DNA from: a virus
Taxonomy: Duplodnaviria; Heunggongvirae; Uroviricota; Caudoviricetes
Length of the DNA: 64,000 bases
Direction: 5' to 3' (one strand)
IMG/VR virus record: IMGVR_UViG_3300025011_000017
The notes beneath the pieces were generated by a model. It searched no databases. It had not been told where the DNA came from and was given only the letters and a program-made list of their open reading frames with translations. Numbering within the stretch: the first letter of the stretch is position 1; each line of letters opens with the position of its first letter. The position numbers and the translations under genes are program-made. Below, one piece after another: positions 1-64,000 of the stretch.

Positions 1-1
1 A

Positions 2-187
2 TTTACTAATGAAAAAATGATTTCTTATATTGAGGAAACAAGGAAATATATTATTCCACTAGCTAAAATAGGTAGAAAATCATTTCCTCAATACACTGAC
101 CCAATTTATTATATGAAATATCACTTAGAGAGTATTTGTGACACTATAGAAGGATTGATAGGAAACAAAAATAATGAATCAAACTAA
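2..187 (+). CDS. 5'-truncated CDS; C-terminus resembles phage HD-domain (p)ppGpp hydrolase-like proteins
   Basis: Frame 2 open from the window edge: FTNEKMISYIEETRKYIIPLAKIGRKSFPQY...KYHLESICDTIEGLIGNKNNESN*. Family call is from recalled C-terminal pattern only; the HD motif would lie outside the window. Confidence 0.4.
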   Translation, partial: FTNEKMISYIEETRKYIIPLAKIGRKSFPQYTDPIYYMKYHLESICDTIEGLIGNKNNESN

Positions 188-443
188 ACAAGATTTAAGA
201 AAAAACATGAAGAAAAATCCTAATTTAATTCCTCAATGGAAAAAGGATAATACTGAAAAAGTAGTATTAGATTATATTAAAGAGGAGTGTAGGTTATGTT
301 CTAAGTATTCTAAAATGAATGTTAATGGCGAGGAATTTCATGTATGTAATGATGGACAATTCTTAGAGGTAGGGTATTTTATTATTACTGAGTTTAGCGT
401 AGTGGCGTGTAAGATGATTAAAGAACTTGGAGGAAATAAATAA
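174..443 (+). CDS. hypothetical protein
   Basis: 89-aa ORF overlapping the upstream stop; its stop overlaps the next start (TAATG); CxxC motif. Confidence 0.7.
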   Translation: MNQTKQDLRKNMKKNPNLIPQWKKDNTEKVVLDYIKEECRLCSKYSKMNVNGEEFHVCNDGQFLEVGYFIITEFSVVACKMIKELGGNK

Positions 444-697
444 TGTTTGAATTAATTGAGATTAAGACTGAAAAAGAGAAGGTTGATTATAAAATTCCGT
501 TGCTCATAAAGAATAAAAATAACGGACAATTATATTTATTAATCAATTCTTATAATGAAGATAATTCTAAGAAAACATTTCGTTCAATTAATATGGAAAG
601 TGGAATTCTTCAAGCTAGTATATATTCTTCGGTTGAAGAAGTAATAAATAAATACGATGGGGTCATTTGTAAATCAACTTTATCTTACGAAATATAA
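443..697 (+). CDS. hypothetical protein
   Basis: 84-aa ORF with GGAGG SD, coupled to the upstream gene. Confidence 0.7.
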   Translation: MFELIEIKTEKEKVDYKIPLLIKNKNNGQLYLLINSYNEDNSKKTFRSINMESGILQASIYSSVEEVINKYDGVICKSTLSYEI

Positions 698-795
698 AAA
701 CCAATCTATGAGAGGGGTGATATTTTAGGAAAACTCTAAAATATAAAAGAGTCCACAAAAAATATCTTAAAATTTGAAATGAGATGTTTTAATAA

Positions 796-1314
796 ATGGA
801 CGAAACTACGTTATTTTTAGATCAAAGTACAAAATTGGTTGGATGGAGTATATTTACAAATGATAAATTAATTAGTCATGGATCTTATGATTTATCAAAA
901 ATAAATTCAGGAAAGGATATAGTAGCTCATACAGAAAAAAGAATTCACCTTATAGATAAATTATGTGAACTAATTACAAAATATAATATTGCACATGTTG
1001 TATATGAGGATATTTTTTCTACACCAAATGCAATAACTTTTAAATTACTTGCAAAGGTACAAGGTTCACTTGAAGATATGTCTTTGAGAAAGGGTATAAC
1101 ATTTGAACCAATCTTAGCTACGACTTGGAGGAGCTATCTCCCTCTTATTTGGGAAAAAAAGGGAAGGCACGATAGAAAAGAAGTTAAAAGTGTTGTGACT
1201 TCATATTTTAAATCAATTTTCCCTAATCTTGCCGACAGCACTACGGAAGATGAAAAAGAAGCTATTCTTATCGGCATAGCGTGGACAAAAAATAGAAGTA
1301 AAACAATTCTTTAA
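796..1314 (+). CDS. RuvC-like Holliday junction resolvase
   Basis: RNase H-fold acidic motifs FLDQSTKLVGWSIF, VVYEDIF and C-terminal DEKEAILIG. Confidence 0.8.
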   Translation: MDETTLFLDQSTKLVGWSIFTNDKLISHGSYDLSKINSGKDIVAHTEKRIHLIDKLCELITKYNIAHVVYEDIFSTPNAITFKLLAKVQGSLEDMSLRKGITFEPILATTWRSYLPLIWEKKGRHDRKEVKSVVTSYFKSIFPNLADSTTEDEKEAILIGIAWTKNRSKTIL

Positions 1315-1345
1315 TAGAACCTAAAAAGGTTCTATTTTTTTATCT
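1313..1345 (+). terminator. intrinsic terminator
   Basis: AATAGAACCT-AAAA-AGGTTCTATT followed by a T run. Confidence 0.8.
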
Positions 1346-1352
1346 TAAAAAT

Positions 1353-1381
1353 TTGCATTACTTTTTTATTTATGTTACAAT
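1353..1381 (+). promoter_or_regulatory. sigma-A type promoter with extended -10
   Basis: TTGCAT-17 nt-TACAAT with TG two bases upstream of the -10; GGAGG SD precedes the 1419 start. Confidence 0.7.
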
Positions 1382-1418
1382 AACTTTAATAACTTAATTA
1401 TTTAGGAGGTTATGTAAA

Positions 1419-2750
1419 ATGAGTATTGTTGATGAAATGGTAAAGAATGCTATTGAGGGTAAAATTGAAATGAATATTGGCGTAGACCCTAAAAGTTTTA
1501 GAGAAATTAAAGAAGATATAAAGGACGTAGAGGTTGCTGAAGTTATGGATACTCCTCCTGCCAATGTTCTTGAAGATATGTTAAATGATGGAAATAAGAC
1601 AGAAATATTATATGTTAAAACTGATTCCGAGCCTATAAGTACAGCTTGGAAATTTGAAAACGTAACCCCTGTTTATCGCAACGGTTCTATTGCTAAATAT
1701 GAAACCAAACTTTCCGCAGGAGCATTGGCCCATTTATGGGAGTATGGAAGGGCTAAGTATAAGGGAGATATTCAACGTGGCACAAAAACCAATAAAAAAG
1801 GTGAATCTATAGATGTTTTTTCTCCAACGAAAGTAAAAGAAATATACAATGCAATGATTAATGATAAAATTCATGGTGGCCTAATCACGTTGAATTATTC
1901 AAAAGATAACGAATCTCTTCTTGAATATAATGAAGAAGATGGGACTATTAATGGTTTAGATCCTCTTGATGTTAGCGATGGAAGTCACAGAACAAGAGCT
2001 TGTGTAATGTGGGCAAAAGCATTCGAATTAAATCCTGAAGGTGTTGGAGATCCTAATGATTTTGAATTTATTGTTGCCATCGAAAATTTAACTGACGAGC
2101 AGGCAAAAGGATTATTCGCCGAATATGCATTAAAACCTAAAAAAATTAGTTCTTGCCGAGCAGAATATCTTAATATATTAGACCCTTCAGCTACAATTGC
2201 AAGAAGAATTGTTAAAGAAAGCCAACTACACGAAAAAGTTGAGTTAGTTACCACTTCTATTAAAGGAAAACCTAATTTGATCATAACTTTTTCAACTTTG
2301 ACACAATCTATTAGAAATAATTTTAAACCAGCAACAAAGAATGAGATCGAAAGAATTGGTAATCTATTAATAAAATTCTTTGACGAATTAATTGAAACAT
2401 TCCCAGGATTAATGGGCAATGACTCTGTTAAAAGAGGAGAACAACGCAAGAAATTTTTAGCAATTGAAAATATTTGTTGGAATGGATATATGTCTACTTT
2501 TGCTAAAATAATTGACAGAAAAGATTGGAAGCATAAAATTAATCGTTTAAATAATAATGTAACCATTGGAAATTGGAAAGGTAAATTTCTTTCTAGAGAA
2601 AATCCTATGTTTTCATTTATTTATGATTCTGATGGGAAAATAATCAATAATTCCAGCACAGTTTCTCGCGTAACTAAGATGATTACTGACTATGCACTTG
2701 GAGAGAAAAGTATTGATCAAATTATTAAGGGTGAGGATTTAGCGTCTTAA
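1419..2750 (+). CDS. DGQHR/DndB-like (ParB-superfamily) protein
   Basis: VSDGSHRTRA (DGQHR variant) followed by LFAEYALKPKKIS; 443 aa; strong SD. Confidence 0.65.
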   Translation: MSIVDEMVKNAIEGKIEMNIGVDPKSFREIKEDIKDVEVAEVMDTPPANVLEDMLNDGNKTEILYVKTDSEPISTAWKFENVTPVYRNGSIAKYETKLSAGALAHLWEYGRAKYKGDIQRGTKTNKKGESIDVFSPTKVKEIYNAMINDKIHGGLITLNYSKDNESLLEYNEEDGTINGLDPLDVSDGSHRTRACVMWAKAFELNPEGVGDPNDFEFIVAIENLTDEQAKGLFAEYALKPKKISSCRAEYLNILDPSATIARRIVKESQLHEKVELVTTSIKGKPNLIITFSTLTQSIRNNFKPATKNEIERIGNLLIKFFDELIETFPGLMGNDSVKRGEQRKKFLAIENICWNGYMSTFAKIIDRKDWKHKINRLNNNVTIGNWKGKFLSRENPMFSFIYDSDGKIINNSSTVSRVTKMITDYALGEKSIDQIIKGEDLAS

Positions 2751-2766
2751 AAATAGCAAAAAAAAT

Positions 2767-2811
2767 AATAGGTATCTACAAAATCCATTTAAGGATTGAG
2801 TAGATACCTAT
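2767..2811. terminator. bidirectional terminator between convergent blocks
   Basis: AATAGGTATCTAC...GTAGATACCTATT inverted repeat flanked by A and T runs. Confidence 0.8.
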
Positions 2812-2857
2812 TTTGTTTAAACAGTTTATTATAATTCAATACCTTTCATCTTTTGTG

Positions 2858-3178
2858 TTATTTATTTTGCTCTATTACAAGTTTATTTACAACTATTACT
2901 GCATTTTTAATTACTTCATTTGTAGGTATCTTCCCATTCTCTGACTTATATCTCTCTGTAAATTCTTTTATAAATGCATCTGTTTTTTCATTTCCTTTTA
3001 TTCCCCAAGATTCATAGTTATTTTCTATATAATCAAATATTGATACAATCATATCAACATTCTTTTTAGAAATATATTTTTTATTTATTAAAAATCCTAT
3101 AAGAGCAACTAAACCAATTGACAGCAAAGATAAAGCGGGTGCAGACACCAAAATACTCATTAAAACGATGCTATTCAT
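2858..3178 (-). CDS. holin
   Basis: 106 aa, one N-terminal hydrophobic helix, charged C-terminus, in the lysis cassette. Confidence 0.65.
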   Translation of the reverse strand: MNSIVLMSILVSAPALSLLSIGLVALIGFLINKKYISKKNVDMIVSIFDYIENNYESWGIKGNEKTDAFIKEFTERYKSENGKIPTNEVIKNAVIVVNKLVIEQNK

Positions 3179-3199
3179 AATTCATCAATCCTTTATAAA

Positions 3200-3619
3200 T
3201 TATTTGGAAATTCCATATTTTGCGGCAAAAAAAGCGGCGAGGGCTGTCCCCATAACTTTAAATACACTTATTAAAATATCTTTTATATTATTAGACTTAA
3301 CCTTTGTTATTTCAGTTCCGCTTTTAGACTCTATTTTTTTTATTTCTATGTTACTTTTAGAAGTATTTAAAACAAGTTGGGTCATTGTGTTCATCATAGA
3401 ATTTGTCGTCTGAAGGTAATTATTTTCAAATCTAGTGACTACATCTTTTACATCTGTCATTTGAGTTTGTAAGCCATTAATTTTTTCCTTCACTGTAGCT
3501 CCTTCTACTTCTAACTTTTGAATCTTAAATTCGTGATCTTCTAATTTTCTTCCATGATCATCTAACATCTCTTTAACTTCATTTTCATCCAAACCCATTT
3601 CTAACACCTCTTCTTTCAC
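3200..3619 (-). CDS. XhlA/BhlA-like holin-associated membrane protein
   Basis: Coiled-coil followed by a C-terminal hydrophobic segment; lies between endolysin and holin; GTG start. Confidence 0.55.
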   Translation of the reverse strand: MKEEVLEMGLDENEVKEMLDDHGRKLEDHEFKIQKLEVEGATVKEKINGLQTQMTDVKDVVTRFENNYLQTTNSMMNTMTQLVLNTSKSNIEIKKIESKSGTEITKVKSNNIKDILISVFKVMGTALAAFFAAKYGISK

Positions 3620-3722
3620 TTGACATTATCCTCCTTTTATGATAAAATAGAGTTGCTAAGTTCTATGGAACAAAGCGAATAGAGAGTAATGGAGGACGAT
3701 TCTATTCTCTCTATTTTATTAT

Positions 3723-4433
3723 TTATGCAAGTTCAAGACGTTTAGTAGCATAACCCATTGCTATTATCTGCTTTGCTACTAAATCCGCTTTGCTATTCAA
3801 TACACGTACAGACAAATATACATCTTTATCATTCTTTGTCTCTATATCTGCCATTTTTTGAACAACTCCTTCCTTGAATATCACACCAAAATATTCACAA
3901 ATACCTTTACAATACGCAATTGCTAATAATTGTCTAAAATCTGAATTAGCTAATTTTGTTGCATCACTTACAGTATCAATAAATCCTGTTTCTCCTAAAA
4001 TAGCTGGCATAGAAGTTTCTCTAAGAACCATAATATTTTTTGTCTTTACTCCACGATTGTACCAATTACCTGCATTAACCAAGTGGGGAAGTACAGTTTT
4101 TGCACACTTTTCTGCTCTGCCACCTACTGACTGAACAAGGATTTCTACACCAGTTCCTTTCCCTGCATTAATGTGTATACTTACAAACAAATCTGCATGT
4201 GCATTTTCAGCAATATTAATTCTAGATTGTAAAGATGCTACTAAAGTAGAGTTGTCGCTTACCAAACCTCCTTCTCTAGTCATTACTACGGTAAATCCAT
4301 TCGATTGAAGTAATGGTCGTAATTTTAACGCAATATCTAACGTTAAATCCTGCTCTCTTAAATTATTACCTACTGCACCTGTATCCATACCATGATCGTT
4401 ATGTCCTGCATCCAAAACTACTATATAAGACAT
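3723..4433 (-). CDS. endolysin, N-acetylmuramoyl-L-alanine amidase (Amidase_3)
   Basis: LDAGHN...E, FVSIHIN and AILGETGFI Zn-amidase motifs. Confidence 0.92.
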   Translation of the reverse strand: MSYIVVLDAGHNDHGMDTGAVGNNLREQDLTLDIALKLRPLLQSNGFTVVMTREGGLVSDNSTLVASLQSRINIAENAHADLFVSIHINAGKGTGVEILVQSVGGRAEKCAKTVLPHLVNAGNWYNRGVKTKNIMVLRETSMPAILGETGFIDTVSDATKLANSDFRQLLAIAYCKGICEYFGVIFKEGVVQKMADIETKNDKDVYLSVRVLNSKADLVAKQIIAMGYATKRLELA

Positions 4434-4556
4434 TGTTTTTACACCTCCAAATTAATAAAAATTGATAATTGTTTAAATTATTCCTTTACAAATATTTTAC
4501 CTCTCTCATACTCCACCATACTTCTATTATCTCTAATTTACTACCCAATATGTTTC

Positions 4557-4590
4557 AAAAAAGAGTAATAGAATGACAGTTCTATTACTC
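4557..4590 (-). terminator. intrinsic terminator after the tail module
   Basis: GAGTAATAGAA-ctgtca-TTCTATTACTC then TTTTTT on the - strand. Confidence 0.75.
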
Positions 4591-5169
4591 TTCTTCTTCC
4601 TCTCTATTACTTTGCCATTTCAGATCAATAATTTCTTTTGTAGTTTTAGCATTAGAAATTGTTGATTTCATACTATGATAATCATTCATTTTACTTGTTT
4701 TAAAATTATTAGCATCTTTAAGTAAAATTATAAATTCATCACGACTATGATTTATAACCCCTGCATCCTTTGTGTTCCATGGAATTTCTGTTATTGTACT
4801 ATCCAATGTAAGAATATTTGCCTGTTCATTAAAATTAGCTTGATACTCTAAATTGTATTTATATTGATGAACTTCACCAGTACAAGAAGATTCAAATCCA
4901 TATAAAATATCTAAATTACATTGTTTTTTTATATATTCCACTTTTTGATTTTGTTCTGGTAATAATTTAATCAAATCAGAAACAGGAGTATAAATAGGAA
5001 TATTATCTTGAATTGTATAATCAAATGCTTTTTTAAATAAATATGAATATTGGTTATCGTCAAGATATAAATGAGTTGTTCCATGAGGAATATATTGTAT
5101 CTTATCTTCAAGAGAGCTTGGATATGATAAGTGTTGAATTTTTCCATCTGAATTATAAAATATATTCAC
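4585..5169 (-). CDS. DUF4376-like tail fibre-associated/assembly protein
   Basis: C-terminal QANF...IPWNTKD...IIDLKW pattern; follows the giant tail protein. Confidence 0.55.
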   Translation of the reverse strand: MNIFYNSDGKIQHLSYPSSLEDKIQYIPHGTTHLYLDDNQYSYLFKKAFDYTIQDNIPIYTPVSDLIKLLPEQNQKVEYIKKQCNLDILYGFESSCTGEVHQYKYNLEYQANFNEQANILTLDSTITEIPWNTKDAGVINHSRDEFIILLKDANNFKTSKMNDYHSMKSTISNAKTTKEIIDLKWQSNREEEEE

Positions 5170-5198
5170 ATAATTCCTCCTCCTTTTATAATTTTTTA

Positions 5199-8100
5199 CT
5201 ATACAGGATAAACAATTAAACCTGCTTTTACTAAACGAGTATAATGACCACTATACGATGGGCCACCTCCTATTATTAATTGATTTCCTGCTGATAGAGT
5301 AAAAGGTGTTGATCTAACCGTAGACGCTATTGTATTATATATTTCTACAGATGTTTTACGTGTAAATCCGTATCCATTCCATAATTCTAAAAATAAATAA
5401 GCAGGATCAGAAGAAATAGAACTAAACATTGTAGCTTCTAACGCAAAAGTTGTTCCAATAGACCATGTTGAAGGAACTGTGTAAAGAATATTATTACTAC
5501 TTATATTAACAGATAAGGTCAAAGACGAAGAACCATGAGTTAAATATTTCCAATAACTAGAATTATAACTAATACTAAGATAAGATGAGTTGTCTAAATT
5601 AAACAAAGGAATATACCCTTCTGCAACTTTTGATCCATCTGCTCCTTTTTCTCCTACTATTTTTATAGCAGTTCCAAATGTTCCATATACTCCTATTTTA
5701 GTATGCATATACATATCACCAGTAGCATAAGTAGAATGCCATGAAGTCGAACCATTAACAGAATATTCCACAATAATCGAATCTCCTGAAGCACCATTCT
5801 CACCAGTTAATTTTACTGGATAACTCCAAGATACTATTAATACTCCATTTTGAATAGTTGCTTTTGAAAACCATAATGGTAATGTTCCTGTTGGCGGAGC
5901 ATCATACCATCCTGAAGGATATATTCCAGAAGGATAAGTAGGTTGCGATGAACTTCTCATAAATACATTACTCACATAACTTCCTGAAGCACCTGTTTGT
6001 CCTGTTTGTCCTGTAGCACCATCTTTTACTAAGGCTATTGGTACAGTTTCCTTTATTGTTATTCCTGCATAAACTACAGATAAAGAAACTGAATTTTGTA
6101 AACTTGAATTAAATGTATTTGAACAAGTAGGCAAGAAATAAGAACTATAAGAAGTTCCGCTTAAATTACCTGTGGAAGTCCAGTAATATGATGATGGTGA
6201 AACATATACACCATTCTCATATAATTCACAGTAGAAATAACTTTGTGCAGGAGTTGGGTTAACTCCTGATGAATTATACGAAACACTTCTTGTTCCATTA
6301 GTAATATTAAGAATATATGTTTTTCCATTACTTCCGATTGTTCCATTAGCTCCATCTGATATAATTGGTATTACTTGTTGGTCTAATAATGTCGATATTC
6401 CTCCTGCTAAATACAAACTAACTCTTATAGTCTTAATTCCTGCTGTAAATGAACTATATGTCTTTGTGGACTCATTAATATTTCCAGTATAACGAACAAT
6501 ATAATTAATTCCATCAACAGAATCTTCAATAATAAATCTTCCAGAATAATTTACAGGAGAATTTTCACCTGTTTGAGATTTAGCAGTAATAGTAATAGTA
6601 TTTGGAGTATATACGCCTGTTACAGCTTTTGCTATTGCAGGAGCATCAGTTATTAACCAATAAGAAGTAGCGTCTTTTCCTATAACTCCTGACTTAGATT
6701 TTGCTAATGTATATCTTTTTATAATATCTGAGCTTCCAGTTTGCTTTGCAGTAAACTCAACATATCCAGAATCAACTACCATATTTGTTACTTGATACGA
6801 CTTTCCAGATTGATAACCAACAATTCCTGAACTAGCAACTGTTGTCACAGTCCAATTTGCAGTATCATCAGTTCCACCTTTATAAATATAAATCTTCGAT
6901 ATTGCCCCTGTATAATTTCCACCGTTTCCTAATGAATCTGTAGTTATGGTAGTAGATTCATTATCTAATGTACTATATATTGGAGTTTTAGTATCAACAT
7001 AAGTTTTAGCTGAATTAGAAATAGTAGTTAATATTTCATTTTTAGAATTATAGTAATTACTAAAATTAGCTTTAAATGTTGCGCTAACGATAGGCGATTT
7101 ATTAGTTATATCATTTAGCATAGGTGTAATATAACTACTTAATACATTGTAATAATTAAGATAACTTGTAGTATCAACAGAGTAGGATTGTGCTTGCGCT
7201 ATTATATTAGCTCTTTCAGCAACAATTGCATCCCATATTGGCCTCACTGTTTTCTTTTCTGATATCGAAAAAGTTGTATCTTTTGCAACTTCTGCTATTT
7301 CTTCATTAGCTTTATTTGCGTCTAATTGAGCTTGATTTGCCAACTCTTTTGCCATATTTGCAACAGTATCATCAGTATATTTAGTTGAACTTATAAAATC
7401 TCCTTCAATATAACTTCCTTTTACTTTATTTACTTGACAAACTAATAAATCTCCTTCTTCTCCTTGTGTCCATAAGTCTCCTACGGAATATGGTGGTTTT
7501 GGTACTGATACAAATATTCTTCTTTTTCTATCTGCTGTATCTCCAGATATAGATGATTCTATTAAACTCAAAGTTAAATCTTCATCTGTAATTATTTCCC
7601 AACTATATATTTTATTAGTTACAATAAATCTATAAGCTATATTAGTCTCCATATTTAAAAATAAATCTCCTAAGTGTTCATTTCTTACACTTTTAGATTT
7701 CCAATCTATATATGGTACATTTAATAGTGTTGGGTCATAATTATAAAACCAACAATCAACTTTACCATCTAATAATTGTTGCATATCAGCTTTATCAGAA
7801 GCATAAATGGTATCTCTAAATCCTATTATAGCTTCATCAGTATAAGTTTTAGCACCATCATCTCTAGTTAAAGTTATCTTATTAACAAGAATTGTTTTTG
7901 TATCTTGTGCAGTTTGAAATAATACTTGTATTTCGTCTTTTTGTACTTCACTAATAGAAATAGGATACGAAGATTGATTTAACCAAGGATTCAACCCTTC
8001 TTGAAGTGCAGTTAATGCATTTTGATAATTTTGGGTTTCAGTAATTATTTCTAATTGGTTTGCTAAATTAATTGTCGATGCTGACTCAACATTAATTTGA

Positions 8101-11036
8101 TTTAAACTTGCTAATAAACTACCTGCCTCTGTACTATCAATAGAGTTATCTGATGCGGCAGTTACCATTGCCTGTCTCATATTTTCAATAATTTTGGTTA
8201 ATCCGCCAACAACATCATCTATATAGTTTTTGGCAACATCAGCAATAACTTTAAGCAAAGATATTTTAGCGTCATAATATGCTTTAAATATATTTTGAAA
8301 ATATACGCTATCGACCATAGAAGACACTTTCATATTTACTAAAATTGGATTAACATATGCTTCAAGACTATTATAAGCAATTTCATGTGTTTCCATAGCA
8401 ACTCCAATTGCAGGATAATCTGTTTGACTATATGCTTCTGCTTCTAATAATACTTCATCTTTTCCACCTTGAATTAAACTCCACTCTCTTTTAACAACAG
8501 CTTTTTCTGATGCTTTTACTACTCCATCTTTTGCAATCTCAGTTAATAATTTATTAGAATCGTCTGCTGATATTTGAGCTTGTTCAGCCGCAATTATGGC
8601 ATTTCTAGCAATAATAGAACTAGCACTTGCGATTCCGTGAGGTGTGCCATCAATTATTTTAGTGCTTATTTCAGCATAGGGAGATTTTATTCCACTATCT
8701 GAAAACATTTCTAATCCAGATCCCTTGTAAATTCCTGGAATTCCAATAAAAGCATAAGGAAATCTTCCAAATCCAGTGTCAGTTCCACTTCCTCCACAAT
8801 TAGCTATAGATCTTAATAAGTTTTCATCCCAACCAATAGAGTCGTATGATGCTAATACTACGATCACACTATCATCTAATCCATCTAATACATTGGCCAG
8901 ATCTAATCTATCTTGTGGTGCTTCATAGGTATTATAAATTACTGGTGGAGTTTTAATAGTTAAATCTGCTCTATTAATAATAGTTAATTCTAATCCTGTT
9001 CCAGATGAATGAGTACCTGAAACAGTTTTATTATTTAACTTTAATACACGACTTCCACTCCTATTATGACCAGTTCCTTTGCAATAAATTAAACCATCAA
9101 CAGAATATTCATTGCCATCTTCTTGTCTTTTAGCACCTATCGCATTAATTAATCTTGACTTTGTATTTTGAACAGCTTTAAACTTATTTAAAAGAGAAGT
9201 TCTTTCTAGAGCAGAAATATCTTTAGGATAAGTATATATTTCATCTGGTGGAATTCCAGTATATATTTCAAGTCCTACCCATAAAGTTAATTCATTTTCA
9301 AGTTCATCTAATGCTCTAGTGTAATCATTAGCTTCTGTTACAACTCCTAATTCTAAAGCAACTCTTATTACGTCATCACTTTCAGAACGTAATTGTTCCA
9401 TAGAATTAGCCATAGTATTAGCTTCAGACAAGGTTATTTTACTATCTTTAGAAAAATCTTGAACATCCATTTTAAAACTATTTATATCTATTCCTAAATC
9501 TACTAATAATTCACCAGTAGAATCTAATACCAAAGAATCTTTTTTATCCATAATAGCAATTTCTAATTTGTTTTTAGTTGTTTCCACTTTTCCAAAAGCA
9601 TCTGTTATTTCTTTGCGTTGTATTTTTGTGATTGTAGCAGGATATTTTATTAGTGTAATCCAATAATTAATTAAAACTAATAATTCATCTAATGCTAAAA
9701 CATATGCATTTTTTAATGTAGTTATATTAATTGTCATTATCTTAGGATCAATAGCCATTGCGATTATATCATTAGATTCTGTTTGAACTTGAACGAATGA
9801 TATTTCTAATGCTTTAGCTTCTGCTAATGTAATTACTCCATCACTTGAAAAATCATTTATTTGGTTTAATAATACTAAAATTGAATTATTTAATTCTTCA
9901 ATATCTCTAGCAAATTTATCAGATAATGTTTTATGAACAAATTCAATTTTAGTTAATAATGCAATTTTAGCATTATAATAATTATTAAAATATGCAAGAA
10001 AGTCTTCTCTAATTATTTCATTTGTTATAGTCATATCTAATAAAAGTGGTGTAATATAAGTCATCAAATCAGTATAATATTGTATATAAGTTAATTTCTC
10101 CACATGTGTATCACTATCATATAACTCTGCTTGTGATATTAAACTTGGATATTCTCTTTCTATCTCAATAATTAATGTTTTGACAACTTTCTTTTCTAAG
10201 GGTTCAAGCATACCATCGTCAGCTATATCTTTTAACTTCTTTTCAATATCTTCAATTCTATTTTTAGAAGATATTTCAATAGTGATTAATAAAATACTTC
10301 TGGCGTCATAATAATCATCAAAATGCTTAATAAAATCCTCTCTAATTATATCGTTCGTAATAGACATTTGATCTTCTGTTAACATGGGAGAAATATATTC
10401 ATCTAAGATTCTATATGCTTCGTCATATATTATAAGTTCTTCTGTTGTAGTTGTACTATATAATAAAGCTTGTTCGTCTAATTTTGGTTTTTCTTTAAGA
10501 ATAGAACCCCATAATATTTTAATAGTTTTCTTTTCTGATGGATCAAATTTATTATCGTCTGCTATATCTTTTATAATATCTTCTACAAACTTAGTTGTAC
10601 TTTTCCAATCAGCTTCATCAAAAAATTCCGTAGCTAATTTACTTATTATACAAATAAACAATTTCGAATCTTCTTGTATCCATAAATCACCTACCGAGTA
10701 AGGTGGATAAGGTTGTTCTGTAAATATTCTTATATTTAAATCTTCTTCTTCTTCTGAATTACCACTTACAATTTTTTTACAAAAAATAATTCTATCCAAT
10801 TGATTAAAGTTTACTTTCATTACCCAAACTTCATCATCTTTGGCAATATAAACTCCACTCATTATAGGTATATTTTCAATAAGATCCTTAGAACCATTTA
10901 TATATACATTTGCAAAACTTCCATTCACGGATTCAATTTTACCTGCTTCTAGAAATCCATTTAGTACATTTTTCATTTCTTTTTGAATAGTTTTTTTAAT
11001 ATGACTATTCAAAATACTAGCACCATCATATCCCAT
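5199..11036 (-). CDS. large tail spike/central fibre protein (1945 aa)
   Basis: N-terminal OB-fold-like segment, two PPYSVGDLW motifs, helical DDxxI/FxxxEK repeats, ILEI/PANDER-like domain, short collagen-like Gly repeats. Confidence 0.75.
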   Translation of the reverse strand: MGYDGASILNSHIKKTIQKEMKNVLNGFLEAGKIESVNGSFANVYINGSKDLIENIPIMSGVYIAKDDEVWVMKVNFNQLDRIIFCKKIVSGNSEEEEDLNIRIFTEQPYPPYSVGDLWIQEDSKLFICIISKLATEFFDEADWKSTTKFVEDIIKDIADDNKFDPSEKKTIKILWGSILKEKPKLDEQALLYSTTTTEELIIYDEAYRILDEYISPMLTEDQMSITNDIIREDFIKHFDDYYDARSILLITIEISSKNRIEDIEKKLKDIADDGMLEPLEKKVVKTLIIEIEREYPSLISQAELYDSDTHVEKLTYIQYYTDLMTYITPLLLDMTITNEIIREDFLAYFNNYYNAKIALLTKIEFVHKTLSDKFARDIEELNNSILVLLNQINDFSSDGVITLAEAKALEISFVQVQTESNDIIAMAIDPKIMTINITTLKNAYVLALDELLVLINYWITLIKYPATITKIQRKEITDAFGKVETTKNKLEIAIMDKKDSLVLDSTGELLVDLGIDINSFKMDVQDFSKDSKITLSEANTMANSMEQLRSESDDVIRVALELGVVTEANDYTRALDELENELTLWVGLEIYTGIPPDEIYTYPKDISALERTSLLNKFKAVQNTKSRLINAIGAKRQEDGNEYSVDGLIYCKGTGHNRSGSRVLKLNNKTVSGTHSSGTGLELTIINRADLTIKTPPVIYNTYEAPQDRLDLANVLDGLDDSVIVVLASYDSIGWDENLLRSIANCGGSGTDTGFGRFPYAFIGIPGIYKGSGLEMFSDSGIKSPYAEISTKIIDGTPHGIASASSIIARNAIIAAEQAQISADDSNKLLTEIAKDGVVKASEKAVVKREWSLIQGGKDEVLLEAEAYSQTDYPAIGVAMETHEIAYNSLEAYVNPILVNMKVSSMVDSVYFQNIFKAYYDAKISLLKVIADVAKNYIDDVVGGLTKIIENMRQAMVTAASDNSIDSTEAGSLLASLNQINVESASTINLANQLEIITETQNYQNALTALQEGLNPWLNQSSYPISISEVQKDEIQVLFQTAQDTKTILVNKITLTRDDGAKTYTDEAIIGFRDTIYASDKADMQQLLDGKVDCWFYNYDPTLLNVPYIDWKSKSVRNEHLGDLFLNMETNIAYRFIVTNKIYSWEIITDEDLTLSLIESSISGDTADRKRRIFVSVPKPPYSVGDLWTQGEEGDLLVCQVNKVKGSYIEGDFISSTKYTDDTVANMAKELANQAQLDANKANEEIAEVAKDTTFSISEKKTVRPIWDAIVAERANIIAQAQSYSVDTTSYLNYYNVLSSYITPMLNDITNKSPIVSATFKANFSNYYNSKNEILTTISNSAKTYVDTKTPIYSTLDNESTTITTDSLGNGGNYTGAISKIYIYKGGTDDTANWTVTTVASSGIVGYQSGKSYQVTNMVVDSGYVEFTAKQTGSSDIIKRYTLAKSKSGVIGKDATSYWLITDAPAIAKAVTGVYTPNTITITAKSQTGENSPVNYSGRFIIEDSVDGINYIVRYTGNINESTKTYSSFTAGIKTIRVSLYLAGGISTLLDQQVIPIISDGANGTIGSNGKTYILNITNGTRSVSYNSSGVNPTPAQSYFYCELYENGVYVSPSSYYWTSTGNLSGTSYSSYFLPTCSNTFNSSLQNSVSLSVVYAGITIKETVPIALVKDGATGQTGQTGASGSYVSNVFMRSSSQPTYPSGIYPSGWYDAPPTGTLPLWFSKATIQNGVLIVSWSYPVKLTGENGASGDSIIVEYSVNGSTSWHSTYATGDMYMHTKIGVYGTFGTAIKIVGEKGADGSKVAEGYIPLFNLDNSSYLSISYNSSYWKYLTHGSSSLTLSVNISSNNILYTVPSTWSIGTTFALEATMFSSISSDPAYLFLELWNGYGFTRKTSVEIYNTIASTVRSTPFTLSAGNQLIIGGGPSYSGHYTRLVKAGLIVYPV

Positions 11037-11054
11037 TAATAATTCCTCCTACCT

Positions 11055-12266
11055 TTAAAGTAATTTTCTTACTTTCCATCCTTCACAGGTCATTCTACCT
11101 TCCTTATTAATAGGAATAGTGAATTTTAAAAGCTGATATTTATCATTAGTTAAATGATTATTATCAATTAATTTAATTACATCTCCATCTTCATGCATGA
11201 AGTTAGGAATAATATTTATATTTTGTTTTTCAACAATTTGCAATCTTTTTCTTAATTCATAATCACTTCTTGCTTGAGCTAGTTCAACTGTTGTAATAAG
11301 TGGATCTGGTGTTCCATTATTATGTATATACAATCTCTCTCCAATATTATCAATTGAAGAAGGTGAAAGTATATCTGTATTTTGTGAAATTGCTGTAACT
11401 GTTCCAGACATCGAACTAGATCCTATAGTTAAAACTGAATTAAATAAATCTGTATCATCAAATTGTTTTTCGCTTCCAGAGTACAGAGTATAATCTTCTT
11501 TTTGATAAGTCCAACTCACAATATCATTTTCAGGATCAGGAAATTTCTTAAATCGTAACTCTCCATAAATATTATACCCTATATCCCAAGTCACAATATT
11601 TGCAAGATCTTTTACTATTTTTGATCTTTCTGTACCCATAGAAAAATTTAAATCATATGGAATTATTCCGTAAGGAATAGGTGGCTCTGTTCCAATTATA
11701 TAATCTTCAAGATCGTCAAAATTAAAATTAAACTCTACTCCATCAAGAACTAATTTAATAGCTTTAGCTATATTTAACCCTTTCTTTAAGGTTAATGCTT
11801 TAGATATTTTTCCCCATCTTCCCATTTTATCAGTGCCTTCAATACTTGCTTTAGGAGATTCTAAAGGATTTGAAGTCGCAGATATTTTAGTTAAAATAAA
11901 TACCCCTTGTGGTAAATATTCAATAGTGCTATCATCTAAATGTAGTCCAATATATATTTTAATCTTTTTATTAAACCAAATTGATTTTCCTATGCTTGGA
12001 ACTGGCGTAAATTTATTATCTGGATTATATAATGTCATAGAAAAATTTCTTTTACACTCTCTATCTTTATCTATACTAATACTTCCATCTATACAATATT
12101 GTGAAATTTCATCAATAATATTTTCATCTTTATCTAATAATTCTACTTTCAAGGAAGTTGTAAACTCTCCTGATTTTAATTTATTAATAAGAGCAAGAGA
12201 TGCCCTAATCATATTAAAGCACCTCCCCAATTTGTGAATAATTGCATTTAATTGTTGATATCTCAT
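11055..12266 (-). CDS. tail/baseplate hub protein
   Basis: Position after the TMP; GSISIDKDRECKRNFSMTL pattern typical of siphovirus hub proteins. Confidence 0.6.
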   Translation of the reverse strand: MRYQQLNAIIHKLGRCFNMIRASLALINKLKSGEFTTSLKVELLDKDENIIDEISQYCIDGSISIDKDRECKRNFSMTLYNPDNKFTPVPSIGKSIWFNKKIKIYIGLHLDDSTIEYLPQGVFILTKISATSNPLESPKASIEGTDKMGRWGKISKALTLKKGLNIAKAIKLVLDGVEFNFNFDDLEDYIIGTEPPIPYGIIPYDLNFSMGTERSKIVKDLANIVTWDIGYNIYGELRFKKFPDPENDIVSWTYQKEDYTLYSGSEKQFDDTDLFNSVLTIGSSSMSGTVTAISQNTDILSPSSIDNIGERLYIHNNGTPDPLITTVELAQARSDYELRKRLQIVEKQNINIIPNFMHEDGDVIKLIDNNHLTNDKYQLLKFTIPINKEGRMTCEGWKVRKLL

Positions 12267-13086
12267 CTGATTCTGGATGTCTAGTATAAGTTATATCATA
12301 AATATCCACTTTAAATATCTCCCCATTATCAGTTTTTAAAATTAATTTATTACCTTCAAATGATTCTAAGAGTCTTACTTGATCTATAAGATTAGTGTTA
12401 TTTTCATTTGTAATAATATCACATTGTAAACTTCCTACTTTATAATCAACAATATCTCTTCTTATAATTGGATATTTTGAAAAAGTTGTCATTTCGACTC
12501 TGTCTTTTTTACTTGCAAAAGTAACTTCTGGAAGATTGTATCTAAAATTAAATTGCTTTCCTTGATCAGTATCTATCAACCAAATTCCTTTAAATTTCAA
12601 TCTATTATTAATTTGTTCATATTTTCTTGTTACAATTCCATCAATAGCTATTCCTTCAATAATATAATCGTAATCTACATAATTTGATACTTCCCAATCT
12701 TCAAATCTATTCATTTTTACAGATGAATCATTCAATATCTCAGCAATTAAATTATATTGTATTTCAGTAGATCTTTTTTTATAAATAAACCATTTATAAA
12801 CATTCACATCATCGGCAAATAAATGTCCTCCTTCAAGACTAGAATCAAAATTAGCCATTAGTATAGTGTATATGTCCCATATTTCAGAAATTGTATTATT
12901 GAATATACTAACTATATCTGCATCTGATTTATCATCTAAGGTAACTTTAATTTGATCAAATATTGCATTCGCTTCATATCCATTTGATATCTCAGAACCA
13001 ACATATAGTTCACTCACTCCTTTAAGAATATAAATATCTGAGGAATATTCTGCAATACCATATTCTCCCATTCCATAAATAGACAT
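12214..13086 (-). CDS. tail-tip protein (C-terminal half of a LamG-like domain plus Dit-like region)
   Basis: GGAGGTG SD; LYVGS...ANAIFDQIKV motif. Confidence 0.5.
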   Translation of the reverse strand: MSIYGMGEYGIAEYSSDIYILKGVSELYVGSEISNGYEANAIFDQIKVTLDDKSDADIVSIFNNTISEIWDIYTILMANFDSSLEGGHLFADDVNVYKWFIYKKRSTEIQYNLIAEILNDSSVKMNRFEDWEVSNYVDYDYIIEGIAIDGIVTRKYEQINNRLKFKGIWLIDTDQGKQFNFRYNLPEVTFASKKDRVEMTTFSKYPIIRRDIVDYKVGSLQCDIITNENNTNLIDQVRLLESFEGNKLILKTDNGEIFKVDIYDITYTRHPESDEISTIKCNYSQIGEVL

Positions 13087-13105
13087 TAAAAATCACCTCC
13101 AATTA

Positions 13106-14095
13106 TTAACCAAATGCAAACCACATTGCAGGATAGTCTTTTGCAGGAGCAGGTAAGAAAAATCCATTAATATTTCCATCTGTTGCCGTTGTTCCTGATA
13201 ATCTTACTTGATAAGCATGACTATTATTTAAAATAATAGTATCTGATTCACCATAAGTTCCATTTCTTAGTCCATCTTTATGATATATTGTTGGATTACC
13301 ATTTAGATTTTTTGGATAAATTATTACAACTTTAGGCGTAAACGTTAGTCCAGTTTTAGAGTAATAATATTTAGCATCATCTCCAGTTGAAGTAGTATCA
13401 TAAGTAAAATTATATGTTATTGCTGAAGATTGAAAATTATCTGTAATTCCTCCTGATGCATAATTACCTTTAATGCAAGTTCCTTGTATACCAAATATAT
13501 TTTTCCCAACTACGATATTTTCTGGAATTAAATCTATATCTCCTTGAACTTTACTAGTTCCATCATCATATCCTAAACCAATAATTTGATCTGTTGTAGT
13601 AGGCATAATAGTTCTACCACTAAGATTAGGCATATTACCTGTCACATATCCACTATCGTTCATCGCTGTTTCCCCAACTAAAATATCTTTCGCTAAAGCA
13701 CTTCCTCCACCTCCTTCAGCCTGTAATATAAAATTTATACCATTATATCTAAAAGTGTAAATACTTCCTGCTTTTAAGTTACCTGCTCCAATATCATTTC
13801 CATTTGATCTCTTAACCGATTTTGTACCAAGTCCATTTATATTTACTGTTGAAGAACCTGTATTATCGACATTAATTTTAACTACTATTGCCATACCTTC
13901 TGTATAAGAAGTATAAGAAGGATTTGTTATTATATAGTTATTTGCTGTACCAGTAGTAGGAGTATAAATTCCTACCATATTTTCGAGTGCTGTTATAGAA
14001 TTTTGTAAAATATTTATATGAGAAGCGTTAATTTTCTCATTATTATTATCAGTATGAGTAGCAAAATAATCTATTTGTGATGGATAAACTGGCAT
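13106..14095 (-). CDS. tail fibre protein
   Basis: TGTANNY...NTGSSTVNINGLG...AGNLKAGSIYTFRYNG and A..ILxGxTA motifs of clostridial phage fibres. Confidence 0.7.
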   Translation of the reverse strand: MPVYPSQIDYFATHTDNNNEKINASHINILQNSITALENMVGIYTPTTGTANNYIITNPSYTSYTEGMAIVVKINVDNTGSSTVNINGLGTKSVKRSNGNDIGAGNLKAGSIYTFRYNGINFILQAEGGGGSALAKDILVGETAMNDSGYVTGNMPNLSGRTIMPTTTDQIIGLGYDDGTSKVQGDIDLIPENIVVGKNIFGIQGTCIKGNYASGGITDNFQSSAITYNFTYDTTSTGDDAKYYYSKTGLTFTPKVVIIYPKNLNGNPTIYHKDGLRNGTYGESDTIILNNSHAYQVRLSGTTATDGNINGFFLPAPAKDYPAMWFAFG

Positions 14096-15804
14096 TAATA
14101 ATCACCCCACTTATTTAATATACCATTGACACCTGTATATACCGAAGCTCCTAGTAAATTTTGTTTAATACAATAAAAAACAGGTTGACCATTAACTAGA
14201 CTTGTTACTGGTGAACCCAATGTTCTCATTCTTCCATCCACTAAAACTTCCAAAATAAACATATTATTAATATTATCATATTTAAATCTAAGATAATTAG
14301 ATACATCTTGATGTAAATATAATATTGTTTTTGTGTTTCCTTTTGGTATAAACCAATTTGTTATCGTAAATATTGAAGGAATAGATATATTCCAATGTAC
14401 TTTTTCTCCATATTGACTTACTTCAATACCTTTATCGTATTTAGCAGAATAATATCTAGGATCTCCAATTCCTATATAATTTGAAATACTTGGATTACTA
14501 TTATTAAAATCTATAAGTATCTTGGAATTTTCATTATCAGGAGTTACTATAAAATTATACTCACTAGATGATTGAATATAATCTGCGTAACACCTTCTAA
14601 GTTCTGATACTCCTTTAAGACCTTTAGAATTAATAACTTCAACCTGAATATTATAAAATTTTGATTGAATAAGTATATTTTTTGGCACTACTTGTAAATT
14701 ATAGCTATCTGTTAATATCTTACTGCTCCATACTAATTCTGATGTTTCAATACTGTATATTTTATACTGGTATGACGTTTGTAAAAGATCATCTTCATCA
14801 GTATAACTATGTCTTATTGTTGGCATTTCATTTTTTAATTGATAACCAGTTGTAGTATAGGGTGGATATACTATTTCGCATTTTGGTCTATAGCTTGTAT
14901 TAAATATAACCCAATCACTAAATTCTGATTGAAAACCAAAAGATGAAGGAGTTGTATAACTAGTTGGTGCAGAAGATTTACCTAATTCTAATTGAAGGTT
15001 ACTAAATAAAGTACTAATTCCTGATATGACTTCGCTTCCTGTACCACCAGTAATTGTTAAGTAAACTCTAATTTTTGTTGTAGCTTCATTAATTGCAGTA
15101 GATGTTACACTTATTCTTTTAAATGTATTTGCACTTGTAGCGTTTATTATTGTACTTTTTACTAAAGTATTTGTTATTGATGTAGTATTATTAAATTGTT
15201 CTATCTCTAATGTGGCTCCTCCACTACTAGGATAAGGAATAGGAATATTTACATATGCACTAAAACATAATTTTGTTACTCCATCTGAGTGAGGTATATT
15301 ATCTATGTCTATATCATAAAATATCTTACCTTTACTCGTAGTCTCTGTATTAGTTAATTTATAACTAAATACGTAACCATCATATGATATACCATTTACT
15401 TCCACCTTAAACGCTTCAGTATTAGTTGTACTTTCTAACCATCCTGTGTCAGCAAATACTTCATCACCTTTAGATGCTTTGTCGGTTGGAAATAAGTTTA
15501 CTTTAGTAGAACTATCTTTAACTCGTACTCTCCAAGCATATGTTTCACCATTATCAAAGGTATTTTTAGGAAATTCTACTGAAGAAGCTTCTCCTATGGG
15601 TATTATACTCATAATATATCCACTATCTACTAATACTGAATCTTCTGCAAGTTTTTTATACTGTATTTGATATGCACTTTGATTATCCGTTGGTGTTGGA
15701 TCTGTAAATAACCATGCAAATATATTAACATCATCACCGTCAATACATTCTCCACCCATCGGAAATAAATAACTTGGTTGAAATGGTTGCAAATATATCA
15801 CCAC
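14095..15804 (-). CDS. distal tail/baseplate protein with Ig/FN3- and CBM-like domains
   Basis: First gene after the TMP; beta-rich; YAWRVRVKD FN3-like motif; GTG start. Confidence 0.55.
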   Translation of the reverse strand: MVIYLQPFQPSYLFPMGGECIDGDDVNIFAWLFTDPTPTDNQSAYQIQYKKLAEDSVLVDSGYIMSIIPIGEASSVEFPKNTFDNGETYAWRVRVKDSSTKVNLFPTDKASKGDEVFADTGWLESTTNTEAFKVEVNGISYDGYVFSYKLTNTETTSKGKIFYDIDIDNIPHSDGVTKLCFSAYVNIPIPYPSSGGATLEIEQFNNTTSITNTLVKSTIINATSANTFKRISVTSTAINEATTKIRVYLTITGGTGSEVISGISTLFSNLQLELGKSSAPTSYTTPSSFGFQSEFSDWVIFNTSYRPKCEIVYPPYTTTGYQLKNEMPTIRHSYTDEDDLLQTSYQYKIYSIETSELVWSSKILTDSYNLQVVPKNILIQSKFYNIQVEVINSKGLKGVSELRRCYADYIQSSSEYNFIVTPDNENSKILIDFNNSNPSISNYIGIGDPRYYSAKYDKGIEVSQYGEKVHWNISIPSIFTITNWFIPKGNTKTILYLHQDVSNYLRFKYDNINNMFILEVLVDGRMRTLGSPVTSLVNGQPVFYCIKQNLLGASVYTGVNGILNKWGDY

Positions 15805-15837
15805 CTTAAATAAATTAAGAGGAGAAATTTTCTCCTC

Positions 15838-18800
15838 TTAATTAGAATTTTCTATTAATCCAAGACTTCTAAGATAATCTATAAATCCTTTAGATTCATC
15901 ATTAGTTAAACTTATTCCATCAATGCTAACAATATTATTAACTATCTTTACACTACTTCCCATATTAGGATTAGAATAATTAGCAGGTATATAAGCATTT
16001 CCTGCCAATCCACTAGCAAACGCTTCTTTTTCTGCTTTTCCTGCCTCAGAAGCATTCTTTATTCTTAAATCCCATAATTCTCTTACTGCTTTAAGTTCAA
16101 GTTTCATTGTTTCTATTCTACTATTAGCACCTGCGGTTTGAATTACTCCCAAAGCATTTTCTTGTGAAAATTGTTTATTTGTAATCATACTCCATTTTGT
16201 TACATATTGTGCCATTTCTTTTTCTTGAAGTTCTGGCAATTTAGTATCTAGATATTGTTGTTTGGCTTTTATTTCATCTGAGATAGCTTCTTTTTGAGAC
16301 TCTAAATCTTGTTGACGTAAAGTATCGTCCACTTCTTTTTGTGCTATTTCTTTTGCTTTATATAATTCTTGAACTTTACTAACATCATATGTTAAAGTTT
16401 TTTCTCCAGAAGCTAATATAACCTCATTATTTCTATTAAGTTTTTCTTTTTCTATATCATCTTGAGCTTGCGCTAATTTTAATTGTTTATCTCTTAAATC
16501 AGTTATTTGTTTTTCGATAGTTAATTGATCATTCATTTTTTCTAGCTTTGCTTGTTCTGCTTCTATATTACTTTTTGCTTTCTTTCTCTCATTTTCTTGC
16601 TTAGTAACTATAGCAGATATTTCAGCATAATCTTTTTGAATTTTGGTTATTTCTTCTACCGTTAAACCATATTCAACTAATTTATCATTTAATTCATCCC
16701 AATTAGAAATTTCATTTAAAATAGCTTCTTCGCTTTCACTAATAGTTCCTTCGTTTTTCTTTTTTGTAAGAGCTACAAATTGATCTGTTTTCTGTGTATC
16801 AACTCTTCTAAGGTCATCCATAAGACTATAAAAATCTGTAATTCTAGCTTTATAAGTATTCAATAATGATTCGAATAGTTCTTTCCCTGTTCCACTTGAA
16901 TCTGTATTCATAATGGTATTAAAATTTACTTTGGTTGAAATATCTCGTATTGAATTCTTAAAAGTTTCACTTACACTTTTTATTTTACTTTCAACTGCAT
17001 TAAAACTATTTTTCATTGTTTCTATAGGTTTATACATATCATTCCATTCTTTTTTCATCTTAGCTAAAATTGGGACTTCTGCTTCTGCAAGTTTAGAAGA
17101 TTTAGCTTGTAATTCATTAATTTCTTTAATTTTATTTTCTATAGCATCATATTCTCTAGTACCAACTTTAAATTTGTCTTGTTTTACTCTCCAATCAAGA
17201 ATACTTTTTTGTAGATCATTGTAAGCACCAAACAAATCATTTACATATGTTTCTTCAGTTTGTATTTTAGCACTTGAAGCGTCTGCTCCTGCTAAAAATC
17301 CTGCATGAAGCTTTGCTCCTGTGGCATCAAAATCTTCCTTACGTTTTTGTTGAGCAATTGTCACAGCATCTATATATTTATTTAGTTCATCTGTAAGTGT
17401 TTCCCAAGCTTGAGCTTCTCTTTCTGCCGCACTTTCAGCTTTACTTGCATTTGAATCAGCTTTAGATGTATTTACTCCGAATTGATCATTTGTAAACACT
17501 TGATTAATTAATTTATCCATATTTTCTTTTGCTTTTACTAATTTAATTATATTATCAGCGTCTTTTTGAAATTGTGCTATTTTTTTATTTTGTATCCCCG
17601 CATCTCCACTTTCTGACGCTTCTTCATATAATCTTTTTTGTCCTTCGGCTATTTCATCTTGAGCTTCAGCTAATGTCATTAATGCATCAATTTCTACTCC
17701 ATAAGCTTTTAATCTTGCTCCTACCCCATTTTGTGTTGCATTAACTTTTTCTATTTCTGCATTAAGCGATGTTTTCATTTCATCTATTCTTTTTAGACGA
17801 AGAATTTCTAAACCTGCTGTTGAAAAAGATATTTGTCCATTTTGAACAATCATCGCCTCTGTAAGATCTGGATATTTAAGTATTAAATCCATAATATTAC
17901 TGCCTTGAACTTTTATCCCATTATTATTATCACTTATTAATTGATTTATTTCTCCTAATTCGTTAGCTTGAGTTTTAATTTTTGTATTAAATTGTAAAGT
18001 TGCGTCTGTAAGATCTTTTATATCTTGGGTTGCAGTTCTTACATTAGGTATTTTAAATACTTTATTTAAAAATGATTGTCCATCTGAATCTGACATCTTT
18101 CCTTCATATTGGAGCAAATGTTGCAATCTTTCTGCAAGTTCGTCGTATCTTGTATTTAATTCATTTTGATTACTTCCAGAATCTCGCATTTTATTTAATT
18201 CTTCATTTGCACTTTTTAATTCATCAATAAAAGTAGAATTTTTGAGATTCGGTATTAATTTCTCCATATCTATATCTTTAGATTCTTTAAGAACATTTAT
18301 TAATGCATTTATATTTAACGCACCTAATTTTGCTCCATCGCTTGACTCGTCTAATGCTATTATCCAATCATTTAATGCTGTTTTTGACTTATCTAATTCA
18401 GGATATAGTTCACTTATTTCTTTGGTTACATTTTTAAGATTTGTATCATAATATAATTTCACAACTGGATTATTTTGGTTGTCTAAACTTCCTTTTTTAT
18501 ATGTTTCTCTTAACTTAATTAATTTTTGTAAATCTTCATTATTATCTTGATATTCTTTTCTTGTATCTTTACCAATACTGCTATTAATTAATTCTTGTTG
18601 TTTTGATTTTGCTAATTCTTTATTAAGAGCTATTTGTTCTCTTATCATATCTGAATTATCAGATATAGCTTTACCCTCTGCTGTATATCCTGTAGTAGTA
18701 TTTGGTAATATTTCTGCTAATTTAACTTTTAAATCAAGTAATTTTTGGCTATCTTCCGTGTTTAAAGTTTGATTATTCTGTTTTTCTTGTAATTCTTGTA

Positions 18801-21684
18801 ATTGTGCTAATAAAGTATTCGCTTCTATAATATTTCCTTTTAAAGAACTAATTTCAACACTTAAATCTTTAAATACTTTTTTTGCATTTTCTACTCTATT
18901 ATATAATTTGCCTAATCCTTCAAATAATTTACTTATTGCCCATATAAGGCCCATAGTTGCAATCATCTGAAATGCCGCCATCGCCATTGTAGAACCTGCT
19001 ATAGCTACAGTTAAAGATTTAAATCCTCCTTGGATAGATAATAAACCTGCTCTTAAAGAACCTACAAACCCTAAATTTGCCATTGCAGAAAATGTTTGCT
19101 TTATTGTTGCCCATAATGCTTTAGCTCCGATTCCTATACTTTTAAATATTGCAATAATTGCTCCGCCTGTATAACTTAATGCTGTAGGTGGCGGTATTAC
19201 AAAAGCACCTTTCATAGTAGAATTCATTATTGCTAATTCAGTTGCGGTTTGTCTGGTTAATAATATATATGACTTTAATGGCCCTACATTTAAATAAGTT
19301 GCCATTAATCTTGTAATTGCGGCTTGATTTATTTTTGCATGAGTTGAAAATGCAGAAATTGCAAATACCGCTAATCCAAAAACGACAGGTAATCCACCTA
19401 TTACCCCTGAAAATTTATTTAATACTCCCATCATTACTGTTGATAATTCTACAAAAGTCTTTAATGTACTAGAATCTGCTAATGATAAGTAAAATTGATT
19501 AAATGTTTCTTTAAGTTGAATTAATTTTGCTGTTAAAGATTCCATATAAATCGCTTGCTTTTGCATAGCAACTCCCTCAGAATCCTCTGCGGCCTTTGTA
19601 TTATTTAAAACTTTTTCCCAGTTATCCATAGTTGCTAAGAAAATGTTCTTCTGACGCACTCCTGCCGCATCAAGGGCAATTTGATTTTTTTCTACATCAT
19701 TCATAGTTTTCCATTTTATAGCTAATTCATCAAATATGTCTCCCATGGGTTTAATAGTTGTCGCACTTGATTTTATGCTTACACCAATATCATAAAAAGA
19801 TTTTTCTATCTTTTTAAATGCATCAGCATCAGCTTCATCCCCAACATTAGTAATTCTAGAGAATATTGTTTTATATGCGTTACCAATAACGTCTCCGCTC
19901 ATACGAGTTACTTCAGCAGTAGTACCAACCATAGCAGATAATTTTTCAAATTTTAGTCCTGCCATTTCTGCAACGCTACCAACTCGTTCAATACCATTTG
20001 CAACTTCTTTCATTGCATCTCCATAGTCAATTTGTAAATTTCTTGCCACACCAGAAAATACATCGACTATATGAAGCGCTGAATCTGCGCTCATTTTGAA
20101 TTGCATTTGTACAGCTAAAATAGCACTTGAGGAATTCTTAATCGAATCTCCTGTTAAGTTTGACATTATAACTGCCGCTTTTGAGCGATTCATAGTTTCA
20201 CTTATTGTATTGTTATAGTTACCGAATACTTTAATAGCTTCTGCAACATTTTGAGTTGAACTTCCCATAGATATAGCAAATTTATTTGCACTTGTTGTTA
20301 ATTCTTTAAAATCAAGAACTGTGTTGGTCATTTCCATTTGGAGAGTCGTAAAAGTATAATCCATATCTTTTATAAAATTCAATGCATCTTTAATTTGTTG
20401 AATTGCACCAAATATTATCGTTCCTACTCCTAGCCATACCATCATTTTCGTTGCGGCTCTTGCTATAGTTTCTCCAAATGTTTGAACTCTACTATTTACA
20501 ATTGATATCTGTTCAGACTGAGCCTTTAAGTCCATAGCTTTAAGCTGATTAGGTATCGAGCCTAAAGTTGTTTTTAAATTTGCTGTTGCAGGAGTAAGAG
20601 AATTTATCAATGCCAAAAGACGTTGCATTTCTGCAATTTGAGAAGCATAAGATACTTTTGAAGATCTATCTTGTATTTGCAATCTATATTTTTCTTTTAT
20701 ATTATTTAATTCTAAATCAGACATTACTTTATTTTGTGTCATAGTTCCATTAGCCAATTTTAATGATTGATTTATTCTATCATAAGTATATTTCATATTA
20801 GTTACTTCATTATTTGCCTCTTTAATATGAATTGTAGTATTTCCCATTAAATCATTAGAATGTTTAACCTCTACTCCTACTGCGCGAAATTTTTGTTCCA
20901 TTTTACTTACTGCTAATAAATATGCTTGTTCTTGTTGACTAGGATTTTTAAAATCAAAAAGAGTAGTAGTAGCTTTATTGGTATTATTAGTATTATTATT
21001 TAATGCTCTGAATGCAATATCTGCATTAGTTTTAATATCTTTTAAATCTGCTTTAATTTTTATAAAGTTATTACGTAAATCTTCATTTAGTTTTAATCCT
21101 TTTAACTTTTTATCTAAAGCGTCTAAATATGCTAAACCTTCTTTATCAATTGCTCCTGATACCTTTGATCCTCTTAAAGCAGTAGCTATATTATTAAGCT
21201 CTTGTTTATAAGTTCCCAAATCATTCTTAAGTTTATCAATCATATCTTGATTTAGTTTTGTAATTTTTTGTGTTGATTGCATCATTACTTTTTTAGTTTT
21301 TTCACCTGCATCATTATATTGTTGTACTAATTGCTGTGTAATTTGAACTGTATTTCCAGTAACAGTATGCAAAACCCCAATTGATTTAGTAAGTCTAAGT
21401 ACGCCATTTTCATCTTTTTGCCAATCTTGTGTAAGTATTTTTATATCTTTCATTTTTGCTAAAGGTGTAACCATTTTTTCGAATCCTTTTTTTATTTTTT
21501 CCGTTTCAGTCTTTGCACCTTGAGCGAGACGTTCTAATCCTTTGATCGCTTCTTCTGAAATATTTATTCTAACTTTAAGATTATTTTTATCTATTGCTGT
21601 TTGCATTTTAAGAATTTGAGAATCAATTTCTGCTTGATTAAATATTAATGATACTTTTACTCCGATACTATAATCTGAAGCCAC
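15838..21684 (-). CDS. tape measure protein (TP901-like core), 1948 aa
   Basis: Long helical protein with GNAYKTIFSRI and AAGVRQKNIF core motifs and hydrophobic central segments. Confidence 0.92.
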   Translation of the reverse strand: MASDYSIGVKVSLIFNQAEIDSQILKMQTAIDKNNLKVRINISEEAIKGLERLAQGAKTETEKIKKGFEKMVTPLAKMKDIKILTQDWQKDENGVLRLTKSIGVLHTVTGNTVQITQQLVQQYNDAGEKTKKVMMQSTQKITKLNQDMIDKLKNDLGTYKQELNNIATALRGSKVSGAIDKEGLAYLDALDKKLKGLKLNEDLRNNFIKIKADLKDIKTNADIAFRALNNNTNNTNKATTTLFDFKNPSQQEQAYLLAVSKMEQKFRAVGVEVKHSNDLMGNTTIHIKEANNEVTNMKYTYDRINQSLKLANGTMTQNKVMSDLELNNIKEKYRLQIQDRSSKVSYASQIAEMQRLLALINSLTPATANLKTTLGSIPNQLKAMDLKAQSEQISIVNSRVQTFGETIARAATKMMVWLGVGTIIFGAIQQIKDALNFIKDMDYTFTTLQMEMTNTVLDFKELTTSANKFAISMGSSTQNVAEAIKVFGNYNNTISETMNRSKAAVIMSNLTGDSIKNSSSAILAVQMQFKMSADSALHIVDVFSGVARNLQIDYGDAMKEVANGIERVGSVAEMAGLKFEKLSAMVGTTAEVTRMSGDVIGNAYKTIFSRITNVGDEADADAFKKIEKSFYDIGVSIKSSATTIKPMGDIFDELAIKWKTMNDVEKNQIALDAAGVRQKNIFLATMDNWEKVLNNTKAAEDSEGVAMQKQAIYMESLTAKLIQLKETFNQFYLSLADSSTLKTFVELSTVMMGVLNKFSGVIGGLPVVFGLAVFAISAFSTHAKINQAAITRLMATYLNVGPLKSYILLTRQTATELAIMNSTMKGAFVIPPPTALSYTGGAIIAIFKSIGIGAKALWATIKQTFSAMANLGFVGSLRAGLLSIQGGFKSLTVAIAGSTMAMAAFQMIATMGLIWAISKLFEGLGKLYNRVENAKKVFKDLSVEISSLKGNIIEANTLLAQLQELQEKQNNQTLNTEDSQKLLDLKVKLAEILPNTTTGYTAEGKAISDNSDMIREQIALNKELAKSKQQELINSSIGKDTRKEYQDNNEDLQKLIKLRETYKKGSLDNQNNPVVKLYYDTNLKNVTKEISELYPELDKSKTALNDWIIALDESSDGAKLGALNINALINVLKESKDIDMEKLIPNLKNSTFIDELKSANEELNKMRDSGSNQNELNTRYDELAERLQHLLQYEGKMSDSDGQSFLNKVFKIPNVRTATQDIKDLTDATLQFNTKIKTQANELGEINQLISDNNNGIKVQGSNIMDLILKYPDLTEAMIVQNGQISFSTAGLEILRLKRIDEMKTSLNAEIEKVNATQNGVGARLKAYGVEIDALMTLAEAQDEIAEGQKRLYEEASESGDAGIQNKKIAQFQKDADNIIKLVKAKENMDKLINQVFTNDQFGVNTSKADSNASKAESAAEREAQAWETLTDELNKYIDAVTIAQQKRKEDFDATGAKLHAGFLAGADASSAKIQTEETYVNDLFGAYNDLQKSILDWRVKQDKFKVGTREYDAIENKIKEINELQAKSSKLAEAEVPILAKMKKEWNDMYKPIETMKNSFNAVESKIKSVSETFKNSIRDISTKVNFNTIMNTDSSGTGKELFESLLNTYKARITDFYSLMDDLRRVDTQKTDQFVALTKKKNEGTISESEEAILNEISNWDELNDKLVEYGLTVEEITKIQKDYAEISAIVTKQENERKKAKSNIEAEQAKLEKMNDQLTIEKQITDLRDKQLKLAQAQDDIEKEKLNRNNEVILASGEKTLTYDVSKVQELYKAKEIAQKEVDDTLRQQDLESQKEAISDEIKAKQQYLDTKLPELQEKEMAQYVTKWSMITNKQFSQENALGVIQTAGANSRIETMKLELKAVRELWDLRIKNASEAGKAEKEAFASGLAGNAYIPANYSNPNMGSSVKIVNNIVSIDGISLTNDESKGFIDYLRSLGLIENSN

Positions 21685-21757
21685 TTACACCACTCTCCTT
21701 ATTTAAACTTTACATTTACTTTAAATAATGAAGATTAATGACATCTTCTTAAAGTAT

Positions 21758-22777
21758 TTATGACTTATTTTCTTCTAAATATGCTTTTAACTTATCTAAA
21801 CCTTTCCATTTTTTATCTTTAGATGTACTATCGTTATATAAAGAAACTAAACTAGAATCTGACCATTTTTGTAAATCTTTTACAAAATCTTCTTCACAAC
21901 CAGATTTTAATAAATAAGTTGTCCAGTAATGTCTTCCTGCGTGTGCATACCATGTTCTTCCTAAGAATTTTGTCCATTTTTTCATCCATCTTCTTAAAGT
22001 AATTACATCAGCAGGACTTCCATTCTTTTTAATAAATATAAATTCATGATTTTGATTATTTTTCTTCATAATCGCATCTCTTACTGTCAACCAATTTACA
22101 TAGTGTTGTTCGAATATATCTTTTATTATATATCTGTGAATTTTTTTACCATTTTTGCCTCTACCTTTTACCTGCATTTCTTTAGTAGTTTCTAAAAACA
22201 AATCTTCATAAGCTATATTATTTAAATCTATTAACTCTGTTGTAAATCTAACCAACTCACTAATTCTAGAACCAGAACCCATTATTAAAGCAAGTAAACA
22301 CACTTCTTGATCTAACCCTTTACTTTTTAACCATTTAGATAAATTTTCTAATTCTTCTGTAGAAAATACAGACTTTTCTCTTACTAGCTCTTTATGTAAT
22401 TTTTCTATTTTTTTAACATTATTTTTAAAATTAGGATAATCATCATCTAATACATTTTCAACAAACGTACTTAAGGAGCTTAATGAGCTATGAACTTGTG
22501 CAAATCTATTTGAACTCCATTTTAAATCAGTTACAGCGTAATCAAAAAAATCCATTAATTGAGATTTTTTAATATTAATAAAAAAAACATTATTATTATG
22601 CAGTAAATTCCATACAAAAAATATATTAAAATTTGATGTATACGAATTTACCGAAGTATCTGATCGTTTAGTATTAAAATTTCTTAAAAATTTATCTACT
22701 AATTTCTTATTTTCAGGATTAATCTGATTAATTAATTCTGGTGTAGTTATTTTATGGCGAAATGTAGTGCGACTCAT
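21758..22777 (-). CDS. tyrosine recombinase/integrase family protein
   Basis: GSRISE (R), HAGRHYW (H-x-x-R), QKW (W in place of H) and C-terminal Tyr (VSLYND). Confidence 0.88.
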   Translation of the reverse strand: MSRTTFRHKITTPELINQINPENKKLVDKFLRNFNTKRSDTSVNSYTSNFNIFFVWNLLHNNNVFFINIKKSQLMDFFDYAVTDLKWSSNRFAQVHSSLSSLSTFVENVLDDDYPNFKNNVKKIEKLHKELVREKSVFSTEELENLSKWLKSKGLDQEVCLLALIMGSGSRISELVRFTTELIDLNNIAYEDLFLETTKEMQVKGRGKNGKKIHRYIIKDIFEQHYVNWLTVRDAIMKKNNQNHEFIFIKKNGSPADVITLRRWMKKWTKFLGRTWYAHAGRHYWTTYLLKSGCEEDFVKDLQKWSDSSLVSLYNDSTSKDKKWKGLDKLKAYLEENKS

Positions 22778-22789
22778 TATAATTACCTC

Positions 22790-23200
22790 CTATATATTTA
22801 CAAACCCCTGTATATCCATTATATAACCATATAAATTTGAATCATCTTCTATATATTGTGGTGATTCAATACGAACATTTCTCAATCCTTTTTCGGAAAA
22901 TAAATTTTTATTATTATTAATAAAATATTCTATTTCTCCAGTAATCTTGCTTGCTCCACCATCTTCAATATCAAAACAAAATATAGTTAAATAAAATTCT
23001 TTTTTGGCTTGAATAGTTCCATAATTAATAATATTTGATCTCGGATGTAATATTAAAATTGTGGGTTTTTCAATTACTCTTGAAATATCTAATTTTTCTG
23101 TTTCAATAATATAATTAGAAAATTGTTCTTTTATGATTTCATAACAAATAGACCAAATCGAATTTAAATAATTAGTAGAATCAAATATCATATTAATCAC
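22790..23200 (-). CDS. tail terminator/completion protein
   Basis: Size, position and alpha/beta pattern typical of tail completion proteins. Confidence 0.5.
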   Translation of the reverse strand: MINMIFDSTNYLNSIWSICYEIIKEQFSNYIIETEKLDISRVIEKPTILILHPRSNIINYGTIQAKKEFYLTIFCFDIEDGGASKITGEIEYFINNNKNLFSEKGLRNVRIESPQYIEDDSNLYGYIMDIQGFVNI

Positions 23201-23685
23201 CCACTACCTTTATTAATATCTTTAATAACTTTTTTAACCATATCTTTAAGATAATCTCTTACAGGTTTTCTCATTTTTATATATGTACTCCTCATAAATT
23301 TTCTTGGTTTTTTAGCTTCTTTGCCTGTTTTCTTAAAGTAATACATACCATTTGTACCATTTCCACCCTCAACTAAAGCCGAAACATCTCTTCCAGTTTT
23401 TTCATCTTTTCTACGACTACCAATTTCTAAATTAATTCCATTACCATCTATATTATTAGCTATTGATAAAGGCATATTAATTGGATCTTGAAGTCCTCCA
23501 TGAATCCCTTTTCTTTTATACATCTTAGGTTGATACTTATCATAAACTTCTGATTGAATTTCTTGTGATATTTGATGTTGTATTTTTGTCCCTAAATCTA
23601 CAGCTTTAGACGTAAATTCTTTTTCTAACATTCTTACAAGATCTTTACCTAAAAAACTTATATCTCTACCCATATTACTCACCAA
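23197..23685 (-). CDS. HK97 gp10-like neck/tail completion protein
   Basis: VYDKYQPKMYKR and C-terminal PRKFMRST motifs. Confidence 0.55.
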   Translation of the reverse strand: MVSNMGRDISFLGKDLVRMLEKEFTSKAVDLGTKIQHQISQEIQSEVYDKYQPKMYKRKGIHGGLQDPINMPLSIANNIDGNGINLEIGSRRKDEKTGRDVSALVEGGNGTNGMYYFKKTGKEAKKPRKFMRSTYIKMRKPVRDYLKDMVKKVIKDINKGSG

Positions 23686-24154
23686 TTCCTAATGGTTCAC
23701 AAATAAATACTTGTAATTGAGGATAATCTTTTAATTTATTAAAATACCAAGTATAACTTAAGTTATATTTAGGTTTAACTTTTTTCGGAAAGTCTTCATC
23801 AGGATATAAATAAAATCTCATACTATTTTTTTCATCATCTGTCATAGCTTTTAAATTCAACTTGCTTTCCCAAGGAATAAATATACCATAGCTACCTAAT
23901 GGAATACCGCTTAAAGCAATAGTGTCTTTATCATCTCCAACCTGTTTACCTTGTTTTATTAATCCTAATATATCTATTATTTTTTCAACAGCTATACTTT
24001 GTACATTTTGAGTAAACTTATCTTTTAATCCCGTTCCTGAAAGCGTATAAATTACTCTTATGGGAACAATTGATTGAAGTTTAATCATTTCATAATGTTG
24101 ATCTGCAAGTTCTTTTGTAAATACATCGTCAATCTCAAACATTTGTCTCACCAC
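23675..24154 (-). CDS. putative head closure/adaptor protein
   Basis: Position and size only. Confidence 0.35.
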   Translation of the reverse strand: MVRQMFEIDDVFTKELADQHYEMIKLQSIVPIRVIYTLSGTGLKDKFTQNVQSIAVEKIIDILGLIKQGKQVGDDKDTIALSGIPLGSYGIFIPWESKLNLKAMTDDEKNSMRFYLYPDEDFPKKVKPKYNLSYTWYFNKLKDYPQLQVFICEPLGIGE

Positions 24155-24156
24155 CT

Positions 24157-24191
24157 AAAAAAATAAAGGGAAAGTAAAATTACTTTCCCTT
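24157..24191 (-). terminator. intrinsic terminator-like hairpin
   Basis: AAGGGAAAGTA/TACTTTCCCTT stem overlapping the stop codon, with a T run on the - strand. Confidence 0.65.
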
Positions 24192-24626
24192 CTTAGTATC
24201 ATTCTGTGATTTGTTATAAGAATATTCTTGAAACTCACCATCTAATGAATATTCTTCTGAAGTTGCTTGCCATAATAACTCATCTTCTTCATTAAGTCTT
24301 TCCATCAGAATATCTAAGATAAACTTCTTATTCATATATGGATTCTTTTGAGCAACTTTAAGAATAAATCCAACTTCATTTAATCCATTTTTATAATGAA
24401 TATTATCTTTAGTAGAATTTCCTAATAATTTATCGATATCATCTATTTTATTTTCAAGTTGTCTTATGTCTATCCAAATTAAATCACATGATTTATTCTC
24501 TTTTTCTAATTTATATATTTGCTCAAGCAACTTATCTATCTCATTGGCTGTTGATTCTCTAAGTTGCCCAAGTTCTTTTTTATATTTATCTGTTTTCGAT
24601 TTTTCTTCATTTGTTCGTGCAAGCAT
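24180..24626 (-). CDS. putative tail assembly chaperone, downstream (T-like) part
   Basis: No clear SD; the frame stays open about 85 nt upstream of the ATG and overlaps the previous gene in the +1 frame. Confidence 0.45.
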   Translation of the reverse strand: MLARTNEEKSKTDKYKKELGQLRESTANEIDKLLEQIYKLEKENKSCDLIWIDIRQLENKIDDIDKLLGNSTKDNIHYKNGLNEVGFILKVAQKNPYMNKKFILDILMERLNEEDELLWQATSEEYSLDGEFQEYSYNKSQNDTKKGK

Positions 24627-24663
24627 ACGTCTTACATTATGAATTCTCCATGGATCATATTCT

Positions 24664-25065
24664 TTAGCCTTGGAAGCGAAAGACTTCTGAAATAGCTTTA
24701 TTAAGTTCTACAAAAATCGCTATTCCACAGTCCTCCAAATCATTAACTACCTCATTAATATCTTCAGCAAAATCAACTTCTCCTCTTGTCATTGCTATCA
24801 AAAGAGCAACAGTTCGAAGCTTGTCAATTTTCTCATTTTCTCGCTTAGTATCCTCATGCTCAATATCAATAACCGTTTTACCTTCTTTATCAATAATGAC
24901 TGGATATTGTTTATCTTTATATTTCTCTGTAATTTGATTATAATCTTTTTGTGAAATATCATACAAATTAAATAGTATATTGCCTTGAAATTCAAAAGGA
25001 ATTTGTAATCTCTCATTTTTTAAATCTTTGAATGAAAATCTCTTCTCTTTAATTGCTTTTGTCAT
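24664..25065 (-). CDS. putative tail assembly chaperone (G-like)
   Basis: Directly follows the tail tube gene; 133 aa. Confidence 0.55.
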   Translation of the reverse strand: MTKAIKEKRFSFKDLKNERLQIPFEFQGNILFNLYDISQKDYNQITEKYKDKQYPVIIDKEGKTVIDIEHEDTKRENEKIDKLRTVALLIAMTRGEVDFAEDINEVVNDLEDCGIAIFVELNKAISEVFRFQG

Positions 25066-25201
25066 AGTAAAACACAGCCTTTCTTCCTATTAGCGATTTA
25101 ACCATTTGCTAATCGCCCTAAATGACCTTAAATCGCCATATTTGGCGTTATTTGACCCCTGTTTTTAGTATAGAATCTACATTCTATTACTTATGGATTT
25201 T

Positions 25202-25232
25202 AAAAAAGAAAAAGAGGGAGTGACCCCTCTTT
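25202..25232 (-). terminator. intrinsic terminator after the tail tube gene
   Basis: AAAGAGGG/CCCTCTTT stem with a T-rich tail on the - strand. Confidence 0.7.
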
Positions 25233-25236
25233 AAGA

Positions 25237-26076
25237 TTAAGAAATAGTAATTGATAAAACATTTGATAAAAATGATCCACCACTTGCAGTTGTTACTTTA
25301 GCTTGCACTCCTACGGCACCAGTTCCACTAAATTTAACTTTTAATTCATTATTACCACTTACTTCAGTAATTTCTGTGATAACCGGAGTTCCAGTAACTT
25401 TAACAATTGTGATAGATGTTATTTCACCCATAAGTTCTGGTGCAGTTAATGCAGTTAAATCTACATCAGTACTTTTAAAATCTTTAGCTGTAACAGTTAA
25501 AGTAGCACCTACTGTACCTACGGCAGTAGCTAAACCTGCAACGGTAACAGCAGTTGGCGTAATATCTTTAAACACACGCATATCTGAAGTTACGTTATAG
25601 GCTCCTTCACCAGTAGTTTTATAAAGAGCTTCTGCGTCTCCTTTTTCATTTGTTACATTTGTTAATTTTCCATTAACAAAATAAACTTCATAATATAACG
25701 GACGCCCTTGATCATCCAAAGGTTGACGGTCATCTGATAATGCTTCGGCAAACCATAATTGTTGACCTTTCAATTTACTGACAGAATTTAAGAACCCTTT
25801 ATATGTTTGGGTAATTTTCATTGTAGAAGTAACTTTTCCTTCTTTTGTCTCTGTTTGACTTCTTCCATCATAAACGTCGATTTTATTTGTAGTATCTGAT
25901 GCATCAAATGCATCAACGTGATAAATTCTATTCCATTCTGTTCCAATTGCAGGATCATATGATGTTATTGTTGTAGCTGTACTATAATAAATATCTCTCT
26001 CTGCCCCGATTACTGCTGAACCACCTTGTCCTAATTTACTAGGATCAAAAGTGTCTACGCCTTTGATAAATGCCAT
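25237..26076 (-). CDS. major tail tube protein with C-terminal Ig-like domain
   Basis: Thr/Gly/Val-rich, high-expression codon usage, strong SD, Ig-like C-terminus. Confidence 0.75.
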   Translation of the reverse strand: MAFIKGVDTFDPSKLGQGGSAVIGAERDIYYSTATTITSYDPAIGTEWNRIYHVDAFDASDTTNKIDVYDGRSQTETKEGKVTSTMKITQTYKGFLNSVSKLKGQQLWFAEALSDDRQPLDDQGRPLYYEVYFVNGKLTNVTNEKGDAEALYKTTGEGAYNVTSDMRVFKDITPTAVTVAGLATAVGTVGATLTVTAKDFKSTDVDLTALTAPELMGEITSITIVKVTGTPVITEITEVSGNNELKVKFSGTGAVGVQAKVTTASGGSFLSNVLSITIS

Positions 26077-26136
26077 TATTGACCACTCTCCTTAAAGTTT
26101 TAAATATATTATAAAAACTTTCATATATGAAAGTAA

Positions 26137-26421
26137 TTATTCTTTAATAATTATTAAATTTTCTGGCAATCTAGCAATACAACCACTTAAATTTAAAATG
26201 GATTTTCTTCCTTCTGGAAGATCAACGCTTAATTTAATTTCTCTACCAAATTCTTTAGTTAACGCTTCTTCTATTAAATATAAAGTAGAAATAGCTTTTT
26301 TGCCAACCATAAGCACCCATTCTTCAAGAGTAAGAATATTTTCATTTAATTCTTTATTTTCATTCATAAATGTTTCTTTAACTTGAACTATATAAGTTTC
26401 ACCATCCAATGTTACTTTCAT
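26137..26421 (-). CDS. hypothetical protein
   Basis: 94-aa co-oriented ORF. Confidence 0.65.
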   Translation of the reverse strand: MKVTLDGETYIVQVKETFMNENKELNENILTLEEWVLMVGKKAISTLYLIEEALTKEFGREIKLSVDLPEGRKSILNLSGCIARLPENLIIIKE

Positions 26422-26434
26422 TAAATCAAACCTC

Positions 26435-26815
26435 TCATAGTAAACTTGCTCTAAGCTGTTCTGTTGCTATTAAATTATTTTCTTTAAACTTCATAAGATT
26501 TTTAACTCTATCTTGCAATCCAGTTATTTTTACTACATCGCTTGATATGTTAATAGCTTTATTATAATTTCTTACTTCTTTGGCAAGATAAGAATCAAAC
26601 ATATACTTGCCAATAATATTCATTTCTACTTCATTTAAATCTTCACTAATTTCTTCTAAGTCATAATTAATAGACATTGGTTTTATTCCTACAATACAAG
26701 ATGCAAATGAATTTCTTAATAATGATTTTTGAGTTAAAGGATCAAAATTATCTACCTCTAATTCAGAAAAATTATCATTAAATCTAGTATATATTTCATA
26801 AAATGCTACGGACAT
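26435..26815 (-). CDS. putative head-tail connector protein
   Basis: Helical 126-aa protein at the start of the neck/tail module. Confidence 0.5.
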   Translation of the reverse strand: MSVAFYEIYTRFNDNFSELEVDNFDPLTQKSLLRNSFASCIVGIKPMSINYDLEEISEDLNEVEMNIIGKYMFDSYLAKEVRNYNKAINISSDVVKITGLQDRVKNLMKFKENNLIATEQLRASLL

Positions 26816-26831
26816 AGGTGTTTCACTTCCT

Positions 26832-27191
26832 TTATAATTCCTTATTTTTTCTAACCCATATCTTTAATATTTCTTGACTAGATACCTTTTTTGTACCATT
26901 AATTTCAATCCCTTGAACTTCTATATAATAATAACAATCTCCGTCAAACAAATCACCTTGTTTAATAATATACTCAAGTTTTTTATCATCATTATCTATT
27001 ATATTACACGGTTGAGTATAAACATTTTTAGGACTTTCACCTCTACGAACATTGACAAAAAAATTATAATTAGTAGTATCAATGTCAGATAGGTTCTCCT
27101 TATCCTTTAAGGATATAACTAAAGAGAATCCATGGTTTCCTTGTGTCCATATCCACTCTGTAGTTTTTATTCCTTGTTTCGCCACTATCAA
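26832..27191 (-). CDS. BppU N-terminal-like domain protein
   Basis: TQGNHGFSLVISLKD...LEYIIKQGDL...YYIEVQ pattern. Confidence 0.5.
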   Translation of the reverse strand: MIVAKQGIKTTEWIWTQGNHGFSLVISLKDKENLSDIDTTNYNFFVNVRRGESPKNVYTQPCNIIDNDDKKLEYIIKQGDLFDGDCYYYIEVQGIEINGTKKVSSQEILKIWVRKNKEL

Positions 27192-27198
27192 TCACCTC

Positions 27199-28089
27199 TT
27201 AAATCATCAATTCAATCTCGAATATAGTTTGTATATTAAGTATTTCTTCATATATTTTAACAAAATCTCCAAGATCAATTGTTGCTTTAATTGATGTTAA
27301 TCCAGATATTCCTATACTTACTTCATTCAATGAAGTACCTGTTCCATTCTTTCCTCTAATTGAATAAGTATAACTATTACTATCAAAATCTACAATGTAT
27401 CCATCTTGATTCCAAGGTAAAACAGCAATTGAATCTCCATAATTTTGTTGACCAACATTTCTCCGCAATATTTCTACTTCAGATACTTCGTCACCATCCC
27501 AAATTATTTTTATTTTATCTTTAGATATTAGATCTAAATCTATATTTAATAATGAAATTACTTTTTCTTTTAAACCAAATTCTACCATATTATCTGTAAT
27601 AAGTTTTTCTTTAAAATTTAATATCATTCCATTAAGAATTTGTTCTTTAAAATCTAGATATACTTTAATTTTCGGTAAATTTACATTTATGTCCAAATAA
27701 GAAATTCCACCATAGACTTCTGAGTCGAAATATGGTATAAATAAATATGGATTGTTTAAATCATCAAATAATTCCCAATATTTATTTGTTTTAGTTAATA
27801 AATATGGAGTTCCAGAAGGATTTAAAACAATTTTAGAAAAATCGCGATATGCTGAAGGGAATGGTGTTCCAGATGGCATTAAACTTCCTATTGGAGTAAA
27901 CCCAGTTATAAAAATTTTATCTCCTTCATGATAAGCTTCTTCAATATCTGTGTCAAAATCTATAGATATAAATTGATATTGATTATTATAAAGAAAATAC
28001 CATCCACTATTTAATTCAGGAGTTTCGTATATATCATTTATAATTATATTCTCATCAAAATCTCCTATAGGATGTGCTACAATAGTCAT
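27199..28089 (-). CDS. hypothetical virion-associated protein
   Basis: Co-oriented with SD; FN3-like C-terminus (YTYSIRGKNG). Confidence 0.55.
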   Translation of the reverse strand: MTIVAHPIGDFDENIIINDIYETPELNSGWYFLYNNQYQFISIDFDTDIEEAYHEGDKIFITGFTPIGSLMPSGTPFPSAYRDFSKIVLNPSGTPYLLTKTNKYWELFDDLNNPYLFIPYFDSEVYGGISYLDINVNLPKIKVYLDFKEQILNGMILNFKEKLITDNMVEFGLKEKVISLLNIDLDLISKDKIKIIWDGDEVSEVEILRRNVGQQNYGDSIAVLPWNQDGYIVDFDSNSYTYSIRGKNGTGTSLNEVSIGISGLTSIKATIDLGDFVKIYEEILNIQTIFEIELMI

Positions 28090-28107
28090 CTTTAATCACC
28101 ACGTTTC

Positions 28108-29184
28108 TTATTCAGAATATTCTAAAAGTAAAGATGAATAATATACATTATCTCCATCTTTTGAATCACTTGGATCTGAAGGAACTATACTTCTAACGAA
28201 TAAAACACCACGCTCAGTTTGTGTTTTGTATTCTATATTATCAAATATTACAACTGAACCATATCTTCTTCCTGCAAGTAAAGCCATTCTTCCTTCATTC
28301 AAATCAGCATTTGTGTCAATATATTTACCAATTAAATTTCCATTAAACGTAACAGTAACTACATTTTCTACTAATTCCACTCTTAATGTGTCTCTTTGTA
28401 GCCCAACTGATCCTGTTCCTACGGAAAACCAATGACATCTATTATAGATATTAAAGTTGTCAAAGTTGTCCAAATCAGTATATTTACCTTTTCCCACTCC
28501 TATTGCGGCCTCATAATTTGGATCAATAGGAGTATAATTAGGGATTATTGTACTATAATAGTTATTAATTTTTTCTATAGTTGCAGGATCAGGATAAATT
28601 ATAATAAAATATCCATGTCCTTCATCATCTACTCTAAGCTGAACTCCTCCAAAATTATATTTTTGAACTGCTATATCTACATTTAAATCGCAATTCTTAC
28701 TTTTTGGATAATGCATTGGAGTAGCCTTTCCTGTAGTTACATTTGCGTCATCTACTAAATGTTGTAAATATGAATTTTGTTTATTATTCTCTGTTAAAAA
28801 ATATACTTCCCATGTACCTTTTGTATCCCAATCTTGTGGTAAATATTGTCCAATAATAGAATCAAAGCTTTCGCTATATACTTTATATCCTGGCATAAAT
28901 TTACCTGAAGGAATATTTGGTAAATCTAATTCACTTCTATATATTGAAGAATTATCATATGCTATTTGTTTCCAATCTTTAGAAATATCATCAATAGTTC
29001 CATCAGGCTTTTGATAACCAACAAATTTCGCTTTAACGTCTATAGCATCTCTTCCACCTGTATTTGCTATAATAATTGGTAATATATTATTTGAAGTATT
29101 TCTATATTCTGTACCTAAATCTCCAAGCACAACAGGAGTTAGGGTGTCTGCTCGATAAAATTCTAATTTAGCAGGATTACTCAT
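28108..29184 (-). CDS. virion-associated protein with ConA-like lectin/glucanase domain
   Basis: LRVELVENVVTVTFNG...EGRMAL...VVIFDNIEY beta-sandwich pattern. Confidence 0.5.
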   Translation of the reverse strand: MSNPAKLEFYRADTLTPVVLGDLGTEYRNTSNNILPIIIANTGGRDAIDVKAKFVGYQKPDGTIDDISKDWKQIAYDNSSIYRSELDLPNIPSGKFMPGYKVYSESFDSIIGQYLPQDWDTKGTWEVYFLTENNKQNSYLQHLVDDANVTTGKATPMHYPKSKNCDLNVDIAVQKYNFGGVQLRVDDEGHGYFIIIYPDPATIEKINNYYSTIIPNYTPIDPNYEAAIGVGKGKYTDLDNFDNFNIYNRCHWFSVGTGSVGLQRDTLRVELVENVVTVTFNGNLIGKYIDTNADLNEGRMALLAGRRYGSVVIFDNIEYKTQTERGVLFVRSIVPSDPSDSKDGDNVYYSSLLLEYSE

Positions 29185-29202
29185 TAAACTATCACCTACC
29201 TT

Positions 29203-31692
29203 TTAACGTCTAAATTCAATAAATGTTATCTTAAGATTAACTTCTTTTATTCTTCCTACCGATGGCATAGTAAACTTAGTTTTTAATTCTTTTATATCTG
29301 ATGGAGCTAATTGTCCTGTGATTGTTTTTCCCCAAGAATTTGTTCTTTCATCCCATATTTTAACAATATCCTCTTGTTCAGCAATTTCAATAATATACAT
29401 TCCCCAACTGTTTCCTGTATTTTTTATATATCTAGTTATACTATATTTTTGCAATCTCTTCATATTTTTTGGTAATGTCATAATGTAATTTATTTCATAT
29501 GGATTTGGTTGAGTTTTAGATTCTTCAGTATTATAATCAACATCTTTAATTCCTATCTTCAACGATCTAAATATTCTAAATACTGCTCTAAAAGAATTAA
29601 ATGTACTTAAATTAATTACTTGAGCCATTTCTTTATAGCCTTCAATATTTGGATGGGTGTCATCACCACTAAGATCGTATCTTAATACTCCAGTTTCAGT
29701 ATAAATATCTTCTCCATCAATTATTTTATGATCCTTTATTACAAATAGATCATACCAATCAATAATATCTAGTGCGTTAATTATACCATACTGTTTAATT
29801 CCTGCATTTAATGCTCGTAGACCATCTTTCGCTCTTGAAGGAACTATTGAATTTCTAGGTAAATTTGTTCCAATAATTGGTTTTGCACCATAAGATTTTA
29901 TTATTTCTGCTGTTTCAATTATATTATTTATTGCATGTTGAACTACATTATTTATTTCATCTTGACTCTTATCTTGTGCAGAAAATAAATCATTTGTACC
30001 AATTAATACAATTACAAATTGAGGTCTATATAACTTCATTAAACTATCAATTCCATATCTTACTTGATCCGTAATTTGTCTTCCAGTACCTTCGTTAATA
30101 ACTTCATAATCATCTGTTCCTAATCTAGTTTGTAACCAATAAGGATATTGAGATTCTTTGTTATTTTTCGTTATAACTTTTCCAGTTACTAAATCTGCCA
30201 TATACACTGTTCCACCATATTTCGGATCATAATTTGGAGCACCTGCTGTAATACTATCTCCAACGCATAATATACGCATTTTATTAATATTAGATAAAAG
30301 CTTAATATCTTTAAATATAGTATTCCAGATAATATCACTTGTTTTTATATCAAATGGTATTGCAGGATTGTGAGTTATAAATCGTAGATATGTCAAAGTA
30401 TCATCAAACGAATTATTAATTTTACTGGTATAAATATATTTATTTTCATAAGAATTACTTATTATCATTTTATAATTAGATGTTAATATACTTTTCTTAA
30501 ATACGAGCACTTTTGATCCAAATTTAATATTTCCACTTGTTGATATAGAAGGTTTAATATTTAAAACTTGAGATATATCTCTTCTTATCATTATTTTGTA
30601 ATTAATAGTTAATTTTTCATTAGTTATTAATTTTATATTAAAAACATGACCAGATTTATTACTATTGCTTATAATTTGTTTTGTATAAAAATTATCTTTA
30701 AGATTTTTTGAATAATAATTATCCTTTACTATTCTATAATCTTTTAGATTATTAAATACTCTAATTTTAATATCTGAAGAATTTAAATTTTTTGTATAAC
30801 TTAAAGATTTTGCATTTAATTGTTCTATATATTTTCTATAAGTTATTATCTTTGCTATAAATTGATTTTGTAAGTTCCTTGTATCATAATGTACGCTAAC
30901 AGCATTTTTTATTGAATATTCTGTGCTTACAGATTGATGTACATTTGATGCTAATTTGCCATCATTATAAACTGGAATTTGAACTAAATTTGAAGTTCTA
31001 AAAGAATAATTTTTATTTACCTCTTTTAAATACACTTCTCTAATTTTTACTGGTAAATTTATTTCAGTAAAACTAGTATTTAACCCAGTATTTGCGATAA
31101 ATGTTTCTGAAGAATCATATAGCTCAAAATGATCTGTGTTAGTACTCGCAATTAGATTAGACCAATACCAGGTCACGCTATTAGTATTATTAGCAATACC
31201 TAGTAAATTCAATACTCTTAAAGTAGTTACAAAAATTGGATCAGAAAATGTAGTTTCCCCAACAGGGTTTACTGATTTTACCTTTATTGAATATTGAGTA
31301 TTTTCTTCAAGATTAATTATTGTTTTATTTAAACTAAGCGTTTCTTCCCTTGTAACATAATCACTAACTTTCATAACTGAAATATAATAACTTTCTGCAT
31401 ATTCTACATTTATAAAATTTAAAGTTACTTTATTAAAATCATTTGGTATTGTAGTTATATTATTAGGAGAAGTTAAATTAAAGATATCAAATATTGGCGA
31501 AGGATATCCTTCAATATCATCATCAAATGCTACGATATATCTATGTTCTATTATTCCACTTGTAAGATTGCTATTTTCATTCCATATAATATTTAAAGCG
31601 TCATTAGAATAATCTATTCCTTCTACTAATTCTTTAATTAAAATATCATTAGGACTAGATGGCTTATAAATCCTATATCCTCTTGCTATCAC
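29203..31692 (-). CDS. FN3 + SGNH hydrolase multidomain protein
   Basis: FN3 repeats; SGNH blocks CVGDSIT, NEG, IGTND and DDTHP; GTG start. Confidence 0.8.
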   Translation of the reverse strand: MIARGYRIYKPSSPNDILIKELVEGIDYSNDALNIIWNENSNLTSGIIEHRYIVAFDDDIEGYPSPIFDIFNLTSPNNITTIPNDFNKVTLNFINVEYAESYYISVMKVSDYVTREETLSLNKTIINLEENTQYSIKVKSVNPVGETTFSDPIFVTTLRVLNLLGIANNTNSVTWYWSNLIASTNTDHFELYDSSETFIANTGLNTSFTEINLPVKIREVYLKEVNKNYSFRTSNLVQIPVYNDGKLASNVHQSVSTEYSIKNAVSVHYDTRNLQNQFIAKIITYRKYIEQLNAKSLSYTKNLNSSDIKIRVFNNLKDYRIVKDNYYSKNLKDNFYTKQIISNSNKSGHVFNIKLITNEKLTINYKIMIRRDISQVLNIKPSISTSGNIKFGSKVLVFKKSILTSNYKMIISNSYENKYIYTSKINNSFDDTLTYLRFITHNPAIPFDIKTSDIIWNTIFKDIKLLSNINKMRILCVGDSITAGAPNYDPKYGGTVYMADLVTGKVITKNNKESQYPYWLQTRLGTDDYEVINEGTGRQITDQVRYGIDSLMKLYRPQFVIVLIGTNDLFSAQDKSQDEINNVVQHAINNIIETAEIIKSYGAKPIIGTNLPRNSIVPSRAKDGLRALNAGIKQYGIINALDIIDWYDLFVIKDHKIIDGEDIYTETGVLRYDLSGDDTHPNIEGYKEMAQVINLSTFNSFRAVFRIFRSLKIGIKDVDYNTEESKTQPNPYEINYIMTLPKNMKRLQKYSITRYIKNTGNSWGMYIIEIAEQEDIVKIWDERTNSWGKTITGQLAPSDIKELKTKFTMPSVGRIKEVNLKITFIEFRR

Positions 31693-31740
31693 AAATCTAC
31701 ACCACCCTTCAATAAGTAAGAGGGTAACTTCCCCTCTTAC

Positions 31741-34700
31741 TTACTTTCTAATTGTCCATTTTATATTATTTATTCCTTGTATTAAACCGTCAAATTGTAC
31801 AAACGAAGGTAACGCTCTGGTTGTGCTGGTTCCTTGAATTGACGCACTTTCTCCTCCGTGTATACTATATGCTTCTAATGTTCTATTTACAGTTTGTCCA
31901 GAATTTAATCCAGTTTCTAACCATTGATTTACATTTTTATCAGTTGTTACTAATACAGCACCATTTTCATCTAATAATTTAAAACCTGTTTCATTAAGCG
32001 AATTATCTGTCCAAGACCATAATATTTTAGATGCAGATTGAGGTATACCAATTAAATTAGATGGAGAAGAAGGTGGAATTGTAATATCTTTATAAGTTAC
32101 ATGTCCATCATGGTTAGTATAAACTAATTCAATTGTATCAGGATTATTAAATTGACTCCATTTAACACTAGGATTTGATCCTGTATCTAGATTTCCCCAT
32201 GCACTCCAACTAGATCCATTAAATTTCGCATATTTTAACTGCAATTCGCTTGTATTATTAGCATCATATCCATGCCAGAATGTAAATACATCTCCAAAAC
32301 AATAAGTAATTGATGAAAATATTTGATCATATCCAGTAATATTTTCTACATTTACCCATTCACTCCATGTAGTACCATTATACATTGAAAATTTAATTTT
32401 ACTAAAACTTTGACTACTATCCGTCCCTTGACATGAAATATATTTTTCATTAGTTCTAGAATTTATTGCTATACTTGGATACATTCTATCATAATTAGCG
32501 ATTGGGTGTATATTTAACCATACACTCCATCCATTTCCATTATTAGTCGATTCTTTTATTTGATAATTGTCATTTAATGGATCTTTTCCATGACAAACTA
32601 CAGTCATATTATCATATTGATCAATAGCAATATTTGGATACATTAATGGATATCCTGTTACTTCTTGAATATTTATATAAGAAGTCCATATTCTAGATAC
32701 AATATCATAGTTATATTCTGAGTATTTAATTTGATCTTCACTATTTAAAGGATCTTTCCCAAACCATACCGCATGAAGACCGTCAGACGAATCTATACTT
32801 GTAGATGGAAAATTTTGATCGTATCCAATAATTGGTGCAACATTAGTCCATTCAAGCCATACGTCAGTATGAAACATAGAATGCTTTATCTGTTTATGAA
32901 TAGGATTATTTGTATCTGTTCCTGACCATAAAAGATGTATAGTCTCATTTTTTGTAAAATCAACATTATCAGAAGCGTTCATCTCTTCTAAAGTAGGTAT
33001 GGCTGTAGATAGAATTCCAACTCTATTTAAATAAGTGGTTAATGTAGTTGCATTATTTAAGCTTATTGGTTTTAATGGTGGATTTATAAATCTTGTGTTA
33101 TCACCATCATTAGTGATACCTATTGGTGTTACAGCAGTCAAAGTTGTGGAAGGATAATTACCTATAAACATACTGGAATCAATATCTAAATATCCTACAT
33201 GGGTAGTTGATATATAATTTCCATATATGCCATATGGCGGAAATGTAACAGTAAGGTAATTAATAAGAGCAGATTTTAATGTGTTATTACTTCCCAATAT
33301 TGTTAACTCATCAGATCTAAAAGTAATATTTGAAAGTCCTCCACTTTTCCACTTAAACTTAGCTTCAGGATCATAAATATAATATGTTGCATTAAGAGTT
33401 ACTAAGTCTTGTGTAGTATCTCTCAGCATTACTATTGCAGGATATGATATTTTCCCACCAGACTGAATAACGTTTGGCATACTCCAATCAGGATAAACTT
33501 GAATATTAAATCCTTGAACAAAAAATATACTAGGATTAATATTTCCTATCATAACTGGTACAAGTGTATCGCCAATTAAATATTTTGAATGAAGAAATTC
33601 CCACAATCCATTAACGTTATTTAAAGCAAAATATCCACAAGCTTCTGCTATCATTATATTTCTTAAAGAATCTATCATTGTTTGTTGCATAGAATAAAAA
33701 ATATTTTTCGCAGAATCCCAAAGCGTACCTGTATAACCAGCAATTGCATCCCCAATAATAGTACCTACTGCTCCAGATGAAACCATTGCTGTAGCAATAT
33801 AGGTTATCATTGCCACATCGTCTATAACAAGAGTTTTTCCATTAGCAGACTCTAAGGTTAATGTAGGATTTACTTGATCGTAACCTTCTAATTCTTCAAT
33901 TGGTACTTCTATTCCAGTTTTATTTAAAATATAATTGGTTCCATCCCAAATGTATAGGCTTCCATTTTGTATTTTACGAACAAATATTCTACTAGTTGAA
34001 TTATATATAGAATCGTAACAAATCCATATATTATCTTTAGAATCTCTTACTATTTTCCTTTGTGAATTAATACTTAAATTAGCATTATAATCAGTAATTC
34101 TTCCGTAATTTGAAATAGATGTTGTAAATTCAATTTGACTTTTATCACTTTCTACTTCACTATTAAGAGCACTTGCTTTAAACACATAGTCTGTGTCACT
34201 TATTAAATCTCGTATTCTATAAAATAAATTAGACGTATTAGCGATAAGAGTATTGTTTACATCATAAATGTTATAACTGGTTGCACCATAGATTAGACTC
34301 CAAGATATTACAACAGAAGTAGATAATATTTCTGATACAGTTATTTCAGCAATCTTATCTATAAGAGTAATAAATTCTATTACTGTATATTCACTATCTC
34401 CAGAAGAATTAAATGAACTAATATAATATTGATATGATGTATTTGATTCAAGAAATTGAATTTCATAATATAAATTAGAAGTTGTTCCAATTAATTCATG
34501 ATTTGAATTAAATATCCTATAAGTAGATACATTAGGAACTTCTTCCCAACTTAATAATATAGTTGTTGTCTTTATATCTACAATTGTTACTATCGGACTA
34601 GATGGTAAAGTCAAAACATTTATTGATATTTTATTACTTTCTTTAATATCAGTGTATGCTGTTACTTTAAATGTGTAATTAGTCCCTTCATTTAATTCAA

Positions 34701-37700
34701 TTATTTCAAATTCATTATAAATTGTTTGTCCGATTAAATTATCATTTACGTCATAAATATTATAACCTATTGCATATGGATTATTATTCCATAATAAAGT
34801 TATACTTTCACTTGTGATATTCAAAGCAGATAATTCGACAACTTCACTCATATCTGTAATAAATATAACTTCAGTTTTTGAACTTTCTCCACTTACATTC
34901 ATAGCAGATACTTTAAATATATTTTCTGAACCTGAGATTAAATCTGATAAATTGTAACTAGTCTCAATAATATTAGTTATAATATCATTATTTACATCAT
35001 AGATATTATATCCACTAGCACCTACAACTCCTGTCCATGAAATTGTTGCAGAATTAGTAGTAATGTTTGAAGAAATTAAATCTGTAACTTCAGTAGGAAT
35101 AGTTATAAATGAAATTATTGTTTTTTCACTTTCTCCAGAAGCATTTGATACACCTATTTTATATGTGTAATTTGTTCCTTTTTCTAGAGATATAATATCA
35201 TAAGGTGAAACTATATTCGAGTCTATTATTACATCTGAATTATCATATAGCTTATAAACCAATCCTATAATATTTATCCACATTAATTGTGCTGAATTAT
35301 TTGTAATATTATCAGTATTTATAATAGGATTTGCAGGAATGGTTAAAATAGTAATTGGTTCAGATTTTTCACTTTCTAAAAGTGGATTTATACCAGTAAT
35401 CGTAAATTGATAACTAGTATTTTCACTTAAAGTAGCAAAGGTGTAAGTTGAAGTTGGTATATTTACAAATAATGAATTGTCTGAATTGTAAATATTGTAA
35501 CTTTCAGATTTTTCATCTGTATTCCAAGTAATAGTTACTGAATTACTTATATTAGAAGTAATTTGAATATTTGTTGGAATATCTGGAACTGGAATAGGTA
35601 ATGTTAAAAATGAACATGGAGTAGCTAAACTTTCTCCGCCTTCATTTAAAGCCGTGATGCTGTATCCATAAGGAGTATTTTCTGTTAAATTAGAAATTTC
35701 GTATGAAGGAGTTAATACGTTTGTTAGCAGATTGCCATCAAGAGAATAAATATTATAAGATGTTGCATTAGTTGATGGAGTCCATGTTAGGGTTACGGAA
35801 TTATAGGTAAGATTTGTTGTGGTTATTCCAGTTGGAGAAAGAGGCTTGATAGTTTCTGCTATGAGAACTGGTCGAAATGCCACAGTTGTATCATTACTTA
35901 AATAAGCATTCCAATTAGATGCGGAACCATTTCCTAAAACACTACGATAAGTATTACCATTTGCAGTATTAGTGGTATTAGTCCAACTATATTTTGTACT
36001 CCAATTCCAAACATTATTATCTCCTGCTACAATAGTTTCATTAAGTGTTGAATTTGCAATATACTTTATCCACTCATTATCTAAATCTGTAGCTGAAATT
36101 CCTCCTATTGGAAGACGAAGATAATAATTATTTGACATATCTGAGGAAATAGACTTTACAGCATAAATTGTAAAAAATGGAGTAGTATTATGAGCAATTG
36201 AAACATAATTACCATCATTAGAAAACGAAACTCCAACTCCAGTTCCAGTTGGCAACGTAAACGGGTTCATAGTTTTAATAAAAGTGTCTTCAAATTGTCT
36301 ATAGAAAGATACGAAAGGTGTTATATCATGAGTTATTGCCAAATAATTTCCATCAGGTGAAAAATTTGCACCATATCCTAATCCAGTAGGTAGTGTTGAT
36401 GGATTTAATAACTTTGTAAATACATCTCCAGATCTTTTATAAATTGTTATAAAAGGTGTAATATAATGTGCTACAGTTAGATAATTTCCATTAGGAGAAA
36501 AAGACGATTTCATTCCTATACCTGTTGGGAGAGTAGTTGGATTTGAAAGTTTAGTGAATATGTTTGCTGATTTTTTATATATTGTCAAAAATGGAGTTAT
36601 GTCATGTGTAGCTGTAACGTATACACCATCAGGAGAAAAAGATACACCATAACAACTTCCAGTTGGCAATGAAGTTGGGTTATTAGTTTTTGTAAATATA
36701 TCGTTAGATATTTGATATATTGTTACATATGGAGAAATATTATGTCCAACAATCATATACGAACTATCTGGAGAAAATGAAACTCTATTTCCCTGTCCAG
36801 TTGGTAGAATCGAAGGATCAGGAAGTTTAGTAAATGTATCGCCAGATCTTTTATATATTGTAATAAAAGGAGCAGTTCCATGTGTTACGCTCATGTAATT
36901 TCCATCTGGTGAAAATGAAGTTCCTTGTCCTGCTCCAGTTGGTAAAACAGATGGATCAGACAATTTTGTAAAAACATCACTAGATTTTTTATAAATTAAA
37001 ACATATGGCGATGCACCACTAACAACAGACATATATGTTCCGTCTGGAGAAAAAGATGTTTCATTTCCTATTCCAGTTGGAAGCGTAGTAGAGTTAGGTA
37101 ATTTGGAAAATGTCTTTGTATTTTTATCAACTATAACCCCTGAACCACTTGCTACCCCTGAAGTATTCAAAACATCCCACGCTATACTATTTTGCACATT
37201 TCTATCTGCTACTAACATTTTTCTTCCTTTATAATCAGTATCCACCATTATAAAGTTAAAACTTCCATCTGGTGTAGCAGAACTCGCCACAGGAATTGCC
37301 GTTGCAGTAGTTATTCCAAGTTCTGAGAACGTTCCGACTTGACCTGAAGTTGGTGCTGTATAACGGCAAGGGATAAAATCTCCGATAGACATAGCTTGGG
37401 TGGTAGATTGAATGTTAGCCAAAGATATCTGCATAGTGTTGGAATTATTCAAAGATTGATAGCCAATTGGTAATAAATATGAAAAAGAAGAACTTCCAAA
37501 ATTAGCTATTATAGAATATGACGAAGTGTCACCAGAAGAAACATAGGGATATATCACATCTCCAATAGAACTTTTTATATCTGACTTAGCTATCCCTTGA
37601 CTAATACCATTTTTATAATACACAACTGTCTCTAGATCCATGTCTAATGCAACACTAATAACATCTCCACTATTCAATGATCCACCATATATCATACCAC

Positions 37701-37995
37701 CAGGATATATTATACCATTAGAAGTATTATATTTACAATACATATTTACCCTATTTGAACTACCTGCATAAGTAGTTAAACTAGCATTTATATTTGCAAT
37801 TCCAACTGTAAAATATCCGCTAACAAGAGTATATTCCCAATACCATTTTCCAGAAGAGACTCCTTTAGTAGCTCTAATTCCACCATTTGTGTATCCTGTA
37901 CTACTCGACATCGTTAAATTTCCATTACTTAACGTCACAGCACTACCCTTATCAGTCGTACTCCAAGTTACAGGTATTATTATATTGACCGCCAT
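31741..37995 (-). CDS. giant mosaic adhesin: SPRY, lectin-like scaffold, 7-blade propeller, FN3 array, second propeller (2084 aa)
   Basis: SSGKWYWE SPRY motif; seven ~46-aa LPTG-SFSPDG-PFxTIY repeats; about eight FN3 repeats; PSxxIDxxDxxHxVW-type repeats. Confidence 0.8.
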   Translation of the reverse strand: MAVNIIIPVTWSTTDKGSAVTLSNGNLTMSSSTGYTNGGIRATKGVSSGKWYWEYTLVSGYFTVGIANINASLTTYAGSSNRVNMYCKYNTSNGIIYPGGMIYGGSLNSGDVISVALDMDLETVVYYKNGISQGIAKSDIKSSIGDVIYPYVSSGDTSSYSIIANFGSSSFSYLLPIGYQSLNNSNTMQISLANIQSTTQAMSIGDFIPCRYTAPTSGQVGTFSELGITTATAIPVASSATPDGSFNFIMVDTDYKGRKMLVADRNVQNSIAWDVLNTSGVASGSGVIVDKNTKTFSKLPNSTTLPTGIGNETSFSPDGTYMSVVSGASPYVLIYKKSSDVFTKLSDPSVLPTGAGQGTSFSPDGNYMSVTHGTAPFITIYKRSGDTFTKLPDPSILPTGQGNRVSFSPDSSYMIVGHNISPYVTIYQISNDIFTKTNNPTSLPTGSCYGVSFSPDGVYVTATHDITPFLTIYKKSANIFTKLSNPTTLPTGIGMKSSFSPNGNYLTVAHYITPFITIYKRSGDVFTKLLNPSTLPTGLGYGANFSPDGNYLAITHDITPFVSFYRQFEDTFIKTMNPFTLPTGTGVGVSFSNDGNYVSIAHNTTPFFTIYAVKSISSDMSNNYYLRLPIGGISATDLDNEWIKYIANSTLNETIVAGDNNVWNWSTKYSWTNTTNTANGNTYRSVLGNGSASNWNAYLSNDTTVAFRPVLIAETIKPLSPTGITTTNLTYNSVTLTWTPSTNATSYNIYSLDGNLLTNVLTPSYEISNLTENTPYGYSITALNEGGESLATPCSFLTLPIPVPDIPTNIQITSNISNSVTITWNTDEKSESYNIYNSDNSLFVNIPTSTYTFATLSENTSYQFTITGINPLLESEKSEPITILTIPANPIINTDNITNNSAQLMWINIIGLVYKLYDNSDVIIDSNIVSPYDIISLEKGTNYTYKIGVSNASGESEKTIISFITIPTEVTDLISSNITTNSATISWTGVVGASGYNIYDVNNDIITNIIETSYNLSDLISGSENIFKVSAMNVSGESSKTEVIFITDMSEVVELSALNITSESITLLWNNNPYAIGYNIYDVNDNLIGQTIYNEFEIIELNEGTNYTFKVTAYTDIKESNKISINVLTLPSSPIVTIVDIKTTTILLSWEEVPNVSTYRIFNSNHELIGTTSNLYYEIQFLESNTSYQYYISSFNSSGDSEYTVIEFITLIDKIAEITVSEILSTSVVISWSLIYGATSYNIYDVNNTLIANTSNLFYRIRDLISDTDYVFKASALNSEVESDKSQIEFTTSISNYGRITDYNANLSINSQRKIVRDSKDNIWICYDSIYNSTSRIFVRKIQNGSLYIWDGTNYILNKTGIEVPIEELEGYDQVNPTLTLESANGKTLVIDDVAMITYIATAMVSSGAVGTIIGDAIAGYTGTLWDSAKNIFYSMQQTMIDSLRNIMIAEACGYFALNNVNGLWEFLHSKYLIGDTLVPVMIGNINPSIFFVQGFNIQVYPDWSMPNVIQSGGKISYPAIVMLRDTTQDLVTLNATYYIYDPEAKFKWKSGGLSNITFRSDELTILGSNNTLKSALINYLTVTFPPYGIYGNYISTTHVGYLDIDSSMFIGNYPSTTLTAVTPIGITNDGDNTRFINPPLKPISLNNATTLTTYLNRVGILSTAIPTLEEMNASDNVDFTKNETIHLLWSGTDTNNPIHKQIKHSMFHTDVWLEWTNVAPIIGYDQNFPSTSIDSSDGLHAVWFGKDPLNSEDQIKYSEYNYDIVSRIWTSYINIQEVTGYPLMYPNIAIDQYDNMTVVCHGKDPLNDNYQIKESTNNGNGWSVWLNIHPIANYDRMYPSIAINSRTNEKYISCQGTDSSQSFSKIKFSMYNGTTWSEWVNVENITGYDQIFSSITYCFGDVFTFWHGYDANNTSELQLKYAKFNGSSWSAWGNLDTGSNPSVKWSQFNNPDTIELVYTNHDGHVTYKDITIPPSSPSNLIGIPQSASKILWSWTDNSLNETGFKLLDENGAVLVTTDKNVNQWLETGLNSGQTVNRTLEAYSIHGGESASIQGTSTTRALPSFVQFDGLIQGINNIKWTIRK

Positions 37996-38015
37996 CTAAT
38001 CACCCTCCTTCCTTA

Positions 38016-38045
38016 TAAATTAAATTAAATTAAATTAAATTAAAT
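38016..38045. repeat. pentanucleotide tandem repeat (TAAAT)6
   Basis: Six perfect copies just upstream of the SD of the 2084-aa gene. Confidence 0.9.
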
Positions 38046-38077
38046 TCCACTCAATTAACAATAGAACATCTATTCTA

Positions 38078-39232
38078 TTACTCTATATATTGAAGAACTG
38101 GTCTAAATCCATATGCACCAGCAATATTTGATGAAACTGTAGCTCCAAAATCATAAGGTGTACTAAATCCTCTCATTATTCTTAATGAAGAAGCGTATAG
38201 GCTAATAATCGGTGTTTCTTGCATCCAAGATCGTATATTATTATTGCAATGCCACACGTTATTGTCACCTGCTATAATTTTTCCTTCAAGATCACCTTTG
38301 GCAATATAAGTATCCCATTCATTTGAACTAGGCCAAGCACCAAGACTAGAATTACTTATACTACTATTTCCACTCGCATCTAGATAAGAGTTGCCACCTG
38401 AAAGAGAGCGAATATATCCAATGTCTACTCCTTCAAACATATCAAATTCCGAAATTTGTAAGAGTTCTGAGTCTCCATTATTTGCGGTAATATTAATTCT
38501 ATAATATAAAAATGCTTGTATATTACTAATATAAAATAATTTAGATGTACTCGCAACCCAATTAGTTACAGTCTGTGAATCCAATACCGTCCAACTACTG
38601 CCATCATTTGATCCCTCAAATGTCCATGTCTTAGGGGCGCGAGATGGTATTGCAAATGGTGTTATTTTATAACTTTTAATCATTTTAGAGACTATAAATT
38701 TATAAGATAACCACCCCGTTGTAGTAGGAGATAATGTACTCCACATTGTACTAGTGGATTTATCAAATGCAAGATATGCAGGAAACGAAGTATGATATGA
38801 ACTAACTGCTACAGTTCCACTGGGAACAGTATTTGATGTCATTATAGGAATATCACTGGTTTTCATTATAATATTTGAGGATAATTTATTTCCTTCGATA
38901 TATTTAGCATTATTTAAAATATTCCAACTTATATTTGTTTGTATTACACGATCCCCAATAAGGAATCCTTTATCAGATTTGACGAAGTAAAATTTCCCAT
39001 CAGGTGTAGCCGTTCCAGTTACAGGTATTTCTGTTGTTGTACAAGTTCCTAATTCGCTAAAACTCCCTGCCACACCACTTATTGCAGTATATCTACAAGG
39101 AATAAAATCTCCAACTTTCATTTCTTCAAGAGATGAAACTAAACTTCCCTGAGATATTGCTGTTAAAGGAAGATCGTTAGTTATTACATAAGTATCTGCA
39201 GTTTTGTTCCAATCAATTGTTTTAAAAGCCAT
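38078..39232 (-). CDS. discoidin (F5/8 type C)-domain virion protein
   Basis: AFDKST...W...WLSYKF...PKTWTFEGSNDG..W...YYRINIT motifs inside a GDFIPCRY...FRPVL scaffold. Confidence 0.8.
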   Translation of the reverse strand: MAFKTIDWNKTADTYVITNDLPLTAISQGSLVSSLEEMKVGDFIPCRYTAISGVAGSFSELGTCTTTEIPVTGTATPDGKFYFVKSDKGFLIGDRVIQTNISWNILNNAKYIEGNKLSSNIIMKTSDIPIMTSNTVPSGTVAVSSYHTSFPAYLAFDKSTSTMWSTLSPTTTGWLSYKFIVSKMIKSYKITPFAIPSRAPKTWTFEGSNDGSSWTVLDSQTVTNWVASTSKLFYISNIQAFLYYRINITANNGDSELLQISEFDMFEGVDIGYIRSLSGGNSYLDASGNSSISNSSLGAWPSSNEWDTYIAKGDLEGKIIAGDNNVWHCNNNIRSWMQETPIISLYASSLRIMRGFSTPYDFGATVSSNIAGAYGFRPVLQYIE

Positions 39233-39273
39233 TTATTTCACCTCTTTCAAAGAATAAAATCCTATTTTTAATG

Positions 39274-41232
39274 TTAAAACGAAAGTCTAGAACCAATACG
39301 AGAATTAGTATCTGTAATAAGAGAGTCTATATAAATACTAAATATTCCTGAATTTGTTGCATCTGCCCAAAAACCACCATAGTTAGGAATGCTATTTGCA
39401 TATAAGTGAGCTTGATCATAAATTTTAGTAGTAGAGCTTCCAGAAGTTACTTTTGGTATAAAATTTAGATAATTATTATCCCAAATATCTGATATATAAC
39501 CAAATACATCTGTAAAATTTGATGGTGATATAAATATTGCTCCATAACCTGATCCAGTATTATTAAATCCAACATTACCTATTTTAATTGTAATAGGAGT
39601 AGAACCAGAAGTTCCGCTTGTTACTAATCCATCAATAAACTTATTAGTATTCCCATATAAATTCTCAATTCCCCTATAACTCATAGCATGTAATCCATCA
39701 GTACCTAAATTCGATTCATTTCCAGTTATATTTCCTAATGTTGAAGTTTTTCCAGTAATAATTGATGCAGTATTTGTTGATTTAGTGTAACCTAAACCAA
39801 TTTTGCTCTGAGAATCAAAGTGACCATATTCAACTAAATACAACATCTGTACTGCTGATAATAAATTAAAATCAGTTATGCCCCAACCATTTCCTCTACG
39901 TTGAGCGATAGTTCTGAAATTACTAATCGTCAATCCTGTATATGGTTTATAATCACTCACACTACACAGTTTCCACGTTTCAGTTATGCTAGCATTATTA
40001 TCACTTGTAGTATTTCCTGTTACATGACTACTCCCATTCCACAACACACCTTCATAAGCACTAAAATATCTATAATTAACTTCTTCCGCAACTCCATCCC
40101 CATCTCTATCTCTATAAAACGCAGGATGAACAACATATCCATCTTTTTCCACATCACTTATCGAAAAACTATGTCCTGTTGCAGTACCATTTTTCTTATA
40201 CCAAAACTTAGGTATTTCAACCATTACTTGTCCGTTAGTACCATCATCTTTATACGAAGCGTCTCCATAATAAGCATTAACAACTCCTGCATCTGAAAGA
40301 TTACATCTACGCATACCATACCAAGTTGTGGGTGTAATCGTAGATTGATCTAGAGGAAGATATCCAGTTGGGGGTTGTGATGCGAATGGAGTTAATCCAA
40401 AGTTAACTGTGGTTAAATTAGCAACCATGTCGCCACAACTATGATATGGATATACTATTCCAAGTGATGCTAAGTCAGTAAATGCAGAAATTCCATTATT
40501 TTGAACTTTGCCATTTCTATAAAATTTTATACTTTTCCCATCCATATCTAAAGCTATACCTACAATATCGTTCGAGACGAAAACATCACTATACATTATG
40601 CCACTTGGTTGTTTTGAACCAGTCCAACAATATATTACTCTTGTATTAGTCTCTGAACCATCTATTAAGGAAGCACTACTATTAGCAATTCCAATAATAA
40701 CTTTGGGAGATGTACTTAATCGAACTTCCCAATACCATTTTCCAGATGAAACTCCCTTAGTCGATCTAACTGCACTATTAGTATATCCAAGACTAGATAT
40801 CGTTAAGTTTCCATTACTCAACGTAACCGCACTACCCTTGTCAGTCGCACTCCAGGTAACAGGGGTCACATAATTTACCCCAATTACAGAATTAGCATTA
40901 GGCAACTTCAAAGTATCAAATGTCATAACTACTTTATCACTTTGACCCTCATCATTAACTGCATTAACTTTAAAAGCATGAGCCGCACTTGCTGTCAATC
41001 CAGTTATTACTTGACTTGTAGAATCAATTCCTGTCAAGTTGTAAATTATATTATCATCTTTATCATAAATCTTATATCCATTCGCGCTACTATTTCCTGT
41101 CCAAGAAATAGTTGCTGTTGTTTGCGTTATATTAGAAACCATTATATTTGTTGGTTCTAAAGGGATTGTTATACTTTGTAATTGGATATACGCATCTAAG
41201 GTTTTATCCCAACTAACTTGTATATAAGACAT
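39274..41232 (-). CDS. FN3 + SPRY + C-type-lectin-fold (Mtd/FGE-like) receptor-binding protein
   Basis: ENLYGN..K.IDG and GGFW...GSRLSF C-terminus. Confidence 0.7.
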   Translation of the reverse strand: MSYIQVSWDKTLDAYIQLQSITIPLEPTNIMVSNITQTTATISWTGNSSANGYKIYDKDDNIIYNLTGIDSTSQVITGLTASAAHAFKVNAVNDEGQSDKVVMTFDTLKLPNANSVIGVNYVTPVTWSATDKGSAVTLSNGNLTISSLGYTNSAVRSTKGVSSGKWYWEVRLSTSPKVIIGIANSSASLIDGSETNTRVIYCWTGSKQPSGIMYSDVFVSNDIVGIALDMDGKSIKFYRNGKVQNNGISAFTDLASLGIVYPYHSCGDMVANLTTVNFGLTPFASQPPTGYLPLDQSTITPTTWYGMRRCNLSDAGVVNAYYGDASYKDDGTNGQVMVEIPKFWYKKNGTATGHSFSISDVEKDGYVVHPAFYRDRDGDGVAEEVNYRYFSAYEGVLWNGSSHVTGNTTSDNNASITETWKLCSVSDYKPYTGLTISNFRTIAQRRGNGWGITDFNLLSAVQMLYLVEYGHFDSQSKIGLGYTKSTNTASIITGKTSTLGNITGNESNLGTDGLHAMSYRGIENLYGNTNKFIDGLVTSGTSGSTPITIKIGNVGFNNTGSGYGAIFISPSNFTDVFGYISDIWDNNYLNFIPKVTSGSSTTKIYDQAHLYANSIPNYGGFWADATNSGIFSIYIDSLITDTNSRIGSRLSF

Positions 41233-41269
41233 TTATTGCCACCTCCGTTAATATATGTATTTATTGAGT

Positions 41270-41308
41270 AAATAGCAAAAGCTACCCACTCAACATAGGT
41301 AGCTATTT
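41270..41308 (-). terminator. terminator-like hairpin
   Basis: AGCTACC/GGTAGCT stem with a short T run on the - strand. Confidence 0.45.
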
Positions 41309-41434
41309 GATCTAAATAGGATTATTTGACCAAATTTTAGTGTTTTAATGAGAAATAAAATTCTAGTTTATAGTTGTTCCAGATATAGAGTTAATTATAC
41401 AATGGATTTTTTTGCTTAATAGTCGTAGATATAT

Positions 41435-42484
41435 TTAAAAAGATAGACGAGAAGAGATAAGTGCGTTACTATAATTAGACGTAGAAGTATCTAGGAAAAA
41501 TGAACCACTTTTCGTATTACTAGCATAAAAGCCCCCAAACATAAAAATACCACCTGCATACATAGAAGCCCAATCATACATTTTTGTAGTTGAACTTCCA
41601 GTGAATGTTTTTCCTATAAACCCAAATTCACTCTGATCCCAAATATCAGAACAATATCCACTTACGTTTGCAAAAGTTACAGAATAAAAGCTATACCCTA
41701 TACCAGCGTCATTAAATCCAATATTTCCTATTTTGAATGTATTTGCTTCCGTTACTAATCCGTCAATCCATTTAAATAAATTACCGTATAGATTTTCCAT
41801 ACCTCTATATGACATTGCGTGTAATCCATCTGTACCTAAATTCGATTCATTTCCAGTTATATTTCCTAAAGTAGAAGTTTTTCCTGTGATAATAGATGCT
41901 GTATTTCCGGTTGCAGTAAATCCTTTACCAATCTTTGTCTGACTGTCAAAATGTCCATATTCAACTAAGTACAACATTTGTACAGCACTAAGCAGATTAA
42001 AATCTAATATACCCCAACCATTTCCTCTTCTTTGAGCAATAGTACGAAAATTTCCAATGGTCAATCCTGCATACGGCTTATATCCACTAACACTACATAA
42101 TTTCCAACTTGAAGTAACACTAGCATTATTGTCTGCTGTTGTATTTCCAGTTATATAATTCGTTCCATCATGTAAAATACCTTCGTAAGCTGAAAAATAC
42201 CGAAACTCCACTGGCTCAGCTACTCCATCTCCATTCCTGTCTCTAAAAAAAGCAGGATGAACAGTAAAACCATCTTCAGGTTGATCAGAAATTCCGAAAG
42301 TATATCCTGTTTCCGTTGGTACTTTTTGATAATAAAACTTTGGTATTTCTACCATTACTTGTCCGTTTGAGCCATCATCTTTAAAAGTTGAATCTCCAAA
42401 ATACGCATTTACAGTTCCGTTATCCGAAAGATTACAACGTCTCATATTTGCCCATGGTGATAAGTTTGTAAAATCTATTGGCAT
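41435..42484 (-). CDS. C-type-lectin-fold (Mtd/FGE-like) receptor-binding protein, paralog of 39274-41232
   Basis: Closely similar MRRCNLSD...SRLSF domain. Confidence 0.7.
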   Translation of the reverse strand: MPIDFTNLSPWANMRRCNLSDNGTVNAYFGDSTFKDDGSNGQVMVEIPKFYYQKVPTETGYTFGISDQPEDGFTVHPAFFRDRNGDGVAEPVEFRYFSAYEGILHDGTNYITGNTTADNNASVTSSWKLCSVSGYKPYAGLTIGNFRTIAQRRGNGWGILDFNLLSAVQMLYLVEYGHFDSQTKIGKGFTATGNTASIITGKTSTLGNITGNESNLGTDGLHAMSYRGMENLYGNLFKWIDGLVTEANTFKIGNIGFNDAGIGYSFYSVTFANVSGYCSDIWDQSEFGFIGKTFTGSSTTKMYDWASMYAGGIFMFGGFYASNTKSGSFFLDTSTSNYSNALISSRLSF

Positions 42485-42561
42485 TTATAAATCACATCCT
42501 TTATTAAAATTATAATGAATCACAAATTAAATAAACCTGTGACTCACTAAATTCTAATAAC

Positions 42562-43350
42562 TTATCGTGGCAATTCTCGGTAAGCAACTTCGAAATAAAT
42601 ATCTGTTTTATACTGAGTAGGAATTCTACCTACATAATTCGGATCACTTGTAGGAACACCTTTATTCAATTGTGGTACAGCTTTTGCATAAATCGTTTGA
42701 TATAAACTAGGATCTGGACTAGCAATTGCATTACTAATTTCATTATTAATGTCATTAATTACAACGCTATTTCCTCCAACACTAGGGAAAGATCCTACAT
42801 TTAATGTTAAATAAATATGTTTAACACTAGAAGTAACAGCACTTCCACCAACTAAATCTAAAATACTACCTGTTGAACTTGAACCTTTATAATTACGTAC
42901 AACATTTACATAAGAACCTGTTGCATCTCCACCAATATTTTGTACCAAAACATCTTCATTATTAACTCCTGCTGTTACAGTTAATACTGTTCCAACATTA
43001 ATCGACAATAATCCTGTTCCACTTGGAACTGTTTTAGAAACCTCTGAAAGATACAATTTATTATTTGTACTTGCAGGAGTTCCTAATTTAATTGTTGTGG
43101 TAAAAGGTTTAGGTGTAATTGTAATTGAAGGATTTCCTGTATATTTTAAAGACATTACTGTTCCATCTGCTGAATCGAAAATAGGATCTCTTCTTCGTCC
43201 ATCGTTAAATATATAAAATGTTGTTGGAGCAACTAAAGTAATATCATCTATACTTCCATCTTGCTCAATTGTTAAAGGATTACTTGCAGAAATAATGTTT
43301 GAATATACATTATTTACAACTGTAAAGTTTTTAACTAATACTAATGCCAT
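42562..43350 (-). CDS. hypothetical virion-associated protein
   Basis: Start moved from 43392 to the MALVLV codon, which has an AAGGGGGA SD; paralogous to 43367-44008. Confidence 0.6.
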   Translation of the reverse strand: MALVLVKNFTVVNNVYSNIISASNPLTIEQDGSIDDITLVAPTTFYIFNDGRRRDPIFDSADGTVMSLKYTGNPSITITPKPFTTTIKLGTPASTNNKLYLSEVSKTVPSGTGLLSINVGTVLTVTAGVNNEDVLVQNIGGDATGSYVNVVRNYKGSSSTGSILDLVGGSAVTSSVKHIYLTLNVGSFPSVGGNSVVINDINNEISNAIASPDPSLYQTIYAKAVPQLNKGVPTSDPNYVGRIPTQYKTDIYFEVAYRELPR

Positions 43351-43366
43351 AATTAATTCCCCCTTA

Positions 43367-44008
43367 TTAAAATAAAATACGTGGGTACTCATCAGCGAGT
43401 ATTCTAAAATAAGTATCTTTCTTTATTTGAGTTTTTAACGCTCCAGTAGAAATTTTTATATATAATTTAACTGGTTTCCAACTTTCTATTATGTCTGGTA
43501 ATGAAATTGGTGCGTTAATAAAGTCATCGTCATTTCCTGTTAAACTTAGAAATATATGATCTGGTATAGCGTCTACAAAAGTGCCATTTGGTATTGTTAA
43601 TCTAGTAGTAGAATTTTTAGCTCTGTCTACAACTAAATTATTTCCAGAAATATTTCTTATCCAAATTTCTTCTTGAAGCGTATTAATTGGATCAGTAATA
43701 AGTTTAGTTCCTTGATTTAACATCGAACCATCTTCAACACTAAACTGCGTACTTTCTGCGGAAATAGGTTGACCTGTGATAGTTGTAATTCTTGTGCGAA
43801 CCCCTTTAGGGATAAAGGATATGTTGCGATATTCAAGAAGTAAACTTAAATCTTCACTTGAACCATCATCGAATATATATACTATAATATTATCTGAAGT
43901 ACCTGCTGAACTATGATTTGTAATAACAGGTATATCACTATCTCCCACAATTCCTACCCAAAATTCTGTTAAATTTAAATCACTAGAAGTAGATACCCTT
44001 ATCGTCAT
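43367..44008 (-). CDS. hypothetical virion-associated protein
   Basis: GAGGTG SD; paralogous to 42562-43350. Confidence 0.6.
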   Translation of the reverse strand: MTIRVSTSSDLNLTEFWVGIVGDSDIPVITNHSSAGTSDNIIVYIFDDGSSEDLSLLLEYRNISFIPKGVRTRITTITGQPISAESTQFSVEDGSMLNQGTKLITDPINTLQEEIWIRNISGNNLVVDRAKNSTTRLTIPNGTFVDAIPDHIFLSLTGNDDDFINAPISLPDIIESWKPVKLYIKISTGALKTQIKKDTYFRILADEYPRILF

Positions 44009-44012
44009 CTTA

Positions 44013-44597
44013 TCACCTCATTATTTTATACGATTCATATTTTTCAATTGATTCTCCTATATCAAACCACTTATCTTTATAAATATATTTGTCTGATCTA
44101 ATTTTACTCAGAACATCATCTTCTAAAGAACAAATACCTTCTGGAATAACATCTATTAACTTGATATTTACTGCACAAACACCAATTGAAACAAAATTGT
44201 TATCATAAGAAATAGTTATTAATTCTTTTGTTCTATTATGTTCTTTAAGCAAATGATTTAAATTAACGTCTGCTATAGTGTCACCATTCATTAAAATAAA
44301 AGTATCATCTTTTAACAAATCTTTGCATAACCTAATTGCTCCACCAGTTCCTAAATTTAAATCATACGAATAACTTATATTGACACCAAATTCTTCACCA
44401 TTGCCAAAATACTTCATAATAACTAGGCTCAAATTTCCAACAGCCAAGATAATTTCAGTAATTCCATTTTTCTTTAGATATTCAATTTGATGCACCAAAA
44501 CTGGTTTTCCACCTATTGGTAACATTCCTTTAGGAGTATTTTTAGCAATATCTCCAAGTCTAGTCGCTTTTCCGCCACATAAAATTACACATTGCAT
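44013..44597 (-). CDS. hddC: D-glycero-alpha-D-manno-heptose 1-phosphate guanylyltransferase
   Basis: LCGGKATRL...PKGML nucleotidyltransferase motifs, NGDT, WFDIG; adjacent to gmhA, gmhB and hddA. Confidence 0.8.
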   Translation of the reverse strand: MQCVILCGGKATRLGDIAKNTPKGMLPIGGKPVLVHQIEYLKKNGITEIILAVGNLSLVIMKYFGNGEEFGVNISYSYDLNLGTGGAIRLCKDLLKDDTFILMNGDTIADVNLNHLLKEHNRTKELITISYDNNFVSIGVCAVNIKLIDVIPEGICSLEDDVLSKIRSDKYIYKDKWFDIGESIEKYESYKIMR

Positions 44598-45085
44598 AAA
44601 ATTTTTTCAACTGCTTTCAGCAAATTAGGAAATACATAATCTGCATTATTAATCTCATTTCCTATTTTAATAGTTTTTACTCCTGCATTTTTACCGCACA
44701 AAATATCAGAATCTTTATCACCAATCATCCAACTTTTAGACAAATCTATATTATAATGTTCACTAGCTTTAATAATCATATAAGGATTTGGTTTTCTGCA
44801 TTGACAATTATCTTCAGGAGTATGTGGGCAATAAAATACATTTTTTAATTTATTACCTAATAAATTATTTAATTTACAATTTATTTTAAATAAGTCATAA
44901 TGAGTAAAATAACCTCTTGAAATTCCTGATTGATTAGTAATAATTATTGGAATAAATTCATTATCAACAATTATTTGAAGTGCTTCTTTAACACCTTCGA
45001 TTAAAACAATGTCTTTATGTTTAGATATATAACCGTAATCATGATTTAATACTCCATCTCTATCAAGAAAAAATGCTTTATTCAT
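44585..45085 (-). CDS. gmhB: D,D-heptose 1,7-bisphosphate phosphatase
   Basis: HAD DRDG, TNQSG, Zn site CPH...CQCRKP, GDKDSD. Confidence 0.92.
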   Translation of the reverse strand: MNKAFFLDRDGVLNHDYGYISKHKDIVLIEGVKEALQIIVDNEFIPIIITNQSGISRGYFTHYDLFKINCKLNNLLGNKLKNVFYCPHTPEDNCQCRKPNPYMIIKASEHYNIDLSKSWMIGDKDSDILCGKNAGVKTIKIGNEINNADYVFPNLLKAVEKILCNV

Positions 45086-45633
45086 TAAAATAATTCATCT
45101 TCTATTATTTCGCATATCATATGAATTGCTAAAAGATATGCTTCTTGTATTCTAGCTGTATCTATAGATGGCATAGTTAAAGAATTTTCGTATTTATTAT
45201 CAACTAAACCAGTAATTAAAATAGGTATAGCTTCTAATTCTTCCGCTTTATCTAATGCATTTAATATATTTATTGATTTACCACTAGTAGTTATACCAAT
45301 AACTATATCTCCTTTATTAGCATAAGCTATTACCTGCCTAGAGTATATTTCATCATAATTATAATCATTTCCAATTGCAGTAATAACTGCATTATTACTT
45401 GATAATGCTATTGCGTTTAATCCTTTTCGATCAAACTTAAATTTATTTACTAATTCTGCAACAAAATGTTCAGCATCAACTGCGCTTCCACCATTTCCGC
45501 ATATTAATACTTTATTTCCGTTTCTATAAGCAGTTATAATTATATTTGCAACTTTATCAATTTTATCTAATTTAAAAATTAAATTTGATACAGTTCTAAC
45601 ATTTTCTCTTAAAACTTCTGTTAAATTGACCAC
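45085..45633 (-). CDS. gmhA: sedoheptulose 7-phosphate isomerase
   Basis: CGNGGS..DAEHFVAE, GNDY, TTSGKS, RIQE....IH; Zn-ligand H/E/Q/H positions retained. Confidence 0.92.
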   Translation of the reverse strand: MVNLTEVLRENVRTVSNLIFKLDKIDKVANIIITAYRNGNKVLICGNGGSAVDAEHFVAELVNKFKFDRKGLNAIALSSNNAVITAIGNDYNYDEIYSRQVIAYANKGDIVIGITTSGKSINILNALDKAEELEAIPILITGLVDNKYENSLTMPSIDTARIQEAYLLAIHMICEIIEDELF

Positions 45634-46613
45634 GATTGAACACCTCTATTTTCAAAATGAAAGTCTAAAATAGTTCCTCCTATTTCAGTTAAAGCATTTT
45701 TTAATAAATCTTTATCATTTGGACAATAAAAAAGAAGGTATCCTCCTCCTCCTGCTCCACAATTTCGTACTCCAGAAGCACCATTATTTAGACCAACTTT
45801 ACAAAGTTTATCTATTCGAAGAGTTGTAATACCACTTGTTAATTTCTTTTTAATATTCCATGTTTCTCCAAACAATTCAGAAAACCTAATTAAATTATTA
45901 TTAGAAATTTCTATTCTCATTTTATAAACTAATTCTTTGATTTCATGTAAATATTCAAAATTATTTTTATAAGAATTGATTTGTTTTTCTATAATATCTT
46001 CTCCTACTCTAGTTATACCTGTATAGCATAAGACAAGATTATTTTCTAACTCATTTATAAAATTATCTTTTATTCTCAATGGATTAACAACAATATTTTC
46101 TTTTTCAAATGTAATATAATTAAATCCTCCAAAAGAAGTTGCAAATTGATCTTGGTATCCGCCTTTTATACCTAGTATTTTACGTTCGATATAGTATGCA
46201 AGATGTGCAATATTATCTTTGCTATAATTATTAATACCTAAATACTTACAAAATAATTCTATTAAACAAACACTTAAAGAAGATGATAATCCCAATCCAC
46301 TTCCTACAGGAACATCACTTTCGATATATAAGTCGAATCCTTCTGTGAACTCTTTAAGCATATTCATATATATCATTACAGATTTAACTATTTTTAACTC
46401 TCCGTCAACTACATAAGTAAATTTTTCTGTAACTCCTAAATCTTTAGAATAGATAGTTATTTCCTTATCTTCTCTAGGTTTAAGTGTAGCGTAAACATAT
46501 TTATTAATTGTCGTACTAATTACGCATCCACCAAACTCACTAACATATGGTTCAATATCTGTTCCACCACCAGAAAATGATATTCTTAATGGTGCTTTTG
46601 ATCTATATATCAT
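45621..46613 (-). CDS. hddA: D-glycero-alpha-D-manno-heptose 7-phosphate kinase (GHMP family)
   Basis: APLRISFSGGGTD, PVGSGLGLSS, GGYQDQ and CGAGGGG motifs. Confidence 0.9.
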   Translation of the reverse strand: MIYRSKAPLRISFSGGGTDIEPYVSEFGGCVISTTINKYVYATLKPREDKEITIYSKDLGVTEKFTYVVDGELKIVKSVMIYMNMLKEFTEGFDLYIESDVPVGSGLGLSSSLSVCLIELFCKYLGINNYSKDNIAHLAYYIERKILGIKGGYQDQFATSFGGFNYITFEKENIVVNPLRIKDNFINELENNLVLCYTGITRVGEDIIEKQINSYKNNFEYLHEIKELVYKMRIEISNNNLIRFSELFGETWNIKKKLTSGITTLRIDKLCKVGLNNGASGVRNCGAGGGGYLLFYCPNDKDLLKNALTEIGGTILDFHFENRGVQSWSI

Positions 46614-46633
46614 TTAAAACACTCCTTATATCC

Positions 46634-47725
46634 TTAAATTCCTAAAACATCTTTTAAATTCTGTGCTATCTGTAAGTAATCAAATTTTAAACTATCTTGT
46701 TTGGCTTGTTTCGCTTTACTTTTAGCTTCTTCTCTGTTATTATATACGTGTCGAAGTAAATACTGGAGATGATCTATAGAAGGTTCAGCCCATTCCATAT
46801 ACGACTGAAAGTCTCCAGAATACCACTGACTCTCTACTGGTCTTAACTGATATTCTAATAAATAACTGTTTTCATTTGTTATAAATTCTGTTTGACCAGA
46901 CCAATTAGTTGCTATAACTGGCAATTCATTTGCCATTGCTTCTAGAACTACACGATTATACCCTTCACATCTTGAAGGCGAAATAAACGCATCTGCGTTA
47001 GAAAACAAATCTGCTATTTTTTCGTATGGTAATGAGGTTGTATTTACATATACTGGATATGTTCTTTTATATTTATTTTTAACAGATACAATATAAGTTA
47101 ATATAGCTGAAGAAGGTAGTATTTCGTAGTTCAATGAAGATGTTTTTATGGTTAAAGAAACGTCATCATTATTATCAAATTCTCTGAAGAAAGCTTCTAA
47201 TAATATATCATAAGATTTTCTAGGCAACCACTGAAATAAAGAAAAGAAATTAAACGTATTACTATCTTTTAATACTTTAGGTTTTATGAGAGAGAAATCT
47301 ATTCCTTCTCTAACAATAACCACTGGTTTATTTATGTCATTTTCTAATATATCTCTATTAAAGTGACTTGGCACAATAATTGTATTAATATCTGCACTAT
47401 TATTGATTAAATTTAACCATTGTTCAGGGTAAGAACTCGTTTCCCAAACAGTAGACGCAAAAGTCTTTTTAGCACCATGCCAAGGTTTAAATTCTGGAAG
47501 GATAGTTCTATTAAGATAAATGAAATCATCTTCAAGAGGTGTATCTATAGCTTTTTTTAGCATTTCTCTTGTGTCAGCATTTTCAATGGTATATAAGTAT
47601 TCTATAGGTTGGTCAACTATCTTTAGGTTTACGCCAAGTTCTAAAAGTCCTTTAATATATAATAGATTCGTATTTACATATCCACTACAACCATATATAC
47701 CACATCTTAAAGCCAATTGAGTCAT
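46634..47725 (-). CDS. glycosyltransferase, GT-B/GT4-like
   Basis: PRKSYDILL and EGYNRVVLEAMANELPVI (EX7E) motifs. Confidence 0.9.
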   Translation of the reverse strand: MTQLALRCGIYGCSGYVNTNLLYIKGLLELGVNLKIVDQPIEYLYTIENADTREMLKKAIDTPLEDDFIYLNRTILPEFKPWHGAKKTFASTVWETSSYPEQWLNLINNSADINTIIVPSHFNRDILENDINKPVVIVREGIDFSLIKPKVLKDSNTFNFFSLFQWLPRKSYDILLEAFFREFDNNDDVSLTIKTSSLNYEILPSSAILTYIVSVKNKYKRTYPVYVNTTSLPYEKIADLFSNADAFISPSRCEGYNRVVLEAMANELPVIATNWSGQTEFITNENSYLLEYQLRPVESQWYSGDFQSYMEWAEPSIDHLQYLLRHVYNNREEAKSKAKQAKQDSLKFDYLQIAQNLKDVLGI

Positions 47726-47742
47726 ATTTCACCTTCTATCCC

Positions 47743-48891
47743 TTAAAGAGTATTAAATCCTTCTAATCCATCTTTTTCTATTATTCCTGCTAATTCTCTG
47801 ATCACATATTCCCATAAAGGAGTAATATATTTCCAATCAAATGCCTCGCAATATTTTCGACACTCTTTACCAATTACAGGTAAAACACTTCTGTTTTTAT
47901 AATAAATATTAAGTTTTTCTGTTAAATCAGAACTACTTATTATCTGTCTCTCAGTATCCCATAGTGGCAAAAAATATGAACCAACTGTATTAATTCTCAT
48001 ATTTCTGGACACAAATTCTTTACAAGCAGAATAATCAGTCACCAAAACTGGCACTTCACATAATTGTGCTTCTAATGAAGGAAGCATTAAACCTTCTCCG
48101 CTAGTAGATGAAGCGTAAATATCCATAAGATTGTATATTTCAACAAATGTTTTTTCATCAACACCTGTTTCAACATTTAAATCTTTTGTAATATAAACTT
48201 TATCTTGTATATTATTTCTCATAATATGTTCATATAAATTATGTCCTACATCAATTGGTTTAGTATGAAGATATAAAACTACATCATTTTTATCTTTAGC
48301 GAAATCAGCAAATGATTTTATTAAAGCAGGGAAATTTTTTCTTTCAGAATTACGTCCAACTGATCCTACTACAAATTTACCACTTAATCCATACTTCCGT
48401 TTTATCGCTTCTTTATTCATTGGCCTGAATACTTCTGGATCTACTCCATGATAGATTAAACGTGTATCTTCTCTTTGAGTAGCGTTTATTGTTGCATTTA
48501 ATCCTGTTTTTGAATAAGTTATAGGCATATCCATTTGATTAACAATGTACTTTTGAGCAGTTGTAAGTTGTTCGGAATCGACTGGAAAATATCCCAAAAA
48601 ACGAAAAAATCTATTCTTGTATTGTCCTATATAACTGATGTTCATTAAATCTCCATACGCAAACACGATGTCTGGAAGTAAATCATCTACAACTTTAGTA
48701 AATATTGTTTTCCCAAAGTCATTGTTTGGTACTGGATGAAGTTTGTATTTATAATCTATCTCTTCTTTAAGACCCCAAGCAATTTGTTCTACGTGATGTC
48801 CTAAAGAAAGAAAGATGCCAGCTAAACGTCTTATAATTACGGAATATCCTGTATTATACAAAGGGCAATCTGATATAAGTAATATTTTCAA
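47743..48891 (-). CDS. glycosyltransferase, GT-B/GT4-like
   Basis: HGVD, RNSERKNFP and EGLMLPSLEAQLC (EX7E) motifs. Confidence 0.9.
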   Translation of the reverse strand: MKILLISDCPLYNTGYSVIIRRLAGIFLSLGHHVEQIAWGLKEEIDYKYKLHPVPNNDFGKTIFTKVVDDLLPDIVFAYGDLMNISYIGQYKNRFFRFLGYFPVDSEQLTTAQKYIVNQMDMPITYSKTGLNATINATQREDTRLIYHGVDPEVFRPMNKEAIKRKYGLSGKFVVGSVGRNSERKNFPALIKSFADFAKDKNDVVLYLHTKPIDVGHNLYEHIMRNNIQDKVYITKDLNVETGVDEKTFVEIYNLMDIYASSTSGEGLMLPSLEAQLCEVPVLVTDYSACKEFVSRNMRINTVGSYFLPLWDTERQIISSSDLTEKLNIYYKNRSVLPVIGKECRKYCEAFDWKYITPLWEYVIRELAGIIEKDGLEGFNTL

Positions 48892-48893
48892 TT

Positions 48894-49352
48894 TTAATCA
48901 ATTCCTTCAAACCTATTTTTAAGAAATTTTGCTGGATTACCTGCCCATATCTCGAAAGCAGGAATTGTTTTTCCTGTCAATACAGATCCTCCTGCAAGTA
49001 CAGAACCTTCTTCCATAATACTTCCTGCATTAATAACACAATTACAACCAATCCAACAACCATCTGAGATTATTACAGGTTTTGAATTATATGGTTGATG
49101 TTTTATCCAAGATTCTTTTCCTCTATATTCGTGATTAGCGTCCCTGAGAGTGGTTTTTTCAGCTATTATTGCTCCATTTCCAATTCTTACATATTCATTA
49201 CAAACAATCATTGTCCATTTACCAATAAAAACATCATGTCCAATATCTAAATGTCCACCATCAGCGTGAAGATAATAATCTCCAAGATGTTGAACAAATC
49301 CATCCTTCATGGATACTTTACCACCGTTATTTTCATATATTTCAAGTGACAT
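48894..49352 (-). CDS. sugar O-acetyltransferase (hexapeptide/LbH)
   Basis: Hexapeptide repeats, DANH and WAGNPAK motifs. Confidence 0.88.
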   Translation of the reverse strand: MSLEIYENNGGKVSMKDGFVQHLGDYYLHADGGHLDIGHDVFIGKWTMIVCNEYVRIGNGAIIAEKTTLRDANHEYRGKESWIKHQPYNSKPVIISDGCWIGCNCVINAGSIMEEGSVLAGGSVLTGKTIPAFEIWAGNPAKFLKNRFEGID

Positions 49353-49397
49353 ATAAAACCTCCTTTAAGGGAATACTGAAAGTAGAGGTGAATAATT

Positions 49398-49472
49398 ATG
49401 AAAAGGGTGTTTGGTATAATTGTTATTTTGTCTCCATTTATAGGAGCATGGTGGTATTGGATAAATAATTAA
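49398..49472 (+). CDS. 24-aa hydrophobic peptide antisense to the glycan cluster (type I toxin-like)
   Basis: AGAGGTG SD 7 nt before ATG; MKRVFGIIVILSPFIGAWWYWINN*; its stop overlaps the stop of the convergent GT gene; absent from the supplied ORF track. Confidence 0.55.
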   Translation: MKRVFGIIVILSPFIGAWWYWINN

Positions 49473-50377
49473 AGAGAATCCATTACTTCTTTCCAAAAGT
49501 TAGTAGCTATTGTTTGCCAACAGAATTTATTACGAACTTCTTTGATTTCGTTCGCTGTCATCTTTGTATTATCTGAATTATTAAAATGCTTTATGATATT
49601 ATTAGTCATATCAATATCATATTCACCTTCTGGTATAAATAATGAAAAATCTTCAAACCATTTACGATAATATATACTGTTAAAACAAATCGGTTTTGCA
49701 CCACAAATAGCACCTTCGATGACAGGTAGCTCGAATCCTGCACCAGACCTCATTCCAGAAACAAATTTACATGACATATACCATTCTTTAAGTTCATCAT
49801 CAGAAATCCACTTTTCAAAGGTGTGAAAATTAGAATCAAATACTCTTCCCTGACGCAAGAATTGATGAAACCTAAAATCAGTATGCAACATTTTACCACC
49901 AGTTAATCTACAACTATCGTATATTTCTGAGTGATGTTCGCTGTCATAAAAACTGAAACTAATTATAGTATTATCTCTCTTGCTATTAATCGCTTTTACA
50001 GCATCTACATTGAATATTTCTTCATCAAATCCCCAAGGTGCGTAAACATGATTGGTATTTTGATTAACATTTGTATATCCAAGAATATCTAATGGATGAA
50101 ATGTATATGTCATTTTAAGTAAAGGATTAGAAAATAAATCATTAAAATACGATTTATCTTGTTGTAATTCACTTATTAAGAATATCATTGGTTTTTTACA
50201 ATTATGTAAATACCAATTTAAATCATTTAAATATTGATGATGAAATATTACAAAATTAGCTTCTTCATAACTATTTACAAATTCAATTGAATTAGGACTA
50301 TGTTTTCTTAGGTTTTTTGATATCCTAGCACCACCTTGTCGAAGCTCCCCACCATAAGTTTCCCAACACTTAATCAT
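49469..50377 (-). CDS. glycosyltransferase, GT-B/GT4-like
   Basis: PWGFD and GFELPVIEGAICG motifs. Confidence 0.8.
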   Translation of the reverse strand: MIKCWETYGGELRQGGARISKNLRKHSPNSIEFVNSYEEANFVIFHHQYLNDLNWYLHNCKKPMIFLISELQQDKSYFNDLFSNPLLKMTYTFHPLDILGYTNVNQNTNHVYAPWGFDEEIFNVDAVKAINSKRDNTIISFSFYDSEHHSEIYDSCRLTGGKMLHTDFRFHQFLRQGRVFDSNFHTFEKWISDDELKEWYMSCKFVSGMRSGAGFELPVIEGAICGAKPICFNSIYYRKWFEDFSLFIPEGEYDIDMTNNIIKHFNNSDNTKMTANEIKEVRNKFCWQTIATNFWKEVMDSL

Positions 50378-51327
50378 ATTATTACCTCATAACGCCAATA
50401 ATCCAAAACTTCTTTCAGCGTACTATAAAAATCTTCTTCCATTTCCCAACCAATACTTTTTAACTTAGAGTTATCCCCTAACTCCAACGGAATATCAGAT
50501 TTTCTTAACTTATTTTCGTCAATTTCAACAGTAATATCCGCACTAGACATTCCTATAAGACAATCTAATATATCACTCATTTTTCTTGGAATTCCAGAAC
50601 AAATATTATAAGATTCTCCATTTGTATTTTCATCACTTTGAGACAATATCCATAATGCTTTTACACAATTTTTTGCCGAAAGAAAGTCACGCTCACTTGT
50701 TAAATTCCCTACCTTTATGATTCCTTTACTTCCTCTTCTCTCAATCATAGCTATTTGTTTAGCAAAACTATTAACACTACTGTTCTCTCCCTGTCTTCGA
50801 CCAATCTGTATATATGGTCTAACATTTATGACAGGCAAGCAATAATTCTTAAAGTATTGATATCCCATTGTTTCCGTTGCAACTTTTGTCACAGCATATA
50901 AACTTAACGGATGAAATTGCGTTTCTTCATCCGTGGGATACTTGCCATTTACGTCACCGTAAACTGCCGCACTTGATGCCAAAATAATCTTTTTTGGAAT
51001 ATAATTTGCTAATTTAATAGATTCTAAAAGATTAAAAGTTCCATTAATATTAGTATCAATGGTCATTTGAGGATTGCTTTCAGATATTTTTGGATAACCT
51101 TGTCCTGCCAGTGAAAAAATTATGTCTGGTTTTATTTCATTAATTATATTTAGAACTGCCACAAAATCTGTTATGTCTAAATCTCTGTAACTTACAATTT
51201 CTGGTCTATACGCTTTACTTCTAGGGCGTTTACTTGCAAATATCTCATATTCTTTATGGTTTTTATAAATATAATCAATTAAATGACTTGCTATCATTCC
51301 ATTACCACCTGTAATAAATACCTTCAT
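50374..51327 (-). CDS. extended SDR nucleotide-sugar epimerase/reductase, GMD/RMD-like
   Basis: ITGGNGMIA, SSAAVYG, YAVTK and GNLTSERDF motifs. Confidence 0.85.
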   Translation of the reverse strand: MKVFITGGNGMIASHLIDYIYKNHKEYEIFASKRPRSKAYRPEIVSYRDLDITDFVAVLNIINEIKPDIIFSLAGQGYPKISESNPQMTIDTNINGTFNLLESIKLANYIPKKIILASSAAVYGDVNGKYPTDEETQFHPLSLYAVTKVATETMGYQYFKNYCLPVINVRPYIQIGRRQGENSSVNSFAKQIAMIERRGSKGIIKVGNLTSERDFLSAKNCVKALWILSQSDENTNGESYNICSGIPRKMSDILDCLIGMSSADITVEIDENKLRKSDIPLELGDNSKLKSIGWEMEEDFYSTLKEVLDYWRYEVII

Positions 51328-51433
51328 CCCATCACCTCTTCTACCAATTTAACGGAATAATCATTGCTAATTTAAAATAATAAAATATTACGAAATTCTT
51401 AATATCTTTTAAAATATTCAAATGCATTTCTCC

Positions 51434-51976
51434 TTAAATTTTTATTAACGCTTTATAAAAATTATCTGCAATTTTACGTTGTCCTTCGTCATTCAGATGA
51501 TGTAAATCCTCTAAGAAATAACTAATATCTTTTGTATCAGTATAAGTATCTACTAATTCAATTCCATTCATATAACAAAATACATTTAATAAATTATTAT
51601 ATTCCACTATCATAGGTCGTATATTTCTAACAATTTTACTTGGCACATTTTCCTGAATATACGGCGTTGTAGAAATCACTATTTTCAAATCATGTTTCTT
51701 AATATATGTAATTAATTTGTAATAATCTGAAAATATCTCTTTAAACGATCTTCCTAATATTAAATCATTTATGCCAACCAAAATTGTTACAACATTAATA
51801 TATTCTACTGGAATAATGTTTTTTGCAACTTTATAAACATCGTCAATTATCGAACCTGCTTTTCCTGCATTAATTACATTAAATTCTTTTGTTTCTGCTA
51901 ATATTTGAGGATAATATACTAAATTTGGCAGTAATTCTGCATAAGTTATACTATCTCCAAGACATAGAATGTTCAT
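51434..51976 (-). CDS. SGNH/GDSL hydrolase
   Basis: CLGDSIT, NAGKAG, VGINDL and DLHH catalytic blocks. Confidence 0.85.
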   Translation of the reverse strand: MNILCLGDSITYAELLPNLVYYPQILAETKEFNVINAGKAGSIIDDVYKVAKNIIPVEYINVVTILVGINDLILGRSFKEIFSDYYKLITYIKKHDLKIVISTTPYIQENVPSKIVRNIRPMIVEYNNLLNVFCYMNGIELVDTYTDTKDISYFLEDLHHLNDEGQRKIADNFYKALIKI

Positions 51977-51996
51977 TTTATATTCACCTTATTTCC

Positions 51997-52028
51997 AAAA
52001 TAAAAGGAGGTTGATTTTACTCAACCTC
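51997..52028 (-). terminator. intrinsic terminator after the capsid genes
   Basis: GAGGTTGA-gtaaaa-TCAACCTC followed by CTTTTATTTT on the - strand. Confidence 0.7.
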
Positions 52029-52472
52029 TTATATCTTACCGATCTTTTGACTTTCATCTTCTTCAATTTCATCAATTACTTTTATTCCAGTAGCATCCTC
52101 AATAAGCTTTAATTTACTTAATGGTAAATCCAATGTCTTAGCTGTTGTTACAACTTTTTCAAAAGCATGTCTCTCTGAGATATTAGATAGAAAATTCTTT
52201 AAGTCTGGCATTTTACCACTTAATGCTTTAATTACATCTTCTGTTTTTAAAGCATTTGGATTTGGTTTTCCTAATCCCATATTTTCCATAATATCTTTAT
52301 TTTCGCAAATCAAAACACCTTCTCTAAAGAGGGAACATACATTATTGGTATAATATATGTCATCCTCTTCAAGCATGTTAAAAGAATTTGCAGGAACTTT
52401 ACTTTCTATTTTTCCATCCATTGAAATTAAACCTACCGGAAAGTTATTGTTATTAAAAACTTTATACTTCAA
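52029..52472 (-). CDS. head-associated hypothetical protein
   Basis: Immediately after the major capsid gene, as in SPbeta-like head modules. Confidence 0.55.
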   Translation of the reverse strand: MKYKVFNNNNFPVGLISMDGKIESKVPANSFNMLEEDDIYYTNNVCSLFREGVLICENKDIMENMGLGKPNPNALKTEDVIKALSGKMPDLKNFLSNISERHAFEKVVTTAKTLDLPLSKLKLIEDATGIKVIDEIEEDESQKIGKI

Positions 52473-52500
52473 ACTAACCCTTCTTTCCTTATTTTAAGAC

Positions 52501-53484
52501 TTAGGATAATGAACTGTCTTTATATAATCCTAAGAATTTACGGTATCCAACGACACCAACACCAACATATTTATCCATACGGACTTCATACATTTTGTCG
52601 TTGATTGAAGTTGCTTCCATTGCAGATACTTGTCCTTCAAGAACGACCTTTAACGGACGATTAGCAGAAGCACCAGTAGGAACAATATAAAGTAAATCTT
52701 TACGAAGAACAGTGTTAGTTAAGTTTTCTTGAACAAGTTGATTGTTCATCTTAACAATATTTGCAGTTTTATAGGTTCCAAGATGACCGTTTTGATTGTG
52801 TTCTTTTACGTATTCTGGATTTACAATACTATTAAAACCAGTTAATGCAGTAAATTTAGAAATACACTCGATATCTCCCATAATACTTACCCCACCCAAA
52901 CGGGCTAAAGCATAAATTATAGGATCAATAACAGTTGCGACAACACCATTTCCTGTCCCATAGTTAGGAGCAGACATAGCAGAAAAAGCATCGTAAAGAG
53001 TTTTTTGAACTTTAGCGGCAATGGCCATTTCCATACGGAATGCTGATTCAGTTGCTACCTTAGAGAAGTCTGTTTTACCACTAAGTAAATCATAAAAGTT
53101 AATCGCAGGACGAACAGAAACTTCATCAGTTTCTAAGGTCGTATACGTGTGACCAACTTTACTACGCTCAGTAGTACTTCCTTTAGCTTGGAAGAAAGCT
53201 TTTACTCCAGGTAGATCAACTTGGAATTGAGCTTTTTGTCCAAAGTCGATATGTTTAACGTCTGCAATAGTTGGTAGATAGTTTAAAGAAAGATCAAGTT
53301 GATTATCTACAATAAGACGAAGGATTTGTGCGATTTCATAACGATTGTTAGGGTTAGGATTAGCACATAATTCCTTGATAAAATCGTTAGCGTCTTTTAA
53401 TTCACTTGCAACAACATTTTGAGGTGCAGTTAAATTTGCACTAAATAGTTCTACGATAGGTGATTTAGCATTAATTTCTGACAT
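52501..53484 (-). CDS. major capsid protein
   Basis: 327 aa, strong GGAGG SD, marked high-expression codon bias, position after protease and decoration genes. Confidence 0.85.
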   Translation of the reverse strand: MSEINAKSPIVELFSANLTAPQNVVASELKDANDFIKELCANPNPNNRYEIAQILRLIVDNQLDLSLNYLPTIADVKHIDFGQKAQFQVDLPGVKAFFQAKGSTTERSKVGHTYTTLETDEVSVRPAINFYDLLSGKTDFSKVATESAFRMEMAIAAKVQKTLYDAFSAMSAPNYGTGNGVVATVIDPIIYALARLGGVSIMGDIECISKFTALTGFNSIVNPEYVKEHNQNGHLGTYKTANIVKMNNQLVQENLTNTVLRKDLLYIVPTGASANRPLKVVLEGQVSAMEATSINDKMYEVRMDKYVGVGVVGYRKFLGLYKDSSLS

Positions 53485-53515
53485 AATTGAATTACCTCCT
53501 TATAAGTTTATTAAA

Positions 53516-53956
53516 TTATTTTACAACTACAGAGATCGCGGGATTACCATAAAAAACTTCTGCATTACTTTTTACAACAAAAGAATATTTAGGTGTACGT
53601 GCCGCTATTGCTACAAGATTTCCAGATGCTCCTACAGCCAATATATCTCCATCGGCAGGTGTACCAGTAAAATTAGTAGTTACTATAATGTCGCCAGCTT
53701 GTGGAACATGGCCTTTTACGAATTTACCATTCTTTAATACAAAATCAGCATCGTCAATCATTTGTTCAAATACTGTATCAATTTCGTTTTGTACGAAAAG
53801 AACTTCTCCATCTCCTGCCGTTGCATCAGCAGGAACAGTTGCAACCCCATTTGCATAATCAGGTACAACAAATTGTCCCACTTCAACTCCATCTGTTGCA
53901 CTTAATGTTAAAGTACCAATATATTGATCATTACCAAGACTTAAAAATCCAGACAT
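53516..53956 (-). CDS. head decoration/cement protein
   Basis: 146-aa beta-rich protein between scaffold and capsid genes. Confidence 0.6.
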   Translation of the reverse strand: MSGFLSLGNDQYIGTLTLSATDGVEVGQFVVPDYANGVATVPADATAGDGEVLFVQNEIDTVFEQMIDDADFVLKNGKFVKGHVPQAGDIIVTTNFTGTPADGDILAVGASGNLVAIAARTPKYSFVVKSNAEVFYGNPAISVVVK

Positions 53957-54012
53957 TAAAATTCCTCCTTAAAATTTGAATTGTATTATATAATAAATGC
54001 ATTATTTTACAC

Positions 54013-55503
54013 TTATTCTTGATACCATTTTTTACGATTGTCTTCTGGAAGCAAATTGTCTGTTACAGTAGCTAAAGTAACTACTGGTTCAACAACAGGT
54101 TTAACTTCAGAAACAACATTAGCCAATTCAGCTTCAACTACTCTTTGAGCTATGATTATTGCTATTTTAGATTTATTTAGACTTTCGATTGCTTCAGCTA
54201 TTTCAATATTTTCTGTTAATTCAACTTCAGTAACCCTCTTTGAATTTAAAGCATAAATTTTAAGTTCAGCGATATCTTCTAATTTCTTAGCTTCTGCTTT
54301 TTCAGCTAAGATAGCATCTCTCTCTTCTTTAATAGTCATTAAGGAAGAAACTTGTCCTTTAAGTTCTTCGACAATCAGACCTAAACTAACAATTTGTTCA
54401 GCAGATTGAGTCTCATTCAATACAACCACCTCATTCTTTGCAGATAATTCATTATTTACAATTTCGAATTCTGCTTTAATTTTATCAAGTTCTGCATTTG
54501 CAGAATTTAATTCTGAATTTAATTTTTCACATTTAGCATTTAATTCATCTTGTGTAATTATTCCATTATCACTAGAAGCTAGAATAGATTTTGCTTGATA
54601 TACAATTTCTACATTTATCCAACTATCCTTAGATTCAATGTTCACTTCATTATTCGAAACGGAATAACTTATTTTGTATAATTCATCACAATCATAATCA
54701 CACACAATACAATAAGATGAATATACGACTCTAATCCCATAATAACTATTTGTATTATCATTAATAGATGTCCATAATTGTGATCTAATATCATCAAAAG
54801 ATAATTCTGCTGTTTCCGTAACTCCGAAATATTCAGTCTTAATTCCATTGTTATCATTAAATTCTCTTTTTATAGTCATTGATTGGCCTCCTTCCAGATT
54901 ATTATTTGTTATATCTTCATTGTCACTAACTAAATCTGCGATCAAACTAGCGACAAGGAGAGTTGGTTTAGATGTAATTTCAGCAGGTGAACTTACAATT
55001 GCATCACCAATTAATGAATTTTTACCATTTGCATAAGGTATTTCTCTGCTTGTAGCAGTCATATTTCCATATTCTGCCACACTAACTTCACATGAAAAAC
55101 GTAATAGATCATTTAAATATAATTCAGCAATCGCTTCACAAGTTTTAGGAAAACGTTTTAAGACTCTTGCTTCTCCAATTAAATTAAAAGAGCCATCTTC
55201 ATTATTACTTTTCTCAAAACTAACAAAAGAACCGATCATATCAGTTCTTAATACACCGTCACTATATAAATGAGTTAATTTATCATATTCTTCATTTTCT
55301 AATTTTTCTTTATCTACCACTAATGCAATTCCTATATAATTCTGTTGATTGTTCACGATTCCATCTATAAAATCTTCAGTAAATTCTGCACCATTTAAAT
55401 TGACATTATTTGTTAAAATTATCATTTTTAATGTCATAAATATACTACTTGACTCGGTATTTAATTCAAATATCTTAGGTGTAAGAGATATTATATCCTG
55501 CAT
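54013..55503 (-). CDS. prohead protease/scaffold fusion
   Basis: N-terminal protease-like domain (FSCEV...GDAIV) and C-terminal Glu/Ala/Lys coiled coil. Confidence 0.7.
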   Translation of the reverse strand: MQDIISLTPKIFELNTESSSIFMTLKMIILTNNVNLNGAEFTEDFIDGIVNNQQNYIGIALVVDKEKLENEEYDKLTHLYSDGVLRTDMIGSFVSFEKSNNEDGSFNLIGEARVLKRFPKTCEAIAELYLNDLLRFSCEVSVAEYGNMTATSREIPYANGKNSLIGDAIVSSPAEITSKPTLLVASLIADLVSDNEDITNNNLEGGQSMTIKREFNDNNGIKTEYFGVTETAELSFDDIRSQLWTSINDNTNSYYGIRVVYSSYCIVCDYDCDELYKISYSVSNNEVNIESKDSWINVEIVYQAKSILASSDNGIITQDELNAKCEKLNSELNSANAELDKIKAEFEIVNNELSAKNEVVVLNETQSAEQIVSLGLIVEELKGQVSSLMTIKEERDAILAEKAEAKKLEDIAELKIYALNSKRVTEVELTENIEIAEAIESLNKSKIAIIIAQRVVEAELANVVSEVKPVVEPVVTLATVTDNLLPEDNRKKWYQE

Positions 55504-55518
55504 AATTTTTCACCACCT

Positions 55519-57069
55519 TTACTTACTTCCTGATTTTTTACTATTATCAGTTTTAGATTTTTTACCATCAGATGGTGACGGTTGACCATTTCCATTATTA
55601 TTTTTAGTGGTTCCATCTTTATTTGCAGGTTTATTAGAATCATCTGTTGCTGTATATGAAGTTAAATGTATTGGTAATTCTTCTTCAAGATTTAATACTT
55701 TATTTTCATATTTACACATTGACAAATAACTTCTATAATCAAGTCCAGTTGCACTTTCAACCCAATAAATCCAACTACCTCTACCTTGAAGATATAAATC
55801 CATAGCTAATTTTGCATGAATTTCTTTATCAAAAATAGTAGATCTATCAAATATAATTTTAGCTCTATTAGTTGAAGGGCAAAATTTTTCAATATATTTA
55901 TTTATCATATATTCCCAAGATTCTAATCCAGAAAAAATATATGTGTAAAATTTTTCTCCATTAACACTTAATGTTCCATAATTTTCTGTTTTTCCACTAC
56001 CACTTGAACCAAGTCCTAAATCAGCATAAATATCATTTTGAACTTTATCGTATACATCTTTTGGAAATAATTGAGTATCAACTTCTACGCTTTTTAAAGT
56101 AAAAAAATCGGGTAATGTTACAATTCCAGTTCCGCTAATATCATCATTAGTTCTACCACGATTATCATTAGAATCTTTACGTTGAATAAGACTAGATAAA
56201 TCATTAAAATATCTACTTACTTGATCTTTACTAGGTGCTTTGTATCCATCTTTTGAACTAGCAATACTTCCAACCGAAAGAATAAGTATTTGTTTAATAA
56301 GTCTATCAGCAACACTTCGTTCAACTTTATCCATTAATTCTTTATGCAATATTGCACCCCATGCAGAAAAATGATAAGGTAGACCTTCTGGAAAATTTCT
56401 ATTACCTCTCATTTTTAATACATAAGCATTTTTAATAGTAACAAATCTATAATCATGTCCACGCTGTAAAAAATTATCATATGCTTGAGCCGTAATTTCA
56501 TCTGGAAGACTGACAATAATTGCTTCACGATCAAGATTATAAGTTGTCATCCAATGTTTAACTCTAAGTAAATCATATTGAACGTTCCATAATCCATCAG
56601 TTTGGGTGTTCATTCTTATATCATCTAAATCTAAAAATTGAATATACTTATTGCTTCTAAGAACACAAACAACAGTTCCAACTTCTGCCATTTCATACAT
56701 TCCATCTCTAACCACTTGTTTTATATTAATGGTATCTATAAAGTCATATATCTTTTTTTCATATTTCTGTATTTTCTTCACATCGTCATAATTTTCCCAA
56801 ACCAAATGATAATTTAATGTTGGAAAATTTCTAAACATTTCACAAACATCTTTAAGTATTCCATGTTTATTTACCAAATATTTGGCTGTTTTTCTAACGC
56901 TTTTAATATTTTTATAAGGATTATTTAATAACTTATAAAAATCTTTTGTATTAATATCATTTAGACTTGCACCAGATCCATATTGAGTTATGAAATCAGT
57001 TAAAGAAGAAAACATTTCTAAATTTTGATCTTCATTTTGTTTTATCTGATTTTGCCTTTGTCTTGTCAA
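55519..57069 (-). CDS. portal protein
   Basis: 516 aa directly after the large terminase; low-complexity charged C-terminus. Confidence 0.8.
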   Translation of the reverse strand: MTRQRQNQIKQNEDQNLEMFSSLTDFITQYGSGASLNDINTKDFYKLLNNPYKNIKSVRKTAKYLVNKHGILKDVCEMFRNFPTLNYHLVWENYDDVKKIQKYEKKIYDFIDTINIKQVVRDGMYEMAEVGTVVCVLRSNKYIQFLDLDDIRMNTQTDGLWNVQYDLLRVKHWMTTYNLDREAIIVSLPDEITAQAYDNFLQRGHDYRFVTIKNAYVLKMRGNRNFPEGLPYHFSAWGAILHKELMDKVERSVADRLIKQILILSVGSIASSKDGYKAPSKDQVSRYFNDLSSLIQRKDSNDNRGRTNDDISGTGIVTLPDFFTLKSVEVDTQLFPKDVYDKVQNDIYADLGLGSSGSGKTENYGTLSVNGEKFYTYIFSGLESWEYMINKYIEKFCPSTNRAKIIFDRSTIFDKEIHAKLAMDLYLQGRGSWIYWVESATGLDYRSYLSMCKYENKVLNLEEELPIHLTSYTATDDSNKPANKDGTTKNNNGNGQPSPSDGKKSKTDNSKKSGSK

Positions 57070-57091
57070 TCATATTCACCATCCTTTCTTA

Positions 57092-58825
57092 TTAAAATCC
57101 TGAAGAATGGAAGAAATATATATCATCGTCATTTCTATATAAATTTTGACGATTTTCTTCTTCAAGTACGGTCACAATATAAAAAAGACCGTATTCTAAC
57201 GCAGAAAACAAGTCTTTATTTGTTGATTTAACAACTTTCTTAAGTATGACATTTTTACCTTCTTGACTACCTCTAAGATTCATCATCTGATCTTTCATTA
57301 CAGAAGTTCTTATATAGGGAAGTAATAATCTTACTTCTTCTTCTACGTCAAGTTTACCTTTAAATTCTTTATTTATCGCTTGTTTTGCAGTTAATTCGTC
57401 AACTAAAAATTTAACTTTTCCAGAAGCGATTTGAGATAAACATTTTACATGAACATCAGAACTTACTTCTCCCGCCGCACCACCAGTTTTAATATTAAAT
57501 AATAATGGTAATGATGTATCAGTATGATATTTATCATACCTTTCATCGTTCGTGACTTCAAAAGGAGGATAAACTTCTCCACTATTTTTATCTATATTTT
57601 CTTTTACCAAATAATCAACTAGTCCTACTCCAAGACCATTTGCATCAACTACTAACATAGATGCTTCATAAGTAAATACTAACTGTTTTAGAAATATAGA
57701 TTGATCTTCAAAATGACCGCCTTCAATTGTTATAACATTTACAATTTGCTTTGTATAAGTTCCATTATCTAGTATTTTTAATCTTTTAACTACTATTCCT
57801 GTATCAGCATTATGTTTTCCTTCACATCTTGCCACATCACAAGAAATAACATAAATATCTTTTGTATTTCTTCTATCTCCGTGATGCTTATGCTCTGCTT
57901 TAGACAAAACTCTATTTCTTTCCCATGAATTAAGATCGAAGAAAGCATCTTTACCTGCTCCTGTCCACTCTGATCCCCATTCTCTAGCAAAATCATAGGG
58001 ATTAAATGAACCATCTTCTTTCATTTCTTGAACAAAATTTTCATCTAAAAGATCATGTAAAACTGGAAGTCTAAAATCTGAACCAAATACAAAAGCTGTA
58101 CCCTTAGTAACTTGTTTCTTAATTAATTCTTTTAATTTCTGATATGCGAAACAAGATTTATCTCCTGCTGTTGATACATATAATTGTTGCTTATGTATTT
58201 CATTTGGATCAACTTTACCATTTGACGCCCTTCTATTAACTGCCATCATAGGTATAATTACTGAATTTAATATATCACCATCAACAAGTACACATTCTTC
58301 TACTACTCCACCATTACGTCTTCCACCTCTAGAAGACTGTTGAACCCCTACAATGTCTAACTTACTTCCATTTTGAAATGTTAATTTTACATAGTCTTTT
58401 TGGAAAGATTTTATAAATACTTCTCTTTCTAATATAGGAAATAATTCAAATATTTCTTCAACTTTTTCTTTAGTAATATTTGCCGATTGCTCTTTCCCAT
58501 TAGAACATACAAATAATTTAATTCTAGGAAACATTATACATCTTAATATTAATGCCAATATAATTAAAAACGATTTACTTGCACCTCTATTTAGAACTCC
58601 AAATACATATTGATATCTAAACACAATTCTAAGAAAAAGTCTTTGATAAAAAAATAATTTAAACTTACTATTCGCAGGAGTAATCATATCTATGAACATA
58701 TCTGGATAGCGGATAAAATAACTTGCATATTTTTTAAATATTTCTTTTACTTCACTAAAATTCTTCTTTTCACCATTGTCATCTAAATAAAAATTAGGTA
58801 CTTTTATATAACTTTCAATTTTCAT
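57092..58825 (-). CDS. terminase large subunit
   Basis: NRGASKS (Walker A-like), GGVVEEC (Walker B), YVSTAG, nuclease ISCDVA and KDLFSA. Confidence 0.92.
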   Translation of the reverse strand: MKIESYIKVPNFYLDDNGEKKNFSEVKEIFKKYASYFIRYPDMFIDMITPANSKFKLFFYQRLFLRIVFRYQYVFGVLNRGASKSFLIILALILRCIMFPRIKLFVCSNGKEQSANITKEKVEEIFELFPILEREVFIKSFQKDYVKLTFQNGSKLDIVGVQQSSRGGRRNGGVVEECVLVDGDILNSVIIPMMAVNRRASNGKVDPNEIHKQQLYVSTAGDKSCFAYQKLKELIKKQVTKGTAFVFGSDFRLPVLHDLLDENFVQEMKEDGSFNPYDFAREWGSEWTGAGKDAFFDLNSWERNRVLSKAEHKHHGDRRNTKDIYVISCDVARCEGKHNADTGIVVKRLKILDNGTYTKQIVNVITIEGGHFEDQSIFLKQLVFTYEASMLVVDANGLGVGLVDYLVKENIDKNSGEVYPPFEVTNDERYDKYHTDTSLPLLFNIKTGGAAGEVSSDVHVKCLSQIASGKVKFLVDELTAKQAINKEFKGKLDVEEEVRLLLPYIRTSVMKDQMMNLRGSQEGKNVILKKVVKSTNKDLFSALEYGLFYIVTVLEEENRQNLYRNDDDIYFFHSSGF

Positions 58826-59696
58826 CTAATATGTCACATTCTTCCGTATCCTCAAATATTTCATCTTCATCTTCAAGCATTTCAATATCTGTAACTAATT
58901 GAGGATCGTTTCTTATTAATTTTTTTAAATAATCGCTCATATAAGTTATTGTCTTATCTACTATATCTTGATCTTCAGTTGCATATTTAGGTATAAATCC
59001 TTCTTCTTCAATTAATCTAAAGAAATCACTAAATGTACTTAATCCACCAGTTTCATCTGTTGCGTTTCTTTGATTAGCTGTAAAACAAGCAGATTTCATC
59101 AATGTATCGTATTGGCGAGATAACATTTGAAATCCATTTAGATCATTTTCTTCAAGAGATTTATCCATCTTTAAACTAATAATACAAATCTTCTTTAAAT
59201 AATCTTTATGAGAAGTTGTAACAACAGTAAAATCTTTTTTCATTCCTGCTTCAAAATTTTCTAAATGAATATAATCTAAGTCGTTCCATTTTTCTCCCCA
59301 TTTAAGAATTAAATTAGGATTAGTATCAAGATTATTTACTGGTTTGTTCTCTATTCCTTTTTGTCCTAAATTATAAGCTAAATTTTGTTGTCTTAAATAT
59401 AAACCACAAGCTTTTCTTTCCATATCATCTAAAAGTTCTGGAGTTATTTTTTTATTAGGATTTTCTTTAAGAGCATTCTTTTCTGCTTTTAGTTTAGAGT
59501 CTTCAAATAATTTTTCGTTAAATGGTCTTAAATTAGCTGTTAAATACCTAACTAAAGATATTTGATTAAATACGTATTTTTTTCTACAAGGAGAACACCA
59601 CATATCTAATCCATCTTCTGCGTATACGTTTTTTATATAAGAATCTATTCTCTGATCTTTTCCACATTTTCCACATTTTCTAATTAAAATAGTCAC
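58815..59696 (-). CDS. CxxC-containing protein, possible terminase small subunit
   Basis: CGKC and CSPC motifs; overlaps the large terminase start; GTG start. Confidence 0.45.
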   Translation of the reverse strand: MTILIRKCGKCGKDQRIDSYIKNVYAEDGLDMWCSPCRKKYVFNQISLVRYLTANLRPFNEKLFEDSKLKAEKNALKENPNKKITPELLDDMERKACGLYLRQQNLAYNLGQKGIENKPVNNLDTNPNLILKWGEKWNDLDYIHLENFEAGMKKDFTVVTTSHKDYLKKICIISLKMDKSLEENDLNGFQMLSRQYDTLMKSACFTANQRNATDETGGLSTFSDFFRLIEEEGFIPKYATEDQDIVDKTITYMSDYLKKLIRNDPQLVTDIEMLEDEDEIFEDTEECDILDEN

Positions 59697-59809
59697 CGTA
59701 TTTTTTCCACCTTTGGAAGATCGTCATACAGTTTTTCATATTCACTGTATTTATCCTCATCATATTCTTCTTCGTATTGAGAAATTATTTCAACCTTTGT
59801 TGCGATCAA
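59693..59809 (-). CDS. small acidic hypothetical protein (38 aa)
   Basis: TTG start; stop overlaps the next GTG start (GTGA). Confidence 0.35.
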   Translation of the reverse strand: MIATKVEIISQYEEEYDEDKYSEYEKLYDDLPKVEKIR

Positions 59810-59945
59810 CTTCTATTACTTCCTTCCATTCCTTTGTGCCATCTAAGTTATACCAAAATTTATTTCCGCAAATAAAACAACGTCTACCTTGTATTCCGTT
59901 TTCTCTATAAATGTTAATCATTCTTTCCATACAGCAATATTCCAT
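59790..59945 (-). CDS. small zinc-ribbon-like protein (51 aa)
   Basis: GGAGTG SD; MEYCCMER...CFICGNKFW; absent from the ORF track. Confidence 0.55.
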   Translation of the reverse strand: MEYCCMERMINIYRENGIQGRRCFICGNKFWYNLDGTKEWKEVIEVDRNKG

Positions 59946-59970
59946 TATTATCACTCCATAAAATTAATTA

Positions 59971-60846
59971 TTAAATTACAATATAACTAATTCCTTCACC
60001 ACTCACAGATGCATCAATATATATTTGATTTGCATTTACTACTTTATAAGTAAACCTATCCTTAGTAGCTAATTCTATTCCATAAACAGTAGGAGAAACA
60101 TCAGAACCACCTACATAGATGTATCCTGTATTAGTACGCTTGGCTATGATTGTAACCTCACGACATGCAATATTAGGTAATTGTACTCTCGTTCCTGCCG
60201 TAGTAATACTAAGTACATTTCCAATATTAATTACACTTCCAATTGTGTATTTCAATATTCCTTTTAGATTAGCATTAACTGAAGAACTTGCTGTTGGATC
60301 AATATTAGCAGTATCAGCTTTTACACCTAATGTAGCAACATCCCCATCTGCTATCATAACTGGTTCAATATTAACACCTTTAGTATAATGAATCATAATG
60401 AAACTTGTTTGTGGCGTAGCACCATTTACATATCTACATCGAGAATATCTTCTACTTAATTTTGTCCATGCTAATATATTTGAAACTCCTGCCGAAACCA
60501 CCGCAGATGATGTCGTTGTCCAGTTTGTTCCATTGTGAGATTCTTCAAGATAAAGATTTCCACTTTGATCTGCCAATACCCAAATTCTCATATATCCATC
60601 AGGTATATCTTGCTCTGGCCTATCAATAACTGGCGATATATAAGTCTCATTAGCTATTAAAATAGAACCTATTGGTGTTTCTCTAGTTGTATCTACTAAA
60701 ATCATAGGTATATCTCCATGAGATATTGATGAAACTTGAAGAACACTATTTTCTTCACATTTTAATAATCGTGATTCATTTGTCATATTTGAAATTCCAA
60801 ATATTTGTCCTAATTGATCTTGTGTTTCATTTGCCAAACTTATCAA
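59971..60846 (-). CDS. hypothetical beta-rich protein
   Basis: TTG start with GAAAGG SD; first CDS after the tRNA array terminator. Confidence 0.7.
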   Translation of the reverse strand: MISLANETQDQLGQIFGISNMTNESRLLKCEENSVLQVSSISHGDIPMILVDTTRETPIGSILIANETYISPVIDRPEQDIPDGYMRIWVLADQSGNLYLEESHNGTNWTTTSSAVVSAGVSNILAWTKLSRRYSRCRYVNGATPQTSFIMIHYTKGVNIEPVMIADGDVATLGVKADTANIDPTASSSVNANLKGILKYTIGSVINIGNVLSITTAGTRVQLPNIACREVTIIAKRTNTGYIYVGGSDVSPTVYGIELATKDRFTYKVVNANQIYIDASVSGEGISYIVI

Positions 60847-60858
60847 AACCTTTCTTAG

Positions 60859-60913
60859 ATAAATTATTAATTAATAGATGCAACATATTTGTATTTATTA
60901 ATTAATAATTTAT
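60859..60913. repeat. 18-bp perfect inverted repeat with 19-nt spacer
   Basis: ATAAATTATTAATTAATA (60859-60876) / TATTAATTAATAATTTAT (60896-60913). Confidence 0.85.
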
Positions 60914-60918
60914 AACAC

Positions 60919-60944
60919 AAAAAGAAGATGCTTTTCAGCATCTT
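60919..60944 (-). terminator. intrinsic terminator of the tRNA array
   Basis: AAGATGCT-gaaa-AGCATCTT then CTTTTT on the - strand. Confidence 0.75.
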
Positions 60945-61001
60945 TGAGAAAGAGGAGGAGTAATATGAATTGATGGAGATAAAACCATTAAAATTAACTT
61001 T

Positions 61002-61079
61002 TGGTTGCAAGAGGCTGAATTCGAATCAGCGATCTTCAGGTTATGAGCCTGACGAGATAGTCCACTTCTCCACTCTGCA
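61002..61079 (-). tRNA. tRNA-Met(CAT), initiator-like
   Basis: TCAGG-CTCATAA-CCTGA anticodon arm, TTCGAAT T-loop, encoded CCA; one extra U in the acceptor 3' strand. Confidence 0.85.
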
Positions 61080-61083
61080 ATGT

Positions 61084-61172
61084 TGGTAGGAATGGTGGAA
61101 TTTGAATCCACACGATATATTTCAATCCCTAGATTTTAAGTCTAGTGCGTCTGCCAGTTACGCCACACTCCC
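61084..61172 (-). tRNA. tRNA-Leu(TAA)
   Basis: CTAGA-CTTAAAA-TCTAG, long variable arm, CCA. Confidence 0.9.
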
Positions 61173-61179
61173 ATATATA

Positions 61180-61596
61180 TTAAATAACATTTTTAAGGTT
61201 ATTTAAATTCTTTCTATAATTACTTCTACATTTTCTACAAGCACTTTCATATCCATTAATTTTCTCTTTCTTTTTAGAAAAATTTTCTAAAGGTAATAAT
61301 TCTTTACATCTAATACAAACAAGTTTTTCATCAATAAAATTATATATTCTTTCTTTCATAGCTTTATTATTTGATACTCTCCATTTATCATAAGTGTCTT
61401 TATCCATATTATTAGGAGTTTTTAAATTTCCATGTAATTTTACATGATCAGATTGTGTCATCATTTGAAGATTATCTAATTTATTATTGCGCTTATTTCC
61501 ATCTATATGATGAATAATATATCCTTTTGGTATAACTCCATATGCTTTTTGCCACACAAATCTGTGTTCGTCAATACGTTTTCCATCTATCTTCAT
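61180..61596 (-). CDS. free-standing HNH endonuclease
   Basis: EHR...HHIDGNKRNNKLDNL...H motif plus C-terminal CxxC...CxxC. Confidence 0.9.
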   Translation of the reverse strand: MKIDGKRIDEHRFVWQKAYGVIPKGYIIHHIDGNKRNNKLDNLQMMTQSDHVKLHGNLKTPNNMDKDTYDKWRVSNNKAMKERIYNFIDEKLVCIRCKELLPLENFSKKKEKINGYESACRKCRSNYRKNLNNLKNVI

Positions 61597-61668
61597 TGCT
61601 ACATATTCATAACTATAATCTTTATTCAGTTAATTCACCCATTCATCATTATTTAATACTTGTATAAT

Positions 61669-61742
61669 TGGCAGGGGTTACTGGTGTCGATCCAATGCTC
61701 TTAGCGTCAAAGGCTAATGTACTACCGTTATACTAAACCCCA
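61669..61742 (-). tRNA. tRNA-Gln(TTG)
   Basis: TTAGC-CTTTGAC-GCTAA, CCA. Confidence 0.9.
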
Positions 61743-61745
61743 ATA

Positions 61746-61821
61746 TGGAAGCAACAGAAGGAATCGAACCCTCAACACTCACGGTAGAAACGTGATGTTC
61801 TATCCATTGAACTATGTTGCC
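61746..61821 (-). tRNA. tRNA-Arg(TCT)
   Basis: TCACG-TTTCTAC-CGTGA, CCA. Confidence 0.88.
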
Positions 61822-61832
61822 ATGTTAACTTT

Positions 61833-61907
61833 TGGAGCCGAATGTTAGGATCGGACTAACGACCTACAGGTTACAAATCTGTTGCTCTACCACTGAGCTA
61901 ATTCGGC
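61833..61907 (-). tRNA. tRNA-Thr(TGT)
   Basis: ACAGA-TTTGTAA-CCTGT, CCA. Confidence 0.88.
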
Positions 61908-61916
61908 ATATTACAT

Positions 61917-62088
61917 CTAGTAATATAATTACTAATACATACTTCTTGATGACGATAGCACTAGTTCTCCATCATCCCTTACACCGTTTGTTTACTCTGT
62001 AAGCAAGATATTATTAGGGAAGTCACTACTCTGTAGCTCTGTATACAAAGAGACTACTTTCATGTTGTATTAGTAATTATATGACTAG
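61917..62088 (-). ncRNA. candidate structured RNA, 172 nt
   Basis: 23-nt terminal inverted repeat (22/23 complementary) enclosing three hairpins; strand inferred from the array. Confidence 0.5.
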
Positions 62089-62097
62089 TATAAAATT

Positions 62098-62176
62098 TGG
62101 AAGTAGTGATTGGATTTGAACCAACGAATAACTATTTTGCAGATAGTTCCCTTAGACCAGACTTGGGTACACTACT
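62098..62176 (-). tRNA. tRNA-Cys(GCA)
   Basis: ACTAT-CTGCAAA-ATAGT, U73, CCA. Confidence 0.9.
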
Positions 62177-62260
62177 ATATTTAATTAGGGATTATTAGAT
62201 ACATCACGAACAAATTTTGGAGAGTTTGATCACGATTATAATCCCTAAAATTAACTAATT

Positions 62261-62334
62261 TGGTGGAGCTAGAGGTAATCGAAACCTCAACTAATCTTTG
62301 CAAGAAATTTATTATCCCATTTAACTATAACCCC
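62261..62334 (-). tRNA. tRNA-Ala(TGC)
   Basis: CTTGCAA loop, G3:U70 identity pair, CCA. Confidence 0.88.
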
Positions 62335-62337
62335 ATT

Positions 62338-62413
62338 TGGTAGGCGTAAGAGAATTTGAATCTCTGACCTCCGAATTATCAGTTCGGCATTCTAACCACT
62401 GAACTATACGCCA
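62338..62413 (-). tRNA. tRNA-Ile(GAT)
   Basis: CCGAA-CTGATAA-TTCGG, CCA. Confidence 0.9.
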
Positions 62414-62417
62414 ATAG

Positions 62418-62501
62418 TGGAGGAAGATTTCGGAATCAAACCGAATAGGGCAAAACCCTTGACTACTTAGCAGGTAGCTTATCATCATTGATCTATCTTC
62501 C
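62418..62501 (-). tRNA. tRNA-Ser(GCT)
   Basis: GCTAC-CTGCTAA-GTAGT, long variable arm, shortened D region, CCA. Confidence 0.75.
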
Positions 62502-62504
62502 ATT

Positions 62505-62589
62505 TGGTGAGCAGAGAAGGAGTCGAACCTCCGATGTATCTTCGTGAGAGATTTACAGTCTCTTGTCCTCGCCACTAGACTACCTGCCC
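62505..62589 (-). tRNA. tRNA-Tyr(GTA)
   Basis: AGAGA-CTGTAAA-TCTCT, long variable arm, CCA. Confidence 0.9.
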
Positions 62590-62595
62590 TTATAT

Positions 62596-62885
62596 AATAA
62601 AGCATTGTTAAGCTTTCCACTCAACTTGTCGGTTTGTGGCTTTTCAGTCCACCACAACTTATCTCTTACGTTAGATTGGATACTAACAGCCTTACGGACT
62701 CACCTTTACGCGTTAGCGTTATTTTGTCCACGAACTATCGAATTATTGTCTTGACCACATGGGCATTTTAGGGCTTACACATAGGCATAGTTGTTTAAGC
62801 TCAACTTAGCTCTTTGACCTGCAATCACAGGCTACAGAGTACCTATATAGCCTTTATCGGGCAATAATTCTCTTTGTGCTTTATT
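62596..62885 (-). ncRNA. candidate large structured RNA, ~290 nt
   Basis: About 41% GC (hand count), 9-bp terminal stem, 9-bp internal long-range helix and several hairpins; no credible ORF; strand inferred from the array. Confidence 0.55.
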
Positions 62886-62892
62886 TTCTTTT

Positions 62893-62967
62893 TGGTGAGA
62901 AACCCAAGACTCGGACTCGGAACTACGGAGCTTCAATCCATCGCTTTACCTGTTAAGCTAATTTCTC
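62893..62967 (-). tRNA. tRNA-Phe(GAA)
   Basis: ATGGA-TTGAAGC-TCCGT, CCA. Confidence 0.88.
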
Positions 62968-63027
62968 ATAAGCAACATTATTAATTCGAATTAACGTTTT
63001 AATAACGTCTAAGCACCTCTTATATGC

Positions 63028-63115
63028 TTTATCAAATTTCGTTTAATAGTATTCAACGTCCCTCTAGAAAGACAAGTAGAATTACTATCCATAAGCCTAA
63101 ACGAAATTTGATAAA
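63028..63115 (-). ncRNA. candidate long-hairpin RNA, 88 nt
   Basis: 18-bp perfect terminal inverted repeat plus an inner stem. Confidence 0.4.
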
Positions 63116-63130
63116 ATTTATATTATATAC

Positions 63131-63240
63131 TTTGTAAAATTTAGTTTGAAGTATATGATAACCACAATCCTAAAATTCTGGAAGAGTGGATACTTCCCAA
63201 TTCGTTATCATGCAAATTCGGAAAAACTAAATTTTACAAA
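63131..63240 (-). ncRNA. candidate long-hairpin RNA, 110 nt
   Basis: 17-bp perfect terminal inverted repeat plus nested 8-bp and 5-bp stems. Confidence 0.4.
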
Positions 63241-63252
63241 ACTTATAATATT

Positions 63253-63329
63253 TGGTGAGGTAGGGTGAATTCGAATCACCGATCTACTGGTTAAAAGCCA
63301 GTTGCATTAAACCACTATGCTACTACCCC
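63253..63329 (-). tRNA. tRNA-Lys(TTT)
   Basis: ACTGG-CTTTTAA-CCAGT, CCA. Confidence 0.92.
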
Positions 63330-63421
63330 ATATTATCTATCGTCTTCTTTATAACCTCTATCTATTTCTTTTCGTTTGTCATATTTATCCATTTTACATC
63401 AACACCTTTCTAATATTTATT

Positions 63422-63456
63422 TGGAAGAGAGTTAATTCTTTATCAACTAACTCTCC
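63422..63456 (-). ncRNA. tRNA minihelix-like RNA (35 nt, ends in UCCA)
   Basis: GGAGAGTTAGTT-GATAAAG-AATTAACTCTCT-TCCA: 12-bp stem, 7-nt loop, NCCA. Confidence 0.5.
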
Positions 63457-63489
63457 ATAAGTAAAAGAGATTAGTTCATTACTTTAATT

Positions 63490-63559
63490 TCTTAACATTC
63501 TGGAGTCGAACCAAAATAATTGCTGACTAGGCAATGCTTTACCTTTAAGCTACTGTTAG
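63490..63559 (-). pseudogene. degenerate tRNA-like element (loop CTAGTCA, no CCA)
   Basis: D arm GCTT/AAGC and GGTTCGACTCC T arm are intact; acceptor stem is bulged, position 37 is C, CCA is missing. Confidence 0.55.
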
Positions 63560-63604
63560 AAATTATTATTACAAAGGAATATATTTCCTTATTGCAAGCA
63601 AATT

Positions 63605-63679
63605 TGGCGGCCTATAGGAGAATTGAACTCCTGTCTCATGGTTGACAACCACGTATAATTACCACTATACCAATAGACC
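63605..63679 (-). tRNA. tRNA-Asp(GTC)
   Basis: CGTGG-TTGTCAA-CCATG, G73, CCA. Confidence 0.9.
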
Positions 63680-63683
63680 ATTT

Positions 63684-63770
63684 TGGCGGATAGTCAAGGA
63701 ATTGAACCCTGTAGACGCTACTAACGTCCTGCCGTTTTCAAGACGGTTTGCCACCATTTGCATACTATCC
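63684..63770 (-). tRNA. tRNA-Ser(TGA)
   Basis: CTTGAAA loop, long variable arm, G73, shortened D region, CCA. Confidence 0.8.
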
Positions 63771-63774
63771 ATTT

Positions 63775-63862
63775 TGGCGAGAGCTAAAGGATTTGAACCC
63801 TTACAAGCATTTTCTGTCCCTCGTTTTGGAGACGAGTGTTTTTCCAATTAAACTAAACTCTC
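63775..63862 (-). tRNA. tRNA-Trp(CCA) with atypical 17-nt variable region
   Basis: CTCGT-CTCCAAA-ACGAG, G73, CCA; 88 nt long. Confidence 0.8.
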
Positions 63863-63865
63863 ATT

Positions 63866-63942
63866 TGGCTGTGAGAGCAGGGATCGAACCTGCGACATTT
63901 CGGTTAACAGCCGAACGTTCCACCTATCTGAACTATCCCACA
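63866..63942 (-). tRNA. tRNA-Asn(GTT)
   Basis: TTCGG-CTGTTAA-CCGAA, G73, CCA. Confidence 0.92.
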
Positions 63943-64000
63943 ATATTTCAAGTACATTGCCTTAAATGATATTTTGGAAGGCTTTTCCTCTAAACCTTAT

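Follow-up and report, generated by a model that had tools for sequence, protein, structure and literature searches.

A recurrent heptose synthesis and glycosyltransferase cassette behind the capsid genes of an uncultured SPbeta/E3-like phage: a candidate system for virion glycosylation

Introduction

Capsid and tail-tube proteins of mycobacteriophages are glycosylated by phage-encoded glycosyltransferases (GTs) (PMC12363180, PMC11256854), and in Che8, Corndog and Myrna (Freeman et al. 2023, via PMC12363180 and PMC11256854) this modification of the phage's own capsid or tail proteins takes place in the cytoplasm before lysis. Within the available excerpts of these papers no nucleotide-sugar pathway is reported, so the donors would be host-derived. 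An initial annotation of the locus described here held that the GT genes of some mycobacteriophages lie among the structural genes; the available part of PMC11256854 instead places those of F1-cluster phages close to the genome's 3' end. Some actinophages do have GT genes within the structural operon: in Microbacterium phage Magritte, a GT4-like gene is flanked by those for the tail terminator and the major tail protein.

Giant viruses decorate their own particles with self-encoded machinery, as seen in the capsid glycans of chlorovirus PBCV-1 and the fibrils of mimivirus. The bacterial autotransporter heptosyltransferases TibC and AAH act in the cytoplasm, heptosylating Ser on a protein that is already folded, and protein heptosylation is therefore feasible without a lipid carrier; both are ADP-heptose-dependent members of the GT9-like BAHT family, not GT4. 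S-layer glycans and capsules can be built with GDP-heptose as donor. The pathway to its D-glycero-alpha-D-manno form serves the S-layer glycan of Aneurinibacillus thermoaerophilus and polysaccharides of Campylobacter, Yersinia and Burkholderia, and its four enzyme families are clustered there as they are in the phage locus presented here. Heptosylation of phage DNA has also been demonstrated (preprint 10.1101/2023.12.21.572611).

Results

The locus belongs to an uncultured, SPbeta/E3-like phage from groundwater, with a genome record of 136.7 kb, and was analysed within a stretch of 64,000 nucleotides (the window). Ten co-oriented, tightly packed genes occupy the minus strand from 51976 to 44013 in the order SGNH, SDR, GT302, acetyltransferase, GT4a, GT4b, HddA, GmhA, GmhB and HddC. 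Their orientation, order and position beside the capsid gene agree with the initial annotation, each ORF falling at its assigned coordinates, as does the close spacing or overlap of most genes (-13 to +20 nt, apart from three gaps of 52, 106 and 116 nt). The same strand carries terminase, portal, GP15-, GP16-, GP17- (YonB capsid) and GP18-like genes, and synteny with Geobacillus virus E3 holds as far as the cassette. The cassette directly follows the YonB-family major capsid gene (52501..53484, minus strand; phrog_4088 E 1e-47; PF27364 YonB), the product of which is 51% identical to E3 GP17, and a GP18-like head-module gene (52029..52472, minus strand; 39% identical to E3 GP18), the last E3-syntenic gene ahead of it. 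Between this gene and the first cassette gene lies a terminator-shaped hairpin with a U-tract (52007..52028, minus strand; -15.5 kcal/mol, z -3.2). Hairpins with differing stem sequences are present at the same junction in four related lineages (L006, L008, L093 and L094), such that the structure is conserved in five; the corresponding gap in E3 is only 14 nt. No promoter of the cassette's own is visible behind the capsid genes.

HMM and structure searches matched all of the annotated enzyme families, the third GT (GT302) by profile and fold only. The heptose genes, all on the minus strand, encode the GHMP kinase HddA for D-glycero-alpha-D-manno-heptose 7-phosphate (45621..46613; NF049969 E 7e-75, full length), the SIS-type sedoheptulose 7-phosphate isomerase GmhA (45085..45633; TIGR00441 E 2e-47), the HAD-IIIA heptose 1,7-bisphosphate 7-phosphatase GmhB (44585..45085; NF006506 E 4e-44; NF050049 E 2.5e-36) and a shortened HddC-like sugar-1-phosphate, probably guanylyl, transferase (44013..44597; NF052502 E 2e-29; NF049965 E 5e-28). 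These best NCBIfam matches are the GDP-heptose pathway's own models; all four score below the equivalog cut-offs, which marks the phage enzymes as diverged members. The GHMP motif of HddA, the GNGGS motif of GmhA and the DxDG motif and Cys/His cluster of GmhB are intact. For HddC, the NCBIfam matches cover only the N-terminal 137 residues, the closest chains of known structure belong to GDP-mannose pyrophosphorylases and to HddC 5xhw, and relative to L006 a 21-aa in-frame deletion removes the substrate-binding YG...EK hairpin. Among the pathway genes HddC is the fastest-evolving, yet it is under purifying selection (dN/dS 0.32, against 0.17 for HddA, 0.19 for GmhA and 0.17 for GmhB).

The remaining genes, also on the minus strand, encode transferases and tailoring enzymes. 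The first product is a small, soluble SGNH/GDSL esterase of 180 aa (51434..51976; PF13472 E 2e-16) with GDS and DxxH motifs; it is restricted to its own sub-lineage, being found in L008 and L009 and absent from L006, L093, L094 and L096. It is followed by an extended SDR of the reductase/epimerase type acting on a GDP-sugar (50374..51327; PF16363 E 2e-52), with best PDB matches to Rmd 2pk3 (E 4e-51) and the GDP-heptose 4,6-dehydratase 7us5 (E 2e-43). In all three alleles YxxxK is kept and the triad reads S-A-A, as opposed to the S/T-S-E of 4,6-dehydratases. A dehydratase role was ruled out given the missing catalytic Glu, so the enzyme looks like a reductase or epimerase; no partner dehydratase is evident. 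GT4a (47743..48891) and GT4b (46634..47725) both match PF00534 and PF13692 and carry EX7E at residues 266-274 and 254-262, respectively; GT4b additionally matches PF20706, 'GT4 in conflict systems', at 32.7 bits. GT302 (49469..50377), a compact 302-aa enzyme of GT4-like (GT-B) type, gave no match in the Pfam search. Its ESM Atlas model superposes on Glycos_transf_1 (GT1/GT4) clusters with a TM score of 0.75-0.84, nine of 42 members of its family (about 400 homologues) match PF00534, and the family profile aligns with the MshA-type GT4 7qsg across the EX7E region (E 8.5e-7), where Ala replaces the first Glu. A hexapeptide-repeat O-acetyltransferase of the WbbJ/WcaF-like type (48894..49352; PF00132; NF007240 E 2e-19) completes the set. 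The assertion that catalytic motifs are retained thus stands for SGNH, GT4a, GT4b, HddA, GmhA and GmhB and fails for the HddC hairpin, the first Glu of GT302 and the SDR triad.

A search for heptose genes beside a capsid gene, as the initial annotation had suggested, located the cassette in at least six further uncultured phage lineages. Its order right behind YonB capsid and GP18-like genes was seen in L005, L008, L009, L093 and L094, and contig fragments from L006, L007, L092 and L096 preserve the gene order. None of the ten genes turned up at a distance of up to 10 kb from the capsid gene at 80 further YonB-capsid IMG/VR loci, E3 has none of them, and a pattern-limited search of 185,579 species genomes returned no prophage copy. 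In L095 an NTP-transferase/PGM-PMM (phosphomannomutase) fusion takes the place of the heptose genes, while homologues of GT302, the acetyltransferase, GT4a and GT4b are kept, together with the p213 pair described below. Elsewhere, SDR and acetyltransferase alleles are replaced (dS ~1, against 0.2-0.3 in flanking genes) or an O-methyltransferase is added; this mosaic variation between lineages resembles that of surface-glycan loci that change structure. HNH genes are also inserted at this site in two lineages, L006 and L094, the latter additionally carrying Mom, Vut_1 and QueC. Because it tolerates such non-structural cargo, position alone is weak evidence of function.

Homologues of two further proteins come after the transferases in every cassette lineage. 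The first, p213 (43367..44008, minus strand), starts 4 nt past HddC and is an all-beta, virion-type candidate acceptor, with 16 homologues that each adjoin such a cassette and a dN/dS of 0.18. Its AF2 model is confident (pLDDT 87.9), and the barrel at its centre, made of beta strands, is structurally similar to accessory domains found in capsid, portal-tail and tail-tube proteins (Z 10-12). Its paralogue p262 (42562..43350, minus strand; an alternative ORF start at 43392 gives 276 aa; hhalign probability 98.9%, E 1.3e-17) is kept in L006 and L093-L096, with a partial copy at a contig end in L092, and yields a poor fold model (pLDDT 49.6). A weak, AT-rich terminator-like hairpin after p262 (42513..42549, minus strand) is not kept in relatives, and in L093 the next gene lies 14 nt beyond p262. 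The acceptors proposed initially, the capsid or Ser/Thr/Asn-rich fibres, gained little: the neighbouring fibres are only mildly enriched in these residues (26-32% vs 23% overall), and the capsid protein has no Ser/Thr tail or extension compared with cassette-free relatives, its 327 aa falling inside the YonB family range of 321-337. No virion protein bears Ser/Thr-rich tails or tracts as an acceptor signature. The neighbouring fibre-like proteins include giant fn3/SPRY proteins, and carbohydrate-binding and SGNH domains are present in the island's large proteins.

All twelve proteins (the cassette with p213 and p262) are cytoplasmic and soluble, with no transmembrane segment in any. In agreement with the initial annotation, flippase, polymerase and initiating enzyme are missing from the 136.7 kb record, where a transmembrane scan found TerC as the only polytopic membrane protein and no Bac_transf was detected, and from a further ~30 kb of the phage. 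The record also contains no ThyA-type hydroxymethylase, no C5 methyltransferase and no TET/JBP dioxygenase, this last being a weak negative since the TET model matched no control genome either. ThyA-type enzymes are likewise missing from a related record of 90.9 kb, and the additional ~30 kb, beyond which ~20 kb of the genome is outside view, holds no hydroxylated-base enzyme. ThyX, for ordinary dTMP, is present, and no BAHT homologue was seen in this phage.

Discussion

Glycosylation of the virion is the best reading of the cassette, and one to which we give about even confidence. The locus would be a mobile cassette for glycosylation, self-contained and lodged in the late (head) operon, and would be transcribed by read-through of the terminator that follows the capsid and GP18-like genes, which would supply the enzymes in catalytic amounts relative to capsid proteins. 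GmhA, HddA, GmhB and HddC are predicted to convert host sedoheptulose 7-phosphate to a nucleotide-activated heptose, by family membership most likely GDP-D-glycero-alpha-D-manno-heptose. The single SDR may change stereochemistry via transient oxidation, or reduce a keto intermediate, without 4,6-dehydration. Three soluble GT4-type transferases would then assemble a short glycan, O-acetylated by the hexapeptide enzyme, with the small SGNH enzyme perhaps trimming or moving the acetyl group.

The acceptor is most likely a phage particle protein, as gene linkage suggests. Comparative support for a virion target has grown, given that p213 and p262 follow the transferases even after the sugar pathway is swapped; an acceptor signature is the part that did not emerge. 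With folds like the surface accessory domains of virion proteins, p213 and p262 appear to be the best candidates, followed by the giant fn3/SPRY proteins. Purifying selection on the pathway genes and p213 (dN/dS 0.17-0.32) favours virion glycosylation, and HddC hairpin loss and its faster evolution count against it.

A possible but doubtful alternative is host envelope remodelling, in which the transferases, supplied with the phage-made donor, would alter glycoconjugates of the host on the inner membrane face (S-layer glycan precursors, wall teichoic acid or capsule intermediates) for export by the host, blocking superinfection or preventing progeny from adhering to debris. Cell-surface polysaccharide loci typically carry GT4 and WbbJ/WcaF-like enzymes, GDP-heptose is itself a donor there, allele mosaicism like that of O-antigen or capsule loci is present, and the heptose islands of other phages, Cr30 and cyanophages, sit away from structural genes. 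The carbohydrate-binding and SGNH domains of the large island proteins further suggest that host glycans matter to this phage. The initial annotation took the missing flippase to indicate a cytoplasmic acceptor. The absence stands, but the step from it is weak, as soluble GTs can modify host lipid-linked or teichoic-acid intermediates exported by host machinery, and prophage TarP-type GTs need no flippase from the phage to modify teichoic acid. Against remodelling are the lack of an initiating transferase, polymerase or membrane protein, the position behind capsid genes with no visible promoter of its own and a conserved terminator as boundary, the strict linkage to two virion-type proteins despite the sugar-supply swap, and the absence of prophage copies from the genomes searched by pattern.

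Rather improbable is a soluble or small-molecule glycoconjugate, or an auxiliary metabolic or counter-defence role in which the host's metabolites of the heptose and pentose-phosphate type are drained or altered, with the p213/p262 linkage coincidental. The conflict-system match of GT4b, the small-molecule GT4 enzymes MshA and BshA and the unrelated cargo of the island fit this idea, but three transferases with tailoring enzymes point to an oligosaccharide, and gene order and p213/p262 linkage over seven or more lineages, sugar-pathway swap included, would hardly arise by chance. Hypermodification of DNA, with at least one GT-B enzyme adding heptose to a hydroxylated base to evade restriction, is unlikely and has only a slim chance of being correct: a phage GT-B cluster makes mono- and di-heptosyl-5hmC, and some clusters of this kind are located close to structural genes (preprint 10.1101/2023.12.21.572611); DNA sugar transferases, like GT302, have folds similar to MshA/BshA-type GT4 enzymes, and the L094 island includes DNA-modification genes, but the base-hydroxylating enzymes sought are missing from the sequence covered, ThyX is there for ordinary dTMP and an O-acetyltransferase with three transferases suits a glycan better.

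Among known systems, the virion-glycosylating mycobacteriophages have Actinobacteria hosts and glycans on virion proteins, whereas the glycan of the present cassette is predicted from its genes; to what the available portions of those reports describe, the cassette adds four enzymes of heptose synthesis, tailoring enzymes and dedicated virion-type proteins linked to them. Giant viruses, like the proposed cassette, encode nucleotide-sugar synthesis and transferases independent of host glycosylation systems, but have eukaryotic hosts, other sugars and mostly GT-A enzymes, whereas the phage here is tailed and pairs GT4 enzymes with a predicted heptose donor. The bacterial GDP-heptose pathway is closest in enzymes, the nearest solved relatives of the SDR being GDP-sugar enzymes of Aneurinibacillus and C. 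jejuni; the phage-borne version differs in its lower scores, missing HddC hairpin and lack of a dehydratase, membrane or export component. DNA-hypermodification systems (heptosyl-5hmC 'contig 53'; arabinosyl-5hoC of RB69 and DLP3) also combine sugar activation with GT-B transferases, but always carry the hydroxylated-base enzyme. The initial annotation knew of no described phage with this arrangement. Caulobacter phage Cr30 and the T4-like cyanophages SynMITS9220M01 and Bellamy already have annotated hddA-like kinase, gmhA, nucleotidyltransferase, SDR and GT genes of predicted function, but among non-structural genes, in Gram-negative hosts, with 29-34% HddA identity and no p213-type proteins. 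Phage-encoded heptose genes are therefore already known; the recurrence of the cassette, its terminator, the p213/p262 linkage and the sugar-supply swap of L095 are new.

Genomic setting of the cassette

The window forms part of a 136,658-base IMG/VR phage record that is about 69% complete and has a GC content of about 29%; the same phage is also present on 179–183 kb contigs of a groundwater metagenome. On the minus strand, the gene order runs from the large terminase through the portal, a YonD-like 496-aa protein, a 146-aa protein and the YonB-family major capsid protein (52501-53484 (-)), the length of which is typical of its family, to a 147-aa GP18-like protein. This stretch is syntenic with Geobacillus virus E3 (36–57% identity), and the synteny ends exactly after the GP18-like gene. 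In E3 the next gene follows 14 nt on; in the window phage a terminator-shaped hairpin (52028-52007 (-)) separates the GP18-like gene from ten cassette genes (51976-44013 (-)). A hairpin with a U-tract was found at this junction in all five lineages with the junction available, with differing stem sequences. Sequencing runs carrying the region comprised the DNA runs of the source groundwater study, with no RNA run listed. Read-through from the capsid operon may drive the cassette, at a lower level of expression. Elsewhere, an integrase-like gene (21758-22777 (-)), homologous to GP28 of E3 (27% identity), immediately precedes the tape-measure gene within the tail region; no sign of a prophage state was found.

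Sugar-supply enzymes

The initial annotation described a ten-gene glycan cassette beside the capsid module, and Pfam and NCBIfam matches, gene order and coordinates all confirmed this arrangement. Those searches recovered the SGNH hydrolase, the SDR, the hexapeptide acetyltransferase, two GT4 transferases, HddA, GmhA, GmhB and the HddC-like nucleotidyltransferase. The GHMP-family heptose-7-phosphate kinase HddA is the marker of the alpha/GDP branch of heptose synthesis, as opposed to HldE/HldA. HddA of the window phage matched NF049969 over its full length (E 7e-75, 252 bits, under the 600-bit cut-off), keeps the GHMP motif, and has nearest named database relatives labelled D-glycero-alpha-D-manno-heptose-7-phosphate kinase by their source. 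GmhA, a SIS-domain sedoheptulose-7-phosphate isomerase, matched TIGR00441 (E 2e-47; its 161 bits fall short of the 209-bit cut-off) and keeps the GNGGS..D..H motif, while the HAD-IIIA protein GmhB matched NF006506 (E 4e-44) and NF050049 (E 2.5e-36), both under cut-offs, with DxDG and a Cys/His cluster kept. The N-terminal 137 residues of the HddC-like protein match HddC and mannose-1-phosphate guanylyltransferases, a match from which nucleotide specificity is not readable. The best or near-best matches of the four proteins were thus the pathway's own models, with all four under the equivalog cut-offs, and the four are predicted to be diverged pathway members.

HddC is 194 aa long compared with 211 aa for its homologue in L006, a related uncultured phage lineage, and has lost 21 residues spanning the YG...EK hairpin. 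The same 21-residue deletion is present in lineage L092, where HddA is 82% identical. The dN/dS ratio of HddC was 0.32, against 0.17–0.19 for HddA, GmhA, GmhB and p213 (the first of two small proteins encoded directly after HddC), and because of this value the gene is considered to be still constrained, apparently relaxed but not dead. The pseudogene reading was rejected on the dN/dS of 0.32 and on the persistence of one deletion in two lineages sharing 79% DNA identity. Separately, the HddC homologue of L092 (L092:2081-2647) carries, downstream of a good Shine-Dalgarno sequence, an ATT at the position of the window phage's ATG, representing either a rare start codon or the onset of decay.

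Transferases and tailoring enzymes

Three transferases had been proposed, and all three held. GT4a (47743..48891 (-)) and GT4b (46634..47725 (-)) were recognized through PF00534, the C-terminal Glycos_transf_1 domain, and an EX7E motif; neither matched PDB sequences at E 1e-3. The third, the 302-aa GT302 (49469..50377 (-)), is one of about 400 family members, which are typically some 290 aa long. Its single sequence gave chance matches only against the PDB and no tblastn match among GenBank phages. The family profile matches an MshA-type GT4 across the EX7E region (E 8.5e-7), the Atlas model superposes on GT1/GT4 clusters with TM scores of 0.75–0.84, and nine of 42 family members reach PF00534. 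By profile and fold only, GT302 is therefore assigned as a GT4-type member, which would give the cassette three GT-B transferases.

The nearest solved relatives of the SDR are an Aneurinibacillus GDP-4-keto-6-deoxymannose reductase and the C. jejuni GDP-heptose 4,6-dehydratase. YxxxK is kept in all three alleles available, and the catalytic positions read S-A-A in the window phage and S-A-S in both L006 and L008 (a close relative of the window phage), compared with S-S-E in 7us5 and T-S-E in 1db3. The signature of GDP-sugar 4,6-dehydratases of the GMD, DmhA and WcbK type (S/T-x-E beside Tyr-Lys) was not found in the SDR. Assignment as a GDP-heptose 4,6-dehydratase was rejected for want of the catalytic Glu; the SDR is instead predicted to be of reductase/epimerase type, leaving the cassette without a dehydratase. 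The view that catalytic motifs are retained throughout thus stands for most of the enzymes, whose motifs are intact, and fails for the SDR, for HddC with its deletion, and for GT302, whose EX7E motif in the window phage retains the second Glu and has Ala in place of the first.

Two further features were noted around the SGNH gene family. A 28-codon ORF (51341-51427 (-)) with an AAGGAG ribosome-binding site and a hydrophobic product takes up most of the 106 nt that separate SGNH from SDR. An 829-aa protein (29203-31692 (-)), kept in nearly all cassette-bearing lineages, contains an internal SGNH/GDSL domain at residues 474–692; the phage thus encodes an SGNH enzyme twice, once as a free protein and once within a large virion-type protein.

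The cassette in related lineages

Related lineages were found by exact-sequence look-ups and profile searches. Single-protein HddA and capsid queries gave no match in IMG/VR and alignment queries were needed instead, and cassette DNA had no similarity to GenBank phages. The initial annotation had suggested looking for heptose genes next to a capsid gene in other phages, and the same module was recovered, in the same order, in at least six other uncultured lineages. The order begins with the capsid, the GP18-like protein, the SDR, GT302, an optional O-methyltransferase, the acetyltransferase and two GT4s, continues with HddA, GmhA, GmhB, HddC, a 213–223-aa protein and a 254–262-aa protein, and ends with giant fn3/CBM proteins and a protein with an SGNH domain, about 830 aa long except in L096 (1,156 aa). 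By contrast, none of the ten cassette genes was found within 10 kb of the capsid gene at 80 other IMG/VR YonB-capsid loci.

Capsids of L008 and L009 are 98% identical to that of the window phage, and HddA identity falls from the 82% of L092 to about 50% in L006 and L007, L093 and L097, L094, and L096. Identity in L093 is only 25% for the capsid but about 50% for the cassette genes, so the module does not appear to be simply co-diverging with the head. Between the window phage and L008, dS is 0.2–0.3 for the capsid and SGNH genes and about 1 for the SDR and acetyltransferase genes, with amino-acid identities of 64% and 44% respectively for the latter two. These tailoring genes have apparently been replaced by recombination. 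In L095, a 674-aa NTP-transferase/phosphomannomutase fusion replaces the four heptose genes, and homologues of GT302, the acetyltransferase, GT4a, GT4b, p213 (46% identical) and its neighbour p262 are all kept. The conserved core therefore consists of the transferases and the p213 pair, and the sugar supply is exchangeable. A few kilobases from this swapped-sugar cassette lie three tandem ART-PolyVal (ADP-ribosyltransferase-like) genes and ThyX (L095:16210-18643).

Inserted genes were also observed. HNH-type endonuclease genes, probably homing endonucleases riding in the cassette, lie between cassette genes at different positions in two diverged lineages (L006:1792-2730 and 6002-7117; L094:5258-6193). 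Directly after the p254 gene of L094 (L094:11689-13499) are a Mom-like gene (PF25680), a Vut_1 queuosine-precursor transporter gene and QueC, and this DNA-modification cargo marks the site as a general insertion hot spot.

The p213/p262 pair and neighbouring proteins

The two small proteins p213 (43367..44008 (-)) and p262 (42562..43350 (-)) are paralogues (hhalign 98.9%). Only 16 homologues of p213 were found in 5.8 billion clusters, and all those with readable context sit behind such a cassette; a pattern-limited search for prophage copies among species-representative genomes found none. An AlphaFold2 model of p213 built from the 16 sequences is confidently all-beta (pLDDT 87.9), with clear relatives for the central barrel only (residues about 69–150), on which Foldseek and a Foldseek-independent aligner agree. 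The barrel's matches are, by Z score, one chain of the VP1 capsid entry from a Vibrio phage (Z 12.2, 29% identity), the portal-tail complex of phage GP4 (Z 11) and the Mystique tail tube insertion domain (Z 10.5); others are the P22 I-domain, proteins of the baseplate and tail tip, and N-terminal domains from many tail fibres. The model thus points to p213 being a virion-type surface module and not an enzyme. The fold model of p262 is unreliable (pLDDT 49.6) and its Atlas model equally poor. PHROG and Pfam gave almost no matches for this pair or for the proteins presumed to form the connector and tail, and the large fn3/SPRY proteins may be either head or tail fibres.

Downstream, a 349-aa protein (41435-42484 (-)) and the C-terminal half of a 652-aa protein (39274-41232 (-)) have in common the phrog_5302 'tail protein' domain as well as a terminal SRLSF. 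They are paralogous modules, one fused to fn3 and SPRY, and occur only in this sub-lineage.

Candidate targets of glycosylation

Glycosylation of virion proteins is the best reading, at roughly even confidence. The cassette would act in the cytoplasm to glycosylate proteins of the particle, p213 and p262 being the prime candidate acceptors. Confidence is held at this level because it is gene linkage that ties the cassette to an acceptor: no Ser/Thr/Gly-rich tails or Ser/Thr tracts were found on virion proteins, the capsid carries no extension, the large neighbouring proteins are only mildly enriched in Ser/Thr/Asn, and the spot also holds the HNH genes and, in L094, Mom, Vut_1 and QueC. The acceptors first put forward were the capsid or Ser/Thr/Asn-rich fibres. 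The broader proposal of self-sufficient virion heptosylation gains partial support through the linkage of the transferases to p213/p262. A fuller version, offered tentatively, is that phages infecting low-GC Gram-positive-type hosts share a mobile glyco-decoration module, in which the p213/p262 surface pair may be O-glycosylated cytoplasmically by three GT4s and an acetyltransferase, with an exchangeable sugar supply (GDP-heptose mostly, a hexose-1-phosphate pathway in one lineage).

Remodelling of the host envelope is a less likely alternative. A scan of the 136.7 kb record agreed with the initial annotation that flippase and polymerase are absent, as are an initiating transferase and Bac_transf, and none of the seroconversion parts of the Gtr, Oac or Wzy type (flippase, bactoprenol GT, integral-membrane acetyltransferase, polymerase) was found there. 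Flippase, polymerase and initiating transferase were likewise not found in about 30 kb more of the phage. The sole polytopic protein in the record is TerC, and the twelve cassette proteins, p213 and p262 included, all appear soluble, none having a hydrophobic stretch of membrane-helix strength. The step from this absence to a cytoplasmic acceptor is a weak one, since soluble TarP-like transferases could act on host intermediates even when those components are missing.

Heptosylation of DNA, for which there is a published precedent (10.1101/2023.12.21.572611), is very improbable, as it needs a hydroxylated base; no base-hydroxylating enzyme was found in the sequence covered, and the phage has ThyX. 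PF00303 (ThyA), PF00145 (C5-methyltransferase) and PF12851 (TET/JBP, a model that matched no control genome) are absent from the 136.7 kb record, and PF00303 also from a related 90.9 kb record. Across about 30 kb more of the phage, which extends coverage to all of the 179-kb scaffold except roughly its final 20 kb, Pfam identified no enzyme making 5hmC, 5hmU or 5hoC. About 20–30 kb beyond the record start, the related contig L111 encodes a 338-aa protein with a GmrSD_N (DUF262) domain (L111:8268-9284), the family of which includes nucleases attacking sugar-modified DNA.

Implications and comparison with known systems

If the virion is the target, large SPbeta/E3-like phages of environmental bacteria join the actinophages in glycosylating their particles, and tailed phages, like giant viruses, can supply the sugar donor through a pathway of their own. 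In that case the exchangeable sugar supply and the mosaicism of the tailoring genes would suggest selection on glycan structure, acting for instance through adsorption, particle stability or escape from recognition by hosts or predators. Should the glyco-decoration module prove correct, no earlier phage system would combine synthesis of an unusual sugar donor with acceptor proteins of its own, and protein heptosylation by GT4 enzymes would likewise be a first. Were the host envelope the target, the cassette would represent an unusual lytic-cycle surface-remodelling system lacking a membrane component. As a compact soluble twelve-gene unit with adjoining candidate acceptors, it is directly testable by heterologous expression and could double as a cytoplasmic heptosylation toolkit.

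The arrangement had been thought undescribed, and within the literature and GenBank phages no heptose pathway was found inside a head module and linked to dedicated virion-type proteins; the heptose genes themselves are not new, having already been annotated in Cr30 and cyanophages. Phage DNA sugar-hypermodification clusters differ in containing a base-hydroxylating enzyme, none of which was found in the window phage sequence searched. Transferase genes near structural genes have parallels in the Microbacterium phage Magritte, with a GT4-like gene between tail genes, and in large Streptomyces phages, with tandem GTs ahead of the portal region. In mycobacteriophages, virion glycosylation by phage GTs is established, as described in PMC12363180 and PMC11256854, and phage-encoded GTs are common to those systems and to the present cassette, with its three predicted GT4-type transferases.
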